Source: Amphiscolops sp. MND2022 (lineage: Eukaryota). From it: a stretch of DNA of 64,000 nt. This document shows positions 1 through 64,000 of this stretch, piece by piece. Numbering within the stretch: the first letter of the stretch is position 1; each line of letters opens with the position of its first letter. The DNA is taken from positions 48,052,001 to 48,116,000 of the forward strand of contig OZ076409.1 of the NCBI GenBank assembly GCA_964187785.1. Direction: 5' to 3'. Under the pieces are notes generated by a model. That model had not been told where the DNA came from. It did not search any database and was given only the letters and a program-made list of their open reading frames with translations. The position numbers were made by a program, and so were the translations under genes.

Positions 1-816
1 GGGTCTTTTGGCTTACTCTGGTGCCCGTATTTAACGAAGGATTACTAATAGCAGAGGATCTGTGTAATCATCATGCTTATACATTGCGCCATCTCAAGTT
101 GAAGGCAAATTCAATTTTAGGGGATATGCTGACTTCATCAGTCGGCAATTCTTCACTGTAAGAAGTTTGAAACTCTATTTTTGAAACCACCATTGATTTC
201 GAAGCACTTTGAACTCAGGTACCTGCAAAAAAAGAAGCAATGGTACTGCGAAGTACTTCAAACACTGGGACAAGATGCTGTTATGAAATGAGGGGACACG
301 AAGGTGCATTCAGATTTGCTTGGCAAGACTGATAGCGAAGATATTGTATTTTTTAGCGTATTTCGTCCAGATCAGTACTTAATGAAACGCTTTCAAAAAT
401 TCATGCATTTAGATACCTTACCTGCAGCGACATCATTTCAATCATTCTTTTTTCTTTGAATGTTCCGCTGATCATAGAATATAGCTTACATTTGACTGAT
501 TTAAATCACTATTAGTTGATTGATATTCAAATTTCAAAACCAGTCTGTCAGTTTTATAATTTTCAAAAGTCGCAACTAACTTTGAAGCTCGTGGAGACAA
601 CCTAGGCTTGCAAAACTCCTCATACAAACAAATAATTGAACTTCATTTTGAAATGCAGAATTGACAAATTAGAGATTTAATCTGATGTTAAATAAATCAA
701 TTGAATGGGTTGTAGCTTTCTAACTTTCTTTGATTACACTTTGTTATTTTCAAGATTGAGATTTTGCTTCGTTGATTTGGTAGCATGTCACGTAACACCT
801 GCTTGACATGGCCATG

Positions 817-1004
817 TTATTCAGATAATTCATACTTCTTCGAGTATCCAATTCGGATAGCAATCGCAAGCCCGATAACCGCAATAGAAATGCCACAACC
901 GATGAAAGGCAGAATAAGGGACCAACCCCATTCACATCCATTGCAATTCCCGTCATGTTTGTAGGCTACTGTTGCCACTGCACAAGCGCCACCCAAAAAC
1001 GCAG
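817..1004 (-). CDS. Terminal exon of claudin-like gene (end of TM3, loop, TM4)
   Basis: WGWSLILPFIG motif typical of TM4 in PMP22/claudin proteins; pyrimidine tract plus AG at 1005-1006; TAA at 817-819. Confidence 0.75.
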
Positions 1005-1035
1005 CTAAAAAAGCAAAATTTCCTAACTTCTGTTT

Positions 1036-1671
1036 TCAATTTTTTAACAACCCTTTTAATTTTCCGCCCATATTCCATATGGGAATGTCATGAACGTTAC
1101 CGATGGACGGTCTACCTAATCGGTATCCATCATGTTGTTCATTTCTACAGTCAGCTTTAGCGTTTGGAATTCGCTTTTCCTCGGCATTTGCTTCCGCTCT
1201 CTCAACTGGGACTTCCCATCCCCTTCTGGTCTCTCGGCCCGATCCGGCCATTATGACATTCTGTATCTGAGGCAATACTTGACTGCTGATAGCCTCATTA
1301 ATGGCCCTTTGGATCTGCGTCCCAACATTATTCATCATTTCATCCATCTCACGGGATATCCTAGAGTTCAATTCGCTAGACAACCTATTTATCTCAGCTA
1401 GTGAGTTTGCTTCAACTGAGTTTTGGCCAAAATCGGCACTTGTCCTAGGTTCATCATTTCTGCAATTAGAAAATAGGCTTTCGCCCTCGTTGTCCAAGTT
1501 ATTACTTATGACACTTTCTCTCCTCCCAACGGAGTTATTGTCTAAACTCCTTTCTCTTTCAGTTCCATTGTAACGATCGCCTCCTAACATTATGTCTAGA
1601 TTTTCGATATCAGAAAGGATCTCTAGTCCTCTGGACTTTCTAGTCTTCTTTTGTTTTCTTGTAGTAGGCAT
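1036..1671 (-). CDS. 3'-LTR copy of the Gag N-terminus (195 aa) fused to 16 codons of flanking host intron
   Basis: Nearly identical to the first 195 aa of gag 14152-15864; diverges exactly at the LTR boundary 1086. Confidence 0.7.
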   Translation of the reverse strand: MPTTRKQKKTRKSRGLEILSDIENLDIMLGGDRYNGTERERSLDNNSVGRRESVISNNLDNEGESLFSNCRNDEPRTSADFGQNSVEANSLAEINRLSSELNSRISREMDEMMNNVGTQIQRAINEAISSQVLPQIQNVIMAGSGRETRRGWEVPVERAEANAEEKRIPNAKADCRNEQHDGYRLGRPSIGNVHDIPIWNMGGKLKGLLKN

Positions 1672-2795
1672 AAGGAAACTTCGAGTATAAAATTAAATTA
1701 GATTATATCTCGAAAATAACAGTGAAACCGTTTGTACTAATATGATAGTCTTTTTCAGAAGAGAGCAAATAAGGAAGTGTCTCCTCTCTCAAAGGCACGG
1801 GTATTTATACCCCCGAAAGAGTGACACTCTCATTCCTTACATTCTTTGACTAAGACAATACCATATGACTGCATTTTTGATGGTCACAGGATGAACGCTA
1901 TCCATTTCAAATATTATACATCAAAGGGACAATCATTCAACCGTTAGCACCGTTTACATATTTGGCAAAATATTTTCATTGAACAGGTATTTGTTGATGT
2001 AGGTGCACATACTTTAGCACGTGACGGCACAACAAATATGTTTAGTCTAAATACCTTTCATGGGTACAATGACAAAAGGCCTGATAAGGCAATAATATCA
2101 AATTTCATGCAACAGCTATTTTAGAACAAAATTGGATAACTATCCGTTAATGGTACAACAAAACATCAATTAACACTTCAGATTAGTACTTCATGATCAA
2201 CTAAATATCATTATATGAAATTAGCATCAATCACAAGTGCTTTGTTTATGGCAGACTGAATAGTCGAATTAAGCCGTCTGCCTGAACGGCATTAATAGCA
2301 CTTTCATCCGGTTTGTACAAAGGCCGTAATCGGCAAAAGAGAATAAAGCACACGAAAATGAAGGCCTCTGATTGGCTAATTGAGTGAGCGCAAGTGACGC
2401 TAGCAAGAAAATACAGGAGTCCATTTGAACTCGTTTCCGTATTTTCTTTAAGTTGCTTACCATAATCTTTGATTATTATTACATCGCATTGACAATACAA
2501 CAGCACAACACAATCTATGTTAACAGACTAATATACACTTAACATTCAGGACTAAGGTCGATCATAAACAATCAATAAGTGCAATAATTCTAAGTTTTGG
2601 TGATAAGCGAATACGTCCCGGTACGGCCCTTTTGGCTTTTTCTAAAATAATACGGCAACAAAACACATGAGCAATGTAAAAGTTTAAGAGATAGTTTTAG
2701 TTTACTTTAATAGATAGGGAGAGTTCCTGGGGCCACATCCTGACCAACAGCCGTTGTTGTAATCCTTGTGCCGTCACAGGCGGCAGCCTGCGACA
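1086..2795 (-). repeat. 3' LTR of copy 1 (1710 bp)
   Basis: Matches 15279-16987 with about a dozen substitutions and one 1-bp indel (by eye); element-strand termini TGTCG...TGACA. Confidence 0.96.
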
Positions 2796-3477
2796 CAGCG
2801 GGTGTAATGAAAAGAAGACTGCCTGCATTAAGACCATTGATGTAGGCTTCTTTCCTGAGAGCTGTTATGTAAGCGGGTTCGCTCCTTGGAGTTGAGACTT
2901 CCATGTATTTGTTTATCTTTATGGATTTTATTTCATCCACAGATTTTCCACAAACCATACAGCTTGTGCTCCTTTGGGAGCTGATATCAGTGTAAGGCAA
3001 CGCATTTTGTATGTGGAAAGAAGCATGGAATCCGCTATTTTCGGGTTGTATCACCGGCGTATCCATAGACGGCCCTCTCTCATGAGCGGGGGGCGAAAGC
3101 GGTGACTCTAACACAGGCAGAATCGTCTTGCATAATTCTATCCTCCTCTTCGTGTTGCCTCAAGACGGAGCATAGCATAGTTTCTCGTCGAAGTAGGTTT
3201 TGTCCAACTTCGGTGTGGTTTGCACGTCTGAAGGCACAGAGCTAGGACCAGGTTCATCGCTTGCCGTCGTCATTCTTCTGCCGGCTATTGGAATTGGCTC
3301 AGCTCGGACTTGAGTTTCAATCCTCCTCACCATCTCTTCTGTGTCCGTAGACCAGTCTGAGTCCCATCCGTCAGAGGTTTCTTCATCACTGCTGATGTAG
3401 ATTACAGAGTCTCCCGATGAGTCAGAACTGAACTCCAAAGAACCAAAGAGTTTTCTCGCTTTATTAAATCTTTCCAT
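2707..3477 (-). CDS. Accessory ORF (~256 codons, one in-frame TGA at 3160-3162): acidic SIM-like motif, SPLSPP, CxxCGKS; C-terminus lies inside the 3' LTR
   Basis: ORFs 3160-3477 and 2707-3114 are in the same frame and joined by open codons GNTKRRIELCKTILP; homologues at 32570-33515 and 63532-64000. Confidence 0.8.
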
Positions 3478-4419
3478 TATTAGTTTTTTCGCAATTTTGG
3501 AGCTAATGAGGCGACTGATTGTTGTATGAATAGAGGTAGAATGAATTCACTGAAATTCCGTGGAATGCCGAGTTAGGACAATTTCCCGGGTTCCCCGTTC
3601 GGCGGCAAATACTTAGGTTAATCGTCCCGATTCGTCGTAAACTTTCCCGAATGGCTTTTCCAGCGGCATTCCTTCTTTGAATTTCAGGTGTCGGCCTACT
3701 CACCATCATCCTCTTAAGTGGTAGCGAGATGAGTTTTCAAGTCGATATCAACAAATAACTTCACTTCAAGTGGGTAATTAACGGGTTGTTTGCCGGTAGT
3801 TAACGACTCGCGTTACCTAGTTTTCTCAAAATGGCTCCAGCCAATCAGGAACTCTCGTTGATGAAATAAAAAATGAATAGATAAATGAATAAATAAAATG
3901 GCGAAAATCATAACTGGAGTAACCCAAAATGGCGAAATTCTAATCAGGAGTAACTGGGATAACGGAACAAAACAACAAAACAAAATAAGGTAAATGGTCA
4001 TAACCGGCCACTAACTAAAATCAAGTTGTAACTAACGAATGTTCTCTGTACATTTCGCTGGCAGACTCCATGTACAATTTTAAATATGTAAATAATCATA
4101 GAATATTAGTCTGGTAAATCTCTTCAGCCACGAACTCCAACTTTTCATTCTCAATAATTACATTAACCAATTCCTCTGACATCTGTATTTGTTAAATTCA
4201 TATCATTCATACTTGTATTCCTGCTGCTACATACATCCATATCCGTTCCCGGCTCCGTTATTGTCTCGTCTTTCTACGAGGACATCTTGTGCTTCCCTTT
4301 CTCTCAGCCGTACCCGGCCTGACTACACTACTCCTATCAGCTGGGTCCAAATAGTTACCTTGGTGACAGCGGCTCAAAAGGAACATGTCTTCAAATTCAG
4401 GTTGGTCTGGATTTTCATT

Positions 4420-4556
4420 ATTGAACTAGTTTAGCTTGATCAGGGCTAGACTATGTTCATATCAGCTTCCTGTTTCCAATAGCAAACACGTGATAACATG
4501 TTTCCGTTCAAATTTTCAAATCACTTCCGGAAGGTTTCTAACGCGGTAAATGGATT
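4420..4556 (+). promoter_or_regulatory. Putative internal promoter block upstream of the antisense gene, with a palindromic ETS-like ACTTCCGGAAG
   Basis: TTGAACTAG, AGCTTGATCAGGGCT, CTTCCTGT and ACTTCCGGAAG are conserved in order at 34448-34572 in the diverged copy 2. Confidence 0.6.
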
Positions 4557-7500
4557 TCTTTCAAGGAAGCTCACCGCCTACGTTCATCTCTTTCTGTTTA
4601 GAAAATCAGAATGAAGATGATCAACAAGTACCAGCCAACACCGAGGAAGGCATACCTGCTCAACTCAACCAAGTGTCGACCCAGATTGTCCTTTCAGAGA
4701 GTGCGCCAATCTCGGCCCTTTCTCCTCCTTCTTTCCACCCGACACGGAACTTATTCTCTCAGGTTCAGACTGCTGTTGATTCCCCTTTCAGCACTGACAG
4801 CAACGTAGATGTGACGGCCTATGCTACTGAAATGGTGCAACGAATGGAGGCGGCTCGAACAGCCTCAGAAGATATAACAAGTCAGGCTGCTACAGTATTC
4901 CCCAAGGCAACGGGAAATGCAGATGATTTAACCCCCAGTCCACCCACAGATCCTAGGAGGACCAGTACACCAAAATCTGGCAACCAACACCCAACTGAAT
5001 CTTCAAATCTGTCTCAGCTTGAAATGAATTTGAAGATTGTTGAGACCACAGAGACTGGGTTCCCTGAGTTACAGCCCACAACAAATGCTTTGAAGGAGAA
5101 TGCCGGGGCTTCCTTATTTCAGGCTGAGGAAGATTCCTCCTCGACCTTCAGCGGACCTCCTCCACTTCCTGGAAAACCGGCCCAATCAACCAGTTGTGGA
5201 AGTGACATTGATACTCCAGGGGAAATGTCTGGGCTGGACAACCTCCCTCCTCTCTATGGAGTTGTCCCAGGCTACTCTGAGCTCGAATCTGAAAAAGGTA
5301 CCGAAACGGAACTAGAAGAATGCCTCAACAACCAGCCTGGGACATCCAGAATGACCCTTGAAGAGCCATTGAGAGAACTATCAGGGCGCAGTCGGGCTAT
5401 CCTGAAGCAGTATTTTGAGGCGGAAAACGCATACACCTTCCCAGTGGGTCACAGAACTGTAGCTTTCACTGAGCCACAGATATACCATCTGTTGCGTGTT
5501 TTAACAGACGAGGCCATTAATATGACTTGCTCCACTATGGAAAGAATGGTCATCGGAGCCGTAAAGGGGACACCAGCCACTGCTCCTTCAAGGACAAAAC
5601 ATTTCCTAACCCGGACACGTGTCCAGACTCCCAAGCCTATGCAGTCAGGAAATTCAAGCTCCGAGGAAGCCATAACCGACCCCGGACAAGATTCAGAATC
5701 TCATGGAGATTTTAGTGCACTGTTTGAGGTAGGGGACATTTCTATGCCGGAAGACAGCGATAGTTCAGGTGAGATGGCTCTGATAGCTGACACTTTAAGA
5801 AAGTCGGCCTTCGATAGTGCCGGAATTGGCTAAAAGCCACACCTACACTCCAGTTCAGCAGTAGAAGGAATTGAGTCGACAGGTCACAGTAGTTTGGACG
5901 CCACGCTATCTGAACTGAGGGACCAACCCATGTCACAAAAATCATCATTGAAGAAGCCCTGCAAAAAGGTGGTTCGACCCAAAAGAGCTTCAAGGCGAGG
6001 GGTGCCCATGCGAGAGGAATTCTTCTCGAAAATCGGCTGGACACGATCGTTTATTTCAGGTCCAGCAGATCCACTGCACAACCCGCACATGGTTTGGTGC
6101 CACATGTGCAAAAAGAATTTCTCAATAAAGACAAAAGGAGTAGTCGAGATCCTGAGGCACCACATGACAGAAAGGCATCTGCGCCGGGACCAGCGTTGGC
6201 GCTATGAACATCTTAAGAGCGTGGACCCTGTCACAGGCAAAATTCATCATAGAGTTAGAGGTAGGAACGGGAAGATCCTCAGCAAGGCGGAACTAGCTCA
6301 AGAATTACCAAATTTCATCCACACTGAACTTATTGATGTAGGAGAAAGATTTCCGTTTTATGAGGACTATCTCAGAGGAAACACAGCTGCACTGGTAACT
6401 CCCCAATCCCGGGATAGGACCCAAATTCACCTCATCGGAGATTTCAACCAGAGACAGGGAGACATTGCTGTGCTCCGAAATTTGTGGTCACGAGTTGGGT
6501 CTTTCACTGAATACCAGGCTGCTTTCCGTGATTTCGATTGGAGTGAAGACAGAATAATGGTAAGCATATTTTGTTCGTCCTGACTCATTGTCGGTATACG
6601 CAGATACACTCATACTTATATATGTAAATATTTAGGCCTTGTGCGTGTATATAGGCGTTGGACTTACGGATAACATTTGTATTGCCCATTTTAGGCCATA
6701 TTCCAGCACATTTTCAATTGTGTCATGGAAGATATTGCCGAACATGTCACTTCTTCTCAACACTACTCCATTGAATTTGAAGACAGAGGGGCAAATCGAC
6801 TGATGTCCCTGCGCTTCTGGAAAGGAACAAAGCTGTGCAGAGTTTTTATTTGCCGAAGTGCACTACCCGCGTCTGAACTCTCAGGAGAATTTGGATCCTT
6901 GTCCCGGCTATTATCAGTAGTGTCGACCGGTCCGGATATGGTCGCTTGTTCAGGTTGTCCCGTGGACTTCATTCGGACTATTGATCACCACTCCTCCTAC
7001 TCTTACGGAATCCAAAGCTGCTTCCGCTTTGAATTGCTCGACCTGCAACTACTGATGCACAAATTCACCTACAGCGTGTTTGGGAGGATCGACATGTTCT
7101 CTGTACTCCAGTGTCTCTTAGTCTCCCTTGGGGGGTCTACCACCGAAGACTGGGTCCGAGGAACTCCCGAATTAACTTGTGTTAGTATCTCTTGTTTTAC
7201 TGCTGTAGGAGGATAGAAAGGTATGGGTGGCAGTCAAGGTATACGATCTGTCTCTTAAAATCATGCTTTATTTAGGCTATTACCACTTGCAAGCTGGAAG
7301 TGGACAGGCTCCCTGATTTGTGTCGAGATCTACTTAAGCGATGGAAGCAAATCCTCCGCTATCTTTCACTCCACTCCCGACTTCAAGAAAACCAAGGAGT
7401 ACACAACAAGGTCCAGAGCTTTGAGTGGTCCTTGATTTCCGATGACTTCTTCGCCGTCCGACTGGAGTTTTTTCAACGGCTCGTCAGTGACTGTAAGTAT

Positions 7501-8726
7501 ACAGCTCTCTTGAGTATTTCTGTCATATGTCCGGGCTTGAGTATTTTGGTTTTGTGTTTTCAGACGTCTCGAGTTTTGTCACCAACCTTGCACGCAGGCG
7601 GGATGCTACCTTCCATCTTTGCGGGGAGGTCTGCAGGTTCATAAGCCGACTCTGCTTCCGCGTATACCAGCCTGACACCGTCCCCCTTGAAAGCGCCTGG
7701 TTCCATCTCCTAGATTTCATGGTCAGCGACGGAAAGTTCTTGGAGGATGGCGAATTTCTCATAAGGCTCAACATGACGAATAAAGTTACTGCCTCAAGCA
7801 ACTTGAAAGCCGCTGGACTGCACTTCAATAAGAAGTCAAGTAAGGCAGCCATTGACAAAACGGCTGAGACGGCCAAAGCTGATTTCGCCAACAGTGCAAA
7901 GAAGTACATTGAGTACCTCCTGGGAGCTGTTCTGCAACATCCGGGTCTCAGTTCGGACCCCATTAAGGGATTAGCAGCCTTCGACCCTTATATCATGATG
8001 AAGAGACCAACCGAAGTGGCCCTTCGTCATTTTGGCATTTTATGTTCAACTTTCCAATTGCGCTCTTGGGTTACAGCAGCGAATGAGGCTCTATGCCGGG
8101 ACCAGTATCTAGCCTTACTGGACTATCTTCGGACAAACCATGGTTCTGGCCCTAGTCTTGCCTTAGAGTCGTTGGACCTAATAGACTTTCTCATGGGGCT
8201 TGAATTCCTCCAATCGAACGAGCTTATCTTCCATCTCTTCAAGTTATGTTGTTTGTGTCTTACGTCAGTCAGCCCTCAGTATCCAAGTGTGTTCATGGGA
8301 AATATAGATACTACTGATTTCCAGTCTCGAGTAGCGGACGTAATCCTGCCCTGTCAGAGCTATCTGTCTGAGGTCACCGATTCCTTAGCTCTCTGTTGTA
8401 CAGAGGCCAGTCTTGACAAGTTCTACCTCCTTTCTGCTTCATTTGGCCAGTCTGGGTTCTCTGCCGATTACGATCCTTGGACTTATGTGGATACCTTCGG
8501 CCGCTCAGTTATTTACAAGTCTCTCGTTTCTTCTCATCGTTCTGTTTCCTCGGGGACGGAAGTACGTTCTAAATGTGCAGTGGCAGCCGATACTTCCTCC
8601 GTCAAAGATGTGCCAGCTGTCCAATTGCCTAGTGACCGTAAACGAAGGCGAATGGATAAAAGCCAATCCCGTTCGAGGTCCTCCTCTGTAGTGATGGAAC
8701 CCACAACTAGCAGCTCTAAATCTTAA
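4550..8726 (+). CDS. Antisense 4-exon gene (~1291 codons): disordered N-terminus, BED-type zinc finger, degenerate hAT-transposase-like body; one in-frame TAA at 5831-5833
   Basis: Exons 4550-6559, 6695-7180, 7276-7492 and 7564-8726. Donors GTAAGC/GTTAGT/GTAAGT and acceptors TTTTAG/TTTAG/TTTCAG (phases 0,0,1) join the listed ORFs in frame. CHMC-x17-HHMTERH finger at 6098-6178. Confidence 0.85.
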
Positions 8727-8966
8727 TTGTGCATATGTATGTATGTACAATCAAACTGTTAACCTTGTCATTTTCTGTTTTGTTGATTTGTCTATATTAT
8801 TCGTTTCTTTCTCTTGCTTTCCTTGATCCCGTATTTATTCTTTTGTAAGCGATTACCTTTGAGTCCCGTTATTTATTCAAAGATACCGTTGTTTGGGACT
8901 AGAAAAAAAACAAAGAAAAGAGAGATATGATTCAGGGCTTGTTTCCTGAACTGAACTCAATTTTCT

Positions 8967-11900
8967 CTAGTATCTGAAGTCTTCTGAGTAGTTTGGGTTG
9001 GGGTTAGGCCTGAGATTATATTTCCCTCCTCTAGGGCTCAGACTTTCATTTCTAGCATCATTCTCCGATATTTCGGGCACGATAATATCATCCCCCCTAT
9101 TTGGAGAGATGTTTGCATCATTTTCATTCAACGAATTTCTCTCTGAAAAAATTTCATCATTTTTCGGTCCACTTGCCGTACTCGGTAAAGATTTTTCTTG
9201 GTTTTTCGGGGAAACGGCCGGATTCGGCCAATCAGATTTGTTATTTTCTGTCACTGCAGTAGCTTCATTTCTTTTAGTGACGTCATCATCTAAGCGTTCA
9301 TTCCGGTTGTGTGCCGCGTTGTCGTTGTTTAATTCTTCTCGCGTGATTATGTAATCCGCTTCATTCTCGTCTACGTCATTTGTATTCGTTTCTGCCGCGT
9401 TCGGCTGTTCGGCATTCGGTAAGCTAGTCGGAATAGGCGCACTGCCTCGTGTGATTAGCTGCTCGCCAAAGTCGGTTTCCCACGTTATGATATATAAATC
9501 ATCTTGCGGAATGATAATTTCTTCGTCTGGCTGCAACTGTTGTTCTCGGAAATTGTCCTCAAGCGGTTGATTAGGGACAAACCTTTTAAGGCGAATGCGA
9601 TGTAAAATTTGAGTTTTGTTCGTATTAATTCGTCGCACTATATAATTTTCATTTGGCAAGACTTTTTGGACTACGAATGGTCCAACCCAACGGTAATCAC
9701 GGAATGGGATTTTTGCTCCTTGATTGTCCGCTTTCGGCTGTAAGACAAAACAGTATTCTTTCTCCTTTAATGGAGCGGCTTTTGCTTTGCGGTCGTAATA
9801 TTCTTTGTACTTGATATACGACTGCATTATGTTCTGCTTCGTTTTGTCAATCAAGATTTTTGTCCGATTTTGGATCTCTTCAGCAAATTCGGTTGTGGGA
9901 TTGATCTGCTCGTTTGGATTATTTCCAAGCTTGTGATCCAGAATATTGTGAGGAATTCTGCCATGGAATACCCTTGTTGGCTCACAACCGATGCTGGCAT
10001 GATAACTGGTATTATAATTAAGTACTGCTAATGGCAAGTATTTGTGCCATTGTCGGCGGTATTCCCCACATGCCATTTTGAGATTTGTCTTTAATGAGGC
10101 ATGGGTCCGCTCTAATTTGCCAATTGTTTGCGGATGCTTTGTTGTTGCACATTTGAGTGTGATGCCCAAAATCTGCGTAACCTCCGCAATAATCGTAGAA
10201 GTGAATGCAGTACCCTTATCAGTAATAAGAGTTGTTGGTAGATATGCATGCTTGGTCATTATGTCAATGAGCGCTTTTGCCACATTGATTGCTGATGCGT
10301 CCGTAAGAGGGTAAGCGAACAAATATCTGGAGAAAACATCAATTGCTGTTAGATCGTTTTCATACCCTCCACTTGGGGGAAGATTCGGCAATAGGTCAAT
10401 TTGCATGGCGTCTTCAGGTCCAAGGTCCCATTCGGGCAAATTGAGCAGCTCAGGTGTGATCGTTGCGTTATGGACTCTTTTGTCTCTGGCACATTGTTCG
10501 CACCCTTCTACCCACTTTTTGACGTGTTTAGCCATGCTAGGGTAGTAATACCTCTGTCTAATTTACTGCAACATTTTGGAAATCCCGGGATGTTTATGCG
10601 CTGTTCCGTGAAGGGACTGAAGCAATTCCCGAAGTAGGTGTTGCGGGAGCAAAATTTGATGGTATTTAACATTCCCTGTTTCATCAAAATATTGCCTCGT
10701 CAGGATTTCGTCCTTGAGTACAATTCGTTCCAGATTATTTGCATAGTGTCTATATCGGGTATCCTGTTGCAGTATGTTTTCTGAATAGTCTTCATGAAGG
10801 AGCTTTGCCTTCAATTGTTGCAATACTGCATCTTTGGACTGCTCGATGATTATCTGGTTTGTTTTCTTGAATCGGACTTGAATGTCTGGTTGTTGTTTGA
10901 CCAGATTGGTTGACAGAGTTTGTATGGTAACAGTGGGCTCATCAGTCATTGGATTTTTCCTGATTGTTTCTTTTCTTGCCCAATACTGTTCCTCTGTCTC
11001 GTCGTCATCATTCGTATAGAATATTTGTTCTTCCTGTGATACCCCCGCAGATTGGACATTTATCTCAATGGGTAGAGTTTGCACGTCCTCACGGATTTTC
11101 ATGATTAATTTATCCTTCGGATCTGCCTCCAATCGGGACAAATAGTCAGCTGCTGTGTTCTGTGCCCCCGGGATATGCGCTATGACAAAATTGAACTGAA
11201 TCACATAATCACATGCATTCCACAGGGCTGGGGGTATTATTTTCGTTTGAAAAAATCTCGTCACAGCTTTGTTGTCTGTGAGGATAATGACCGGTTTGGG
11301 CGCACCCCAGAATATATGCCCAAATTCTTTGAATGCAAAATAAATTGCAAGAAACTCTTTGGCATATATTGACATCTTGATTTGGGCTGGGGTGAAGGTT
11401 TTTGAGCCATATGCCACGGGTGCATAGGATTTTCGGAGAGATGTGAATTTCTGGTTCGGATCGTCTTCTATTAAGACCGCATATCCAGCTGCACCAAAAC
11501 TTGCGTCAGTCATTAGTGCTATCTGTTTGTTCGGGATAGGTTGTTGTAGGGCCAAGTCGCAACATTTGTCTAGCGCCCTATTGATTTCTTCGAATTGTTG
11601 GACTAATTCTTTCGATACTAGGACTTTTTCGTCACTTTTGAGCATCTTGTAGAATGGAGCAAGGCGTTCGGAGAGTCTTGGGACATAATTCCTGTAATAG
11701 TTTAGGAATCCCAAATAGCGCTGTAAAGCCTTTTTCGACTTTGGGAATTTGGTCTTTTCCAGAAAGTTTTGCACGTTCTGTTTCTGAGGTTTGACGCCTT
11801 GTGGGGTAATAGTCCGTCCGAGAAAATCAATTTCTTTTGCACCGAAGTGACATTTGTGCATTGTCAACTTAAGGCCTGCTTCCTGAATGCATTTGAACGT

Positions 11901-14161
11901 GGCTCTCAGGTTCGTCATGAGGTGATAAACATCATTGGCTGCGATGCCGATATCGTCCACATACTGGGCACACTGATCCGCTTTAATGACTTTGTCGAGG
12001 TATTCTCTCATGAAACTCGAGAATGCGGATAGTGACCGACTAAGGCCTTGTGCCAAGCGTCTGTAAGCGAATGTGCGACTGGCAAAATTGAAAGCCAACA
12101 TTTCGATTGAACGTTGGTCAGCCATTGGTAGGCAGTGGTATGCCTGCGAACAGTCTAATTTACAGAACAGTTTTTTGCCTGCCAAGTGTTGGGCAGCATC
12201 AACTAGTGTACTGACGGGATGATTGTTGTTGATATAATCATCTGAGATGAGGTTGTTGATTTTTCTCAAGTCAACCAAGAGTCGGAGTTTCCCGTTCGGT
12301 TTCTTCTGTGCAAATATTGGGCTCGCATATTTCGAGAACGGTAGGGTGGTGATGATGCCATATTTGTGTAACATGGCTAATTCGACTAGGATGTCCTCCT
12401 TCAGATTGATAGGAGCTGGAAGGCTTTGACTATAGGCTGGGGAATCGTCCTTAGGTGTCAGTTTCACTTTGAATTCCTCGTTCATGCCTATATCAAATCG
12501 GTGTCGTGCAAAGATGTCATGGAATTCCACTAGCAAGTCCTCAATTTTCTCCTTCTCTTCAGGAGTAAGGGTGGAATCTTTCCAGTCAAAGTTTTCTAAG
12601 AATTTTGCACGCGATTCTGCATCTGTGGTGGGGTCGAGTGTCTCCAGGTCCTGTAAGGCCTGTAACTCGCGTAGGATTCGTTTTTGTATAGGTGTGTGTT
12701 CCTCAGGATTTCCAGGGTTTTCTGGAGTTGGGAACCAATAATTTTCGGAGTTTTGTGGATTTCTATTGGTTTTGATGAGACTGCTGACATAATGGGCTGC
12801 TTGCTCCTGGTCATTCTGCAAAAGGTGCCAGGTTGATGCCGGATCTACCGGTTTGACATACTTCATCTGTTCTGGCGTCATGACAGAAAAATTGGCAATA
12901 TGTAGTCCCTTTTTGAGTTTATAAGGGTGGTCTGTGAAATTGTTCACTGGTATCAATATATTGCCATCATTCAGAGTGACCAAAGCTGGGCAAAATGTGA
13001 TGTCGCCTTCCTCATGTAGGAGGTCGCTCGGTTGCAAAAATCCAGTGACAGCATTCTCAGGGTAGAGTAGGGAATTGGTCCTAATTAGGACTTTGTCATT
13101 TGGTGGAATTGTTATCTCAATAGGGTTGAGAATTGGTTCTAATACATTTGAATACTTATGGTCAGCCGTTTTAAGCTGCATTGAAAAGAACGGGAAATTC
13201 AGTATCCCTTGTCTCATGTCCAGCACTGTATGGTTTCTTTGAAGGAACATTAGTCCAATGATCGGTCCTGTCAAAAGATTTCATGGAACTCAATGTCACC
13301 AACTTCGAATTTGAGCTCTATGGTACTCTTAGGAGTTTCCAGTTGCCCATTAGCGACCATGATTTGGAAGTTCGGAGGGGGACCTTCTCGGATAACAGAT
13401 TGTGGAGATAGAAGGCGGATTTTCCGGAGGTCCATTTCAGGGATTGCACTGGAGAGTGCTCCGGTGTCTATTAATCCATCAATGGTCAATTCCCCAAAGT
13501 CCATTGGGAAATAAAGCATGCGTTTTTTGCATTTGAGGTCGATGTTGGTTGACAGGGGTATACAGTCTGGTTCACCTTCTCTGGTGATAAGTACGTTCTG
13601 GAATTGTTTTTCGTCTAGCAATGATTGTGGCGTGGTTTCACCACTGTTTTCAGGATTCTCGGTCCCCAGTGGGTTTGGGAACACTGGGTGGTTTGTACCA
13701 TCATTCATTTGCCAGTTTTCAATTAGCGCTCGTGTTTTCTTGTTATGGGTAATTGGAGGATTCTCGTGGACTGTTCTGTTGTAATGGTCAATATCGTCCA
13801 GGACATATTGAAATTGCAGTGAATGTTGGTTGTAAAGCTCGGTGTCCCAATAGGGATCTCTGCCGTAGTCTGGATCGATGTATGTTGGATTGTAATCATC
13901 GATTAGGGGAATAGGCCTGAACCGGGTAGTAAAGGTGGTGGTGTAATCAGGGTCCCAAACAGGAATTGGTTTCTGGAATAAATGGGTGTTATTGTAGGTG
14001 ATGATGGTAGCTTTTTCCATCTGCTGCTGCCAGACAACAGAGGGGTAGCCCATCAATTGCTGATTGTATTGGTGGAAGGTTTGCGTTGGGGGGTCCGATC
14101 TGATGTATTGTCGGACAGATATCAGTTCGTTGTATTGGAGTCGTGGCGAAATTAGTTTTTT
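8967..14161 (-). pseudogene. pol: pol polyprotein: protease (DTGA), dUTPase-like spacer, RT (YVDD), RNase H (TDAS), integrase (HHCC, DDE, GPF) with acidic tail
   Basis: Motifs seen in ORFs 13271-14056, 10563-13274 and 8967-10535. Broken by a short frameshifting deletion near 13274 (copy 2 retains IVMEKLTGP) and a TAA at 10563-10565. Confidence 0.95.
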
Positions 14162-15864
14162 GACTCATCATTAGAAGATGAGGATTGTGAGTTTGAAGAT
14201 GTTGACTTGTTTTGCGGTTTCTGCGCTTTTGAATTGGGCTTACCGTCATTGGCATCATCTGGTCTGGTGCGTTTGGGTTTGAGATGTGCACCAGCGCCTT
14301 GCCAGCATCTTTCTTCCGGGTGGTTCTTTTTACCACAAGTGCCACACTCCGGATACGTCTTTTTCTGAGTCTGTTTGCCTTGTTGGGCATCTTTTTCCTT
14401 TTTCTTCTTCAATTTTTCACAGTCTTTGACCATATGGCCCTTCTCCTTGCAATAGTTGCAAGTGATGTCCGACATTTGCCCAGTAGTTAGAGGAGTCTTG
14501 GATTTTGTTGTCGAGGAGGTCATTGTGGCCATTGGTAGGTCGTCTGATTCCTCTAGGGCATTTAGTTCTAACTCTCTCTCTAAATGAGCAACTATTTCGT
14601 CATAAGAGCCATTTTCGAGTCTGGCCATGTTTATAGACCGCTTCAGTTTTGGTGGCAGTTTTGCGTAGAGCAAACTGTCAATCATTTTTTGCGCGTGATC
14701 CCCGAATGCTTTTTCTGCCCCTTGATTTAATTCTTCAAGGAAATCTGGCAGTTTCATCGTGTTGGGATCAAAGACCAGACGGTGCCATTTATGTTTGGCA
14801 GTCGCTTGTGATTCGGGCTTGACGTATTTTCGTCTGAATATGACCAATACGTCCTCTAAAGTCTGTCTATTACTCGAGCTGATGTTCCGGAAGGTTTGGA
14901 GAGCATTCTTCCTCAGCAATGAGTGGAAGTGATTTATTTTCATCTGTTCCGTCATTTCCGGTTGCATCTTGATCATCGTATGGAACAGGTCCTCAAACAG
15001 TTCGAATTTTTCACTCTTGCCGTCAAAAGTCATTGTGTTGGAATTGACTGGGCGTATAGTGAGTTGTTGGGCTGTCGGCCTATTCTGCATCGTTGTCAAG
15101 ACATCTGCCAGTCGAGTAATAGGGTCGGTTTGAGCAGCCGGAGCATTTCTCTCTTGCGCTGGGATCGTCGTGTCAAGGTTGATGTCCTCATAGGACCTGT
15201 CGAGATGGTTTCTGGATGAGACTCGTCCCGTGAGAAACTCGGGAACTTGAAGTGGAGATTCGTTGTCTCCTGTCACCATGTCATGAACGTTACCGATGGA
15301 CGGTCTACCTAATCGGTATCCATCATGTTGTTCATTTCTACAGTCAGCTTTAGCGTTTGGAATTCGCTGTTCCTCGGCATTTGCTTCCGCTCTCTCAACT
15401 GGGACTTCCCATCCCCTTCTGGTCTCTCGGCCCGATCCGGCCATTATGACATTCTGTATCTGAGGCAATACTTGACTGCTGATAGCCTCATTAATGGCCC
15501 TTTGGATCTGCGTCCCAACATTATTCATCATTTCATCCATCTCACGGGATATCCTAGAGTTCAATTCGCTAGACAACCTATTTATCTCAGCTAGTGAGTT
15601 TGCTTCAACTGAGTTTTGGCCAAAATCGGCACTTGTCCTAGGTTCATCATTTCTGCAATTAGAAAATAGGCTTTCGCCCTCGTTGTCCAAGTTATTACTT
15701 ATGACACTTTCTCTCCTCCCAACGGAGTTATTGTCTAAACTCCTTTCTCCTTCAGTTCCATTGTAACGATCGCCTCCTAACATTATGTCTAGATTTTCGA
15801 TATCAGAAAGGATCTCTAGTCCTCTGGACTTTCTAGTCTTCTTTTGTTTTCTTGTAGTAGGCAT
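14152..15864 (-). CDS. gag: Gag, 570 aa, with two CCHC zinc knuckles; first 195 codons lie inside the 5' LTR
   Basis: CNYCKEKGHMVKDC and CGTCGKKNHPEERC knuckles; ORF directly precedes pol. Confidence 0.93.
   Translation of the reverse strand: MPTTRKQKKTRKSRGLEILSDIENLDIMLGGDRYNGTEGERSLDNNSVGRRESVISNNLDNEGESLFSNCRNDEPRTSADFGQNSVEANSLAEINRLSSELNSRISREMDEMMNNVGTQIQRAINEAISSQVLPQIQNVIMAGSGRETRRGWEVPVERAEANAEEQRIPNAKADCRNEQHDGYRLGRPSIGNVHDMVTGDNESPLQVPEFLTGRVSSRNHLDRSYEDINLDTTIPAQERNAPAAQTDPITRLADVLTTMQNRPTAQQLTIRPVNSNTMTFDGKSEKFELFEDLFHTMIKMQPEMTEQMKINHFHSLLRKNALQTFRNISSSNRQTLEDVLVIFRRKYVKPESQATAKHKWHRLVFDPNTMKLPDFLEELNQGAEKAFGDHAQKMIDSLLYAKLPPKLKRSINMARLENGSYDEIVAHLERELELNALEESDDLPMATMTSSTTKSKTPLTTGQMSDITCNYCKEKGHMVKDCEKLKKKKEKDAQQGKQTQKKTYPECGTCGKKNHPEERCWQGAGAHLKPKRTRPDDANDGKPNSKAQKPQNKSTSSNSQSSSSNDESKN
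14155..14161 (-). other. -1 ribosomal frameshift slippery site A AAA AAC at the gag stop
   Basis: The -1 frame (KLISPRLQYNELISVRQYIRSDPP...) is open into the protease ORF; AAAAAAC-TAA is conserved in copy 2 at 45471-45480. Confidence 0.85.
15267..15278 (-). other. Primer-binding site TGGTGACAGGAG (tRNA-Leu-like)
   Basis: Immediately follows the LTR-terminal CA; identical 12-mer in copy 2 (45941-45952); resembles the tRNA-Leu PBS TGGTGTCAGGAG. Confidence 0.8.
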
Positions 15865-16987
15865 AAGGAAACTTCGAGTATAAAATTAAATTAGATTATA
15901 TCTCGAAAATAACAGTGAAACCGTTTGTACTAATATGATAGTCTTTTTCAGAAGAGAGCAAATTAAGAAGTGTCTCCTCTCTCAAAGGCACGGGTATTTA
16001 TACCCCCGAAAGAGTGACACTCTCATTCCTTACATTCTTTGACTAAGACAATATCATATGACTGCATTTTTGATGGTCACAGGATGAACGCTATCCATTT
16101 CAAATATTATACATCAAAGGGACAATCTTTCAACCGTTAGCACCGTTTACATATTTGGCAAAATATTTTCATTGAACAGGTATTTGTTGATGTAGGTGCA
16201 CATACTTTAGCACGTGACGGCACAACAAATATGTTTAGTCTAAATACCTTTCATGGGTACAATGACAAAAGGCCTGATAAGGCAATAATATCAAATTTCA
16301 TGCAACAGCTATTTTAGAACAAAATTGGATAACTATCCGTTAATGGTACAACAAAACATCAATTAACACTTCAGATTAGTACTTCATGATCAACTAAATA
16401 TCATTATATGAAATTAGCATCAATCACAAGTGCTTTGTTTATGGCAGACTGAATAGTCGAATTAAGTCGTCTGCCTGAACGGCATTAATAGCACTTCATC
16501 CGGTTTGTACAAAGGCCGTAATCGGCAAAAGAGAATAAAGCACACGAAAATGAAGGCCTCTGATTGGCTAATTGAGTGAGCGCAAGTGACGCTAGCAAGA
16601 AAATACAGGAGTCCATTTGATCTCGTTTCCGTATTTTCTTTAAGTTGCTTACCATAATCTTTGATTATTATTACATCGCATTGATAATACAACAGCACAA
16701 CACAATCTATGTTAACAGACTAATATACACTTAACATTCAGGACTAAGGTCGATCATAAATAATCAATAAGTGCAATAATTCTAAGTTTTGGTGATAAGG
16801 GAATACGTCCCGGTACGGCCCTTTTGGCTTTTTCTAAAATAATACGGCAACAAAACACATGAGCAATGTAAAAGTTTAAGAGAAAGTTTTAGTTTACTTT
16901 AATAGATAGGGAGAGTTCCTGGGGCCACATCCTGACCAACAGCCGTTGTTGTAATCCTTGTGCCGTCACAGGCGGCAGCCTGCGACA
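15279..16987 (-). repeat. 5' LTR of copy 1 (1709 bp)
   Basis: Direct repeat of 1086-2795; followed by the PBS on the element strand. Confidence 0.96.
15995..16002 (-). promoter_or_regulatory. Candidate LTR TATA box TATAAATA (also at 1802-1809)
   Basis: About 130 nt upstream of the gag ATG and flanked by GC-rich bases. Confidence 0.5.
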
Positions 16988-17089
16988 GGGAACGAAAAAT
17001 ATTTAAATCAAACGGTGTTTTTTAAGTAAAATTTGGCATGTTTAAATTTAAGAGAGTCACCCAGAGAATTCAACTCACATAAATTTTTT

Positions 17090-17770
17090 TATCAGACATC
17101 GTGGATTAGAGTGTTGGAATCGTTCAACAAGGCAAAAATTCATTGTCAAGTAGGCTCTTCCGAAGCGATAATTGCTGTTTTCTAAACGAAACTCTTCGCA
17201 TATTGAAACTGAGAATGACAAAAAATCTAAAATTTCCCAATTTTCAAAGTTTCCATGCAATTTTTGTCAAATTTTTGACAGACTTCGTGGATTGGAATCT
17301 TGAAAACCGTCAAAAAAAGGAAGAGTTGGTTGTCCAGTAGGCTTCTCTGGAGAGATAATTGCAGTTTTCGAAATGAAAATATCTCAAATTGACAACAAAA
17401 ATCACAAAAAAACCCTATTTTTTCCAATTTTCAAAGTTTTCATGCCATTTTTGTCAAATTTTTGACATTTGACAGACTCAGTGAATTGAATGTTGAAAAG
17501 AGTCAACAAGGAACACGATTGTTATCCACTAGGCTTAATGAAGAGAGAGATGCAGACTGTTTTTAGTCGGCGCGTTTTCCTTTTGAGGAAAAATGCCCGA
17601 CTATAGCAGTAACCTTTCTTTCAGACCATATCACTCACACTGATCGGTCCACGTCGTGAATTAGAATGTTGGAACAGTTAAACAAGAGAAGAATTCATTG
17701 TTCCAGTAGGCTTTTTTTACGAGATAAGTACAGTTTTTAGTTTGAAAAATGCCTCAAATTGATCGAAAAG
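17090..17770. repeat. Degenerate ~185-bp tandem array (about 4 units)
   Basis: Recurrent GAC-TCGTGGATT-GAAT-TTG...CAACAAG...AGTAGGCT...GAGATAA near 17095, 17281, 17474 and 17655. Confidence 0.6.
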
Positions 17771-18590
17771 TATTTGTTGGTTTCAAAGCAATTTCTATAC
17801 ATCTTCCAAGAGATTTTATTAGAAGTTTCAAAAGGTTCAAAAACTGAAGAACGAGCCATGCAGTACCTTTTTAATGAGAACGTTGCAGTGTTTTGTCTCA
17901 AAAAATCTTCAGAATGACTTCAGATGAGTCGAAATATCGATAGAATTCAATATCTTCTTGTTTATATCCAACGTATGTGATATTTTGAAAAGATTTGGAG
18001 TCAGATTGTTGAGTTTCGTCAAAAACAACTCAATTTTTATCCAGAGGGCGTTTTCGAAGACATTTAGGAGACTTCTGCTTTTAAATGTCTGAAAACTGAC
18101 CACAAAAAATCAAAAGTGTCAAAATTCTTCCCGATTTCATTCAAGATATTCATTCCCGAAATTTGAAAGCTTCGAAAAGCTCCAGAATATGTGACTAGGT
18201 GCGCAGCAGGCTGTTTAAAGGGAAATATGCACCTTTTATGGCAAGAACTTTCCTCAGATTGAGCCAAATTGCGAAAAGCACTGGAAACTTTCAAACTTTT
18301 TACATGTTATGCAGTTTTTTGAATGGAAGCAGTCCTGTCATCCATTACGCGTTTTTGAAGATATAACTGCAATTTTCCCTTGGAATTGTCCTCAAAAACA
18401 CCTAAAAAACCAGAAAACGACCCCGTTCAAAAGTTTACTTCAATCAGAAAATCCAAAGGCTCAGGAATGAAACGTGACCTACCGGTAGTGTTTCGAAGAG
18501 ATATTGGACAAGTTTTTTGCACAATTTCCAAAAACAATTACTTGAAAACGTGGAATTCTTTTTGAATCTCATTTATCAAATATTTCATTT

Positions 18591-21539
18591 TCAATAAGTT
18601 CCGAGCAAAACCACCAGGTATGGAGTACGCCTCACAAGAAAAATGTATTTGCAGTTTCCCACATGAAGGAGAAAACCTGAGAATGACACAAAATCAGAGA
18701 GAATTCAACGGTTTTTTGGTTTTTCGTAAGTTCTTCATGCGTTCCGTGGGTTAGAAGGGTGTTCATTTTAATTCAACAACAACAAAACTCAGTTTGCAAT
18801 AGGTTTTCAGGAAGAGACATCTGTAGTTTCAGGTTGGAAAAGTTCTCACATTGACTAACAAAGTTGGTCGGAAATACCATCTTTTACAGTTTTTCTCACT
18901 TCTGGTGTCTTTATGTGCAACTATAACACGAGCCGTTTCTTGAACTTGCAAAGGACACCAATTTCAAACGTTCTCCCTCTTCTCAGTGTCAAAATTTACC
19001 CCAATAAATACGCTTGAGACTCGGAAACCTCTTTTTAGTCGGTGCTTTTCGTAGAAAACGCAGGCAATAGCAGTGACTTTTCTTTTTTTTAGTCGGCGCT
19101 TTTCGAAGAAAACGCAGACTAGAGCAGTGATTTTTTTAGGACCAACGAAGTGACAGATTTTAAGATCTTTAGAGGTTAATTGCACTAACACTAACTGCCA
19201 CACTACTTCTACTGGCACTTGAGATAGAGGTTAATTAGGCTTTGATATATATATTTTCGAAAGATCAAATGTGTGGAAAAAAGTACTGACAAAAAGTCGT
19301 AACTGTAGTCGCTCTTTCGTGAAGAAAACGGCTGACTGATATGGTATGTTTGCCGTGTTAGGCATTGATATCAACATAGTTCAACAACAGAACATTTAGA
19401 TACTTGGCGTGTTTATAAATAACAGGCCCCCTCCGGGGCACAATATTATTCCTCTTTTAGGTTTTCATATTCAAAAATTGAAGGATAGAATCGATTGAAT
19501 CTGGAATAACCATACGACCTTGTTAATTTATTATATAGCCCACCATAGTTCACTGTACCAGTTTACACGGCTTTTATTTCGTCTCGGACTAACGAAATTA
19601 TAACTACTAAGCGTAGACGAAGTTTCGCATTAGGATTTTCGAATGTATGCGCAGCTCTCGGCGAACGAATAATTTACACCCATTTGTTCTCATATCATGA
19701 ACTCGGTCTGCGAGTAATTAGCACTCATTAGCTTCATTCCATTAACTCGGCCTACGAATGCATAGAAATGAATCGTCGTCAGAACTGTCGAACCAAATAT
19801 CTAAATTTTCCAGTAGGTACTCGGATCGCGAACGGAAGTCGGTTGAAAAAAAGTTGCAACTTTCTAAATTCGATATTATTCCTGCTATTGCCGAAATAAT
19901 AGGTTAGGTGTTTCCTTTTAAAATGTGCTGAGATGAATTATAATCTTTCTTTTTTTCGAACTTTTTTGTATTTTCATAGAGAATTGTCTATTCTTGAACA
20001 TCAAATTTTTGTCGTTGTATAACAGTTTTGGGGGGGGGGTTGTTTTGGAAAATATCGCGCTGCTCAATAAGTTCCGAGCAAAACCACCAGGTATGGAGTA
20101 GGCCTCACAAGGAAAATGTATTTGCAGTTTCCCACATGAAGGAGAAAACCTGAGAATGACACAAAATCAGAGAGAATTCAACGGTTTTTTGGTTTTTCGT
20201 AAGTTCTTCATGCTTTCCGTGGGTTAGAAGGGTGTTCATTTTAATTCAACAACAACAAAACTCAGTTTGCAATAGGTTTTCAAGAAGAGACATCTATAGT
20301 TTCAGGTTGGAAAAGTTTCTCACATTGACAACAAAGTTGGTCGGAAATACCATCTTTTACAGTTTTTCTCACTTCTGGTGTCTTTATGTGCAACTATAAC
20401 ACGAGCCGTTTCTTGAACTTGCAAAGGACACCAATTTCAAACGTTCTCCCTCTTCTCAGTGTCAAAATTTACCCCAATAAATACGCTTGAGACTCGGAAA
20501 CCTCTTTTTAGTCGGTGCTTTTTGTAGAAAACGCAGGCAATAGCAGTGACTTTTCTTTTTTTTAGTCGGCGCTTTTCGTAGAAAACGCAGACTAGAGCAG
20601 TGATTTTTTTAAGACCAACGAAGTGACAGATTTTATGATCTTTAGAGGTTAATTGCACTAACACTAACTGCCACACTACTTCTACTGGCACTTGAGATAG
20701 AGGTTAATTAGGCTTTGATATAAATATTTTCGAAAGATCAAATGTGTGGAAAAAAGTACTGACAAAAAGTCGTAACTGTAGTCGCTCTTTCGTGAAGAAA
20801 ACGGCTGACTGATATGGTATGTTTGGTGTGTTAGGCATTGATATCAACATAGTTCAACAACAGAACATTTAGATACTTAGCGTGTTTATAAATAACAGGC
20901 CCCCTCCGGGGCACAATATTATTACTCTTTTAGGTTTTCATATTCAAAAATTGAAGGATAGAATCGATTGAATCTGGAATAACCATACGACCTTGTTAAT
21001 TTATTATATAGCCCACCATAGTTCACTGTACCAGTTTACACGGCTTTTATTTCGTCTCGGACTAACGAAATTATAACTACTAAGCGTAGACGAAGTTTCG
21101 CATTAGGATTTTCGAATGTATGCGCAGCTCTCGGCGAACGAATAATTTACACCCATTTGTTCTCATATCATGAACTCGGTCTGCGAGTAATTAGCACTCA
21201 TTAGCTTCATTCCATTAACTCGGCCTACGAATGCATAGAAATGAATCGTCGTCAGAACTGTCGAACCAAATATCTAAATTTTCCAGTAGGTACTCGGATC
21301 GCGAACGGAAGTCGGTTGAAAAAAAGTTGCAACTTTCTAAATTCGATATTATTCCTGCTATTGCCGAAATAAAAGGTTAGGTGTTTCCTTTTAAAATGTG
21401 CTGAGATGAATTATAATCTTTCTTTTTTTCGAACTTTTTTGTATTTTCATAGAGAATTGTCTATTCTTGAACATCAAATTTTTGTCGTTGTATAACAGCT
21501 TGGGGGGGGGGGGTGGGTTGGAAAATATCTCGCTGCTCA
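18591..21539. repeat. Recent tandem duplication, 2 x ~1473 bp
   Basis: 18591-20063 is nearly identical to 20064-21539; TCA microhomology at the junction. Confidence 0.95.
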
Positions 21540-22799
21540 GCCGGCGTTGTGTTATATTTTTGATCGTCCTAATTTTCCAATGGGTTATTGATAGCTTTAC
21601 TGTAATGTTGAGAATCAATACTTTTAGTTCTAGAAATCTAGAAAATGAAAATTTATGAACTAATGTTCAAAACGTACATTTTGAAGATTTCAAAAACGAG
21701 AAAAATATCACTACAAGACAGAAACAGTTAGTGTTCTTGGAATTTGTTGTGTGTAATCTATGAACCGTCATGTCTCCTAAACTTCAAAAGACTGTCAGGG
21801 AGTCAAGGGTTACCAGCCCAGACATTTTTAATTTTGAGATTGTAGTTTATGCTTTTTGAACTTTTACAAGCCATTTGAGAAATGCAATCAGAAATTAAGC
21901 CAATCTTTAAGAACAAAGTTTCCAGAAAAATGTTTATAAAAGTAGAAACTTCGATTCGGTCAGGTTTTTAAATATAGTTTATTTCAGTGCGTGAACTGAA
22001 AAATCTGAAGCAAATCATAGACGGACGAACGGTAACTTTGATTACAATCTGTTTCATTTTTGCAAAACTGTGAATAAGTCTCGCTTATACAGTACACCAA
22101 ATGCGACGCTAACTGAAAATGGACCAGAAGCGCTGTGACCCTGCCACATTTTTTGTATTTTCTGCTATAACGCCTTCAGAAAAAAATTAGGCCCAGTGAC
22201 CAACGTTTTACAAAAAAGAACGCGAAATTTTGAACAGAAGTTTTTTCAGATCTCAAAACCAGCTCATGCAGTAAAACTTCAGATTTACAAATGGCAATTG
22301 GACGAAAGGGTATTTCATTTGCCATCATCCTGTTAAGACCCAATATATACTATCTTCAGAACTTGGCCAAAACTTTCTCATAAATAGTCTCGAAGTCTAG
22401 AAAAAAGTCCGATTGGTCTAATTCAATTTTTTTAAACTTAGCTGAAATTGTAAAAGAACCAAAAAAGAGCATTTGGTCTCGTGTACAATTGCAACAAGAA
22501 AAAACAAGTTAATCCTGTGCGGAATCTGAGCCCATGTACTCTTCTTACCACAAGTCTAACCACAAACAGGCACGCGGTAACAACTAGCACAATTAACACA
22601 AAGAACTTTTCATCAATCTAATAGTTTCTGGTCGAACGACCAACAATCTATTGCACTCTCATTATGACGACTTTAACTATAACTACTGACAAAATTCTCT
22701 TGAACTTGGATCCTACAATGGAATCGTGATTTTAAAAATATATAACTTAGAACGTTGTACCATTAAATTGACACGGGCACCCCACATTTGCCTCAAATT

Positions 22800-24150
22800 A
22801 CCAGAAATTTTGTCGTCGGAAATTCCGTCATAACAAATTTTGTCGCCAGAAATTGCGTCGTCAGAAATTTCGTCGTCGGATTTTTTTTGTCAAAAATTTC
22901 GTCTTCAGAACTTTTGTCGGCGGTAATTATGTTCTATAAAAACGTCGCGTTCTATCTAAGCAATTAGGAATTGTCTATTATTATTGAATCTTAATATTTA
23001 TCGAGTCTTAACAATTATCGAGTCTTGATAATTATCTCAAGAAGCTATGGTTTTAAGAGAAAGATTCGGACCATGTTTCTTATTCCACCTCCCAAGACGA
23101 AGTCGTTTCGACACTTGAAGCTTAAATTGTATAGTAAAGCCTCGCATTTAATGCAACTTTTCACCGCCATAAACTAAAACGAGCAACATAAAAGAGCTCC
23201 ATTTTGAATGGTTGACGAAAAATGAAACAATATCAGCGCCTTGTTTACAAATAGTGGAAGTTTGAAAAACACAACTTTTGCTAGTACAGTACTGTGATTA
23301 GGAAAACGTCCCCGAGGGCAATTTTAGGCTCGATTTTCTCGATATCTGTCGAGAGTTTTGAAAGACATCAAAAATGAAAGTTTCTTAGAATTTCATCTAG
23401 TTTGTATTAGCATTCCTGAAAATTTTCTGTGACAAAAATTGAGAAAGTTACAAATAGCGTTTTTCCAATGTTTGACCGTTCCATCCACAGTTTAATTGGC
23501 ATGTTTTATGCTCAATTAATTACCACAAATCTACTGAATCCATGGATTTAAAAAATAACCAACCATTTTCGAAAAATCAGGCTCGAAGTGTGAAATTTCG
23601 TCGATTTACATGTATTTAGAAAATAAAGTTTCGCGGTGAACAAAGTTCGATTATTTTTTTCATTTGGAACGTTTATGAAACAAAAAATATATCATTGGAT
23701 TCTAGACAATCTGCAGAAACCTATGGATTTGAAATCATAGGCAAGAACCTATGAATTTGAAAATTTCCCTACTGAAAATACAGTACTGTGTGGTGTGAAT
23801 CGTCAGAGTTCTTTCGCGTTTCCTTCTTTCACTGGGTGAAATGAATGCACACTGGTAAAATAATTCAGGTCTGAAAATATACTATTGCTCAATAGGCGTG
23901 TTGATGAGTTGGTTGAATACAATTACCTTTTTGACACAGTTTAGGTTCCAAAATGAAACTTGTTCTTAGGATCTCATTTCAAAAATTAAAAATTGAATAA
24001 TTAAAATGATATCGTTTCGTGAACACTGTTGATTCGAATCGATACGATACAATTTCTGACGACGATAGTTGACAAATATTCTGGATTTGCTAATACGACG
24101 ACATTTCCTACGAAGAAATTTCTGACGACGAAATTTCTCGCGATGAAATT
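22800..24150. mobile_element. Possible non-autonomous DNA element with inverted subterminal arrays of a ~15-bp unit (AGAAATTTCGTCGTC)
   Basis: Array at 22803-22920 and its reverse complement at 24050-24150; exact termini not resolved. Confidence 0.5.
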
Positions 24151-24265
24151 CCCGCCTCCATTGCCTCGGACACCTGATGTCTTCGGTCAAGACCATGTGA
24201 ATTGGTAATTTTTCAGACAATTAAATCGTCAAAAAGTATGATGGCGAAACGACATGGCAAAAAAG

Positions 24266-24570
24266 AAACAAGCCGGGAACGGCACAAGTCGGCGCCATAT
24301 CGAAGGCTCAAAAATAGCAAAAGGACTTCCAAGTGTCAAGTATTCTCCTCTACAATACCCACATGAGGACCATTATTTTTGGTTCCCGGTTAGTCGCATA
24401 GTGCCGAAAAATGTAAAAGGGGACCTCAAAAAAGCTGCCAGTAGAAGTAGTGTGGCAGTTAGTGTTAGTTCAGTCAGCTTATAAAGCTTATAAAATCTGT
24501 CACTTCGTTGGTCTTGAAAAAAGTCACTACTATAGTCTGCGTTTTTCTACAAAAAGCGCCGACTAAAAAA
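24266..24570 (-). mobile_element. HINE/DINE-1-like (Helentron-derived) non-autonomous element
   Basis: Element strand reads TTTTTAGTCGGCGC ... GCGCCGACT (subterminal inverted repeats), then a GCCG-TTCC-CGGC hairpin and TTGTTT. Related copies near 19030-19220, 20505-20690, 25890-26245, 29680-30205 and 62490-62840. Confidence 0.65.
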
Positions 24571-25309
24571 TGACCGAACAAAGTTAAAAACGTGTAAAAT
24601 TGAAATTAAATTAGGCATTTTTCGAACTCTAACTTACGAAAGTTTGTTAACGAGAAACTGAAATTTTTTCACGTATTTATAGTTTCCTGATGAAACAATT
24701 AAATATAGTCCTCAATTTTCTCTGCTGATTGAATATCGTTGACGTTGTTGGTATATAAAGTGAAAAAAAAACAGCCATCTACTGTTCAACTTTTTTCGCC
24801 AAAAAGACAGACGTGGAACAGAAACTTTTGTTTTAGTTTTTTCCACCATGCAGAACACCAACAAAAAAGATTGAAACAGCATATACAAAAATTGAGAAGC
24901 AATTACTTCTCAAATTCAAAGTACAAAGATCTCTCAACGGTTTTACATATTTTTGTCATAAAGTTGTCTAATAAAATCCCCGAGCAGAAAGTTGTTGGTG
25001 AACCTGGAGATCAAAATCGGAAATTATCTTTTTCGTTGTGTTTTTCTTGATGACGTGAAGAATTTGTGGAAAGAGTGAAACAACCCAGTGTTGACAGGAC
25101 AACCTGCTTCAAAGATTTGATCATTTTGCATCTCTAAAAGGTCATGATTTGAATGAAGGGAGATTAAATACCATCTCCGTATTGTAGAAAGACTTACCAT
25201 AGATAAAACTGAGAACCAGAAGCAGAGTTGGTATGCAAGTCCCCCTTGCAAAGGTAGTTGCCGCGATTGTGGCAATCAGCGCTTGTGCAATCACGTGACT
25301 ATCAATGAA

Positions 25310-26306
25310 TTGGGATGACCAATTGATATTTGTATTTTTAGTCGGTGTTTTTTGCAAAGACTCTTACAGTGGGTAGTTTTATCCCCCAGGTATTACTGAA
25401 AGGTCCAGTTTTTTATAATATTATAAATTCACTCGAGAATTGATGATGGAAATGTACCGTAAAACAGCAAATCCACAACGAATCCAACGGATTCCCTTTC
25501 ACACTATTTAATACTTTCAAGCCAATTACGAAACCAAAGGGCCCCTTTTTGGTTTTTTGTTCGGCACTGTGCTACACTTCCGATTTTTTCCTGCTCAATA
25601 AAGGGTCCACCTTTGGTATTTTATATTATTTTAGGGGGGTTTTAAAAGGCGTTTTTCAAACCTGGAGGGATATTTATGAGAACTTTCCAAATAACTGTTC
25701 TTGAGTATATTCTTCAGACTTAAGTTAGCTCTAATTAGCTCTTGTAATTTTCATGCGGGCGCCATCTTCAGATCTTCCTGTTTTGTTATACTAAATTGTA
25801 ATTTGTCTTGCAAACAAATCAAAGCGGACCAGATTATATGGTCAAAGAAAAGAATTCACCTGAAAAAATACAAAACCAGCTACTAATGTGAACAAGCCAG
25901 GAAAGTCGGCGCCATATCTAAGGCTCCAGTAGCAAAAGGACTTTAAAGTATCAAAGTATTCTCTTCTACAGCACCCAGAAAAAAATTTGAAAAAGATCTC
26001 ACAATGCCGAAAAAAATGAAAGGGGGACCCTTTGGTCTCGTCCGGTATTGTATGTTACGCGCGAAACCTTTTTGGTTCAGTTCCTTGGGCCAACAGGTAC
26101 AATTTGGCGTCTTCTTAAAATTTTGTAGAACTTTTGGTAGAATTATTTTGGTCACTTCATGCGTATCGAAAAAAACACTGACGAAAAGCCATGACTATAG
26201 TCGAATAGTCGACTCTTTTCTTAAGAAAAGCGCCGAGTAAAAAATAGGAGGTTAAGTTGTTGGAGAAAAGTTTTTTGAAAAATTTGTTATTGCTTGGTCA
26301 TCCCTG
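25310..26306. mobile_element. ~1-kb hAT-like TIR insertion inside a host exon, containing nested HINE-like pieces
   Basis: GGGATGACCAA ... TTGGTCATCCCTG termini with degenerate 8-bp flanks (TCAATGAA/GCAATCAT); removal restores the host reading frame. Confidence 0.6.
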
Positions 26307-26888
26307 GCAATCATGAGTACTCTTGCTGAAATTATCTTTATTGTCAATTCTGTTCCTGCCTCGTCGAAATCTGAACAAAAAATTACTAATGGTAACTGAA
26401 CGATTCTTTCATCAAATTAATGCTCACCTTTTGTCGGTTGACTATTGTAGTCAATAATGCGATTCTTATAAACTCGAGAAAGTCAAAAAATACGAGTAGT
26501 ACGAAAAGTTAAAAAAATAGGAAATTAAAAAAAACTAAATGTGTCTGTATACGACTGAAACCACTTTTTTTGTAATTTCCCAGTTATAAAATTCTCTATA
26601 CAAGCATGTAAAACAAATATAATTTTTGTATGGTTTGATTTCACCTGGATTGCTAAAAAAGAATCAGATAAAAAATTATACCTTTATGAAATATTTCTTG
26701 AAACATGTAGAACTTTTTGATTTCTGGCTCTTTGTTGAAGCGAGCTGCAAATACCATTCTTGTGCTTATGGAGGATGAGCAGAACTGAGACTGCAAAAAA
26801 TTTTGAAAGTGCAGTTTACATTGTAATTTTTGTGTTAATGCGGCTGAATTCATTCATAGTTTGATGTTAATAGTTAAATCATACTCAC

Positions 26889-27054
26889 CGTGTTTTTGGC
26901 ATCCTGTGTCGTTGGAGCACGATTGCCACAAACCTTCATGAAAGTTCTTCATCATCATGCCTTCGTTTCCATGCCCTAGAAGAGCACATAAGAGACTTGT
27001 TTGAGTCGCGAAAAAAGCCACGATGATCAATCCGTGGAAAAGTTTCTTGTTCAT
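26889..27054 (-). CDS. First coding exon of claudin-like gene (TM1 plus GLWxxC loop)
   Basis: Hydrophobic N-terminus, then EGLWQSC...C; GTGAGT donor at 26888-26883. Confidence 0.75.
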
Positions 27055-29060
27055 GTTTCTTGTCTCGTCGTTCGTTACTTGGTCTAATCTACTCGATTGA
27101 TTGAATTGATTCAATCCGACTTGTAATTGATATGAATTTTCTCAAATTAAAATTTAGATGTAATAAAAAGTAATAGCTCGTTAATTACTGGCTTTAGATA
27201 TCGGTTTAAATGAGGACAGGTTTTTTCAAGTGCTCGGCAGTGCTTGAAAATTTGTAAAAACGGTTGGTTTTGGCAATAATTTTCAATTCTTAGTTATTTA
27301 TTTCATGAGAATTTATTTATGCTATTAAGATTTATCTCAGTAGCATAATGTTGAAACTGAATGACACCAATCAAACAAACTAAGGAGTAAATTAACGGAG
27401 TGTGAAAATTTGAGCTCGTTTTCGAGGTACGTCTCAAAGGTACCTATGGGAACCTGGTTCGAACAATATCTTTTTTTTGAAATATCGGTAGCAGCTTCAT
27501 AGTTATGAGTCATAGTTCTTAGCCACCGTAGTTCAGTAACGTCGATCATAAACGTACTGTAGTGAAGAAGTATTTTGGAAAAATCACAGATCGTTAGGAT
27601 TTCTTCGAGCTTAAACTTTTGACAAATTTTGACGAATTCTTTGAGTGCTAGACTGTATTGTGGCGGCTAAATTTCCCCATAAAAGAGAAATAACATTATT
27701 ATTTGCTGCTGACTAATTGTTCATGCGGCTCCAATAATCTATTATTTCGAGCTGAAGTTTCAGATTACTGCTCACACTTGGCATTTTCAAAACCTCAAAT
27801 TGGCATTTTCAAATTTGTTAGTGGATCAAAAACATCAGGTAATTAACATGAAGAAGTAAAAAAGCGAACGAGAAACCTACCAGAAAAGGTTGTTTGAAGT
27901 TTGATCTCAAGACTTTTTTCTCGATGAAGGCTCTGAAAAGTATCAACGCTGAAATTATTTTGTGACATTTAGGCAATTCTGAGTTATTGATACCATTTAT
28001 GGTCAACTGGGGCTCCGAATTCATCAAAAAATCATTTAGTTGAAACACAAAATCACAAAAAAATACCGTGGAACAATCTGCTCTAAATAATCCACCTCCC
28101 AGGGTACCAATTCCTTATCCATCTACTTCAGAAACCTGGGGTTATAATCTGAGTGGAACTTCTCTCGACGCGCCGTCTGCCAGGATTGATCCTTTTGCGT
28201 CCATAGACATGGAAGCTTCCTCTGAGAGTCAGTCGCCAATAGCGTACAATAGTGTATGAAAGAAACTGAACCCTTATTTATAAGAACTGATTTAGACTGC
28301 ATGCAAACAGAGCTAGCATTCTACATGGGGATTTCGTTCATTCTCTATTTTACCCATGAATTTAAGGGACTGGAGGAACAAACCGAATGTCTAAGGTAAT
28401 GGGTATAAACGCCTTAATTAGCTGATTCTCTTGATATTAATTTTACCGCCTAAAAATCTAAAACCGAAAACATAATCCCTAATCTTTACGAAAAATAGCT
28501 GTGTGCCACGTATTAAGATAGTAAATGAAATTAAATATTGTAACACCCCTTATCATAAAATATATAAAACTAATTATTTTGATGTAAATTAGTTGAATGT
28601 CTTCAGGAGATGAAGAAGTAACTGCCAAATAAACAAAAGTTACAAACTAAGTGCCAAATGTTACAAAATCGTCCAAAATGATGTCCCATATACCAATTCA
28701 GTGGTAAATACAATCAATGAAAAATGACATGAGGAAGTTTCTTCATTACTTGCAAACCTGCATTTCAAGTGCCCAACGAAACTTCAGAATGTTAGTTTAA
28801 TTTAGTTTCGAATAAGTTGGATGAAAGCAGAAATCAGAGCTAGTTTTGTTTTGGTCCAATTCTTTTTTTCCAATTAAATGTTCAGTTTATCTCTTACACT
28901 ATTGTACTTATTTTGCGTCACTCGTTCACGTTATTAGCTAAGCTATTAAATACAAGTTTGAACTTTTTGTGTTGTCGTATAACCAACACTTCAAATCATG
29001 ATAATATCACTGGTCGTGAGAACAGCAGCACGCGGATTGTAAACAAAAACAAAAAATCAT

Positions 29061-29651
29061 CAGGGGTGTAAAAAAATAAATATTAATACTATTTTTGCTT
29101 AAATAAAATATATTTATATTGCTCTTACTTGACAATAAATATATTGTACTACGAAAAAAATATATTGGGGAGACAAAAACTGTATTGCCGATAATCGCAT
29201 ATCTAATACATTATACATGTCACCGATAATATATAATCTGATGATCGGAATGAGCATATGGTGTTAAACACTTAATTTGCCTGCCCGTTTTCAATCCCCT
29301 TGCTGGATTGTTTGCTTACTTAGCTTAGTTAGCAGTAAAATGCACGCAGCGCAGCTGATTTGATTTGTTCAGTGTCACTAAGTGGATAGTTCAGCGTCAC
29401 ATCCGCGTGGTCTATGTGCTGCACATAATGTGCACGCTAACTGTACTTTGCCATTTTTTCGTGTGTGTTTCAATTTTATTCCAACCTAATTAGGGCAGCT
29501 GCCGAGCAGGGAAATTGAATTTGTTACAACAATATTGTAAAAAATATTGTTAAAAAAATGAATATATTGTATTGCTAAATCCAAAAAATAAATAATTTAA
29601 ATAGTATTTATTGCAAATTTTTAAAAATATATTATTTATTTTACACCCCTG
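29061..29651. mobile_element. hAT-type MITE (591 bp)
   Basis: TIR CAGGGGTGTAAAA...TTTTACACCCCTG; 8-bp TSD AAAATCAT/AATATCAT (7/8). Confidence 0.85.
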
Positions 29652-31150
29652 AATATCATTGGTAATAATGCTTGTTTTATGCTTGTTTCGGCTTTGTGAG
29701 ATATTATTTCGAAATTATTTAAAAGTCTCTAAAGGGTCCATCTTTCAATTTGTTTGATCTTTTGCTTGAACAAATTGGATTTTCAAAAAGCCGTTAGGGT
29801 CCCCCCCTTACATTTTTGGACAGTGAGATTTTTCAAAATGATTGTTTTTCGTCTTAAAATTAGGTTTTCTCAAAGTCCTAGCACGCTATATCCGAACTTT
29901 TGACGTTACATCTGAAGTAAGTTGCGTTTCAATGAAGGGGTGGTCGAATATCGAAAATATTGCGCTATATTCGAATTTTGGACGGTATATCCGCGGTATA
30001 TTGCGTTTTACTGAGGGGGAGCGCAATGGGTTTTTTGTTTCCAGTGAAAAAAGTAGTTTTCGAGTCTTATGCGTATCCCTTTGGGTAGTTTTTGGCACTT
30101 TAAAAAGGATGAAATTTTAACAAAAGTGACTTTTTACATATTCAAAAAACGTTACTCTTTTTAACCTTGAGCGGGCGTAGACTTGGGTAGTTCCCGGTTT
30201 GTTTAAAATTCACCTAATTTGAAGTTCATTCAATTTGCTGTATCTTGAAATACTTGGTGAGTCAAGAAATGGAGCGTACGAATTTTGCGCCTTCAAAGAT
30301 GGTTCGAAATAGAAGAGACATAGTCGAGAAAAATTCGAAACGTCTTGACCAGTTTGTTCTCACTTTCAATGTGTTGAAGTTCTTCCGATTCTAAGAAAAG
30401 ATGCTAAATCAAATGATTGACAGCAACGTTTAAAGTTTTTCGAAACGTTTGTTGACAAATATTTGAACTTTGAAAACTCGAAAACTTCATATGTTCCGTT
30501 TTTTTTCTAGTTCATCTACAAGTTTTTTCATCGTTACTAATCATGGATGAAAATGAACAATTCTGAATGAACATTTTTAATGAGTCAAATCCAAGGGCGA
30601 ATTTGGGCTGCTTCGATTCAAGACGAAGAGTTGCCCAAATCCCGAGCAGAGATGATCAGGAGGCAGTGTGTCTTCAATCGACGACAGCTGCTCTGCTGCT
30701 TCTTCAATGGGCAACAATGAATCCGCCAACTTCACTTCTCAACGTGCTTGTTCATTATCAAGCAGGTATTACTACACACTTGAAGTATATAAACATACAT
30801 CCCCAACAAGGTGAAATTTTGTGGAAACTTTTTTAATCATTACAAATTAGTAGCTGATTGTAAAAAATTGGAATATTATCTGAATAGAAAGGAAAAAAGC
30901 TTTGGAATTTAGTGGAAACTTTTGAAAGTAATTGACTATGTTGAAGCATATCACAGTGTAACTTGGTTTCACTATTTCCTGGTTCCGTGGGCTACTGCTG
31001 GTGGCGGTTGTGTGTCTTACTGCCAGTAGCAGTGATCTCACATTTTAAAATTTTAGATACTGTTTTGAAACTTGTGTGTGAAAATTTTGAGAAATTTGGT
31101 GAGTTAGAATGGTCAAAAACTATACTCAGCGCTTTTTAAAATTAGCTATC

Positions 31151-32640
31151 TGTAAGGACTACGGTTATCTGTGTATCTCAGATCACATGCAGATTTGGAG
31201 TCCTTTCCTTCTTTGCTATTCTAGTTTTCAACCAAGTTGTCCTTCCTCTCTTCTCCTGACTATTAGGGGACGAGCTAGCCTCAGTGTCCCTATTTCCTGA
31301 TGATGACATTGAACTCAGGATAGTACATATTTCTGGAATGACTCTATCGGATATAGCTGAAATTGTGGCCCTGTTAATCTGAGCATGTACCATAGACATC
31401 ATGAAATCCATTTCTTGAGAAAGTCTCAAGTTGACTTCATTGATGAAAATTTCTCATGATACCAAAATACCCTCATGTCTATGAACATTGTTTTCAAAAT
31501 TTTGGCGCCGGAATTCAATTGTTAGGGGAAAATCTTCCCTTGGAGGTAAAGAAACTCAGTGTCGCTTTGAACAGATGATTCCCCGATTGCACTAGCTAGT
31601 TCTCTCTCAATTGGATTGATGTTGTCACTTCCCACCATTATGTCTAGTTATCAAAGTCAGACATCATGTACATCTCTCTAGATCTCCTAGCTTTTGCTTT
31701 TGTCACCTCGTAGAAGGCAAAAGAAATGGCTACAAGGAAAGAAGCAATTCGAGTCTTTCTTTTATGAAACAAAATTGCTATCGACTGTATAACTGAACAA
31801 TGGATAGATTCAACGAATTGTGTCGGGACTCAAGGTCCCAGGTATTATCATATACATTCTTGCATGACTAGCAACTTTACTGAAGTCCTAATCTTAAAAT
31901 AGCCTGAAGGGCTTTCTGAAAGTAGCAGTGACTATTTTTTAGAATCAATGACGTCATGTTTATAGGTTGACGTCAAAGCAACTGCACGCCGACACAGAAG
32001 ATTAAAGGACTTGGAGGCATACCTAATATACATATATCCCTTAAGGACAAGCAACTATACAAACGAATAACACTTCATAGAATTTTGCATGTAATTATTT
32101 AATACATGAAAAATAGTATGTGACTATCAAGCTTCTGCAGTTTTTAACACAACTCCTGTATTAGCCATGTCATCTGGTATATATAGCCTACGGTTTAACT
32201 ATAGTGTGATATTTAATAAACAGCGCCTTTAATATAAATTGGGACTGGACTTGTCTTGAGTACCACGCTTGCTAAGATGAATGGCCTTACTTGGCCTTTA
32301 ATTCAATAAAGTTCAGCATTAATAAATGAACGCCTCTGATTGGCTAAAACATGAATTAGACGTGTTGTCCGCGGCGACAGGCAAGGAAACATTTGAACAC
32401 GTTTCCTTTGCATGTACGCCTTGGTGTCCAATTATCTTTACATACAACAGTGATAAAATACCACCACATTCAACTTACATGTACTTTCGAAACATTGAAT
32501 TGATATCAATAAAATTTCAGATTCAAAGTTTGCAGTTTGATTTTGGACAGCATGTCCGATTTCCTTAATCTAGCGGAGGGTGGTATAGTGATTGCATGAG
32601 ATGGAAGACCAGTTCTCAACGCTTGCGGCAGCCTGTGACA
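31151..32640 (-). repeat. 3' LTR of copy 2 (1490 bp)
   Basis: TGTAAGG...TGTGACA on the plus strand, matching 45953 onward; PPT-like AGGGGGAG next to it on the element strand (32641-32648). Confidence 0.85.
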
Positions 32641-33515
32641 CTCCCCCTGGCATGAGAAGAAACGTCCCTGCGGACATACCATCCAAGAAGGGTCTTCGTC
32701 TTGCTTCTTTTTCGGCTAAGGTCTCGTTTGGGTTTTTTGTTTTGTTTAGGTAGTCGTTGACTGCCTCTGACTAGATTTGATGGACTGATTTACCGCACAC
32801 CACACAGTCCGAACATTCATCAGAGCCGGAGTATCTGATACAACCATTTCATTAAAATCGTTTGAAATTAACTCTGAGACTGTATGAGTAGAGTAGTAAC
32901 TGCTAGGCGCGTTTGACCGGGTCTTCTATCTTCGATAGGAGGAGACAGCGGGGTATATACTTGAGGTCTTAAATTCCGACAGACATTAATAGGGTGGTTA
33001 TTTCTGACCCTTTCATCGCATGCTATTGCGCCGTTCCCACGACCGAGAATAAAAAACTTTTGATCTGAAGTGGGAAAAGGCTGTTCGTTAGGCCCCGGAG
33101 TACCGTTCCTCTTCTGTGCAGTAGTTGTCCCGATTGTCCATATAGTGACAGGATCAGCCAATTGCCATTGCATACATCTGGACAACACGTAAATGTCCTC
33201 TGATTCTTCATCTGACGAAGAGATCAATTCGTCTACTGAATCCGTACTAGAACAATCCATATGGTCGTCCTCATTGCTCGATAAGTAAAAAATTTTTGGC
33301 TCTGCATCAGATTGTGCGGCACCCACAAATTCCATTTGAAAAGTTTCGGATAAATTAGACATGAACCTCTCTCTTACTATCTTTTTAGCTTTTTTGGAAA
33401 ACGAATTTGTAGAGTAGGTTTTGAATTCCATGTTAAGGGTAGGCAGCCGAACAGTAAGACCAAAAATGAGTGATTGGTAATTTTCCTCGCTCGGATCCGC
33501 GAGAGATTCACCCAA
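32570..33515 (-). pseudogene. Accessory ORF homologue in copy 2
   Basis: IFYLSSNED, TPLSPP, CVVCGKSV and MPGGVSQAAA match VIYISSDEE, SPLSPP, CMVCGKSV and TPAVSQAAA of copy 1. Confidence 0.8.
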
Positions 33516-34559
33516 ATCCGTTTTTTTCCCGGGTTTTTACTTTCCCTTTTCAATCAAATATTCAACATCTTCGGCTTCGCTTTGATGGTAGCCGACCGCC
33601 TCATTAATGACACACATTAGCTTCCTTACTTCGTGAACGATGCAAGTATCCGTCAAGGACTTCACTCAGTGTTTACTTACACTCACTAATAACTTGAGAT
33701 TCTCAAGTAAATGAAGACATGGCTGAAGGCCACGCTGTCTCGCTTCTCTTGAGGCAGCCAGTAGGATCGATGTAAATTTTCTCCCTTTTCAAAATGACCG
33801 TCCAAGGATTAAAATCCATATAAGGAACAAATGAACATGGCCATGAAATGAAATAAAAATAAGCTAATGGTAAAAAAACAAAGCTATCGAAACATTTTAA
33901 TGTAGATATTTCTGGCAGATTCTCTCCACATGTCTCCATTAACATAGCGTAACTGTAACTTTGACATCAAACTGTATAGCCACGAACTCCAATTCTCGCT
34001 TTGACTTCTTGTCACATCATCAATTCAGCATTCCAAATCCTTACACTTTTTTCTTCACTGTATTATTCTTTCTTCTTTTGTATTATCCAGTATTTATTCG
34101 TGAGCAGTATTTATATAGCTTAGTATTCAGTCGACAGTTAGTCTTTATAGTTGTCTTATAGACGTTTTTCTCCATATTTTCCTCTTATATCGTCATATTG
34201 GGACGCTTCGTCCAAATACCCCGACTTCCGTAGATATCCCTGGTTTCCTCCGGATTGTCGACACTTTGGACGTTTGATACAGCTCATCTTCGGAATTTCT
34301 CCAGATCATCTCTCTTCCCGTGTGAACTACTACAGTCAGGCCTGCTTCCCTTTCCCTCACAGACCAGACTCGTCATTTGTTATCCTAAGCAATAGTTTTG
34401 TTCAAGTTAGACGCCCGTTGGGCTTTCTTGTGTTTAACTTTTTAAATTTGAACTAGAATAAGCTTGATCAGGGCTTTTCACTTTGTTCAAGTACTTCCTG
34501 TCCCAAAACACTAGTTTCCACTCGTGTTCAATTTTCTACTTCCGGAAGATTTTCAAACA

Positions 34560-37500
34560 TGGTAATTGGATTCTAATTCATTCTAAATTGGGTTCTAAAT
34601 TTGTCTACGGAGACAGAGCAGGACAGACGGGATGAGACAACTAGCGAAGTCAGGCATTTTCGGGGCAAAGTGGACTATTTCCAGACTGAAACCAGTGAAA
34701 TTGAGGATTTGTGTGATAGTGCCGGAGCTACACCCGCTCATAATAGCCTTACTCTCGTAGCTCCAGTATTAAGTGACATTCCTGATTTCGAGTGCCGATT
34801 CCCCGGGTCCTCTGAGGCCCACGAGTCCACTAATCTCTCTAATAACGCCCGACAGCCAGCAGATAGACAGCAACTCACTGCTTCTGAACGAGTGTTGTTG
34901 AGGAAACATTTCACTGAGAATGAGCCAGTCAAACTACCCATGCGTCATGCTACCCTCGCCTTCAGTGAACGACTGATACGATGAATCCATTTCTGTGAGC
35001 CATTTCCTCAGTGAAGCCATTTCCGTTGAGTCAGTTGCCATGTCCATGCGCACCATGAGGTCGTTGAAAACTGGAGCCATGAAAGCAGGAGCTTCACTAC
35101 ATAGCGAAGCTTCAGGATTTAGTCGAAGCAGGATTGGATATCCTGATAGCAGATAGTTCCACTGACGGAGCCGGACTGAGTAGGAACATCACGCATGGTT
35201 ACACCAGCGGAGCCCTCAGCTCTGATGATGATTTTGTGACGAGACAAACTGCTCAGGGCGCAGTACAGAGTTTGGATACGGCCCCGGTGCATGTCAGTCC
35301 CGCCACAGATACTTCCATGCGAACTGACAGTCCGCTTACTGGCTTGGTCCCTAGTTCGGGTTATTGTGCAGCCGACTATGAGCCTTTATCGCAGTTATGT
35401 CCACCGAGCCCCGAGAGCCCTGGTACACCACGATCAGCACGTAAGAGAAAGCGACTAGCGCTAGGAAGGGGGAAGTTCATGAAGGAAGCCTACTTCAAGG
35501 GCATCAAATGGACCAAAACCTTCGTCACAGGACCACTTGATCCTGGAAATAACAAGCATAAAGTCTACTGCCAGATATGCAAGACCAACGTGTCGAATTA
35601 CTCAAAAGGAGCCCGCAAAACAGTTAGACACTACCAGGCAGAATCACACTTGCGCAAAGATCAAAGATCAGCGCTGGAGAGATGAGCATCTCCGAAACGT
35701 GGACAAATAACTGTGCAGGTCAGACACGAAGTCCGAGGCAAGGATGGACAGGTACTGACACCACTGGAACACAAGACAGAAAAGTATCTTTTCGATCACA
35801 TTCGATTGGCGGAGATTGGAGATAAACATCCGTTTTACGACGACTATGTAGCTGGCCTCAATTCATCCATTGATGCGGAAGAGGTTCGTTCGTTTGCACA
35901 GATTTCCTTAATTGGCCACCTCGTCCCACGATGCGGAGATGTTCTTCTGCTCCAACCACTGTGGAATCAGCCAATCACCAGGGTCTCTTCCTTCCTTTCA
36001 GCTGGGGGGCCCCTACATTAACGGTTAATAATTTTAAATTCCTAGAGTTTTGTAGGCTAAATCCCATAATTTTCCTTTATCTAAGTTGTTTTTAGTTAGA
36101 CCATTTTCCATCTATTTTTCTTTTGTGGTATCAGGGACATCGCTCACCATGTTAACACTACTGGCAAACACTCGTTGGAATTTGAGCCAAAAGGTCTCTG
36201 TTGCATAGTCTCCATTCGTTCCTGGAAGGGAGATAACATTGCCATTGTCCAACTCCTACGCTACCGACTTGCCTGTGAACCTGCTGCTGGCATGCTGGCG
36301 GCCACATCTCGACTCTTGCCTTCTTGTCCACGCAGCCACATTTCGCCAGTGTGTCTCGATGTTCTCCAGACCTGATCCCAGTATTGGAGCGGGTACTTTG
36401 AGAAAAAGATACAATACCCGTTCCGGTTTGACGCTTTCTCCCTTCCCACAATGATGAATCAGCGCGGTGGGGATGCGTCTTTGTCGGGATAAACTTTTTC
36501 TCCCAACATCAATTCCTAATTACCTTCCTTGACGGCTGTCTGGGCCATGTCTGGGCCAATCAAACTCACGAACTGAATAAGGTGGTAAGTGGGGACATCA
36601 TTGAAGTGAGGGGACTAAGTCACCTATCGTTTGGGTCCTAATCAACGCTTTCGTGTAGGCTATCGATGCTGGCAAGATAGAAATCGTGACTATCCCTGAT
36701 AATTGTTCGGAACTTTTGGTCAATTAGCAGCCCATTCATGAGTATCTTACTAAAAATCGCTCCCAGTCAAGAAAATCAAGGGGTGAGGAATAGGCCTGAG
36801 AAACAGGAGTGGGCTATCATCGGAGACGAGTTCTTTCCCGTCAAACTAGTATTGTTTGGACGCATCCACTGTGATTGTTAGTTTTTTAATTTTCTTTTCT
36901 ATGTCTTTGGCAGTCGTTCTGTGATCTTTATTCTGCGTATACTACTATGCCACACTGACATACTTCTTGTCCCAAGACCCATGATGTTTATGTCTTTCTT
37001 TATACAGATACCAAGTGCTTCGAAGGCAGTTTATCAAACCGGAAAGACTCTGGGTTGATCACCTACAGAGAATTACACCAGCTTGTGCGGAGATTGTTTC
37101 ATCGGTCCCTTCTGCCCAAGCCTTGTCCCGAGGATTCAGGTTGTGCCGGTCTATGTGTCTTGCAAGGACAGACCTTAACTCAGCTTTGAACACGGACTTT
37201 TTCAACCAACTTAAGCTGAAGAGTGATTCCGAGAGGGGCCCGTCGCATCAAGAGTTCCAAAAGGGACATCAGTGAACAGCGAAGTAATCACCCTGATCTT
37301 GAATCGAACATGGATGGAGTTTGAGAGGAGTTTGTCGTCAAGGCAAGGAACTTCTTGGTTTTCCTTTTGGAGAGATTCCTTGGGGACATCAGCTTAAATG
37401 CAAATTTAGTCTGGGGTCTGAGTATCTTCGACCTTCTGAGCATCCCAACTGAACAAGCTGCAAAATGCTTCTCAGCTTTATATCATTCCTTTAACTTGCG

Positions 37501-38147
37501 AGGCTGGGTGTCCAATTCTCCAGACGCAGAGTCCGGGGACGAGTATCTAGAATTCTTCGACCAGTTTCGCAAGGCCTACGAGGATCTTCGAGATTCCCCA
37601 GAGGTCTTCACTGATATGATTTCGTTACTCACGCCCATGCCAGAACTGAGGAAGCGCAAGCATTTGTTCCATATCTTCAGTTGAGTTGCTTGTGTCTGAC
37701 GTCCAATGTGCCCAACTTGCCTCCTGTCACATTGCAGGGGTTGATAGGAGCTATCCTCGATGTCGGTTGACTGACGTAATCATACCTGCACAGTCTTACC
37801 TTACCAATGTTGCTGCTACAGTCACCTGTATGCACCGCTGAGGCCTGTTTAGACCAGTCCCGAGAACTCGAGTCTAGCTTCAGTAGCGGCAATGTCGCAG
37901 GCAATCCTTGGTCCGATGTGGACAGTTTCGGTAAAGCTAGCTTCGGGAAGGCACTGGATTGTCCGTCCACGAAACATTGAAGGCTAAACCTCCTCGAGTT
38001 GTCCGTTCTGTGACCTCCTCTGTTTCGAGTACCGAAGGGCGGCAGAGTAAACGATTGCCTGGGAAGAGTAAGAAAGGGGAAGTTTGGAGCCACTGCTTCC
38101 TCCGATATAACTGGAACTGTCGAGGATCCGCTCCAATGCTCGTCTAA
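34560..38147 (+). pseudogene. Antisense BED-finger/hAT-like gene homologue in copy 2 (frameshifted)
   Basis: MKEAYFKGIKWTKTFVTGPLDP...VYCQICKTN...RHYQAESHLRKDQR aligns with copy 1; introns at about 36024-36099, 36585-36658 and 36877-37008 are in equivalent positions. Confidence 0.85.
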
Positions 38148-38389
38148 AGACTAAATGTACATAGTGTACATTTATTCTGTAAACTTGTATCAGTTGTTCT
38201 TTTTTTTATTTACTATCATGTTTTGTTCATTTGTGTAGTAGGTCATCTTTCTCGGGCGTCTATTGTACTTTTCGTCTCTTTGTCCTATTGCTGACATTTT
38301 AATTTATATGTAATCCGAACAGTCCCACGAAAAAATACATGTCTGTTCATCAAGCAAATTGCGACATTAATTAATTTATTTTCTGGGCG

Positions 38390-41300
38390 ATATCTGTATT
38401 CATCGGTAAAGTTGGGGGTGGGGTATGGTCGAAAATTGTTTTTCCCTCCTCTAGAGCTTGAAATTTCTTCATTCATTTAGCGAGGACGTCACGTCTCGGC
38501 TGCTGGCCGGTCTTGGCTTTAGTCCATTTTCAGTGACGTCTTTTTCAGTTCTTTCGCTGCTGCGTTCAACTTCGTGTGCGGTATTGAAGTCGTCTTGCGG
38601 TATTAAATTATCCCGTCGTCGGACTGTAATTTCTCTCCAGAACATATTTCCTCTAAGGGCGTGTTTGGGACAAATGTTTTCAGTCTAATGATGTGTAATA
38701 TTTGCTTTTTGTTAGTATTTACTCGACGCACTATACAATTGTCGTTCGACAGGACTTTTGGAATGACAAAGAGCCAATCCATCGGTTGTCTCTAAACGGA
38801 ATTGCGATCCGTGGTTGTCTGCTTTAGGTTGTAGGATAAAACAAAAATCATTTTCTTTAAGCGGAGCAGCTTTGGCTTTTCGGTCATAATAGTCCTTGTA
38901 CTTTAAGTACGACTGCATGATTGTTTTCTTTGTATCGTCAATCAGTATTTGGGTCCTTTGCTGTATTTCATCCGCAAATTCAGTCGTTGGCAGAAAATCT
39001 TTATAAGGACCAATTCCTATTTTGTAATCTAGAGCGTTGTAGAGTATGCGTTGATGGTGTATGAATGTTTTGTCATGATATCAATTATCACTTTGGCTAC
39101 AATAGTAGCTGTCGCTTGAATGAGTGGGTAGGTGAAAAGGTATTTTGAGAAAACATCAATTGCTGTCATTACTATCTAGTATCCGCCGCTGGTAGGTAAA
39201 TTCGGCAGTAAATCGATTTGCATGGCATCTTCTGGACCAAGGTCCCATCCAGGCAAATTGAGCAATTCAGGCGTTATTGCGTTGTTTGGGACGCTCTGGC
39301 CTTGGCGCACGTTTTGTAGCCTTCAACCCATCTTTTGACGTGTTTTGCTATTCCTGGGTAGTAATGTTTTTGTCGATTTTCCTGTAACTTTTTGGATATG
39401 CCAGGGTGTTTGTGTGCCGTGCCATGTAGGGCAAGTAGTTTTTCTTTCAAAAATTGTTTAGACCCTAATATTTGATGCTATTTAATTTGTCCTGTTTCGT
39501 CTTAGTACTGTCGTGTCAGTACGTTGTTCTTGAGTATTATGCGGTCATTGTAGTTCAATTTATGTTTGTACCAAATGTGCTGTTTAAGAATTTCCTCAGA
39601 ACATTCTTCTTTCTGCATTTTCGCTTTGAGTTCAAGCAGAATTTGGTCTCTAGCTTGTTCCAACAGTATTTGGTTGGTTCGTCGTAACTCCTGAGTGAAA
39701 CTGATAATTTCATTCACGTTGTTCTAGAATATGGCGTCTATTTGTATTACGGTCTTGTCGACCGTATGTCCCTTTATGGACAATTTCTTGCGCTCCCAAA
39801 TCTGTTCTTCTGTTTCAACATCCTCTTCAGTGAAGAACACTTTCTCTTCTCCTGAACGCCGGCTGATTGGACATTTATATCAATGGGTCTAGTTTCAACA
39901 TCTCGTATTTTTAGGATCATTTTTTTGGTAGGATTCATTTCCATACGGAAAGGTAGTCCGCCGCTGTGTTATTTTTGCCTGGAATGTGGGCTATGATAAA
40001 ATTGAATTGTATCAAAATATCGCAAGCATTCCAAAGTGGCGGTGGTGTGATTTTTGAATAGAATAACCTAGTGACCGATTTGTTATCTGTGAGGATATTT
40101 GTTGCATTTGGTGTTCCACAGAAAGTGTGTCCTTGAAGGCGTAAAATATTGCTAAGAATTCTTTTGCACATACCGACAATTTCAGCTGGAAGGAGGTAAA
40201 TACTTTGGCTCCATAGGCTATAGGCGCATAAGGACTTTTTGACAGACGTGAACTTTTGATTCAAGTCATCTTCAGTCAGAATGGCATATCCGGTTGCCGT
40301 AAAACTTGCGTCTGACATTAACTTGCGTCTGACATTAAGACCAGTTGAAAATTTGGCAGTGGTTGCTTTAAGGCCAGCTGGCTAAACCTGTCCAGGTCCT
40401 GATTGATCTCGTTAAGTTGTTGTACTTTTTCCGTGGTCACTCAAACTTTCTAGTCCTTTTTAAGGAGTTCGAAGAATAGTACCAGTTTTTCTGATATTCT
40501 TGGAATGTAGTTCCTCTAGACCTTGAGGAAACCAAGATATCGTTGCAAGGCTTTCTTGGACTTCGAAAAATTTGTTTCCTCCAATAAGTTAGTGATTCTT
40601 TCTTTTTGGGCTTTGACACTTTCTGGGGTGATAGTTTTCCCCAAAAATTCAATTTCAGTTGCCCTGAAATAGCACTTGTGCATTGTTAAGTTTAGTCAAG
40701 CTTCTCGGATGCATTCAAATGTCGCCCTCAATTGTTTGATGAGTTGATCGGCATCGTTGGCAATAATACTGATGTCCTCGACATATTGAGCGCATTGATC
40801 TGCTTTAATAACTCTGTCGAGGTATCCCCTCATGAAGCTGGAAAAAGTCGATAGGGCTCTACTGAGTCCTTGAGCCAGGTTCCTGTAGGCAAACCTTCTG
40901 CTAGCGAAAAAGAAGGCTAGCAGTTTCATAGACCGTTGGTCTGCCATTTGGAGACATTGGTAGGCCTGCAAAGCAGTCGAGTTCACAGAAAAGTTTCTTC
41001 CCGAGCATGTGTTGCGCTGCGACCGTCAAGGTACACACTGGGTGGTTATTAATTTTAATATTATCATCTGAGATAAGATCCTTGATCTTTTTCAGGTAGA
41101 CCAGCAGTCTGAGTTTTTCATTTGGCTTTTTCTGCGCAAAAATGGGGTTCCCATATTTGAAAAATGGCAGAGTTGTAAAAATGCCGTATTTATGGAGTGA
41201 CGCCATTTCAACTAATATGTCCTCCTTCAAATTGATTGGGGTAGGCAAACTTTGGCTATAAGCAAGTGAATTGTGTAAACTGATGTCAAAACTATGAAGA

Positions 41301-44300
41301 GCAAAGATGTCATAGAATTCTATCAAAAAGGATTCGATATTTTTGATTTCATGATGTTGTACCATTGAAACCTTCCAATCAATGTTGCTATGAAACTTAC
41401 GTCTAGACTCTTCGTCATCGTTTGGATTTAGTTTTTCCTCATCTTACGAGTTGCGCAGTTCTTTGAGGATTCTTTTCTGTATTGGCGTGTGGGACTCCTG
41501 GTCTCCTGGGATTTTTGGTGCCGGAAACCAATATTGTTCGTATTGGTCGTTGTTGCGATTGGCTTTGAGCAAACTACTAATGTAGTAGACTGCATTTTCC
41601 TCGTTTTCATTTAGCAGATGCCATATGGACACTGACTTGACATGTTTCATTTGCTCTAGGGTCATCACCGAGAAGTTTGCTGCGTGAAGGCCTTTTTTGA
41701 GTTTATAAGACTGATCCGTGAAGTTTTAGATTGGTTTCCCCATTGACCCTTCTAATAAGGTGACTATCCAAAAGGTCCAAAAGGTCACATCACCATCTTC
41801 ATTTAGGATGTCACTTGGTTGCAAAATCCTTGTCACACCATTTTCTGCATATAATTGGGATTGGATAGTAATGACCATCCGATCATTTAAGGAATAGTAA
41901 TAAATATCTTCAGGGCAGAATATGGGCTCCATGTCAATCGAGTATTTATGGTCAGTAAATTTTTCAATTGAATTGAAAAACTTGGGAAACTTATGATGCC
42001 TTGTCGCATGTCCAGGACAGTGTGGTTCCTCTGTAGGAACATTAGTCCTATGATTGGACCAGTGAGTTTCTCCATCACAATGACATTTTCATGGAACTCG
42101 ATGTCCCCAACCTCGCATTACGATACATGAGCCGCATTGAACTAGCAAGGTCTTGCTATTTCGATAGACTGCCGATCACAACGCGTTACTATTTTAAAAA
42201 CTCATTACGCTTGATACTCATTGCACTATTTGAATAATCGTTTTACTAAGTGATTAAAACCGGTGGTTTAACTCGTTTACACTATTTTCATTTACGCACT
42301 TTGACTAATTTTCACTTCGCCCATCCATATGCAATTTGATTAAAATTCACTTCAGCCTGGTACACATTTTGACCAGAATACACTAGTTGATGGGTTCAGA
42401 CAGTATAAAACAATCGAACTGTGTAATTCGGGGTAACTTTGACGACATCATTGTAATACACGGAAACTTAATAATACGTTAAAAAAGTTGATTAGGTAAC
42501 CGTGTGAAACAAAACAAAAGTGATTGCTTCTTCACAACCCATTGATTTAACACATTCAATTTCGCCAAAAAATGAATTTGGTAAAATAATCGGATAGGTA
42601 AAACATTTATAAGTGTTCTGATTAATTCCGTTTCGACTATTTGCGAAATAATGAAATAGTAACGGAAACTAGCTGTAATTAAATATGTAGATTATATTTG
42701 TTTTATCTCTATTTGTCGGACAGTTCCTCTTCATAGGTTCACAAACAGTTGCATTGATGATATTTTTGATCAATAAAATCGTTGAAAATTCGCAAAACGT
42801 ATAGCTGATATATACTACATATAGTATACTTTTAAATCTTCAAGTTGTAAGTTATAATTGTGGGTATCTCGAAAATTTAATTGATTCTCTTTTACACCTT
42901 TAACGTTTTTTCTCTTGACAATGTGTAGATCATAATTGTTGTTATCTTTTTGTAGGAATGTTGCTCTTTACAGTTCGCAGAAAGTATCATTGATGATGTT
43001 TTGGATCTTTTAAAACGTTGCTCTTGACAGTCCGCAAAACGTGTAGTTGAAATTTTTGATCATAACAACAGTTGCTCTTGACAGTTCGCAAATGTACATG
43101 AATGCGACTTAGTCTGATTCCTAATTCTCTAATCTGATTGGTTAACAAAGCCTCGCGTCTCAAATATCATTGGTGTACCGATTGTCGATCGCTCAAACCC
43201 TCAGTCCCGATCATATTTATACAAAAAAGAATACGTTTTCCATGCGACTTTCACCCAGGAATGCCCCTTTATGAGGATTACTTATTGATTTATTGGGCAT
43301 ACTCAAATTTAAGGCGTAAATTGATGCAATCCTTCAACGGGGCGAGCAGGGTAAAGGACATCAGAAGAGATGTTGCCCCATCTACTCCTGCGATAATGTA
43401 CGCATTCGGCTTTCGAGACGGCACGGTGACGTAAAGTGTTAAAAACGAAGGCGCCTTATCCAATGCAAGTTGGAACACCATACTGGGGGACGAAAGGGCC
43501 AAGGTTGCGGTAGGAACAGTTGTTGTAATGTCCTTAAAGGGTAAAGAAGGTAGAAGCTGGACCCTCAACTTTAATAGGAGTATATTTGTACAAGCTACTC
43601 TCGTATCAAATGTAAACTTCAAGACCGTGCTGATTTACATTACGCATGTCGAGGAGCTTTGTTAACTGGTACATAATTTTTGTTTGATATAATTTCAATT
43701 CAATTTCTACTCCCATTTTTTTCTTTCATGATCAAACATTCTGAATATGGAAAACTTACAGTTAGATATGTCCAGGAACCGTCGTATTGGACAGCGTGCT
43801 GTGAATCGTCACTGCAACTGTGACGAGTATGAGGAGACGGTTTTGCGAACGCTCTACTTGCTTGTTTTCTCGTTTCGACTTCCACTTTACGGCCTGTGAT
43901 TAGCTCGATACAGTATGGCTACTATTAGCAGGCATACAGCGGGTATGAAGATTACGAAACTGTTTCACCATCCCATCACAGTCTGTAAAATGACAGATAA
44001 TCTTACCTTCAGCCAATGACAGTCCGTAAACTGAAAGATGAAAAAAGTTCATAAATAAACGGTGAACTAATGATAAAAGGCCCAATAAAATGAAAGATGA
44101 TCTTATAACTAGCTCATCACAGTCCGTCAAATGCAAGATAACAATTGCGTTAAAATCAAAGCGTTTAAAGTGTATTGAAGGTAGACAGACTCAAAATTTA
44201 GTTTAAGTCAATCAACTTAAACAGCGCAAAACAGTGTAAACCAATCAAACGATAGTGTAAGTCGACCGAGTTAAGCAACGTAAAACGGTCAAAGTTGTTA

Positions 44301-45480
44301 CAGAGTGAATTCAAAATTGAAGCGTTAGCACGAATTTGTCTAGTAATTTTGAATTGGTGTAAAGTAGTCAAACTTTGACTACTATCCGTTTTTTGAGGAG
44401 AATAATTTTTAAGTTTGTCAAAAAGTGAATTCAAGTTAACGTTTGACTGATTTACACTTGACACAACTCCCTGACTGGAAAACACTTTTTACGAATTACA
44501 CTTAATGATTGAAATTCGTGATACTGCATTTTACTGCTTGACTGAAATACGCAAAAAAGTAGCTAATACACGTTACACTCCTTGACTAAAATACGGTTAG
44601 AGATTATTTTACGCCGAAGTTATACTACACCTGATGATAAAAATTTACTTTTGCGACTCATGTATTGTTAAGCGAATTTTGAATCAACGGTGCTTTTTGA
44701 AGTTTGCAGTTGACAATTTGCGACCATGATTTGGAAGGTTGGGGCTGGTCCCTCCTTCACTGTGGATTGTGTGGCGAGATGGCGTTTTTTCTTGAGGTCA
44801 ACCTCTCGTATCGCACTTCAAAGGGCCAATGTGTCTATGAGGCCGTCAATAGTTAATTCTCCAAAATCCATTAGGAATAATAACATCCGTCTTTTATATT
44901 TGTTTATATCCGTCCGAGGTTTGTTGATAAGGGTATATATGATGGCTCACCTTTTTTGCGACTAAGACATGGAGGCTTTGTCCTTCCTGGTCTTCTTCAT
45001 CATACTGAAATTCCTGTGTTTCTTCCATGGTAGTTGGTTCAAGATTTGGCTGTCAAACCTCGTTGAGGGCCCTGGATAATTTGTTGTCTTCAATCACAGG
45101 GTCATCCACGTCGTCTGTCGGAATGTAATCATCACGACGGAATTCTAAGGTCATTTGTTCATACAGGGAATCATCCCAGTATGTATGTGTTCCGTACTCG
45201 GGGTCAAAGTAATTCAGGCCTATAATCTTCAATCAGTAGTGAAAGGCGAAATTGAGTCACAAAGGCTGCAGTATAGTCAAAGTTGTAGTATCGGTCTGGG
45301 CATAGTAGTATATCAAAAGTTTTGATATAGGCTTTTTCCATCTGTTGCTGCCAGACAACAGACGGAATACCATTGGTGTCCTTGATAAATTTGCTGAATT
45401 TAATTGTTGGGGGATCTGACGTTTTGTCGCACCGGCACAATGTCGTCATATATTTGGAGTCGTGGCAAAATTAGTTTTTT
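38390..45480 (-). pseudogene. pol: Decayed pol of copy 2, interrupted by the insertion at 42116-44672
   Basis: Many fragmentary ORFs similar to copy 1 pol (DQCAQYVED, SDASF, HIPGKNNTAADYLS, KDYYDRKAKAAPLKE). Confidence 0.9.
42116..44672. mobile_element. 2.56-kb non-autonomous TIR DNA element nested in pol, with an apparent CG duplication
   Basis: CATTACGATACATGAGCCGCA ... TGCGACTCATGTATTGTTAAG (17/21 inverted match); pol resumes in register on both sides (CCTCG|AATTT). Confidence 0.75.
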
Positions 45481-46517
45481 GTATCGGGCTTCTTTGAGTT
45501 TGATTGGCCTGAAGTGGATGTTTCAGCGTTATTGGCGTTATTGGATGTTGCTTCATCGCTTGAGGCTTCATTGGCTTTATTGTCGGGTCGGGTCCGTTTA
45601 GGAAGTAAATGAGCGCCCGCTCCCTGTCAGCATCTTTTTGTTGGGTGATTCTTTTTCCTACAGGTTTCACATTGTGGTTATGTTTGACGCTGCGGTTGCT
45701 GGCCACTTTTCTCCTCCATTTCTCTCTTCTTTTTCAATTTCGGACAGTTTTTCCAGAAGTGCCAGTAGCTTTACAATAAAAGCATTGGGCACCCTTGTTC
45801 ATTATTCCCCTGTACGGAAAACTTTCGTAAACGTTTTTCACCATTTGCATAGAAATCAGAGGGTGGAGTTGCGGTCACTGGTTGACGTTAAGCCTATAGT
45901 GGCCATTGGAATTCAGGAATTTGCCGTTGGGTGTCGGTAGCTCCTGTCACCATGTAAGGACTACGGTTTTCTCTGACTCTCAGATCATATGCAGACTTAG
46001 AGTCCTTCTTTGCTATTCCAGTTTCAGCCCAGTTGTCTTTTCCCTATTCTCATGACTATTAGAGCACTAGCTAGCCTCAGTGTCCCTATTTCCTGATGAT
46101 GACATTGAACTCACGATATAACATATTTTTGGAATGACTCTATCTAATATAGCTGAAATTGTGGCTTTGTTAAACTGAGCATGTACCATAGACATCATGA
46201 ATTCCATTTCTTGAGAAAGTCTCAGGTTAACTTCATTGGTGAAAGTTTCTCATGATACCAAAATACCCTCAAGTTTATGAACATTGTTTTCAAAATTTTA
46301 GCTTCGGAATTCAATTGTTAGGGGAAAATCTTCCCTTGGAGGTAAATAAACTCATTGTCGCTTTGAACAGATGATTCCACAATTGCACTAGCTAGTTCTC
46401 TCTCAATTGGATTGATGTTTTCACCTCCCACCATTACGTCTAGGTTATCATAGTCAAACATCAAGTCCATCTCTCTAGATCGCCTAGCTTTTGCTTTTGT
46501 CTCCTCGTAGAAGGCAT
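45471..46517 (-). pseudogene. gag: Gag remnant of copy 2 with the central region deleted
   Basis: ATG (MPSTRRQK) inside the LTR; zinc-knuckle remnants start only ~160 bp after the PBS, versus ~800 bp in copy 1. Confidence 0.75.
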
Positions 46518-47170
46518 AAAAATGGTTACAAGGGAAGAAGCAATTTAAGCCTTCATCTTGTGAAACAAAACTGGTATCAGCTGTTTAGCTGGACAATGGA
46601 TAGTTTCAACGAATTTTGTCGGGACTCAAGGTCCCCGGTATTATCATATACATTCTTGCATGACTAGCAACTTTACTGAAGTCCTAATCTTAAAACAGCC
46701 TGAAGGGCTTTCTGAAAGTAGCAGTGACTATTTTTTAGAAACAATGACGTCATGTTTATAGGTTGACGTCAAAGCAACTGCAGGCCGACACAGAAGATTA
46801 AAGGACTTGGAGGCATACCTAATATACATATATCCCTTAAGGACAAGCAACAATACAAACGAAGAACACTTCATGGATTTTTACATGTAATCATATGTTA
46901 CATGAAAAATAGTATGTGACTATCAGGCTTCACCACTTTTCAACACAACTCCTTTATTAACCAAGTTTTCTGATATATAAAGGCTACCATTTAACTATAT
47001 TGTGACATTTAATAAGCAGCGCTTTTCTGGAAATTGGGACTCAGTGTCCAATTGTTTAGAGTGGCACGCTTGCTAAGATGAATGGCCGTACTCGGCCTTT
47101 AATTCAAAAAAGTACAGCATAATTAAAAGAATGCCTCTGACCGGCCAAATTGTGAATTGGACGCGCGACA
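45953..47170 (-). repeat. 5' LTR of copy 2 (shortened at its distal end)
   Basis: Similar to 31151-32380; similarity ends at ...GCGCGACA 47170. Confidence 0.8.
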
Positions 47171-47599
47171 TTATCCAGTACTTTTTCAGGTAGATAACTG
47201 CAGTTCCTTGTTAGAAAACTGCACCAAAGTATCTCAAGCAATCAAAGGTTATCAAATCCGCACGTAAACAATCAAAGGTTATCAAATCCACACGTTTTTG
47301 ACAATTTTATGAAAACTACTAGTCAATTCATGGGCTTTTTTGAAGACAAGACTTTCCGAAATCCTGAATGTTGACATAAAAACTTTTCTGGACGCTATTC
47401 GGGAGACAAATTGGTTATTTGTGCAAAAAAAAAAGATTCCAATATGACATCAAAGGTGTCAAGCTGTCAAAGTTTTAAATTTTAACAAACGACCTAATGC
47501 TGATAATTTTCGAAAGTTTTCTTACATCATGGTAGGAAGCTACGTACACCAACAATTTATTTAAACATCAGAGCGGAGTAACAATTAAAACAAATGCTG

Positions 47600-48250
47600 A
47601 AACAAATAATAAAATGATATCCGGCCAACCTCGAATGGTTTTTGTTTTTGATGACGTTTACCAGGCGAGTCTCATACGATGAGAACAAGTTGCGAGCAAC
47701 TTCAGGGTTTATGTTGTTCCGCACTTCCGTAACCCTTTCTTCTAAATTCTCCCATGTAACAGTTTGACCTCTCAAGTTTGTTTGAAAATAATTGTCCCAT
47801 ATACTTTCAATAGGATTCAGGTCAGAACTGTACGCTGGCCATTCGAGCACCTCCCATTTCTTTTTGGCCAAAAATTTGCCAACAACTTCAGTTTTGTGTA
47901 CTGGGGCGTACTCGGCTGCTTTGCTGGGACACCAAGTGCTGTAAATACAAATGTCGATCGCATTGTTTTAAAATCTCCAAATATCCGGAACTGTTAGGAG
48001 TTGCCGGGCGTTTATTATACATTTTCCTGCTATCTGATCGAAAGGCCCCTCAAAACATCATAGATCTTTTGTCTGTGCTCAGTCCGTGGATGCCTTTGGG
48101 GCAAAAGCGACTACCACTTTACCTAAGCACTCGCACAACGCAGTCACTATTCAAGCGCACACGGGTTTTTTTTGAGATTACAAGGTTTTCCCAGAAGCTG
48201 AGTTTCAATCCAGTCAAAACTCTGAACAAAAAATCAAAATTTCGAGTGAA
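47600..48250 (-). pseudogene. Tc1/mariner transposase remnant
   Basis: WEVLEWPAYSSDLNPIESIW matches the Tc1 WPxxSPDLNPIE motif. Confidence 0.8.
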
Positions 48251-50274
48251 AAAAAAACAATAAAGTTTCAGGCCTTGAAGTCTTCCCAAAATGTTTAAAT
48301 TTGGAGCTCTGGGTTGCCAGCGTGTGACCCTCACTTTTTGCTGAAAGCCAGCCGAAATGTTTAATTCGGCAACACGCTCTAGCTCTTGGGACCACGAAAA
48401 GCTCGACTGATGCCAATAAGCAACAGCAGTTTTGAAATCGCCTATTGTCTTGATCTGCGTCCACTCAACCCAACCTGTCACGTAATGTGAACAACTACGC
48501 AAGCAGTCACTCCCGACATCGCCTACATCGGGCGAGAATTCTCACAGCTTTAGCACACCACTACATGCTGTTTTCTTGAGAGGCACTCGTACACGAAATT
48601 GTTATAACCAAGACACGGCCAACAAGCTTTTAAAAAACAATGTGATTAGCATTGACAATATTCCCTTGGCACCCAAACAGTTCATCACCACAGGAAGCTA
48701 ACTGGAGATGAGAATACGATAAGCTCAGCCAAAGCTCACAAATAAGCACGAATAAAAATAAAATTCAAAAGCTCACTGTGGACAAGATCTTAACTAGCTG
48801 GAATTTAGGGTTGAGTGCTGCAGATACGCACGGAAACATTATAAATGGCAGCAGTGAACCTCTACTGAAAACAAGGTAGGTCGTTTCCGTAGGTCTTCCC
48901 TCGAGAACTGGTCTTCCTTATCAGAAATGCTCAAAAGATTGATTTTTTTTGGAAAACACTTTCATCGGTAAATCGTACAGTGTAGAAAAACCCACCCTTT
49001 GTGTTGACAAAACGCATTTTCCTTGCTAAAATCGAAGAGGGACGATTCGCTTCCAGAAAAAATTCAGAAAAAAAGTTGCACACTGCTTAAGACATCACAG
49101 TCCACAGTGCCTTTAAACATCGAAAGCCTTCATGTAGGACGAGAACCTTTGCAGATGAATAGCTGTTGGTCTTTCGGCCGCTGCATGTTTCAGATGACTG
49201 CCGCAAAAACCAACTACTCTTACCTCACCAAAGCAGGTACTTGCTTTCGTTTCATTGTCTTGGTTTGCAACATCTAAGCTAGATTCTCAGAACGGGATTA
49301 GCTTATTTTATTTGTTGACTCTCTTATCTTAAGAAATTGTATTATGACAGGTGCACTGCAACCATACCCACAAGGTCAAATTATTTCAAACAATTCCGGA
49401 AAAATATCAGTGATTAGTGGCTAAAAACAGTTCATTCTTTTCTTTTGGATAAATAGTGTTGTGTTGACGACCAAAATGGGAACAAATCCGGTCCTTGAAT
49501 TCTTTCAGATCAAACCGACCGCCAAATATTTCCAACAATCTTGAAGTGCTTACAAAATCATTTGACATGAATTAACCAGTCAGTAATCCAACAAGATTAA
49601 AAACCTGAGCAGCGGTATACTTTCCGCCCCGAACTGTTCAAGCAATGAAATACGTTTATGGCTCGAAACCAGCCATGGAAATGCAAAGAAGTTTGAAAAA
49701 CAGAGAATTTTCACAGCGTTTGATTCATCTTATCTCATTTTGAAAGGAACCCCTCTTTCTAGGAAAACGCTAAGTACCTAAATATTTTGTTGTTCAACTC
49801 TGTGGATAATACCACTACCCACGTAAGCGTTCAAAAATTGCAATCTAGATGCCAGAGATAGTTGGAAGTTGAGGAAGAAGAAAATGAAAAATGCATTTCC
49901 CGAAATACGCGGGATACGGGATTGGACGACTTTTGATTTTTGTAAGCGGTACATATCTCGACACAATATCCTTAAAGCAAGGATTAACTAAATTACAATA
50001 GTTGCAGCGGTGTGGCCACCTATGGTGGGCTCGAAGCTCTGATTTCAGAGTGATTAGCTCCAAGTCACAAAATTGTGACTGCCCGTGGTTGCCTTTTCAT
50101 TTTATATCCGCTAACTGTTCTTTTTTAAAGACCATCCTAATAAACTAAAGACTCAGATGCTGGACTGAGAAAAAAACCAACCTAAATCCATTCTAACACA
50201 TACAACTGCTGTCGAAAACACGAATTTTTGATTCCTTTTGAATAATTTTTAAAGCAAACATTTATCATCATGTT

Positions 50275-51216
50275 TTATGAATTTTAGACTTTGCTTCATG
50301 CCGTTATTTACCAGAAAACCTCTCATTTTTCATTAAGACATCATGTGTAGCATTTTTAACAGAACAATTTAGGAAGTGCAACAAAACGGAAACTTTCAAT
50401 CTTCTAAACCTAAATATTTGTGATAATTCAAAACTTCTGTTTCTTTCTTCCCTTGCATTCCTTTGAAAAATACTTCACGTTTCCCCAACTCAGTTTTTTT
50501 TCATACTAACCAAATTTTATTATCCATTTTTTGGACATTTCGTTGTTTAAAAATTGTTCAATTTCAACCTGTGAAAAGTTTACTGAAAATGTAATTTGTT
50601 GTCTTATGAATCTATTTGAATTTTCATAGAATGTCAAAAAAAAGTCGAATGTATCGAGCTATTTGGACAAACTATTTGTGATCTCTGTCTTGGAATACGT
50701 AGTGATAGCAGTATTTTAAATGTTTATATTGGTGGGTTTGTTAACGCACAAAAACATTCGAAAAAACTTTGAGTACGTTTCCAATGTTTGGGTAGTTTTG
50801 GAATTTGCGCCCTTCCTTTTTGTTGTCCGTTTGAGAATAAACTTGCCACAAAAGTATAAAAAGTGGTTCCTTTCGAATAAATTTTAGGGCAAAGTTTTAT
50901 TATCATGCATACAAAAATAAAACAGGTAGTTGAAAGATGCTTTTCAACTCATTGAAGCTTCACACCTCCAAAAACATCCCAATTTTGTTTGAAAATTTTA
51001 AAATTAACTCCCGATGTATGAATTTTAGACTTTGTTTCATGACGTTTTTTTACCAGAAAACCTCTCATTTTCCATTATTCGGACATCATATGTAGCATTT
51101 TTACAGAACAGTTCAGTAATTGCAGCGAAACGGAAACGTCCAAACCTTCTAAACGTAAATAGTTGTGATAATTCGAAACTACTGTCTCTTACTTCTCATG
51201 CATTCCTTTGAAAAAT
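50275..51216. repeat. Two diverged ~200-bp direct repeats (50275-50470 and 51017-51216)
   Basis: Shared TATGAATTTTAGACTTTG...CCAGAAAACCTCTCATTTT...TGCATTCCTTTGAAAAATA. Confidence 0.7.
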
Positions 51217-52039
51217 AACCTTGAAGTGAATAGTTAAAACGTTTGAGTTGTTCGACCTTTTTGGTCAATCTGAGGTTCTTTTTCAGCATAAAACGGCACT
51301 CTTCTCACTTACACAAAGCGTACTTCATAGCTAGTTCGTTCGTGATTGGACTATGTGAGCATTTTAACCGACGAATTTCACTAAAATTGAACCAAGGTCA
51401 ACAGTTTGAATTTTCTAGATTATTTGAATATTTTGTGGCCATGCGTCAGATTACAGTTAGAAATGCGAAAAAGTGTCATTGATTGTTATAGTAACTACCA
51501 TATCCATAAATATTACCAACTTTAAACTGTACCGTTAGTTTTCACGGCTGCTTTTGACTGGAATTCAAGTCCTGTTCAAGCGTACAATCAAATTTTAGTC
51601 TTCTTTAGAGACTGAAACGCTATTGCATTCTGATGTTTCAATATTTTGCTTTCGGTAATCTCATTAGTTCTCTGAACGCGAAACGTCAACATGTCCATGA
51701 ATCCATGAACTTCAGCAGTTATCCCGTTTTTACCTTCTGGGACCATGTGTTCAATTTCTATGAAAATAGGTCCCATAGTCCTATAAAATATTTGATGTCG
51801 AACATCGAAAACATTGACTGTCAGTTAAAAGTTTGTCATTAGATTTTATTACGGAGAAAATTTGCGTTCAAATAGGGGTCAATTTATACGATTTTAGCTT
51901 GTTCCAAACGTGGATTTCTGCTATTGTTGGACATTATTATAAAAAATATTAGGGTAAAACACGTGGTCCAATTTTTCTGCCTGAAGTGTCAAAACAGTTG
52001 CACGGACAATCCTCTAAGTATTTATATTCATATAATATT

Positions 52040-55000
52040 AGTAGTAAAAGAAGGGGGGTTTAAAACCACTTTTGGATCCCTGATCTTCATACATGCAATT
52101 CTCATCGAAGCTTTTGTATTACTGTAGAGCCACTTTTGGATCCCTAATCTTAATACATTGACAATTGAATGTTTGATGTTTTGACTGCTGAAACCGGCGA
52201 TGACAGCTGTTCAAACATGATAAAATCTTTGTTTTACCAATTACAGCTTCACATCTTCTGATAATAGAATTGAAATTCGTATATTATTCAACTATCGAAC
52301 TGAATAGTTCCACCTTTACATGAAAATGAACCAATTTGAATATCAGTTAATTTGGGTTTTAACATCCAACTAATTTTGAAATTCTCATTTTTTTCACCTA
52401 CCGAGAAAATACAGTGAAAACTGTAGGGCACTAGGTGTATGTGCACATAGCTGACTACGTTATAATATTAGTTTCGACAAAAAATGCCACTCGTTTTCAA
52501 CGTAGTGTCTTTAAGCCAAATGACTTTAAGCCATTGACCATTACAAGAAAGATTTAGTTATAAGAAACCATGCCAAGTGACCAAATGTTTTAAGCCAAAA
52601 GACTTTGCGCCAAATGACCAATTACCCAAAATCTAACGCGCATCATGGACAGAAGACATCGTCTTCTTAACATATAGACTTCGATTATCAATGCACATCT
52701 CTGAGAAACATTTGCAACATTGCCTTTTCTCAATCAAAATAGAAAGCTGTAGTAGCCGGAACAATGTTCAAAGAACAAGCTCTGAAGGTCATGAAAATTA
52801 GTTTTCTGTTTTCAAATCTCGACTGTGGACTTTAAAAGTGCAATGAGAATCTTATAATAGATTCGACCAAAGATTTCCCACCAGGCGCATACATTCTGCA
52901 ATAGAACATGGAGAAACCTTACCTTTGGGTGCAGAAACAACAACCAAGCCTGGATAAAGGCTAAAAAAGACACTGAAAAAGAAGAATGAAGCAATCGATT
53001 GTCTGAGAAACCAGAAAAGAGGAGCGAAAGTATCTTACTCCTTTTTTACACTCGATGATTACTGAGAGTTTGGAAATCCTCTCCGTTTAATACATGAATG
53101 TAGCCTGCTAATCAGGTACCAAAGCTGAGATGCAATTGTCTTGTAATTATTTAAAAAGTTAAAAGAGTTGTTGAATAGTCCAATCAACGTGTAACATTTC
53201 AGGTCAAAAGGTTAAAAAAATTGGGTAGAGCAATAAATGTAATATTCCTCTGAGGAAGAAGCAAGTATGGAGACAAAAATGTATTCCGTAGTCGAAACGA
53301 TATGTTATCTTTTCTCCAACGATATGTTAAAAGTGTACATGTCACAACAACTTGTAAGCAAAATACTAATTTTCAGGAGTCGGAAAAATTTTCGACTACT
53401 TATACAATCGTGTTGTTTTTTTTCCGACCTTCCGTTGAAGCTTTCAAACCCCCCATACGATTTTCAAATAATTTTGCTCAGTCATTTTTTACCCAAAGAG
53501 GCCCCGGCATGCGCAAAGGCATCAAAATCGTATGACTGAAATGTGAGTAATGTGGAAAAACCACTTTTTCGACTTTTTTTGATTTACTCAAAAACTGTCC
53601 ATACGATTCGATCGAAATTTCCTACAGTCATTCTACACCAGTTTAGGATCCTATGTGTGCAATGGCATCAAAATTGTATGGCTGAGATGCGCGAAACAGC
53701 CAAATTTATCCCAAAATGAAGTGAAAACAGCCATTTTTGTACTTCAGAAGGAAAAACCTAAGCCGACACCTTCACCGCACATGCGGCTCTGGTTCATTCT
53801 CCAATGCTGGTTCCATTCATGGTTGTTTCAGCCAGTGGTAGCTTTCTGCGCCCAATCATTCGTCAAAAGAAAGTTGTCTTTGACGTCCTAAGCTTTGAGA
53901 CCTTCGCAATTTTGTCGTTTCCCTCGAAAATTATGACTGTCAAGTTTCCATCAAAGCGGGGCCTCGTTGTCTTCATCAATCAAAACAAAACTAACTCTTC
54001 CACGTTTAAACCAGGTTCGTTGTGGACTTACGTTTCCAGGATTCTCAAAGCACCTTTAATGCTATAAAACCGAAAACATCCCATATGGGAAAATAGAAAA
54101 CTGCTATTCTTGCAAATCTAAGTTTTACTTACAGTAGCGTAATACAATATAAAAAGGAAATTCAAGAGTCAGGAAAAATAATCTGAAAATCCACTTCTAA
54201 CGTTTCAGTAGCAATAGCATCGAAGCTGAATGTAAGAACAATAATATTCTAACTCAAGAAGCAATATGGAGTAACTTCTAAATTTTCAAAAGCCATCTGA
54301 AGTTTATACGAGCAATGAGAAGACTTGTAAAAGAAATCGATGATCAATTCCACAAAAATTCTCGATACTAGATCGTTTTTGCACTCTTTGATCGTGGTTC
54401 ATAGTGATACCGCATTTGAAAAATTTGAAAACTATACAAAAATGATCGTACTGAAAAACTTCATTTCTCTTCTCACCGAAAACCAAGTTTGAACAAACTT
54501 AACTTAACTGACAAAAAATATATTTCTAGACTCATCTAACTTTCATCGGGGAACACTATGGGTGACATTGATTATTTAGTTTATTCAAACAAAACGCATT
54601 TTGTGAATCAACCTACCACGTTGATAAGTGAAGTGTTCTAGGTTTTGTATTCAAAGCAAAGAACTTTGGAAAATTCAAAACATTCCAAGTGTATCGGTTT
54701 TGATCGCGAACGTTCAACAGTTCAACACTTAAACAGAAATCAGCACCTACAAAGACGCAAGAAAGTGAAAAATTCAATTTTTTCAAATTTTGAAATTTGA
54801 GAACGAACAAAGTCTTTTTTTCATCCTTCCATTGAGAGTTTTGGACTTTTGGACTCGAACTTCTAGCGTTCAGTGTTCGTATACTATAGGTGTATTTACG
54901 TACCAAGTCCTCCGCGAAAAGCCTATTCCACTTTCAATGATCTTTGAGGAAACCTGTGTACTTTCAGGTTGAGTATAAACTGTGATCAAAGCTGATTGTT

Positions 55001-58000
55001 TGGTTCCTTAGCCAACGCCATCGGAAATAGAATTTCTCTTCCATTCTTCTGGCAACAAAATTCCAACAAATTGAAAATATTAAAAGTCAATTATGCTATT
55101 TTGATCTAGGAAGAAAAGCGTCAATTGATAAACTGTGTCCTAATTGAAAAACCGGACTTTCACAATATTGTTGCCATGCGTAATTATCGTTAGAACTTTG
55201 CCATTGTTCAATTTCACAGATTGTATCAGGAATTGTTAAATCATTGAACTCGCTTTCAGATTGACAACGTTTCCAAAGGGTGAACATGATTTTCTTTGCA
55301 ATTGGTCTCGCTTTTTGATTTCTGTTCGTAAACTGTGTGGGTATCCAACTTTTCGATGAAACTTCCAAGTAATATTCCACAGAGTCCAAAGATTGAATTG
55401 TTCCGCTCCACAGTTTTTTGATTGAAACGTAAAAAGTCTAGAAGGCTGAGCAAAGTTTTCGACAACTTCCCGCTCACATGGATTCCTTTTTTGAAAACTG
55501 GGCATCCGTGTCTTTTGTGTATTCCGACAAAGGTTTCAAGAAATGATATTCCCGATAAAAAACACCGATTTCAAGAAACCCTTGCAGCGCTCGGCTCTAC
55601 CAATTCTAGTTAGATATATGGTTGATATCAAAATGAACTTCGAATTCATCCAATTCTGACAATGATATTTTCGTAACAAGAGTGAATACAAAATGTTTTA
55701 TTTCATTCCCTGTTTGCGTTTGAGCAGTCACATGACTTCCTTCTTTATTCTCTATACCTTGTCCAAAACTATGATTCGGGAGCCTCTAAAACAAGCGAAC
55801 CGAACTGATGAATAGCCGTTGGATGCTTCAATGTTCTAACAAATAGAACGACCTTTTAATAGGTGTCTATTCAGCTTTTCTACCATATTCTTCGGAACTA
55901 ATCAAACGTAAGCGAGTTGATCTAACGAGATATAAAAAATCTTCAGGCGAAGGTTAAAATCGCAACGCCAAATCCTTTGAAAACAATTAGCAGAATGCTG
56001 CGAGTCTCGTGATTTGGTCAAGACTGTTTGTTTTTAGCGGCAAGCAAATAGTTCAGTGCTGTTTTTACAGCGCGTCGGAAGACGCGGAGAACCGAAAGAT
56101 GTAGCGACGATAATCTTCAGGTCAGAAGTCAGTTTGAAAGCTTAAAACAAAAACTTGAATACAAATAGGCACAGTGGTTTACGTGGAAAGTCTTGCAGCT
56201 AAATACGACATTTATTTGACTTGTATACAGAGATCATACTGTACCAGTAGAGTGGTTGTCCTAGGAGTGCTGTTTAGAAGACCTTGAGTTGCTGCTGCTG
56301 TTGTTTGCATGGTAGATTAAAGACGAAGGGGAGAAGACCCACTCATATCATGTTTCGTTCACTGCAACTCAATCCGGGCTCTGGAGGTCCACTGAAACAA
56401 AGAGTGAATAAAATAGTTGAACAGGTTGCCCTTGAAAGTGTCTTGCTAGCTGACAGTTTTCTTTGGAACCGCAAGATGAGTTCGGTTAAATCTGGCGGAA
56501 AATTCGTTCGGTTAAGCTTTTCCAAACAAAGTTGTTTTGGTTAAGGTCGTCAGTGTTGAAACATATTTTCGAAACAATGTCTAGAAATCTTCATTAACGT
56601 TCACTCTAGAACGCTACATCACAAACAACTGCTACAACGGTTTTCCCAACTCCTAATCTAAAAGAGCTTCGATTTGATCAACGTTATACACCACAAATCA
56701 TCGCAATTTTCTCATTAGTAACCTTTGCTTATTGAGTAGAATTTGAGTTCGATAACGGGTCAAAAACTTGGGAGCAAGCAGGCAATGTGGCCTTAGTGAT
56801 TAGTCCTGTAGCTAAATACCATACTCGTCTCAATTGTATCGAGCGATCAAACCACTGGGGTTACACTACATTTCTTCTTTCGACAGGACAATCGAAGACA
56901 TATTGTTCAGTTTATGAAGTCATCAACTGAACGCTTTGGGTTTGATTCAATTCTCCACTGACGAATTGTTTTCTCAACCATTGATCTTCCCATTGAAAAC
57001 GACTTCTTCATTGAAATATAGCTTCCTAAGCAACAAACCAGACTTCAAACGTCTCGATAAATTTTGTCACCTCCACGAAAGCTTCTGAGGTGAGAGCTGA
57101 GATTTTTGCAAGATTTCACAGTTACTGTACAGCTGTTCAATGTTCAAATCTCTGTACCAAATCATATACAAGCAGGCGGAGGCCAAGAGCGCGGACCCGA
57201 TTTCTGTACAGCTTTTCAATGTTCAAATCTCTGTACCAACTCAAATCCAAGCAGGTAGAGGCCATGCGCCGACGAGCCCAGAGGTCCGACCGGATTCTGG
57301 ACCGCGCTCTTGGCCTCCACCTGCTTTGACTTGAGTTGGTACAGAGATTTGAACACTGAACAGCTGTATAGAAATCCGGTCCGCGCACATGACCTCCACC
57401 GGCTTGGACTAGAGTTGCTACAGAGATTTGAACATTGAACAGCTGTACAGTAATTGTGGAGTGTTGCAAAAATCTCAGCTCCCAACTCAGAAGCTTTCGT
57501 GAAGGTGACAAATTTTTCCGAGTAGTTTGAACTCTGATCTGTTGCTTAGGAAGCTATATTCCAATGAAGAAGTCGCTTTCAATGGAAAGATCAATGGTGG
57601 AGAAAACAATTCGTCATTGGAGAATTGAATCAAACCCAAAGCATTCAAATGAAGACTTCAAACACTGAACAACTTCTCTTCTATTGTCCTGTCGCAAGAA
57701 GAAAAGTAGTGTGACCCCAGTAGTTTGATCGCTCGATACAATTGAGATGAGTATGGTATTTAGCTACAGGACTAGTCACTAAAACCATACTGCCTGCTTG
57801 CTCCCAAATTTTTGTCCTAACATTATCGAACTCAAGTTCTACACAATAAGCAAAGGATACTTACAAGAAAATACGACAAATTGTGGTGTATAATTTTGAT
57901 CAAATCGAAAATCTTTTAGCGTAGGAGTTGGGAAAATTGTTGTAGCAGTTGTTTGTGATGTAGCGTTCTAGAGTAAACGTTCATAAAGCTTTCTAGACAA

Positions 58001-61000
58001 TGTTTTGAAAATATGTTTCAACACTGACGACCTTAACCAAAACAGCATTGTTTGGAAAAGCTTAACCAAACGAATTTTCCGCCAGGTTGAACCGAACTCA
58101 TCTCGCAGTTCCAAAGAAAACTGTCAGCTAGCAAGACACTTTCAAGGGCAACCTGTTTAACTATTTTATTCACTTTTTGTTTCAGTGGACTTCCAGAGCT
58201 CGGATTGAGCTGCAGTGAACGAAACATGATAAGAGTCGGTCTTCTCCCTTCGTCTTTAATCTACCATGCAAACAACAGCAGCAGCAACTCAAGGTCTTCT
58301 AAACAGCACTTCTAAACAGCACTCCTTTTTGTTTTAAGCTTTCGAACTGACTTCTGACTTGAAGATTCTCGACGCTACATCTTTCGATTCTCCGCGTCTT
58401 CCGACGCGCTATAATAACAGCACTGAAACATTTGCTTGCCGCTAAAAACAAACAGTTTTGACCAAGTCACGAGACTCGCAGCATTCTGCGTAACTGTTTT
58501 CAAAGGATTTGGGGTTGCGATTTTAAACTTCGCCTGAAGATTTTTTTATACCTCGTTAGATAACTCGCTTACGTTTGTACGTTTGTTTAGTTCCAAAGAA
58601 TATGGTAGAAAAGCTGTATAGACACCTAGAAAAAGGTCGTTCTATTTGTTCGAACATTGAAGCATCCAACGGCTATTCATCAGTTCGGTTCGCTTGCTTT
58701 AGAGGCTCCCGAATCATAGTTGTGGACAAGGCATTGACACTAAAGAAGAAAGTTATGTGACTGCTCGAACGCAAAAAGGGAATGAAATAAAACAATTTGG
58801 ATTCACTCTTGTTACGAAAATATCAGTGTCAGAATTGGATGAATTCGAAGTTCATTTTGATATCAACCATATATCTAACTAAGATTTATAGAGCCGAGCA
58901 CTGCAAGGGTTTCTTGACATCGGTGTTTTTTATCGGGAATATCAATTCTTGAAACCTTTGTCGGAATACACAAAATAAATGAATGTGCAGCCTTCAAAAA
59001 AGGAATCATTGTGAGTGGGAAGTTGTCGAAAACTTTGTTCAGCCTTCTGGAATTTTTGAGTTTCAATTACTAAATTGTAGAGCGGAGCAATTCAATCTTT
59101 GAAATCTGTGGCGGAGAATTTGGAAGTTTCATCGAAAAGTTGGCCAATTGGATACCCACCCATTTTTCGAACAAAAATCACAAAGCGAGACCAATTGCAA
59201 AGAAGAACATGTTCACCCTTGGCAAATGTTGTTCCGGAAGCGAATTAAATGATTTAACAATTCCTGATGCAATCTGTGGAAATTAACAAGGGCAAAGTTC
59301 AAAAGGTAATTACGGCATGGCAACGTTTTTGTGAAAGTCCGGGTTTCCAATTAGGACACAGTATATCAATTGAAGCTTTTCTTCCTAGATCAAAAAAGCA
59401 TAATTGACTTTTAATATTTTCAATTTGTTGGAATTTTGTTGCCAGAAGAATGGAAGAGAAATTCTATTTTCGATGGCGTTGGCTAAGGAACCAAACAATC
59501 AGCTTTGATCACAGTTTATACTCAACCTGAAAGGACACGGGTTTCCTCAAAGATCATTGAAAGTGGAATAAGCTCCTCGCGGAGGACTTGGTACGTAAAT
59601 ACACCTACAATGTACGAACACTGAACGTTAGAAGTTCGGGTCCAAAAGTCCTAATTACTAATTGCGGCAACTACCCAGTAACTACTTGATGATTGTGATT
59701 CTTAGCTTGTGTTTCTAGTTCACCAGTAATTGTTGTTTCTCACTCTTTATGTGTGTTAGTTATTGTACCGGCAGCTGAGGTATCATACTCGTTGGATATC
59801 GCAAGCAAAGTTTCATCACATGCTTTCTCCGGTTTGAACATTTGAAATGGAGTATCTGCTATTTCCTGCTTTTCTTATTCATTTCTTTTCAAGACTTTGT
59901 TCGTTCTCAAATTTCAAAATCGGAAAAAATGAATTTGTTCATGTTCTTGCGTCTTTGTAGGTGCTGAATTCTGTTTAAATTTTGAACTGTTGTACGTTCG
60001 TGATCAAAACCGATACACTTGGATTGTTTTGATTTTTCCAAATTCCTTTGCTTTGACTACAAAACCTAGAACACTTCACTTATCTACGTGGTAGGTTGAT
60101 TCACAAAATGCGTCTTATTTGAATAAGCTAAATAATCAATGTCACCCATAGTGTTCCCCGATGAAAATTAGTTGAGTCTAGAAATAATTTTTTGTCAGTT
60201 AAGTTAAGTTTGTTCAATATTGATTTTCGGTGAAAAGAGAAATGAAGTTTTTCAGGACGATCATTTTTGTATAGTTTTTATGTTTTTTAAATGCGGTATC
60301 ATTGTGAACCACGATCAAAGAATGCCAATTCGATCTAGTATCCAGAATTTTTGTGGGATTGATCATCGATTTTTTTACAAGTCGTCTCATTGCTTTGGCT
60401 GTAGAACGTGTGCAAAAGTTCATGAAAATCGTAAGCAAAGTTTTCGAGAAGTTTGAAATTTTCATTGAAAGGTTGGTAAAAAAACGAAACGACTGCATAA
60501 ATTTTTTCCGACTCCTAAAAACATTAGTCTTTTGCTTACAAGTCGTTGTGTCATTTACTCTTTTGACCCATCGTCGGAGAAAAGATCCCATCGTGGCTCG
60601 TTTCGACTACGGAATACACTTGCCTCCATACTTGCTTCTTCCTCAGAGGAATACTACATTTATTGCGCTACCCAATTCTTTTATACCTTTTGACCTGAAA
60701 TGTTGCACTTTGATTGGACTATTCATCACCTCTTTCCACAATTTGAATAATTACAAGACAATTGCATCTCAGTTTTGGTACCTGATTAGCAGGCTACATT
60801 CAGGTATTAAACAAGAATGATGTACATACCTCACCGAAACTAAGACTCTCAGTAATCATCAAGTGTAAAAAAGGAGCAAGATACAAAGATTTTATCATGT
60901 TTGAACAGCTGTCATCGCAGGTTTGAGCAGTCAAAACATCAAACATTCAATTGTCAATGTATTAAGATCAGGGATCCAAAAGTAGTTCTACAGTAGTACC

Positions 61001-61083
61001 CAAGTTTCGATGAGAATTCCATGTATGGAGATCAGGGATCCAAAAGTGGCTCTAAACCCCCTTCCCCTTCTCTTACTACTACT
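52040..61083. mobile_element. 9-kb palindromic (fold-back) element with Polinton/Maverick-like termini
   Basis: Starts AGTAGT and ends ACTACTACT, flanked on both sides by AATATT; the arms are reverse complements around a centre at ~57270-57303. Confidence 0.75.
57126..57450. repeat. ~78-bp tandem units, two per arm, at the palindrome centre
   Basis: TACAGCT-TTCAATGTTCAAATCTCTGTACCAA...AAGCAGG-GAGGCCA repeated, then mirrored. Confidence 0.85.
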
Positions 61084-63531
61084 AATATTCTCTTATCAGT
61101 GAAATATTTTATTCAAGAACAAAATGTGCTTTCGTGTTCGGGAGGGGGATTCGCAACAAGGTATACCTGGTGGGCTGTTGTGGTGGTAATTGAACACATG
61201 GTCCAACTTCTGCTGTAAGAATCATATTTTTTCAAACTTTTGAAATTCCCATTTTCTCTTCCCACGATCAACGCTAATCTTGTTTCAATATAGTGAATAC
61301 TTGCAGCGTCTAGCTTTCCTTTCCTCCGTCGTAGTCAGGAAATACTGACCTGCTGCTAAAAGCTGGAATCTCAGCTGATAACAAAAGCCTATGTATGACG
61401 AAGTGTGGAATTTGTGTGAGAAGGCTTCGAATCCGATCTACCTTGGTTTTACAGAGTTGGATTTCCAATTTTATGGGCTGTGAAAGAGAAAAGGACTTCA
61501 TACAATTTTCATAGATCCATGCAACGAATTTCCATTGTATCTACTTAAAACTTTGTCGAGATTTTTAGAACATTGCATAAAAACTGCATGGTTTTCAGCA
61601 ACTTCAACGTCTAAAAGCTGAGCGAAATTTGCAAGGAATAGGAAGTTCCTGGCTTTATTTGTTTATAGTATTGTAAACAGCCTTCCAACGTACAAAATGA
61701 AAACTACTTTCTCCATGCTTGAACAAGTTATTGCAAGAAATCAGCTTTGAAGAATCTAGAATCTAAAAAAGGCAATTCTCAAGCATTGGAGCAGCAATAC
61801 CAGTTTGAATTTTCAACTTCAAAATGTCTATCAGCAGCATCAAATGTACAGAAACTGAAAATCATAGGCGCTACGGTGCTTGCTTTATTTGCTTGTTTAT
61901 GCTTGTTTGACACCAAATAAATTCAGGCTATAAATCATCTGCATCCCAAATAGTCTCGAAGATATAGGCCATAGAAAACTGGAACGGATGAAAGTCTCTT
62001 TGAATCAAGGATTAGTTTTTGTCAATAATTGCAGAAAGTAGCTACTTCAACGAGATGAAAGTACGTCCACGAGAGGGCCCCAGGAGTGCACCCAGAAAAG
62101 TATACACCTATCGTGCAAGTAATGCAAATGGTTTTTGGAGTTGTTACAGTCATTTGTTGAGAAGTGAGATTATAAGCTCAACCTACCAAATTTCTCACGA
62201 AACAACCATGATGGATCCTGCTGTGGTTCCTGCATTAGAACAGAGGCAATTAAAAGAGACATTTTTTAGTGGAGGAAACTGTACTACAATAGGATTAGCT
62301 TCGAAGGTATCGGCAATAGGAAACTAAAGTGGGTAAGGAGTCGCATTTGATCAATGATAATTATTGTTAGAAATTGAACTAAGTAGCTATTTTGGCGAGA
62401 TGAGAGTAGTTCAGCAAGAAGGCCCCAAGGGTGCACCGTAACAAAATATTTGTGCATCAAGTCAGTTTCTTGAATGGTTTTCGAGATAAAAACAAACCGG
62501 GAACTGTCCAAGTCGGCGTCATACCTAAGGGTCAAGAAAAGAAAAAGAACTTCAAAATGTCAAAGTATTCTCTTCAACAGTACCCAAAAAACACTGAAGT
62601 TGGACCGAATTGGCGCGCCAGGGGGGACGCTTTGAGATTTTTCAACGTCCATTCTGTCGCAAAACTTCAAAAAAATCAAGAGGAGACCCTTTGCGAAGCT
62701 TTTTCAAAAAAGTCTCAGTGCCAAAAAAAACTGAAAAGGGGACCTTTCAGTCTCGCACGGTATTGTATGTTACGCGGAAAAAAAGAAAAACATTTTTAGT
62801 TAAGGTCCCTGGACCGAAAGGTACAGTTTGGCGCCTTCCTCCAAATTTGCACATCATGGAGGACGTGGAACGAGGGCACAATGGTCAGAAAAAGTTGGTC
62901 AATGTCACACTTTTTGAGAGAAACAAACGCGAGGACCACCGTTAGCGTGATGGAAAATGTTGTACGAAAAGGCCCAGTGACTGCACCATGAAAAAGCGAT
63001 ACCCATCATGCCATTAGCTTGACTGGCTGCGACAAAAACAGTAGCCAACTGATTGGAAAATGGTGTTAGGATGTGACCTATCAAGGTTTCAAATGAAAAG
63101 GTCAAATTTGGAACAATCGTCGACAAAGATTTCTCTACTAGAATGTAGTCCAGAGTTGTGTCAAAGTTGGTTCTGAAAAAAAAACAAAGGCGTGCACATC
63201 ATAGAGGACGAGGAACGAGGGCCCAATGATCATAAAAATTTAGTCAATGTCACGCATTTGAAAGAAATAACGAGAATTTGCATCCTAAAATCCCATGGCA
63301 ATAGACTTCGCTTCAATTCGCTCAAATTTACAAAATCAGTCGTAACTTTCCTTTCATACCAATCAAGACTATAACTGCTTAATAATGGCAATTGTTTGTG
63401 TCGCCGGCTAGCGCACCAAAAATCTCACGAAGAATTAAAAGCGGACCTGAGGTCTTTTCGACTGCGAGAGACAACTCCACCAATTTTTTTCCTCAAACTC
63501 AGCCGACCTACAAAAGTAGCTGAAAACAAGC

Positions 63532-64000
63532 ATGAGCCTCCCATTGGACTTGGATGATCTAATCACACCCCTAGTCAGCTCTTCTAACTTCTCTTCTGAT
63601 GAGAAAATGGAAGTGGACACAAATTCAGTAGCTCAATTATCAGACGATGAATTAGAGGTATTTGCGAGTTATATGAAAGTCCCAGTCTACCCTGCGCAGA
63701 CCATCGCGGGTAGGAAAATGAAAACGGATTTGTCAGGCTGCCGAGAAGACGGTAGGACTTACCTCTGTCCATACGAAAAAAAATGCTGGTTTGCCAGGGC
63801 AGTCAAGAAGTGATTACCTAAATATGGCAATATGGGAGCCGGTCCTAGCAATGTTCACACTGGAAGTGGTTGCCCAAATGGCCAATGAGCGGGACTCCAA
63901 CCAACACTTGACTCACCCTTGTCACCGCCACTTCATGAACAGGGACCCACACACTGTTGGTACGACTATGCGTGACCAAGTTTGATAGATAACTATACTC
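63532..64000 (+). pseudogene. Third homologue of the retrotransposon accessory ORF (element probably continues past the window)
   Basis: TIAGRKMKT vs PIAGRRMTT; YEKKCWFA vs DEKLCYAP; 63901 onward PTLDSPLSPPLHEQGP vs PVLESPLSPPAHERGP. Confidence 0.7.

Follow-up and report, generated by a model that had tools for sequence, protein, structure and literature searches.

Among complex retroviruses, HTLV carries the antisense gene HBZ, foamy viruses have genes under an internal promoter and nef of HIV overlaps U3. Such extra genes 3' of pol, one over the 3' LTR and one in antisense orientation, are also found in the element described here. The same likeness extends to large animal Gypsy elements, whose cargo is env-like, esterase, exonuclease or apoptosis-domain in the available parts of the reports on Burro and the bdelloid ORF3s (PMC6431247, PMC5408684). 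In contrast to both groups, our element is without env and has just one RNase H, of Ty3 type, and a spliced antisense gene that is likely a transposase derivative. Plant Ty3/gypsy elements of the Retand, Grande and RIRE2 type carry antisense ORFs as well. According to the sections available, they share with our element a long region between pol and the 3' LTR, an antisense gene conserved throughout almost all active copies, the lack of env and a proposed regulatory role (PMC11963269, PMC7264820). However, the Retand-type TRP28 (PF04195) ORFs are described there as having no recognised TE origin (PMC11963269), while the antisense gene studied here is interrupted by 3–4 introns and encodes a BED-like finger and a predicted hAT-like fold, none of its exons matches PF04195, and a second, sense accessory gene overlaps the 3' LTR.

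Two further comparisons concern proteins. The antisense protein weakly resembles hAT transposases (Hermes; PDB 4D1Q, 8EDG) in that a BED-like finger, a predicted RNase H core and a putative helical insertion follow in identical order, yet it lacks a sequence-level match and the DDE triad and possesses a low-complexity N-terminus of ~450 aa. The loss of catalytic residues is shared with domesticated transposases and regulators such as TnpA, VANC and FAR1/MUG, as far as the accessible text of these studies goes (bioRxiv 10.64898/2026.08.24.746577; PMC13547354), but there a host genome or DNA transposon retains the gene, and here a retrotransposon does.

With a probability of about 0.6, we read the locus as a member of an env-less Ty3/gypsy family with a fixed module: a spliced antisense gene, likely derived from a dead hAT transposase, that would encode an activator or anti-silencing factor, a sense accessory protein, and an RNA site that would pair with the slippery site 10 kb upstream and stimulate a -1 frameshift.

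A young env-less Ty3/gypsy element

The window, i.e., the 64,000 nt of Amphiscolops sp. MND2022 DNA analysed here, contains at 1086-16987 one LTR retrotransposon copy with exact element ends at both coordinates (Table 1). It is a young Ty3/gypsy element: its LTRs are 99.2% identical (13 differences in 1,711 columns) with TG...CA termini, and a 5 bp target-site duplication flanks both ends. This copy is broken by stops in antisense exon 1 and the accessory ORF and, in pol, by a frameshift and a further stop. The second copy is decayed, with LTRs 88.5% identical. In both copies the order LTR (with the gag start), PBS, gag, frameshift, pol, antisense gene, non-coding block, accessory ORF and LTR was confirmed where the initial annotation had placed it. 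Position and strand of the antisense gene were borne out too, while the supposed single ORF proved to be a multi-exon gene.

Table 1. Features of the 1086-16987 copy and of a second copy in the window.
Feature	Position	Strand	Remarks
Target-site duplication GGGAA	1081-1085 and 16988-16992
5' LTR	15279..16987	-	TG...CA; first 586 nt of gag inside
Primer-binding site TGGTGACAGGAG	15267..15278	-	inside gag; complement of host tRNA-Leu 3' end
gag, 570 aa	14152..15864	-	CCHC knuckles; ATG at 15864, inside 5' LTR
Slippery heptamer A_AAA_AAC, then gag stop	14155..14161	-	predicted -1 frameshift into pol
Invariant 13-nt arm GCCACGACTCCAA	14135..14147	-	7 nt 3' of heptamer; proximal strand of predicted long-range helix
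pol (PR-RT-RNase H-IN)	8967..14164	-	frameshift near 13275, stop at 10563
Antisense gene, whole	4550-8726	+	spliced
Antisense exon 1	4550..6559	+	long acidic low-complexity region, basic stretch, BED-like CxxC...H...H finger; premature stop 5831-5833
Antisense intron 1	6560..6694	+	GT-AG, phase 0
Antisense exon 2, 486 nt	6695..7180	+	predicted RNase H-like fold, no invariant Asp; best Foldseek match Hermes hAT transposase
Antisense intron 2	7181..7275	+	GT-AG, phase 0
Antisense exon 3	7276..7492	+	fourth intron at nt 135 in other copies, precisely missing here
Antisense intron 3	7493..7563	+	GT-AG, phase 1
Antisense exon 4	7564..8726	+	helical region, weak alignment to Hermes 426-567; basic C-terminal tail
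Non-coding block	3478..4549		between head-to-head antisense and accessory genes; recombination breakpoint zone
Distal invariant island TTGGAGTTCGTGGCT	4126..4140	-	in non-coding block, ~10 kb downstream of arm; 13-bp complement of arm, one bulge
Sense accessory ORF	2707..3477	-	acidic N-terminus with conserved [VI]I[YC][IL]SS[DS][ED], CxxC, VSxAxACDG; stop 3160-3162
3' LTR	1086..2795	-
Second, older copy, subgroup B	31151..47163 (approx.)	-	identical gene order; slippery site and arm 45454-45480; distal island 33978-33992

The Pfam domains of pol are, in order, Asp_protease_2, RVT_1, RT_RNaseH/RT_RNaseH_2, Integrase_H2C2, rve and Integrase_p58_C, and this PR-RT-RH-IN order with Gypsy-type RNase H and integrase is that of Ty3/gypsy elements. 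RT-RH is about equally similar to foamy Pol (2e-27) and Ty3 (6e-24). The accessory module occupies the place that env takes in retroviruses. The element lacks the env that, through its signal peptide and TM anchor, characterizes errantiviruses and retroviruses, as had been proposed: no element protein matches a Pfam env family, and the highest Kyte-Doolittle values of 19-mers, 0.8-1.6 in the accessory proteins and 0.2-1.8 in the antisense exons, indicate no TM-like stretch. Rfam gave no match at E<=1 across 1000-17100.

The family is abundant and recently active. Genome-wide counts are similar for the gag-pol junction motif (2,289) and a motif of the non-coding block (2,053), and among 20 loci chosen by RT alone, 19 contain the accessory module. 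Thus the suspicion that most copies might lack the module failed, and its suggested conservation across diverged subfamilies held: it is stable and under selection in three diverged subgroups. The tRNA 3' end complementary to the primer-binding site matches 956 genomic sites, and tRNA-Leu(CAG) was called at one of four loci checked. In subgroup B, CCA[AG]GGGGAG precedes the 3' LTR in all seven resolved copies, while subgroup A has merely 4-5 purines per 10 nt there (11/11 copies). Lacking this purine tract, subgroup A may possess unusual replication signals.

The sense accessory ORF comprises 239-279 aa in sibling copies and terminates ~90 nt inside the 3' LTR; its product matches no known family. 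Conserved islands within the non-coding block are a palindrome, CTTCCGGAAG, at 4524, TGATCAAG at 4435 and an AAATGGC/CCAAT cluster at about 3830-3930. The block showed no tandemly arrayed target motifs specific to a subfamily.

The antisense gene and its likeness to hAT transposases

Exon 1 of the antisense gene is open for 670 aa in sibling copies, and 3-4 GT-AG introns are conserved. Intron 4 has been lost precisely, twice, which suggests that the antisense mRNA was once spliced and returned to the element by recombination. The introns probably survive reverse transcription in antisense orientation because the genomic RNA is unspliced there. The module reassorts freely with LTR types.

The gene probably goes back to a hAT transposase without catalytic activity. 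Its BED-like finger is followed by two folds that, among transposases, are best matched by Hermes, in the right order but each below the usual thresholds. The CxxC...H...H of the finger is invariant, with Pfam matches to C2H2-type families down to E 5e-4 and to zf-BED at E 0.08. A DDE triad is missing: when catalytic positions were compared by eye with hATs of the same genome, an invariant E was seen to end strand 1 and S-G-C to end strand 4, and no Asp is conserved. The SxxxERxFS motif is absent from exon 4. PDB sequence searches with the exon profiles, Foldseek with a low-confidence model of exon 4 and a scan of viral contigs were all without match, and neither exon 4 nor the accessory protein had a usable match in the ESM Atlas. 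A metagenome scan returned three loci, all chance antisense matches within a bacterial gene. No long spliced homologue (733-2,090 aa) scored, which is weak evidence, and a DUF4371 search of the genome matched nowhere, its controls being equally blank.

One might argue that the gene is simply an old nested hAT DNA transposon, a passenger without function for the retrotransposon. The hAT-like fold and finger, the abundance of hATs in the same genome and a faster evolution than that of pol would fit. However, of the terminal inverted repeats that, with an 8-bp TSD, frame hAT DNA transposons, none of at least 60 nt flanks the module in the window, and all 20 loci chosen by the antisense gene itself lie inside the LTR family. 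Frames and splice sites are intact across subgroups at 30-45% protein identity, with synonymous divergence near saturation. Since pN/pS is far below 1, i.e., purifying selection acts on a protein without catalytic residues, this explanation is largely refuted and we consider it highly improbable. Less easily set aside, yet still rather unlikely, is a functional protein other than a transcriptional activator: an integration tether, a factor for RNA binding or export, or a dampener of the element, or else a hAT likeness that merely reflects the shared RNase H fold. The subthreshold scores of every structural comparison and the free reassortment point this way, whereas the collinearity of three hAT-like segments speaks against it, and the long acidic N-terminus together with basic, NLS-like stretches would suit a nuclear regulator. 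By analogy with transposase-derived regulators, we predict that the putative hAT derivative acts as a DNA-binding activator or anti-silencing factor of the element.

The predicted frameshift site and its distant complement

All 20 copies that hold the junction end gag with A_AAA_AAC and a stop, and in 11 of them the -1 frame is open for at least 1,696 aa. No strong local stem lies next to the slippery site. A hairpin 20 nt past the arm was discarded, as its pairing is mixed and non-homologous between subgroups. The distal island is the top-ranked pairing partner of the arm in 20/20 copies. A start 7 nt after the heptamer is the canonical spacing for -1 stimulators. From these features, arm and island are predicted to form a long-range -1 frameshift stimulator. 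All three hallmarks of the BYDV type are present, namely the slippery heptamer, a spacer within the 5-9 nt range and a conserved complement far away. In barley yellow dwarf virus, red clover necrotic mosaic virus and PEMV RNA2, a sequence a few bases past the slippery site, on its 3' side, pairs with a distant downstream site; as outlined in the part of the source available, the contact in these RNA viruses is a kissing interaction of a local stem-loop, through its bulge-loop, with an apical loop about 4 kb off (PMC5009743). In contrast, the 13-bp helix predicted here seems itself to be the stimulator, spans about 10 kb and belongs to a retrotransposon.

The complementary islands could instead act in circularisation or dimerisation of the genome, in packaging or in strand transfer, or represent an inverted pair of dsDNA binding sites, for example for the BED-like finger. 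We regard this as improbable, although the arm is invariant and shows no covariation, a GCCACGA core is kept as primary sequence in all three subgroups and the missing purine tract of subgroup A leaves room for unusual replication signals. Against it stand the exact onset of the arm relative to the heptamer, the weak local structure and the variation of the distal site, which is confined to bulge changes and a bulge shift. Moreover, DNA-binding sites usually occur repeatedly, whereas each element has the core in one arm and one distal site, at conserved places. A role of the island as second PBS was dropped, as a tRNA-like pattern gave a single hit that did not look like a tRNA.

Proposed circuit and its significance

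If arm and island stimulate frameshifting, their duplex would take the part of a local pseudoknot and stall the ribosome. Efficient Pol synthesis would then be restricted to full-length RNA that still contains the module, which would tie the module to autonomy. One might speculate further, and more doubtfully, that this lineage turned a DNA transposase into a trans-activator of its own, encoded by the spliced antisense gene, that the 10-kb RNA-RNA helix in the promoter block of the module gates Pol, and that antisense or internal transcripts crossing this block tune the Gag:Pol ratio, resulting in a circuit like that of complex retroviruses but assembled from another class of transposon.

The literature searched contained no long-range frameshift stimulator in an LTR retrotransposon. 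If true, the stimulator would span about 10 kb, over twice the 4 kb of the plant-virus case as given in the available part of that report (PMC5009743). The accessible sections of the Retand papers leave the origin of the antisense accessory gene open (PMC11963269, PMC7264820). Here, if the hAT derivation holds, the source of such a gene in an LTR element would be traceable, namely a class II transposase domesticated by a class I element. Finally, thousands of young copies in three subgroups with swapped modules would offer a natural system for transposon-encoded anti-silencing and for intron loss via reverse transcription.

Layout of the element and its gag-pol region

The layout claimed in the initial annotation, with an antisense gene, a non-coding block and a sense accessory ORF (together the module) between pol and the 3' LTR, is solidly borne out by coordinates, ORFs and sibling copies in the 1.07-Gb eukaryotic assembly holding the window. 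In the window copy, gag starts 586 nt within the 5' LTR (544-592 nt into it in 21/22 copies examined), and its frame reads through a PBS complementary to the tRNA-Leu(CAG) 3' end. Genome-wide, 956 matches to tRNA-Leu-like 3' ends were found; a long tandem array of them, with a spacing of ~296 nt, lies at G000:C8:35.58-35.64 Mb. The domain order of pol, PR-RT-RH-IN, is of the Ty3/gypsy type. The insert between protease and RT had no match in Pfam, and we take its position to resemble that of dUTPase-like inserts. While pol, the antisense gene and the accessory ORF are all broken in the window copy, the frames are open in sibling copies, where pol reaches 1,738 aa. Among the diverged subgroups of the LTR family, subgroup A, including the window copy, has no purine tract ahead of the 3' LTR but CCCGC[AT]G|TG, with 4-5 purines per 10 nt (11/11); subgroup B carries CCA[AG]GGGGAG at this place.

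Features of the window
Feature	Coordinates	Strand	Remarks
LTR element, complete	1086-16987	-	LTRs ~1.7 kb, 13 differences, TG...CA ends, GGGAA target duplication
Accessory ORF	3477-2707	-	
Sequence ahead of 3' LTR	2796-2810		subgroup A
Non-coding block	3478-4549		
Island	4126-4140	-	within block
Antisense gene	4550-8726	+	
Pol insert	12800-13250		~150 aa, beta-rich
Arm	14135-14147	-	3' of slippery heptamer
Tandem duplication	18591-21539		1,473-nt unit, head-to-tail, 98% identity
Element 2, older copy	~31151-47163	-	second copy in window, subgroup B
Extra segment of element 2	~42100-44650		adds ~1.5 kb between protease and RT; a nested insertion is probable
Foldback-like element	52032-61088		nested inverted repeat ~9 kb, arms 80-94% complementary, 79-nt tandem units at the centre (near 57300)

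The module, its antisense gene and its accessory ORF

All 20 elements selected via the zinc-finger exon of the antisense gene fall within the same LTR family, 19 with pol and 16 with an intact accessory ORF; many have LTR pairs 99-100% identical, one has an internal deletion and one a nested insertion. As an unbiased test, 20 loci were drawn from the 150 RT matches listed. The antisense gene lies on the opposite strand in 19 of them and all 20 have the accessory ORF in whole or in part, so that the module, initially proposed to be conserved across subfamilies, is tied to the family and not absent from most copies. These loci share 99% identity in RT, but only 29-96% in the module. In the module pN/pS is 0.12-0.60, compared with 0.01-0.11 in gag/pol: the module is under selection, which is solid, and evolves faster than gag/pol. 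Sliding identity delimits two reassorting units: the LTR with the gag N-terminus and the accessory ORF, and the antisense gene with the adjoining half of the block. At two locus pairs (L037/L038 and L059/L060), tandem copies with a common LTR, or back-to-back elements, have a second gag or accessory ORF past the LTR.

Judged from its sequence, the antisense gene is spliced. The boundaries of three introns (phases 0, 0 and 1) are GT-AG and occupy homologous positions in 22/22, 21/22 and 20/22 copies; the introns are length-variable and gap-rich, and exon 2 measures 486 nt in 20/22. A fourth intron (exon 3, nt 135) was surveyed in 48 copies, being present in 31 and absent from 14 of the 45 resolved ones, with three unresolved and boundaries unclean in four subgroup-C copies. 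Its absence leaves no residue, except for slight indels in two copies. A tree of 42 exon-2 proteins (three short rows excluded) requires two changes of state, and no bootstrap tree permits one. The simplest account of two exact losses would be that spliced antisense mRNA was reverse-transcribed and recombined into the element. The predicted product of ~1,290 aa is likely of hAT origin.

For the accessory ORF, whose stop lies ~90 nt within the 3' LTR, no recognisable family was found, nor was a membrane segment detected, in agreement with the initial annotation. Its acidic N-terminus keeps [VI]I[YC][IL]SS[DS][ED] in 13 of 14 aligned proteins, which we take to resemble a phospho-dependent SUMO-interacting motif; a CxxC and a C-terminal motif are retained as well.

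Predicted long-range pairing at the frameshift site

Alignment of the block revealed an invariant island, TTGGAGTTCGTGGCT, in 22/22 elements, with one change, at the seventh base; it also occurs in 19/20 RT-picked loci. With this base bulged, the island is complementary to the arm, GCCACGACTCCAA, which begins 7 nt past the slippery heptamer A_AAA_AAC. No base of the arm varies in 20/20 copies, although invariant runs reach at most 5-8 nt in RT, RNase H, integrase or capsid, and in all 20 the island is the arm's best duplex partner within 13 kb (margin 1.5-5.8 kcal/mol). A comparable complement was obtained in 0/300 shuffles and for 22 of 6,884 gag-pol 13-mers, and local structure 3' of the heptamer is weak. 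Exact genome-wide counts are 2,289 for the junction motif and 2,053 for the island (reversed controls 0 and 1). Among the first 100 junctions of one contig (C1), 65 have the island downstream, 51 of those at 9.5-10.5 kb (controls 3 and 0). Of the 35 unpaired sites, ten were fetched: four are deleted, interrupted or decayed, and six represent a third subgroup, in which the module is complete and the island varies: five copies read GGA[C]GTCGTGGC and one TGGAG[G]TCGTGGC. These variants preserve pairing and rank first in 5/6. In element 2, junction and island are 11.5 kb apart. Two-sided covariation between arm and island was absent across the copies compared, so pairing in vivo stands as a prediction; for the 10-kb frameshift helix it is a strong one that can be tested directly.

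Comparison with known systems and proposed mechanism

Plant Retand/Grande elements are reported to carry antisense ORFs of unknown origin between pol and the 3' LTR (PMC11963269; PMC7264820), animal Gypsy elements with additional ORFs have already been described (PMC6431247; PMC5408684), and frameshift pairing in plant RNA viruses spans ~4 kb (PMC5009743), compared with the 10 kb predicted here. In a literature search, with most subscription papers, supplements, Repbase, Dfam and GyDB outside its scope, neither a spliced hAT-derived antisense gene nor such long-range pairing was listed for any LTR element. Next to a deleted copy in the same genome (L034:3100-9900), ORFs of a different LTR-type element match the fusion glycoprotein family of the Monjiviricetes (E 1.5e-12), so an env-bearing Gypsy-like family is present there too.

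We propose that full-length RNA would yield Gag and, through a -1 shift stimulated once the block pairs with the arm, Gag-Pol. The block, which contains conserved sequence words that we presume to be ETS-, CCAAT- and YY1-like, likely serves both the antisense and the accessory gene with divergent promoters. As an analogy with regulators derived from transposases suggests (bioRxiv 10.64898/2026.08.24.746577; PMC13547354), the hAT derivative encoded by the antisense gene would likely bind element DNA via its finger and activate or shield the element. Because its gene swaps freely between LTR types, the target of this protein is suggested to be shared between them or to lie within the block. Taken together, the feature is real and unusual among Ty3/gypsy elements.

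What the first reader, a model, noticed from the sequence alone, without database searches (positions are those of the whole stretch)
2707..3477. Nef-positioned accessory ORF with a phospho-SIM-like motif and CxxC, found in three diverged copies
Seen: VIYISSDEE (3379-3405), an acidic tract, IAGRRM, SPLSPP, CMVCGKSV and VSQAAA. The LTR boundary falls at the same point in VSQAAA in both full copies. Known: a hydrophobic core followed by S/D/E residues is the SUMO-interacting-motif pattern, and SUMO is central to transposon silencing. Inference: a candidate silencing antagonist, possibly partnering the antisense DNA-binding protein.
Basis: partly seen in the sequence, partly recalled or inferred. 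Interest (0 to 1): 0.72.

Follow-up and report, generated by a model that had tools for sequence, protein, structure and literature searches.

The report
Retrotransposon accessory protein with SUMO hooks
A large family of jumping genes carries an extra, unnamed gene, broken in this copy but open in hundreds of relatives, whose protein keeps short motifs that likely dock on the host's SUMO tag and is predicted to pair with itself, so it would likely help the element blunt host silencing.

Summary
All motifs sit where stated, in a 256-codon sense gene that runs into the 3' LTR of a Ty3/Gypsy element. This copy has an unreported TGA at codon 106. The second copy's LTR boundary is only inferred, and the third copy lacks the SIM core. 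The gene is real: 243 near-complete relatives form 13 clusters about 30% identical, with no family or fold match. One clade (100/100) lost the core and shows a reverse SIM-like motif instead. Also conserved are a hydrophobic-x-[DE]-[ST]P-x-SPP site and five Cys/His. A helical hairpin is predicted to dimerise (0.54 against control 0.25). VSQAAA largely reflects LTR-end DNA (27/27 nt identical in a 36%-identical relative). Best reading: a phosphorylated dimeric adaptor that binds SUMO and blunts silencing (0.38). SUMO binding, expression, direction of effect and partnership with the antisense protein are untested. TOPBP1-type BRCT docking fits the motifs nearly as well. An earlier scan note (ORF Z) probably saw this family on other DNA.

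The parts
2707..3477 (-). Sense accessory gene of element E1, 256 codons, last 89 nt inside the 3' LTR; interrupted by a stop in this copy
   Evidence: open relatives of the same length
3160..3162 (-). Premature TGA at codon 106
3379..3405 (-). Parallel phospho-SIM-like motif VIYISSDEE (also CK2 consensus, recalled; also a hydrophobic triplet at -5 to -3 of the second Ser)
3301..3351 (-). Predicted helix 43-59; the aligned position holds the reverse SIM-like acidic-I-E/Q-V-I/L motif in one clade
3088..3141 (-). I-x-x-C followed by P-hydrophobic-x-[DE]-[ST]-P-x-S-P-P, a proline-directed double phosphosite
3013..3015 (-). Conserved His155, candidate zinc ligand
   Evidence: 29 of 31 representatives; 84% of 110 rows
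2950..2961 (-). CxxC knuckle (Cys173, Cys176), followed by Gly
   Evidence: 64 of 72, 98 of 120
2821..2940 (-). Two-helix hairpin (180-219) with an A-x3-G-x3-G face; predicted homodimer interface
   Evidence: pLDDT above 90 for blocks 181-210 in a relative; complex job
2770..2796 (-). VSQAAACDG, overlapping the first 26 nt of the LTR; nucleotide-level constraint and a hairpin
1086..2795 (-). 3' LTR of E1
3478..4551 (.). 1074-bp spacer between the head-to-head accessory and antisense genes; possible shared internal promoter (inferred, no transcript data)
4552..8726 (+). Antisense gene in several reading frames with apparent introns, carrying a CxxC...H..H BED-like finger; stop at 5831-5833
   Evidence: hAT origin rests on earlier scan notes, not tested here
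8967..14164 (-). Protease, RT, RNase H, integrase (Ty3/Gypsy order); stop at 10563-10565
14152..15861 (-). gag with zinc knuckle, starting inside the 5' LTR
15279..16987 (-). 5' LTR of E1, flanked with the 3' LTR by target duplication GGGAA
32624..33371 (-). Decayed accessory gene of element E2 (IFYLSSNED near 33293, EDIYVL at 33200, TPLSPP, CVVCGKS, VSQAAA)
63560..64000 (+). Third, decayed fragment of the reverse-SIM clade type, cut by the window end

Best explanation
This is a conserved accessory gene of a Ty3/Gypsy retrotransposon lineage, broken in this copy, whose protein is predicted to be a mostly disordered dimer that likely binds SUMO through phospho-SIM motifs and would thereby blunt SUMO-dependent silencing of its element. 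Shown: the gene, its family and the motif conservation. Predicted: disorder of the N-terminal part, the helical hairpin and self-pairing. Inferred: CK2 phosphorylates the serines after the hydrophobic core; a proline-directed kinase sets the [ST]P-x-SPP switch; the His/Cys set binds zinc. Dimerisation would present two SIM arms and give avid binding to SUMO-modified chromatin. There the protein would compete with SIM-bearing repressors of the SetDB1/Wde type. Delivery to the element's own DNA by the antisense BED-finger protein is a guess.
For: Family of open frames: 201 clusters, 625, 753, 370 representatives at 50% identity. 243 of 493 held proteins are near-complete and form 13 clusters at 45% identity; identities between subfamilies are mostly 26-50%. 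Parallel SIM-like pattern in 9 of 13 representatives (shuffle mean 0.23, max 3 of 2000 shuffles); either SIM type in 13 of 13 (mean 1.84, max 7) and 204 of 243 members. Residues 25-32 have mean top-residue frequency 0.67, against 0.28 and 0.33 in the flanks. In the 21 representatives outside the switch clade that have the site, core positions -2 and -4 are hydrophobic in 21 of 21. The clade that lost the core (9 rows, support 100/100) has acidic-I-E/Q-V-I/L in 7 rows and near-matches in 2. The pattern matches the SIM description (hydrophobic core, acidic or phospho flank, CK2, disorder, both orientations; PMC12751080 passages) and resembles ICP0 IVISDS (PMC3174244 passages). Residues 11-37 have pLDDT below 50. 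Homodimer score 0.54 against best control 0.25, with A211/G215/G219 at the centre; these are kept in 109, 103 and 102 of 110 rows. Calibration: the mark was reached by 21 of 30 solved dimers and 0 of 23 monomers in microbes, and in eukaryotes by 17 of 29 and 0 of 30; runs agree in at least 46% of contacts; pLDDT 47-49. SUMO-SIM contacts recruit SetDB1/Wde in piRNA silencing (10.1101/533091 passages).
Against: No binding, expression or reporter data. The patterns were written after viewing the sequences, so the shuffle counts are optimistic, and SIM is a loose motif. S-S-D/E (95% and 92%) is better kept than the core (V/I/L in 59-68% of rows) and stays in the clade that lost the core, with Tyr at -3 in 8 of 8, which fits a phosphosite reader other than SUMO. 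The motif switch is one event, and the reverse motif lies at the start of a predicted helix. The reverse pattern alone is weak (6 of 13, shuffle mean 1.65, max 6). The dimer model has low pLDDT, was folded without the alignment, and its interface is only slightly more conserved than the rest of the domain (0.58 against 0.51); in eukaryotes only 1 of 7 dimers with no older solved relative reached the mark. An NLS-like K[KR]x[KR] occurs in only 3 of 31. A SIM does not tell the direction of the effect.
Confidence: 0.38

Rival explanations
1. The two phosphosites dock on a BRCT scaffold such as TOPBP1, tying the element's integration or gap repair to replication and repair machinery, or steering target choice as Ty5 integrase does through Sir4.
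For: TOPBP1 BRCT1/2 ligands need a hydrophobic residue at -3, often with +1 Pro (Treslin VEEpSP, VAEpTP) or a CK2 site with a -5/-4/-3 hydrophobic triplet (RAD9) (PMC6175577 passages). Site 2 has -3 hydrophobic in 24 of 29 and -1 D/E in 27 of 29. Site 1 has -3 hydrophobic in 27 of 29, including 8 of 8 in the clade without the SIM core. Ty5 integrase binds the Sir4 H-BRCT region for heterochromatin targeting (PMC6394760 passages); its S-P-P motif is recalled, not seen in a call.
Against: A -3 hydrophobic residue is a low-information rule. Site 2 has Pro at -4 (28 of 29) and a further S-P-P, and site 1 has a hydrophobic -2 in 21 of 21, neither of which the BRCT rule as read requires. The protein is separate from integrase and has no shown link to it.
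Confidence: 0.2
2. It binds SUMO but works with silencing: it tethers the element to SUMO-rich heterochromatin or recruits repressors to limit its own copy number.
For: Same motif evidence. Host silencing cofactors use SIMs in this direction.
Against: No repressor domain or known co-repressor motif was found. The lineage is abundant and recently inserted (12 mismatches in 1710 LTR columns), which shows no strong self-restraint but does not exclude it.
Confidence: 0.15
3. It is a Rev- or CERV-like regulator that multimerises, binds element RNA through a Cys/His zinc module and promotes export or expression of genomic RNA under kinase control.
For: CERV of the C. elegans Cer1 element is a nuclear accessory protein with a Cys loop, an essential phosphorylated Ser (S214) and predicted multimers, needed for genomic RNA export (PMC10309623 passages). 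This family has conserved Cys/His, [ST]PxSP sites (27 of 31) and predicted self-pairing.
Against: The protein is acidic, half the size of CERV, and placed at the 3' end. The word SUMO does not occur in the CERV paper's main text. The apparent introns of this element lie on the antisense strand. Homology to CERV was not tested.
Confidence: 0.12
4. The frame is kept open mainly by overlapping DNA or RNA signals, and the motifs are by-products of an acidic, Ser-rich composition.
For: True for VSQAAACDG: 9 of 9 codons identical to a distant relative inside the LTR, against 4 of 15 outside. This copy and both other window copies are broken.
Against: Outside the LTR, amino acids are kept while synonymous sites have changed. 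The CxxC-to-VSQ spacing is exactly 55 codons in all three DNAs compared. Hundreds of open frames of similar length exist at about 30% identity, and composition-preserving shuffles do not give the motifs.
Confidence: 0.05

Closest known systems
[quoted passage not shown]
   Same: Family-wide extra genes in the 3' internal region, no known function, some nuclear and proposed regulatory.
   Different: Here a sense gene with no transmembrane-like stretch (maximum 19-residue hydropathy 1.61 among 31) runs into the LTR, sits head-to-head with an antisense gene, and carries SIM-like and phosphosite motifs.
CERV of C. elegans Cer1 (PMC10309623 passages)
   Same: Animal LTR retrotransposon accessory protein with conserved cysteines, an essential phosphosite and predicted self-assembly.
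   Different: CERV is 517 aa with three folded domains and shares sequence with Gag; this protein is about 260 aa, mostly disordered, 3'-encoded, and shows no match to its own element's Gag (probability 0.8%).
Viral SIM-bearing antagonists of intrinsic silencing, HSV-1 ICP0 SLS-4 (PMC3174244 passages)
   Same: Hydrophobic core followed by Ser/acidic residues in a parasite-encoded protein; a Cys-rich module elsewhere.
   Different: No RING was detected (one CxxC only), so ubiquitin-ligase activity is not indicated; no sequence relationship.
Lentiviral Nef (recalled)
   Same: Small, partly disordered, acidic-cluster and Pro-rich accessory protein whose gene overlaps the 3' LTR.
   Different: No Gly2 myristoylation site (1 of 243; some entries start upstream), no Pfam or structure match.
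Ty5 integrase targeting domain binding the Sir4 H-BRCT region (PMC6394760 passages; motif recalled)
   Same: Retrotransposon-encoded short motif ending in S-P-P that could dock on a host BRCT-type reader.
   Different: In Ty5 it is part of integrase; here it is in a separate accessory protein.

Membership tests
Ty3/Gypsy LTR retrotransposon (the carrier element) | LTRs with TG...CA ends and target-site duplication | tested here: met
Ty3/Gypsy LTR retrotransposon (the carrier element) | gag, then protease-RT-RNase H-integrase order | tested here: met
   Pfam RVT_1, RT_RNaseH, rve above cut-off; protease and zinc knuckle just below
Ty3/Gypsy LTR retrotransposon (the carrier element) | Polypurine tract just before the 3' LTR | tested here: not met
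   4 of 12 purines in E1; 9 of 12 in E2; 5 of 12 in L001
Phospho-SIM | Four-residue core with at least three V/I/L-type residues | tested here: met
   VIYI; 68 of 72 close relatives; 9 of 13 cluster representatives
Phospho-SIM | Adjacent Ser and acidic residues (CK2 context) | tested here: met
   SS in 29 of 31; +3 D/E in 25 of 29
Phospho-SIM | Lies in a disordered region | tested here: met
   pLDDT below 50 for residues 11-37 in a relative's model; a prediction only
Phospho-SIM | Binds SUMO, enhanced by phosphorylation, lost on core substitution | not testable with these tools
   needs a binding assay; no SUMO sequence was available from the tools
TOPBP1 BRCT1/2 ligand | Hydrophobic residue at -3 of a phospho-Ser/Thr | tested here: met
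   27 of 29 at site 1, 24 of 29 at site 2; rule
TOPBP1 BRCT1/2 ligand | Phospho-dependent binding to BRCT modules | not testable with these tools
   needs a peptide assay
Nef | N-terminal Gly2 myristoylation site | tested here: not met
   1 of 243; the window copy starts M-E
Nef | Nef core domain by sequence or fold | tested here: inconclusive
   no Pfam or PDB sequence match; fold searches on low-confidence models found nothing
env-like sense aORF | Transmembrane segment | tested here: not met
   maximum 19-residue hydropathy 0.8-1.6 in 31 representatives
SUMO-targeted ubiquitin ligase (RNF4/ICP0 type) | RING domain with eight zinc ligands | tested here: not met
   five widely kept Cys/His, one CxxC; no RING match
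Rad50-type zinc hook | CxxC pairs form the dimer contact | tested here: inconclusive
   one weak Pfam hit, E 0.023 in 1 of 14; Cys173/176 are not among the confident interface residues
Transposon anti-silencing factor | De-represses its own element when expressed | not testable with these tools
   no functional or RNA data

The most novel reading that the evidence does not exclude
An animal retrotransposon lineage encodes a two-gene counter-silencing module from one internal head-to-head promoter. A tamed BED/hAT-derived DNA binder finds the element, and a zinc-stabilised dimeric SUMO decoy displaces SIM-dependent repressors there. The decoy's SIM was lost at one site and replaced at another in one clade. 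This would be a transposon-encoded attack on the SUMO step of animal transposon silencing.
Probability: 0.15. Interest if true: 0.85.

Novelty: new variant of a known kind. Interest (0 to 1): 0.57.

Why it matters
SUMO-SIM contacts are a central step in animal transposon silencing, and several viruses attack that step. Four literature searches here listed no retrotransposon accessory protein doing the same; these cover open-access full text only, and listings and abstracts were what I saw. A family with 13 deeply diverged subfamilies and two alternative motif types gives ready peptide tests.

Tried and rejected
No whole genome was held. No RNA holder was listed, so expression was not tested and no reads were laid. 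Viral contigs gave no relative; metagenome contigs gave one 1310-bp contig. Pfam gave only sub-threshold hits: Spin-doc finger in 7 of 55 (best E 0.0052) and Rad50 hook in 1 of 14; both rejected as CxxC-driven. PDB sequence searches: none, and four hits at E 1.6-2.2. Foldseek found no match at E <= 0.001 in PDB (first model) or viral structures (second model). VIA-align best Z was 4.9 on generic helical hairpins; the domain was not folded alone, so a known fold is not excluded. Atlas: three weak feature hits under 0.9 to clusters partly carrying DDE_Tnp_1_7 (read as N-terminal composition, not followed up) and none for the C-terminal part. No profile match to the element's own Gag or last antisense frame. 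PP2A-B56 LxxIxE (pattern recalled) fits the window copy but only 4 of 31 representatives: rejected as family-wide. A SUMOylation consensus occurs in 67 of 243 and was not found in the four antisense segments. The bacterial promoter scan was not informative. A recalled guess that the host is an acoel worm was not verified (listings only). dN/dS across the family was not possible without DNA. Binding to the antisense protein was not modelled. No supplements were read.

Full report
Setting. The finding lies in a 15.9-kb Ty3/Gypsy LTR retrotransposon (E1) on the minus strand. Its LTRs are 1086-2795 and 15279-16987, with 12 mismatches and 1 gap in 1710 columns, TG...CA ends and target duplication GGGAA. 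gag, protease, RT, RNase H and integrase follow in Gypsy order. After pol comes an antisense gene with apparent introns (4552-8726), then a 1074-bp spacer, then the gene in question, head-to-head with the antisense gene. The host was not identified; no genome is held. Earlier scan notes call it an animal and describe the antisense gene as a disabled hAT transposase; I did not test that.

Observation. Every quoted motif is at its stated place, and in E1 the LTR starts at the TG within the Val codon of VSQAAA. Three things need correction. The frame has a TGA at codon 106; pol and the antisense gene each have a premature stop too, so this young copy is dead. The second element has a truncated 5' LTR, so its boundary is inferred from likeness only. 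The third copy is a broken fragment at the window end without the hydrophobic core.

The gene is real. Searches gave 201 clusters among 535 candidates, 625 among 742 for a 36%-identical relative from a metagenome contig, 753 among 7720 for a profile of distant members, and 370 representatives at 50% identity. Only the best 120-150 of each were fetched. Where a source is shown it is ENA, apart from one JGI entry; none has a name or Pfam domain. The host range is unknown and many hits may come from one genome. Of 493 proteins held, 243 passed a near-complete filter (225-345 aa, a CxxC, and an SQAAA-like end); 250 were dropped. Counts for those two motifs in that set are therefore circular. Counts without that motif filter are CxxCG 64 of 72 and VSQAAA 68 of 72, and 98 and 80 of 120. 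The 243 form 13 clusters at 45% and 31 at 60% identity. Between E1 and L001, only 4 of 15 shared amino acids outside the LTR have the same codon, and the CxxC-to-VSQ spacing is 55 codons in E1, E2 and L001: the signature of selection on protein.

The SIM-like motif. A parallel pattern (hydrophobic core, S, S/D/E, acid) occurs in 9 of 13 representatives against a shuffle mean of 0.23, and in 166 of 243 members. It stands out from its flanks (0.67 against 0.28 and 0.33). One clade of 9 representatives (100/100) has lost the core but keeps Y-x-S-S-D/E, and carries acidic-I-E/Q-V-I/L further downstream. Either type is present in 13 of 13 representatives (shuffle mean 1.84) and 204 of 243 members. 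That complementary pattern is the best indirect sign that a SIM is being maintained. Against it: I wrote the patterns after seeing the data; the switch is one event; the reverse pattern alone is not above the shuffle maximum; and S-S-D/E is better kept than the core. The SIM definition is from PMC12751080 (passages).

Other conserved features. A second motif, P-hydrophobic-x-[DE]-[ST]-P-x-S-P-P, is present at the aligned site in 29 of 31 representatives, with D/E at -1 in 27 and SPP in 22. Both this site and the first fit the loose TOPBP1 BRCT1/2 ligand rule (PMC6175577, passages), which is the main rival. Cys116, His155, Cys173, Cys176 and Cys234 are kept in 84-99% of 110 rows; zinc binding is inferred, not shown. 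VSQAAACDG is mostly DNA constraint: 27 of 27 nucleotides match between E1 and L001, they fold into a hairpin (z -2.6 in E1, -1.7 in L001, not formed in E2), and the first residue is V or L in 237 of 238, as a codon ending in the LTR's TG requires. That suggests the same LTR boundary across the family.

Structure. With 110 natural sequences, a 79%-identical relative folds confidently only at the helix pair 180-219 (pLDDT 91-96 for blocks 181-210; mean 60). No known fold was found. Two copies of residues 105-256 of that relative with zinc scored 0.54 against a best control of 0.25, with a symmetric interface on A211, G215 and G219. The tool's mark was reached by 21 of 30 microbial and 17 of 29 eukaryotic solved dimers and by 0 of 23 and 0 of 30 monomers. 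The runs agree in at least 46% of contacts and pLDDT is 47-49, so this supports self-pairing without showing it. The cysteines are not in the confident interface, and the interface is only slightly more conserved than the rest (0.58 against 0.51).

Mechanism. The anatomy is that of a motif-bearing adaptor: a disordered acidic arm with kinase-controlled docking sites, on a small self-pairing domain. I commit to SUMO binding by a dimer, used to compete with SIM-dependent repressors such as SetDB1/Wde (10.1101/533091, passages), by analogy with ICP0 (PMC3174244, passages). My odds: real accessory gene about 0.95, SUMO binding about 0.55, the full anti-silencing reading 0.38. Rivals are BRCT docking (0.2), SUMO-mediated self-restraint or heterochromatin tethering (0.15), CERV-like RNA export (0.12; PMC10309623, passages) and no protein function (0.05). 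Nothing here tests expression or the partnership with the antisense protein.

Novelty. Extra 3' genes are a known kind (PMC7264820, passages). This one is not env-like, not Nef, has no RING and matches no named family. Searches listed no retrotransposon accessory protein with a SIM; I saw listings and abstracts only, subscription papers are not covered, and no supplements were read. An earlier scan note (e1-9852443) describes an unnamed accessory gene in the same genome with a similar proposal. It is probably this family, but a look-up by sequence returned nothing, so identity is unconfirmed and it is not independent support. Verdict: new variant of a known kind, interest 0.57.

Noticed in passing
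window 2796-2815 (minus strand): No polypurine tract before the 3' LTR of a recently inserted element (4 of 12 purines); E2 has AGGGGGAG, L001 only GGGAG. How plus-strand synthesis is primed is unexplained.
   Followed up: partly
window 2772-2795 and 16964-16987: The LTR begins with a hairpin-forming stretch that is identical in a relative only 36% identical in protein.
   Followed up: partly
window 15279-15861 and 1086-1668: About 195 codons of gag lie inside the LTR, so the gag start is duplicated in the 3' LTR; the primer-binding site TGGTGACAGGAG abuts the LTR with no gap and is in the gag frame.
   Followed up: no
window 4291-4398 (minus strand): A 36-codon stretch in the E1 spacer matches the N-terminal part of the E2 accessory gene at 33%; it may be a decayed second accessory-gene remnant.
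   Followed up: no
window 3160-3162, 5831-5833, 10563-10565: Three premature stops in three genes of an element whose LTRs differ at only 12 of 1710 positions.
   Followed up: no
L001 555-1286 and its subfamily: This subfamily has T-P-P-T-S followed by LISDD, which resembles an Fbw7 phosphodegron (recalled) next to a second weak SIM-like stretch.
   Followed up: no
reverse-SIM clade and window 63596-63620: E/K-M-[DE]-[VI]-D follows the SS-acidic site in the clade that lost the SIM core (strict pattern 5 of 31 representatives).
   Followed up: no
window 52054-61061: Long inverted repeat (arms about 90% complementary over several kb) with 79-bp repeats at its centre, foldback-like.
   Followed up: no
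window 18591-21539: Tandem duplication of a 1473-bp unit at 98% identity.
   Followed up: no

Follow-up and report, generated by a model that had tools for sequence, protein, structure and literature searches.

The gag frame of a Ty3/gypsy-type retrotransposon from Amphiscolops sp. begins within the LTR and reads through the primer-binding site

Introduction

In Ty1 of Saccharomyces, a member of the Ty1/copia superfamily (Pseudoviridae) with a PR-IN-RT order, +1 frameshifting and tRNAiMet, gag starts inside the LTR, with an overlap of only about a dozen codons and no folded domain. Coding within an LTR is also familiar from the accessory genes nef of HIV, sag of MMTV and bel/tas of foamy viruses, which overlap U3 of the 3' LTR. 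An account of yeast elements (PMC4974528) places the primer-binding site (PBS) of Ty1 within the GAG ORF and has the 5' PBS segment of Ty3 adjoining the 5' UTR, while an account of Diaspora (PMC1142308) puts the start of gag 873 bp after the LTR. Two sources (PMC4974528; PMC4551931) describe p22 of Ty1 as the C-terminal part of Gag, made from an internally initiated mRNA, and downstream start sites are used by Tf2 (PMC5341516). Our searches of the open-licence literature brought up no account of a Gag domain of this length encoded by an LTR.

The window analyzed here, a 64-kb stretch of the genome of Amphiscolops sp. MND2022, harbors two related elements on its minus strand. Element 1 resembles Ty1 in that its PBS lies inside gag, but it belongs to another superfamily, has its integrase after rather than before the reverse transcriptase (RT), and shows an overlap of 195 codons with a predicted 60-residue helix as opposed to about a dozen codons in Ty1. 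With Ty3 and other Ty3/gypsy elements (Metaviridae) it shares a PR-RT-RH-IN order, CCHC knuckles, RT similarity and a 5-bp target-site duplication (TSD); unlike in Ty3 and Diaspora, its gag start codon precedes the end of the LTR by 586 nt. The copy-number-control factor p22/p18 of Ty1, a truncated protein with the potential to enter assemblies of full-length Gag, may serve as a model for a short isoform, whereas the truncated ORFs of the element 1 family are N-terminal and exist, at the DNA level, in 3' or solo LTRs. Protein coding in the LTR is common to this family and to HIV nef, MMTV sag and foamy bel/tas, and a third ORF of element 1 (ORF3) enters U3 in a similar way; those, however, are accessory U3 genes, as compared with a Gag start in the putative R/U5 here. 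In our judgment, the geometry is Ty1-like, but far longer and with an apparently folded domain.

Results

Element 1 comprises 15.9 kb on the minus strand (16987-1086), and its boundaries and internal genes are as follows.

15279..16987, minus strand: 5' LTR, 1709 bp, TG...CA, from self-BLAST and the junctions
1086..2795, minus strand: 3' LTR, 1710 bp, from self-BLAST and the junctions
16988..16992, minus strand: TSD TTCCC, left copy, from junction reading
1081..1085, minus strand: TSD TTCCC, right copy, from junction reading
15267..15278, minus strand: PBS, the same 12 nt in both elements, translated as M-V-T-G in frame with gag
8967..14164, minus strand: pol (PR-RT-RH-IN), split into three ORFs by one frame change and one in-frame stop
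14155..14161, minus strand: A AAA AAC heptamer where gag and pol overlap by 13 nt, putative site of -1 frameshifting
4550..8726, plus strand: antisense accessory gene, several ORF pieces (possibly exons) over about 4 kb, common to element 2
2707..3477, minus strand: ORF3, sense, one internal stop, entering the start of the 3' LTR for 29 codons

Given that the two LTRs differ at only 13 positions (99.2% identical), that they have TG...CA ends and that the 5-bp TTCCC flanks both sides, the ends of the element are firmly placed and it must have inserted recently. A local duplication in place of an LTR was ruled out by the TSD, the TG..CA ends and the phase tests described below (91/91 and 82/82). 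Two of the 13 differences fall in the coding part and both change an amino acid, a number that is uninformative (P=0.12). The PBS 12-mer starts with TGG and is identical in two diverged elements; its primer might, at a guess, be a Leu tRNA, and the 64-kb window contains no tRNA gene. Despite the youth of the insertion, there is no purine run as a polypurine tract beside the 3' LTR of element 1 (2796-2835, minus strand), while an 8-nt purine run precedes the 3' LTR of element 2.

The pol matches in Pfam appear in the order PR-RT-RH-IN, with the protease below the curated cut-off, and this order excludes copia but not BEL/Pao. Top-ranked matches of the RT were foamy virus, Ty3 and caulimovirus-type chains (E 1e-30 to 1e-23; Ty3 RT E=2e-26). 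Based on domain order and similarity, element 1 is classified as Ty3/gypsy-type, with its RT placed by similarity alone. Like that of element 1, with its A AAA AAC heptamer (14155-14161), the gag of several relatives terminates in K-N. The antisense gene (4550-8726 in element 1 and 35467-37938 in element 2, plus strand) carries a Cys/His motif and shows 35-51% identity between the elements in the longer matches; it matched no Pfam family and gave ESM Atlas scores of at most 0.87, and its presence in element 2 rules out a nested insertion. ORF3 has a CxxC motif, 26-36% identity between the elements and internal stops in each copy; in each element (2707-3477 and about 33431-32570, minus strand) it runs over the beginning of the 3' LTR in the same phase, V-S-Q-A-A-A, so that both LTR ends are coding.

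Examination of gag and the 5' LTR yielded the following features.

14152..15864, minus strand: gag ORF, 570 aa, two CCHC knuckles, DUF1759 and zf-CCHC matches below threshold
15279..15864, minus strand: LTR-encoded part of gag, codons 1-195 and the first base of codon 196
15277..15279, minus strand: junction ATG (Met196), made of the last LTR base and the first two PBS bases
1036..1671, minus strand: 3' LTR ORF, 211 aa, Gag aa 1-195 followed by 16 residues from flanking DNA
15997..16002, minus strand: TATAAA, unique within the LTR, 138 nt ahead of the gag start codon and no other ATG intervening, candidate promoter

A preliminary description of this DNA, made from its sequence, had placed the gag ATG about 585 nt inside the LTR and had gag translated straight through the LTR end and PBS. 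Both points are borne out: the ATG at 15864 lies 586 nt from the LTR end, at LTR position 1124, and the frame crosses the junction as H-D-M-V-T-G, the A of Met196 being the last LTR base. The first third of Gag is thus written within the LTR. Over LTR nt 1124-1709 the gag frame has 0 stops as compared with 29 and 13 in the other two frames and 22-24 per frame in the upstream LTR, and an open frame of any phase was obtained in 0 of 20000 shuffles of this stretch; the open frame exceeds chance. Downstream, Gag contains two CX2CX4HX4C knuckles in its sequence (zf-CCHC E=0.003, under the cut-off). Being the first ATG after the sole TATAAA of the LTR, 15864 fits a transcription start upstream of it. 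AATAAA is absent from the LTR (15279-16987), and the sole ATTAAA, at LTR position 85, precedes the TATA box.

To have a measure of coding constraint, we relied on homologs of Gag, 2728 of which were retrieved at E<=0.001 and the best 120 aligned; among the 121 aligned proteins (query included), 107 are at least 555 aa long and begin with MPTT. In the 69 homologs with less than 86% identity, conservation is distributed in blocks, reaching 90% in aa 1-30, 80% in aa 91-142 and 98% in the capsid-like core, with 37% in aa 31-90 and 41% in aa 143-195; the 48 homologs with at least 90% identity display the same pattern, and 3 sequences fall between these bins. The two blocks within the LTR correspond to the following.

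15775..15864, minus strand: conserved block 1, aa 1-30, a basic head (7 K/R in 14 aa) followed by an acidic/hydrophobic motif
15436..15618, minus strand: conserved block 2, long helix, aa 83-143, predicted parallel trimeric coiled coil of about 60 residues

For the LTR part of 26 sequences (the query and 25 multi-member clusters), the tree length amounts to about 732 amino-acid changes with 0 stops, as against about 36-43 stops expected in these sequences if neutral, an estimate that is inflated by recombination and by the homologs being predicted ORFs ranked by score and hence selected to be open. The LTR spacers have a mean p-distance of 51% vs. 13% for the linker after the PBS, and indels in the LTR part involve whole residues only (-6, +2, +3). 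All eight distant proteins checked carry 4-8 K/R in the first 15 residues and have 114-194 residues before the first xVTG; we surmise that the basic head of Gag may act in nuclear localisation or in RNA or membrane binding. The N-termini of four distant families (P0201, P0214, P0252 and P0230) did not align to P0001 above shuffles. With respect to further DNA loci of the family, none was found in the one candidate stretch from viral contigs or the 27 from genome contigs, and the single hit among 104 from metagenome contigs (L001) was an unrelated zinc-knuckle match. The block conservation, a depression of third-position identity, the helix model and the tree results together speak for coding constraint in the LTR segment, as the preliminary description had proposed.

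In the AlphaFold model of Gag, the helix of aa 83-143 is the most confident part (pLDDT 83-91 over aa 91-140 vs. a whole-model mean of 49.7), and its hydrophobic period is 3.8 residues. Prediction with three copies of aa 80-148 returned a score of 0.77 vs. 0.02 for the best control, with contact agreement between runs of at least 98% and partner pLDDT of at least 85, although a three-copy job lies outside our two-copy calibration and coiled coils may pass by likeness to known coils. In that calibration, 21 of 30 solved pairs from microbes and 17 of 29 from eukaryotes attained the pass mark, as compared with 0 of 23 and 0 of 30 single chains, respectively; of the eukaryotic pairs for which no older solved relative existed, only 1 of 7 passed. 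These models support, short of showing, that the LTR-coded helix oligomerises as a coil. Foldseek with the whole Gag model, which is otherwise helical with low confidence, found no match at E<=0.001; ESM Atlas gave only low scores (0.76) for aa 1-195, and a Pfam YpjP match on the helix (E=2e-4, below the cut-off) was dismissed as generic helix likeness.

Element 2, an older and decayed relative of element 1, spans about 47170-31151 on the minus strand with LTRs that are 88% alike, and provides a second instance of the junction in DNA.

45953..47170, minus strand: 5' LTR remnant in which the first ~260 nt were not found; the decayed start of gag (46517) lies 565 nt from the end of the LTR
45941..45952, minus strand: PBS, sequence and phase as in element 1
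31151..32640, minus strand: 3' LTR, 1490 bp, with a decayed coding part for the Gag N-terminus

The truncation of the 5' LTR rules out a TSD for this element; besides those first ~260 nt, most of gag from the PBS region up to the zinc knuckles is gone (45761-45953, minus strand). The LTR-coded protein had been described as conserved in this copy, on the basis of the peptides MPSTRRQK, which comes from its 5' LTR, and RLSQEMDFMM.., which comes from its 3' LTR. The LTR frames of element 2 are broken by frameshifts and stops, and its junction phase (Y-M-V-T-G) is that of element 1. Between element 1 and each element 2 LTR in turn, identity by codon position was 60/73/41% over 91 codons (P=2e-5) and 59/70/46% over 82 codons (P=0.004), in a protein-guided alignment that favors positions 1-2. 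Among the sense frames only the gag frame scores, and at the nucleotide level the scores were 66.5 and 60.5 from the ATG on and 42.5 and 46.5 upstream of it, with shuffle maxima of 34-37.5.

If the LTR stops at the first base of codon 196, any ORF leaving a 3' or solo LTR must continue with an A-first codon. There are 899 short homologs of the 3' LTR ORF (116-370 aa), and the best 120 of these 899 were examined: the alignment broke off early in 15, the D was missing in 2, 9 continue as D-M-V and 94 change after D, from which 3 (P0378, P0382 and P0446) were dropped as true Gag continuations. All 91 diverging ORFs carry I, M, T, N, K, S or R after D195, compared with a background of 188/421 at the next positions. 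Similarly, among the best 120 of 7568 short proteins of the P0214 family (63% identity in the core), 82/82 were A-first vs. a background of 177/406, the other rows being 32 continuing, 5 other and 1 early; a few rows have a common flank, so that the rows are not all independent. These results place the LTR end, without recourse to DNA, at the same phase in two families (195 and 126 LTR-coded residues), the phase also seen in the DNA of element 2, and all intact families that we examined have the LTR frame running on into Gag. At the protein level, the distant families P0188, P0214 and P0280 contain in-frame tandem H/D-M-V-T-G junction units in 2-4 copies, 12-14 aa apart, which possibly arose by duplication of the LTR end together with the PBS; the first such unit marks the LTR end in P0214.

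Some pairs of clusters are about 2% different internally and 50-60% in the LTR spacers. In P0021/P0052, for example, the spacers differ by 54% and the internal part by 1.9%, with the differences collapsing right after residue 195. Trees of the LTR-coded and internal parts of Gag each reject the other's topology (delta logL 659 and 207; AU test with 5000 replicates, fewer than advised, on fast trees). This incongruence, with its break at the junction, indicates that the LTR was swapped as a coding cassette, for which exchange at the PBS during reverse transcription would be the simplest reading. Since the phase is fixed, each such exchange stays in frame and brings in a new Gag N-terminus.

The preliminary description also surmised that the in-frame ATG at the junction could give a second, shorter Gag, a proposal that our data do not support. 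An LTR ending in CA that abuts a PBS starting with TGG always forms an ATG, and since both elements of the window have one of their three PBS frames closed by a W-stop, an in-frame ATG needs little luck. Met196 is kept in 119/120 homologs, no more than ordinary internal methionines (M259 117/120, M278 119/120, M448 119/120). Between the first ATG and Met196 there are 18 ATGs, 5 in frame and 13 out of frame, which makes leaky scanning to Met196 implausible, so that the short form would require its own transcript start or a splice. Met196 has G at -3 and +4, and Met1 a weak context with C at both positions. Representatives that start at the Met196 equivalent (P0206, P0216, P0250, P0316 and P0321) may be decayed copies or real short forms.

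Discussion

We propose, at a probability of about 0.85, that element 1 belongs to a Ty3/gypsy-type clade in which the first 110-195 residues of Gag are specified by the LTR, these being translated from it and exchanged as a cassette. Transcription would begin about 30 nt after the TATAAA at 16002, making 15864 the first AUG of the genomic RNA, and ribosomes would read a basic head, a variable spacer, an oligomerising helix of about 60 residues and a second spacer within R/U5, before continuing over the integrase end and the PBS (M-V-T-G) into capsid-like and nucleocapsid-like regions. The junction codon would be doubly fixed, by the CA of the LTR end and by the tRNA-complementary TGG, and for this reason the frame would survive exchange of LTRs between subfamilies by recombination; the N-terminus of Gag would then be re-assorted as a cassette, presumably through template switching.

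That Gag truly starts at Met196, with the LTR ORF untranslated and either open by accident or kept for a role as RNA or DNA, strikes us as highly improbable. Such an ORF could account for the fast divergence of the spacers relative to the post-PBS linker, and the region 15975-15200 does fold better than shuffles (z=-2.7, 20 shuffles), but neither the block-wise amino-acid conservation and third-position bias, nor the regular hydrophobic period and whole-residue indels, nor the basic head retained before the junction in distant families would be expected from it. We also see little prospect for the LTR ORF owing its retention chiefly to a stand-alone or spliced product, made from 3' or solo LTRs or as a first exon to ORF3, with read-through into Gag being secondary. 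The abundance of such ORFs (899 matching the 3' LTR ORF and 7568 the P0214 N-terminus) and the position of ORF3, which is far downstream and would require an RNA of its own, are in keeping with this scenario; on the other hand, the tails after the junction are arbitrary flank with no common stop, as a by-product would give, and the continuity of the LTR frame with Gag in all intact families argues for Gag as the product.

An unlikely, albeit less remote, scenario than either of these is that two Gag isoforms exist, with a 375-aa form made from Met196 via internally initiated or spliced RNA, by analogy with Ty1 p22. In its favor are the better start context of Met196 vs. Met1, the retention of Met196 even in distant families, and the precedents of p22 and the downstream starts of Tf2; nevertheless, the constraints on the LTR end and PBS fully explain that retention, the upstream ATGs stand in the way, no pyrimidine-rich acceptor is evident just upstream of Met196, where the stretch is hypervariable, and an RNA starting just upstream would place the PBS under the initiation site. 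To a similar degree we doubt that the fast change of the spacers reflects positive or relaxed selection in place instead of LTR exchange. Spacer distance does correlate with that of the conserved LTR blocks (Spearman 0.68) and of the post-PBS linker (0.57), in keeping with selection in place, but a change in rate by itself gives neither incompatible topologies nor a break at residue 195, and the two processes can coexist.

If an LTR-coded Gag start is correct, several consequences follow. Annotation tools and dating methods treat LTRs as non-coding regulatory DNA, whereas here roughly a third of its length codes, in several diverged families, for a domain of Gag that is conserved and apparently folded, in a family large enough to comprise thousands of protein clusters. 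Formation of a solo LTR would leave a promoter and an open gene rather than a dead scar, LTR exchange becomes protein-domain shuffling, and minus-strand strong-stop DNA would need to be about 700 nt long, primed from inside a translated region. As a speculation, improbable in our view, the LTR may be a self-contained exchangeable cassette of promoter, start codon and trimeric coil, such that LTR swaps would change the oligomerisation or targeting module of Gag; 3' and solo LTRs might then express coil-only proteins of about 200 aa which, by joining Gag in assembly, would restrain or redirect the family in the mirror image of Ty1 p22 and to an extent that scales with copy number, and donation of the coil to downstream host genes is conceivable as well.

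Elsewhere in the window, degenerate tandem repeats of about 190 bp (17086-17762) adjoin the insertion site of element 1, and a 1477-bp head-to-tail duplication with 98.4% identity occupies 18591-21539. In addition, long inverted repeat arms (52032-56153 vs. 58326-61088, 80-92% identity) surround a small tandem/inverted array at 57122-57454, and possibly represent a foldback or large DNA transposon.

What the first reader, a model, noticed from the sequence alone, without database searches (positions are those of the whole stretch)
52040..61083. 9-kb palindrome with Polinton-type ends: a candidate integrated snap-back defective genome
Seen: AATATT|AGTAGT ... ACTACTACT|AATATT. The arms (about 5.2 and 3.8 kb, differing by indels) mirror each other up to a ~35-bp spacer, and no pPolB, integrase or capsid ORF is visible. 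Known: AGTAGT termini and 6-bp TSDs characterise Polintons/Mavericks, whose TIRs are normally at most ~1 kb. Inference: strand switching during protein-primed replication copied one end back on itself, as in viral copy-back defective genomes. If transcribed, it would form a long dsRNA able to produce siRNA against the parent family.
Basis: partly seen in the sequence, partly recalled or inferred. Interest (0 to 1): 0.7.

Follow-up and report, generated by a model that had tools for sequence, protein, structure and literature searches.

The report
Old palindromic Polinton-ended hitch-hiker element
This 9-kb stretch of an animal genome is a real, gene-less mirror-image element with the ends typical of virus-like Polinton transposons and with related copies elsewhere, so it is likely a decayed hitch-hiker that would be copied by an intact Polinton's enzymes, a kind of structure already glimpsed in salmon.

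Summary
The palindrome is real. Arms of about 5.2 and 3.8 kb are 90.6% identical over 3,421 columns, too diverged for a read or assembly fold-back. The ends are (AGT)2 and (ACT)3 with AATATT outside both, the canonical Polinton/Maverick signature. No polymerase, integrase or capsid remnant was detected, although a similarly aged retroelement in the window still scores. So it is more likely one old copy of a propagating, non-autonomous palindromic family than a one-off snap-back accident. Not shown: a link to an autonomous Polinton, variable target duplications, the orientation of other copies, or any RNA. No genome or sequencing run was available. Precedent exists in print (a 10-kb palindrome in a salmon Polinton-like insert), and this scan reported similar elements in two other animal genomes. 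New member of a known kind; interest 0.35.

The parts
52034..52039 (.). AATATT, left flank; likely 6-bp target-site duplication (self-palindromic)
52040..52045 (+). (AGT)2 terminal motif
   Evidence: motif as in PMC8097293
52040..57288 (+). left arm (to 57269 on the conservative reading)
52061..52158 (+). two subterminal 34-bp direct repeats (52061-52094, 52125-52158; 88% alike), mirrored at about 60957-61054
52231..53029 (+). 799 bp present only in the left arm, 2-bp GT microhomology at the junction; insertion here or deletion from the right arm, not resolved
53450..54309 (+). about 860 bp mostly unique to the left arm, holding a 34-bp motif repeated at 146-bp spacing; direction of change not resolved
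54634..55631 (.). arm stretch matched by gene calls from other copies (mirror at 58857-60073)
56154..56261 (+). about 100 bp missing from the right arm, where the junction carries a 13-bp tandem duplication (58296-58323)
57122..57288 (+). two 79-bp G+C-richer units at the inner end of the left arm
57289..57290 (.). likely symmetry centre, 2-nt loop in TCCG-AC-CGGA, at the end of the second 79-bp unit
   Evidence: 13 of 300 shuffles as good; alternative register
57291..57454 (-). two mirrored 79-bp units at the inner end of the right arm
57291..61083 (-). right arm (from 57305 on the conservative reading)
59655..59890 (-). 236 bp present only in the right arm; also present in outside copies P0040 and P0044, so lost from the left arm
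61075..61083 (+). (ACT)3 terminal motif, one triplet more than the left end
61084..61089 (.). AATATT, right flank; likely 6-bp target-site duplication

Best explanation
This gene-less 9-kb element consists of two mirror-image arms with AGTAGT/ACTACT ends and a six-base flanking repeat, has related sequence on other contigs, and is likely an old copy of a non-autonomous Polinton/Maverick family that would be replicated and integrated by the enzymes of an intact Polinton. Shown: palindromic anatomy, ends, flanking hexamer, no detectable core genes, about 10% neutral-looking divergence between arms, deletions in both arms, related sequence elsewhere. Inferred: (1) a founder arose when synthesis from one end folded back or switched strand at the end of the 79-bp repeats and copied that end onto itself, giving two identical ends and almost no loop; (2) two correct ends are all that a protein-primed polymerase and a retroviral-type integrase supplied in trans would need, so the palindrome could spread as a unit; (3) this copy was integrated at AATATT; (4) it then decayed, with more change near the axis and large one-sided deletions, as expected for an unstable long palindrome.
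For: Ends and 6-bp repeat match the published Maverick signature; chance of the motif at an arbitrary inverted-duplication boundary is under 1%. No Pfam family in 12 frames while a decayed retroelement of similar age (LTRs 89.5% alike) still gives RVT_1 at 5e-10; PRD1 and phi29 polymerases give no match at E<=10. No 3-base periodicity in arm mismatches (235/247/225). phmmer of one read-through frame finds 7 proteins at E<=0.001, one self and 6 others, which expand to 16 gene calls on 14 contig lengths; all 16 map only to this element in the window. Two pairs cover the same span on equal-length contigs: P0050/P0051 (69 of 71 identical) and P0043/P0055 (120 of 122, sharing a change of frame that the 8 cluster members reaching that far lack). 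Control: among 36 listed members of three retroelement clusters one pair shares a contig length, and it is the two non-overlapping halves of one split ORF. Best axis has a 2-nt loop at a unit boundary. Earlier scan notes place Polintons in this genome (not checked here).
Against: No sequence link to any autonomous Polinton was obtained: 0 look-alikes in scan notes, none in viral or metagenome contigs. TSD status rests on one self-palindromic hexamer. The paired gene calls give neither orientation nor distance, and 'same contig' is inferred from equal length; P0049 on another contig is as close to P0050/P0051 (69 of 71) as they are to each other. The 14 contig lengths do not overlap those listed for the retroelement clusters, so same assembly or species is unproven. 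The outside matches cover only about 1.2 kb of the arm. Two further protein searches found no relative. E2F-like palindrome arrays and histone stem-loops noted in this genome's Polintons were not found in the arm with recalled motifs (3 single E2F-like sites, 0 stem-loops).
Confidence: 0.62

Rival explanations
1. One-off snap-back: a single defective replication product of a parent element was integrated here and never spread as a palindrome; the outside matches are ordinary one-armed relatives.
For: Near-zero loop fits the snap-back definition in PMC13506859 (passages, given there for RNA viruses). The two arms resemble each other (74-90% aa in the main tblastx blocks) more than any outside copy found (39-72%). 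No other copy was seen as DNA.
Against: Two equal-length-contig pairs carry the same span twice at 97-98%. The matched arm stretch is non-coding by all tests, unlike the gene-dense interior of intact Mavericks. Closer copies would be hidden by the 50% clustering of the library, so the arm-to-arm closeness is weak evidence.
Confidence: 0.13
2. Chromosomal route: an integrated Polinton (possibly one with very long TIRs) had its inverted repeat extended by break repair or conversion and lost its gene-bearing middle, with no fold-back during extrachromosomal replication.
For: TIR extension by repair is described for Galileo and said to be reported for Polintons (PMC3573991, passages). Arm divergence is patchy (5-16.5% per 300 columns, chi-square 39, df 11, p 5e-5), as patchy conversion would give. 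A scan note on another genome says polymerase-carrying relatives are built the same way (e1-8072377; unchecked).
Against: A random central deletion would seldom leave both arms ending at the same 79-bp unit boundary with a 2-nt loop.
Confidence: 0.14
3. Not Polinton-derived: a foldback element of another DNA-transposon superfamily (for example Mutator-like), two copies of a repeat inserted back to back, or a local inverted duplication.
For: No Polinton gene or donor found. A 9-bp duplication can be drawn (7 of 9 bases match if the third ACT is counted as target), which would make the two ends symmetric (sequence). Mutator-like elements are abundant in an acoel genome (5.7%, PMC6451197).
Against: The 9-bp reading needs two mismatches and a target that happens to extend the ACT repeat; the 6-bp reading is perfect and canonical. 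Motif-at-boundary chance is under 1%. No inner termini or second duplication at the centre. Flanks share no homology beyond the hexamer.
Confidence: 0.1
4. Assembly or library artefact (read fold-back, amplification chimera).
For: Long palindromes are a known artefact class (own knowledge).
Against: Arms differ at 9.4% of columns with large one-sided indels; exact gene calls from both arms (P0037, P0038, P0039) are each recorded on a 557,313-bp ENA contig, the length also recorded for the window's retroelement ORFs.
Confidence: 0.01

Closest known systems
Polinton/Maverick elements (PMC8097293, passages and section 7; PMC6431247 and PMC4196379, passages)
   Same: (AGT)2//(ACT)2 ends, 6-bp flanking duplication, terminal inverted repeats
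   Different: No polymerase, integrase, ATPase, protease or capsid gene; 9 kb against 12.7-24.6 kb; inverted repeat fills the whole element against 46-1,447 bp in vertebrate Mavericks
Palindrome-containing Polinton-like insert upstream of Chinook salmon gh1 (PMC2584663, passages)
   Same: About 10-kb palindrome assigned to a Polinton in an animal genome
   Different: There the palindrome is part of a 20-kb insert and is only mentioned; here it is the whole element, with both ends and the flanking repeat
Named non-autonomous Polinton families such as Polinton-1N1_DR (name seen in PMC9341505, one passage); Kapitonov and Jurka 2006 and Jurka et al. 2007 (not readable; my recollection that they describe zebrafish non-autonomous Polintons made mostly of multi-kb inverted repeats is unverified)
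   Same: Gene-less dependants with Polinton ends
   Different: Their structure could not be checked here; different host lineage
Snap-back and copy-back defective viral genomes (PMC13506859, passages)
   Same: Symmetric palindrome with two copies of one end; helper dependence
   Different: Described mainly for RNA viruses and as transient molecules; this one is chromosomal, old and apparently multi-copy
Foldback-like DNA transposons such as Galileo (PMC3573991, passages)
   Same: Long inverted arms, longest in transposase-less copies
   Different: Galileo arms are up to about 1.3 kb with 7-bp duplications and P-superfamily transposase; ends differ

Membership tests
Polinton/Maverick (autonomous) | (AGT)2//(ACT)2 or related terminal microsatellite | tested here: met
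   motif from PMC8097293
Polinton/Maverick (autonomous) | 6-bp target-site duplication | tested here: inconclusive
   AATATT on both sides, but self-palindromic and seen in one copy only
Polinton/Maverick (autonomous) | [quoted passage not shown] | tested here: not met
   the weak PHROGs hit is to a profile that matches bacterial genomes and a PolA-type exonuclease domain
Polinton/Maverick (autonomous) | retroviral-type integrase gene | tested here: not met
   (best 2.0 bits)
Polinton/Maverick (autonomous) | ATPase, protease and capsid genes | tested here: not met
   0 Pfam families at E<0.1 in 12 frames; control; Pfam coverage of divergent capsids is limited
Polinton/Maverick (autonomous) | TIR of tens of bases to about 1.5 kb around a unique interior | tested here: not met
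   arms 3.8-5.2 kb, interior 2-35 bp against 46-1,447 bp
Non-autonomous Polinton derivative | ends shared with an autonomous Polinton of the same genome | not testable with these tools
   no genome held, no runs listed
Non-autonomous Polinton derivative | lacks its own replication and integration genes | tested here: met
Non-autonomous Polinton derivative | multiple dispersed copies | tested here: inconclusive
Snap-back defective genome | full-length symmetry with almost no loop | tested here: met
   (2-nt loop best; 35 bp at most)
Snap-back defective genome | arm is a terminal fragment of an identified parent genome | not testable with these tools
   no parent found
Mutator-like foldback element | 9-11-bp target-site duplication (size recalled, from no call) | tested here: not met
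   best 9-bp reading matches 7 of 9 and borrows the terminal ACT (sequence)

The most novel reading that the evidence does not exclude
The element belongs to a distinct class of Polinton satellites that replicate as hairpin-ended linear DNA: one protein-primed AGTAGT end and one covalently closed end formed at the 79-bp repeats. The chromosomal palindrome is then the opened, double-length form, which presents two integrase-ready ends. Such satellites would be the first abundant natural evidence for the proposed single-stranded, self-annealing Polinton intermediate, and read-through transcripts could silence the helper family.
Probability: 0.2. Interest if true: 0.65.

Novelty: new member of a known kind. 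Interest (0 to 1): 0.35.

Why it matters
Polinton replication has been inferred from sequence rather than observed; the single-stranded 'racket' intermediate is a proposal (as summarised in PMC4196379). A gene-less family that is all inverted repeat shows which cis signals suffice (the ends, and possibly the central 79-bp units) and predicts an easily detected hairpin or dimer DNA in the animal. This particular copy is old and decayed, the structure has a printed precedent, and the scan has met it in two other genomes, so its value is as one more lineage and as a pointer to younger copies.

Tried and rejected
No whole genome held. Exact motif scans: 0 matches in viral contigs and metagenome contigs; a 17-nt end motif gave 27 viral loci, none extending beyond 25 bases (chance). 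Protein-guided scans: none in viral contigs; one weak metagenome locus L001 with no nucleotide or tblastx support (rejected). Protein searches with arm translations: none at 59560-59952, none for (query fell in an unintended frame), self only for P0037. The right-only 236 bp has the most protein-like composition (score 8.6 against a shuffled maximum of 7.5 in 30 shuffles) but no relative was found. A PHROGs 'DNA polymerase' hit (E 0.0038, then 0.0003) was followed up: absent from the left-arm counterpart, no PDB or phage match, the profile rings in 10 of 14 bacterial control genomes and its match carries a PolA exonuclease domain; rejected as chance. Atlas search of P0037 gave only 0.75. Rfam gave only sub-threshold matches, two of them generic long-hairpin scores at the centre. 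No empty-site copy of the flanks in the window. The 16 outside proteins have no Pfam support (7 of 16 scanned) and shift frame against the window, so I treat them as spurious gene calls that mark DNA copies, not as genes. Literature: 10 searches found no paper devoted to palindromic non-autonomous Polintons; the founding papers are outside the library, and no supplementary files were read, so curated repeat libraries may already describe such families.
Full report
Observation. The palindrome is present as described. The sequence shows AATATT at 52034-52039, AGTAGT from 52040, ACTACTACT at 61075-61083 and AATATT at 61084-61089. Self-comparison of the window gives five collinear inverted blocks at 81-92% identity running from the ends to the centre. 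A global alignment of the arms has 3,421 columns after leaving out the poorly aligned 53450-54309 stretch and blocks under 14 bases, with 166 transitions and 157 transversions (9.4%, K2P 0.10). Arms this different, with one-sided indels of 100-860 bp, cannot be a read fold-back or an amplification chimera. Exact gene calls from both arms are also recorded on an ENA contig of 557,313 bp, the same length recorded for the window's retroelement ORFs.

The ends. (AGT)2//(ACT)2 with a perfect 6-bp duplication is the commonest Maverick end (PMC8097293, passages and section 7). AGTAGT occurs at 3.4e-4 per position in this window; allowing 12 bp of slack and three motif types gives 0.4-0.9%. A direct match of two flank 6-mers has a chance of 7.5e-4, and 1.6% of 6-mers are self-palindromic. 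AATATT is self-palindromic, so this copy cannot separate target duplication from outermost arm; the match stops after six bases, exactly where a Polinton duplication should sit. A 9-bp reading needs two mismatches and borrows the third ACT.

The centre. Each arm ends inward in two 79-bp units. Scanning all axes, the best is 57288|57291 with a 2-nt loop in TCCG-AC-CGGA, and both inner units then run to their natural end. Only 13 of 300 shuffles of the spacer extend as well, which is modest support, and the energy model prefers a neighbouring register. The founder therefore probably had almost no loop and folded at a repeat-unit boundary. Divergence is highest here (16.5%).

Coding content. The longest stop-to-stop frame is 170 aa. 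Twelve read-through frames give no Pfam family below E 0.1. As a control, the decayed retroelement at 38601-42100, whose LTRs are 89.5% alike, still gives RVT_1 at 5e-10 in 1 of 3 frames. PRD1 and phi29 polymerases, both strong DNA_pol_B_2 members, find nothing in six frames, and the window's own integrase scores at most 2.0 bits. Arm mismatches show no 3-base periodicity and every frame has stops shared by both arms, so the arm was already non-coding when it was duplicated. One PHROGs 'DNA polymerase' hit in 6 frames (E 0.0038; 0.0003 on a shorter piece) was rejected: the left-arm counterpart lacks it, and the profile matches 10 of 14 bacterial control genomes and a PolA-type exonuclease domain.

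Relatives. No genome and no run were available. A phmmer search with one read-through frame of 54400-55701 returned 7 proteins at E<=0.001, one from this window and 6 others; their clusters hold 16 non-self gene calls on 14 contig lengths. All 16 map to both arms and nowhere else in the window, at 39-72% summed identity, with frame shifts; they are spurious translations marking related DNA. P0040 and P0044 run through 59655-59890, so the left arm lost that piece; the right arm has its own loss with a 13-bp duplication at the junction. Two pairs cover the same span on equal-length contigs, P0050/P0051 (69 of 71) and P0043/P0055 (120 of 122), as two young arms of one element would. Among 36 listed members of three retroelement clusters (6 of 6, 15 of 39, 15 of 44) one pair shares a contig length, and it is two halves of a split ORF. 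Limits: orientation is unknown, P0049 on another contig is equally close to the first pair, same assembly is unproven, and copies closer to this one would be hidden by clustering. Two other protein searches, five look-ups of scan notes by sequence or relatives and six collection scans found no relative.

Host context. Ty3/gypsy-type retroelements fill much of the window. Earlier scan notes call this genome an acoel worm with multi-copy Polintons; I did not check this. One acoel genome is 4.5% Maverick and 5.7% Mutator-like (PMC6451197, passages). Motifs noted in this genome's Polintons (E2F-like arrays, histone stem-loops) were not found in the arm with recalled patterns.

Mechanism. Shown: anatomy, ends, absence of core genes, neutral decay, related DNA elsewhere. 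Inferred: a founder formed when synthesis from one end folded back at the 79-bp repeats; with two correct ends it could be primed and integrated by a helper's polymerase and integrase, in line with the proposed self-annealing single-stranded intermediate (summarised in PMC4196379, passages); this copy entered at AATATT and decayed. I put 0.62 on this, 0.14 on chromosomal TIR extension plus central loss (PMC3573991, passages; patchy divergence), 0.13 on a one-off snap-back, 0.10 on a non-Polinton foldback or local duplication, 0.01 on artefact. For silencing, the copy keeps 46 perfect arm-to-arm runs of at least 21 bases, but there is no evidence of transcription either way.

Comparison with the known. 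It fails membership as an autonomous Polinton (no genes, TIR far outside 46-1,447 bp) and works like a non-autonomous derivative; the defining shared-end test could not be run. A 20-kb Polinton-like insert holding a 10-kb palindrome was reported in Chinook salmon (PMC2584663, passages), and a non-autonomous family name, Polinton-1N1_DR, is in use (PMC9341505, one passage). Kapitonov and Jurka 2006 could not be read; my recollection that it and Jurka et al. 2007 describe long-armed non-autonomous Polintons is unverified. Snap-back genomes are defined in PMC13506859 (passages). PMC5499653, PMC8502044, PMC6431247 and PMC1864894 were seen as passages and gave background only. Ten library searches found no paper devoted to such palindromes; no supplements were read. 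The scan reported similar 14-kb and 16.9-kb elements in two other genomes (unchecked notes, not independent support).

Verdict. Observation confirmed, interpretation partly supported. New member of a known but thinly described kind; interest 0.35. The hairpin-ended satellite reading has probability about 0.2 and would deserve 0.65.

Noticed in passing
window 1086-16987: Young Ty3/gypsy-type LTR retrotransposon (LTRs about 1.7 kb, 99.3% alike; 5-bp duplication GGGAA; gag, protease, RT, RNase H, integrase on the minus strand). It carries two extra ORFs on the opposite strand (4550-5833, 7497-8726) with no Pfam match whose 90% clusters have 44 and 39 members against 6 for gag; the first is 427 aa here and 677-707 aa in many copies.
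   Followed up: partly
window 31151-47163: Older LTR element (LTRs 89.5% alike) with a decayed pol at about 38600-42100; used as the detection control. Its inner LTR is preceded by the same 11 bases as the young element's, a likely shared primer-binding site.
   Followed up: partly
window 18591-21539: Tandem duplication of 1,475 bp, 98.6% alike, each copy holding a 54-bp dimer with a related inverted copy at 24432-24570.
   Followed up: no
window 56150-56239 and 56763-56852: Faint (68%) 90-bp internal duplication within the arm, older than the arm duplication.
   Followed up: no
window 52040-61083: Arm divergence is uneven (5% to 16.5% per 300 columns, p 5e-5), highest at the centre and at 55235-55537; CpG sites are not more changed than other C/G sites (19.0% against 18.5%), so no sign of CpG-methylation decay.
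   Followed up: partly
P0041 cluster (10 members): A younger subfamily of this arm, 84-98% alike in translation among themselves and about 47-65% to this copy, on contigs of 4-578 kb; the best place to look for intact ends.
   Followed up: partly
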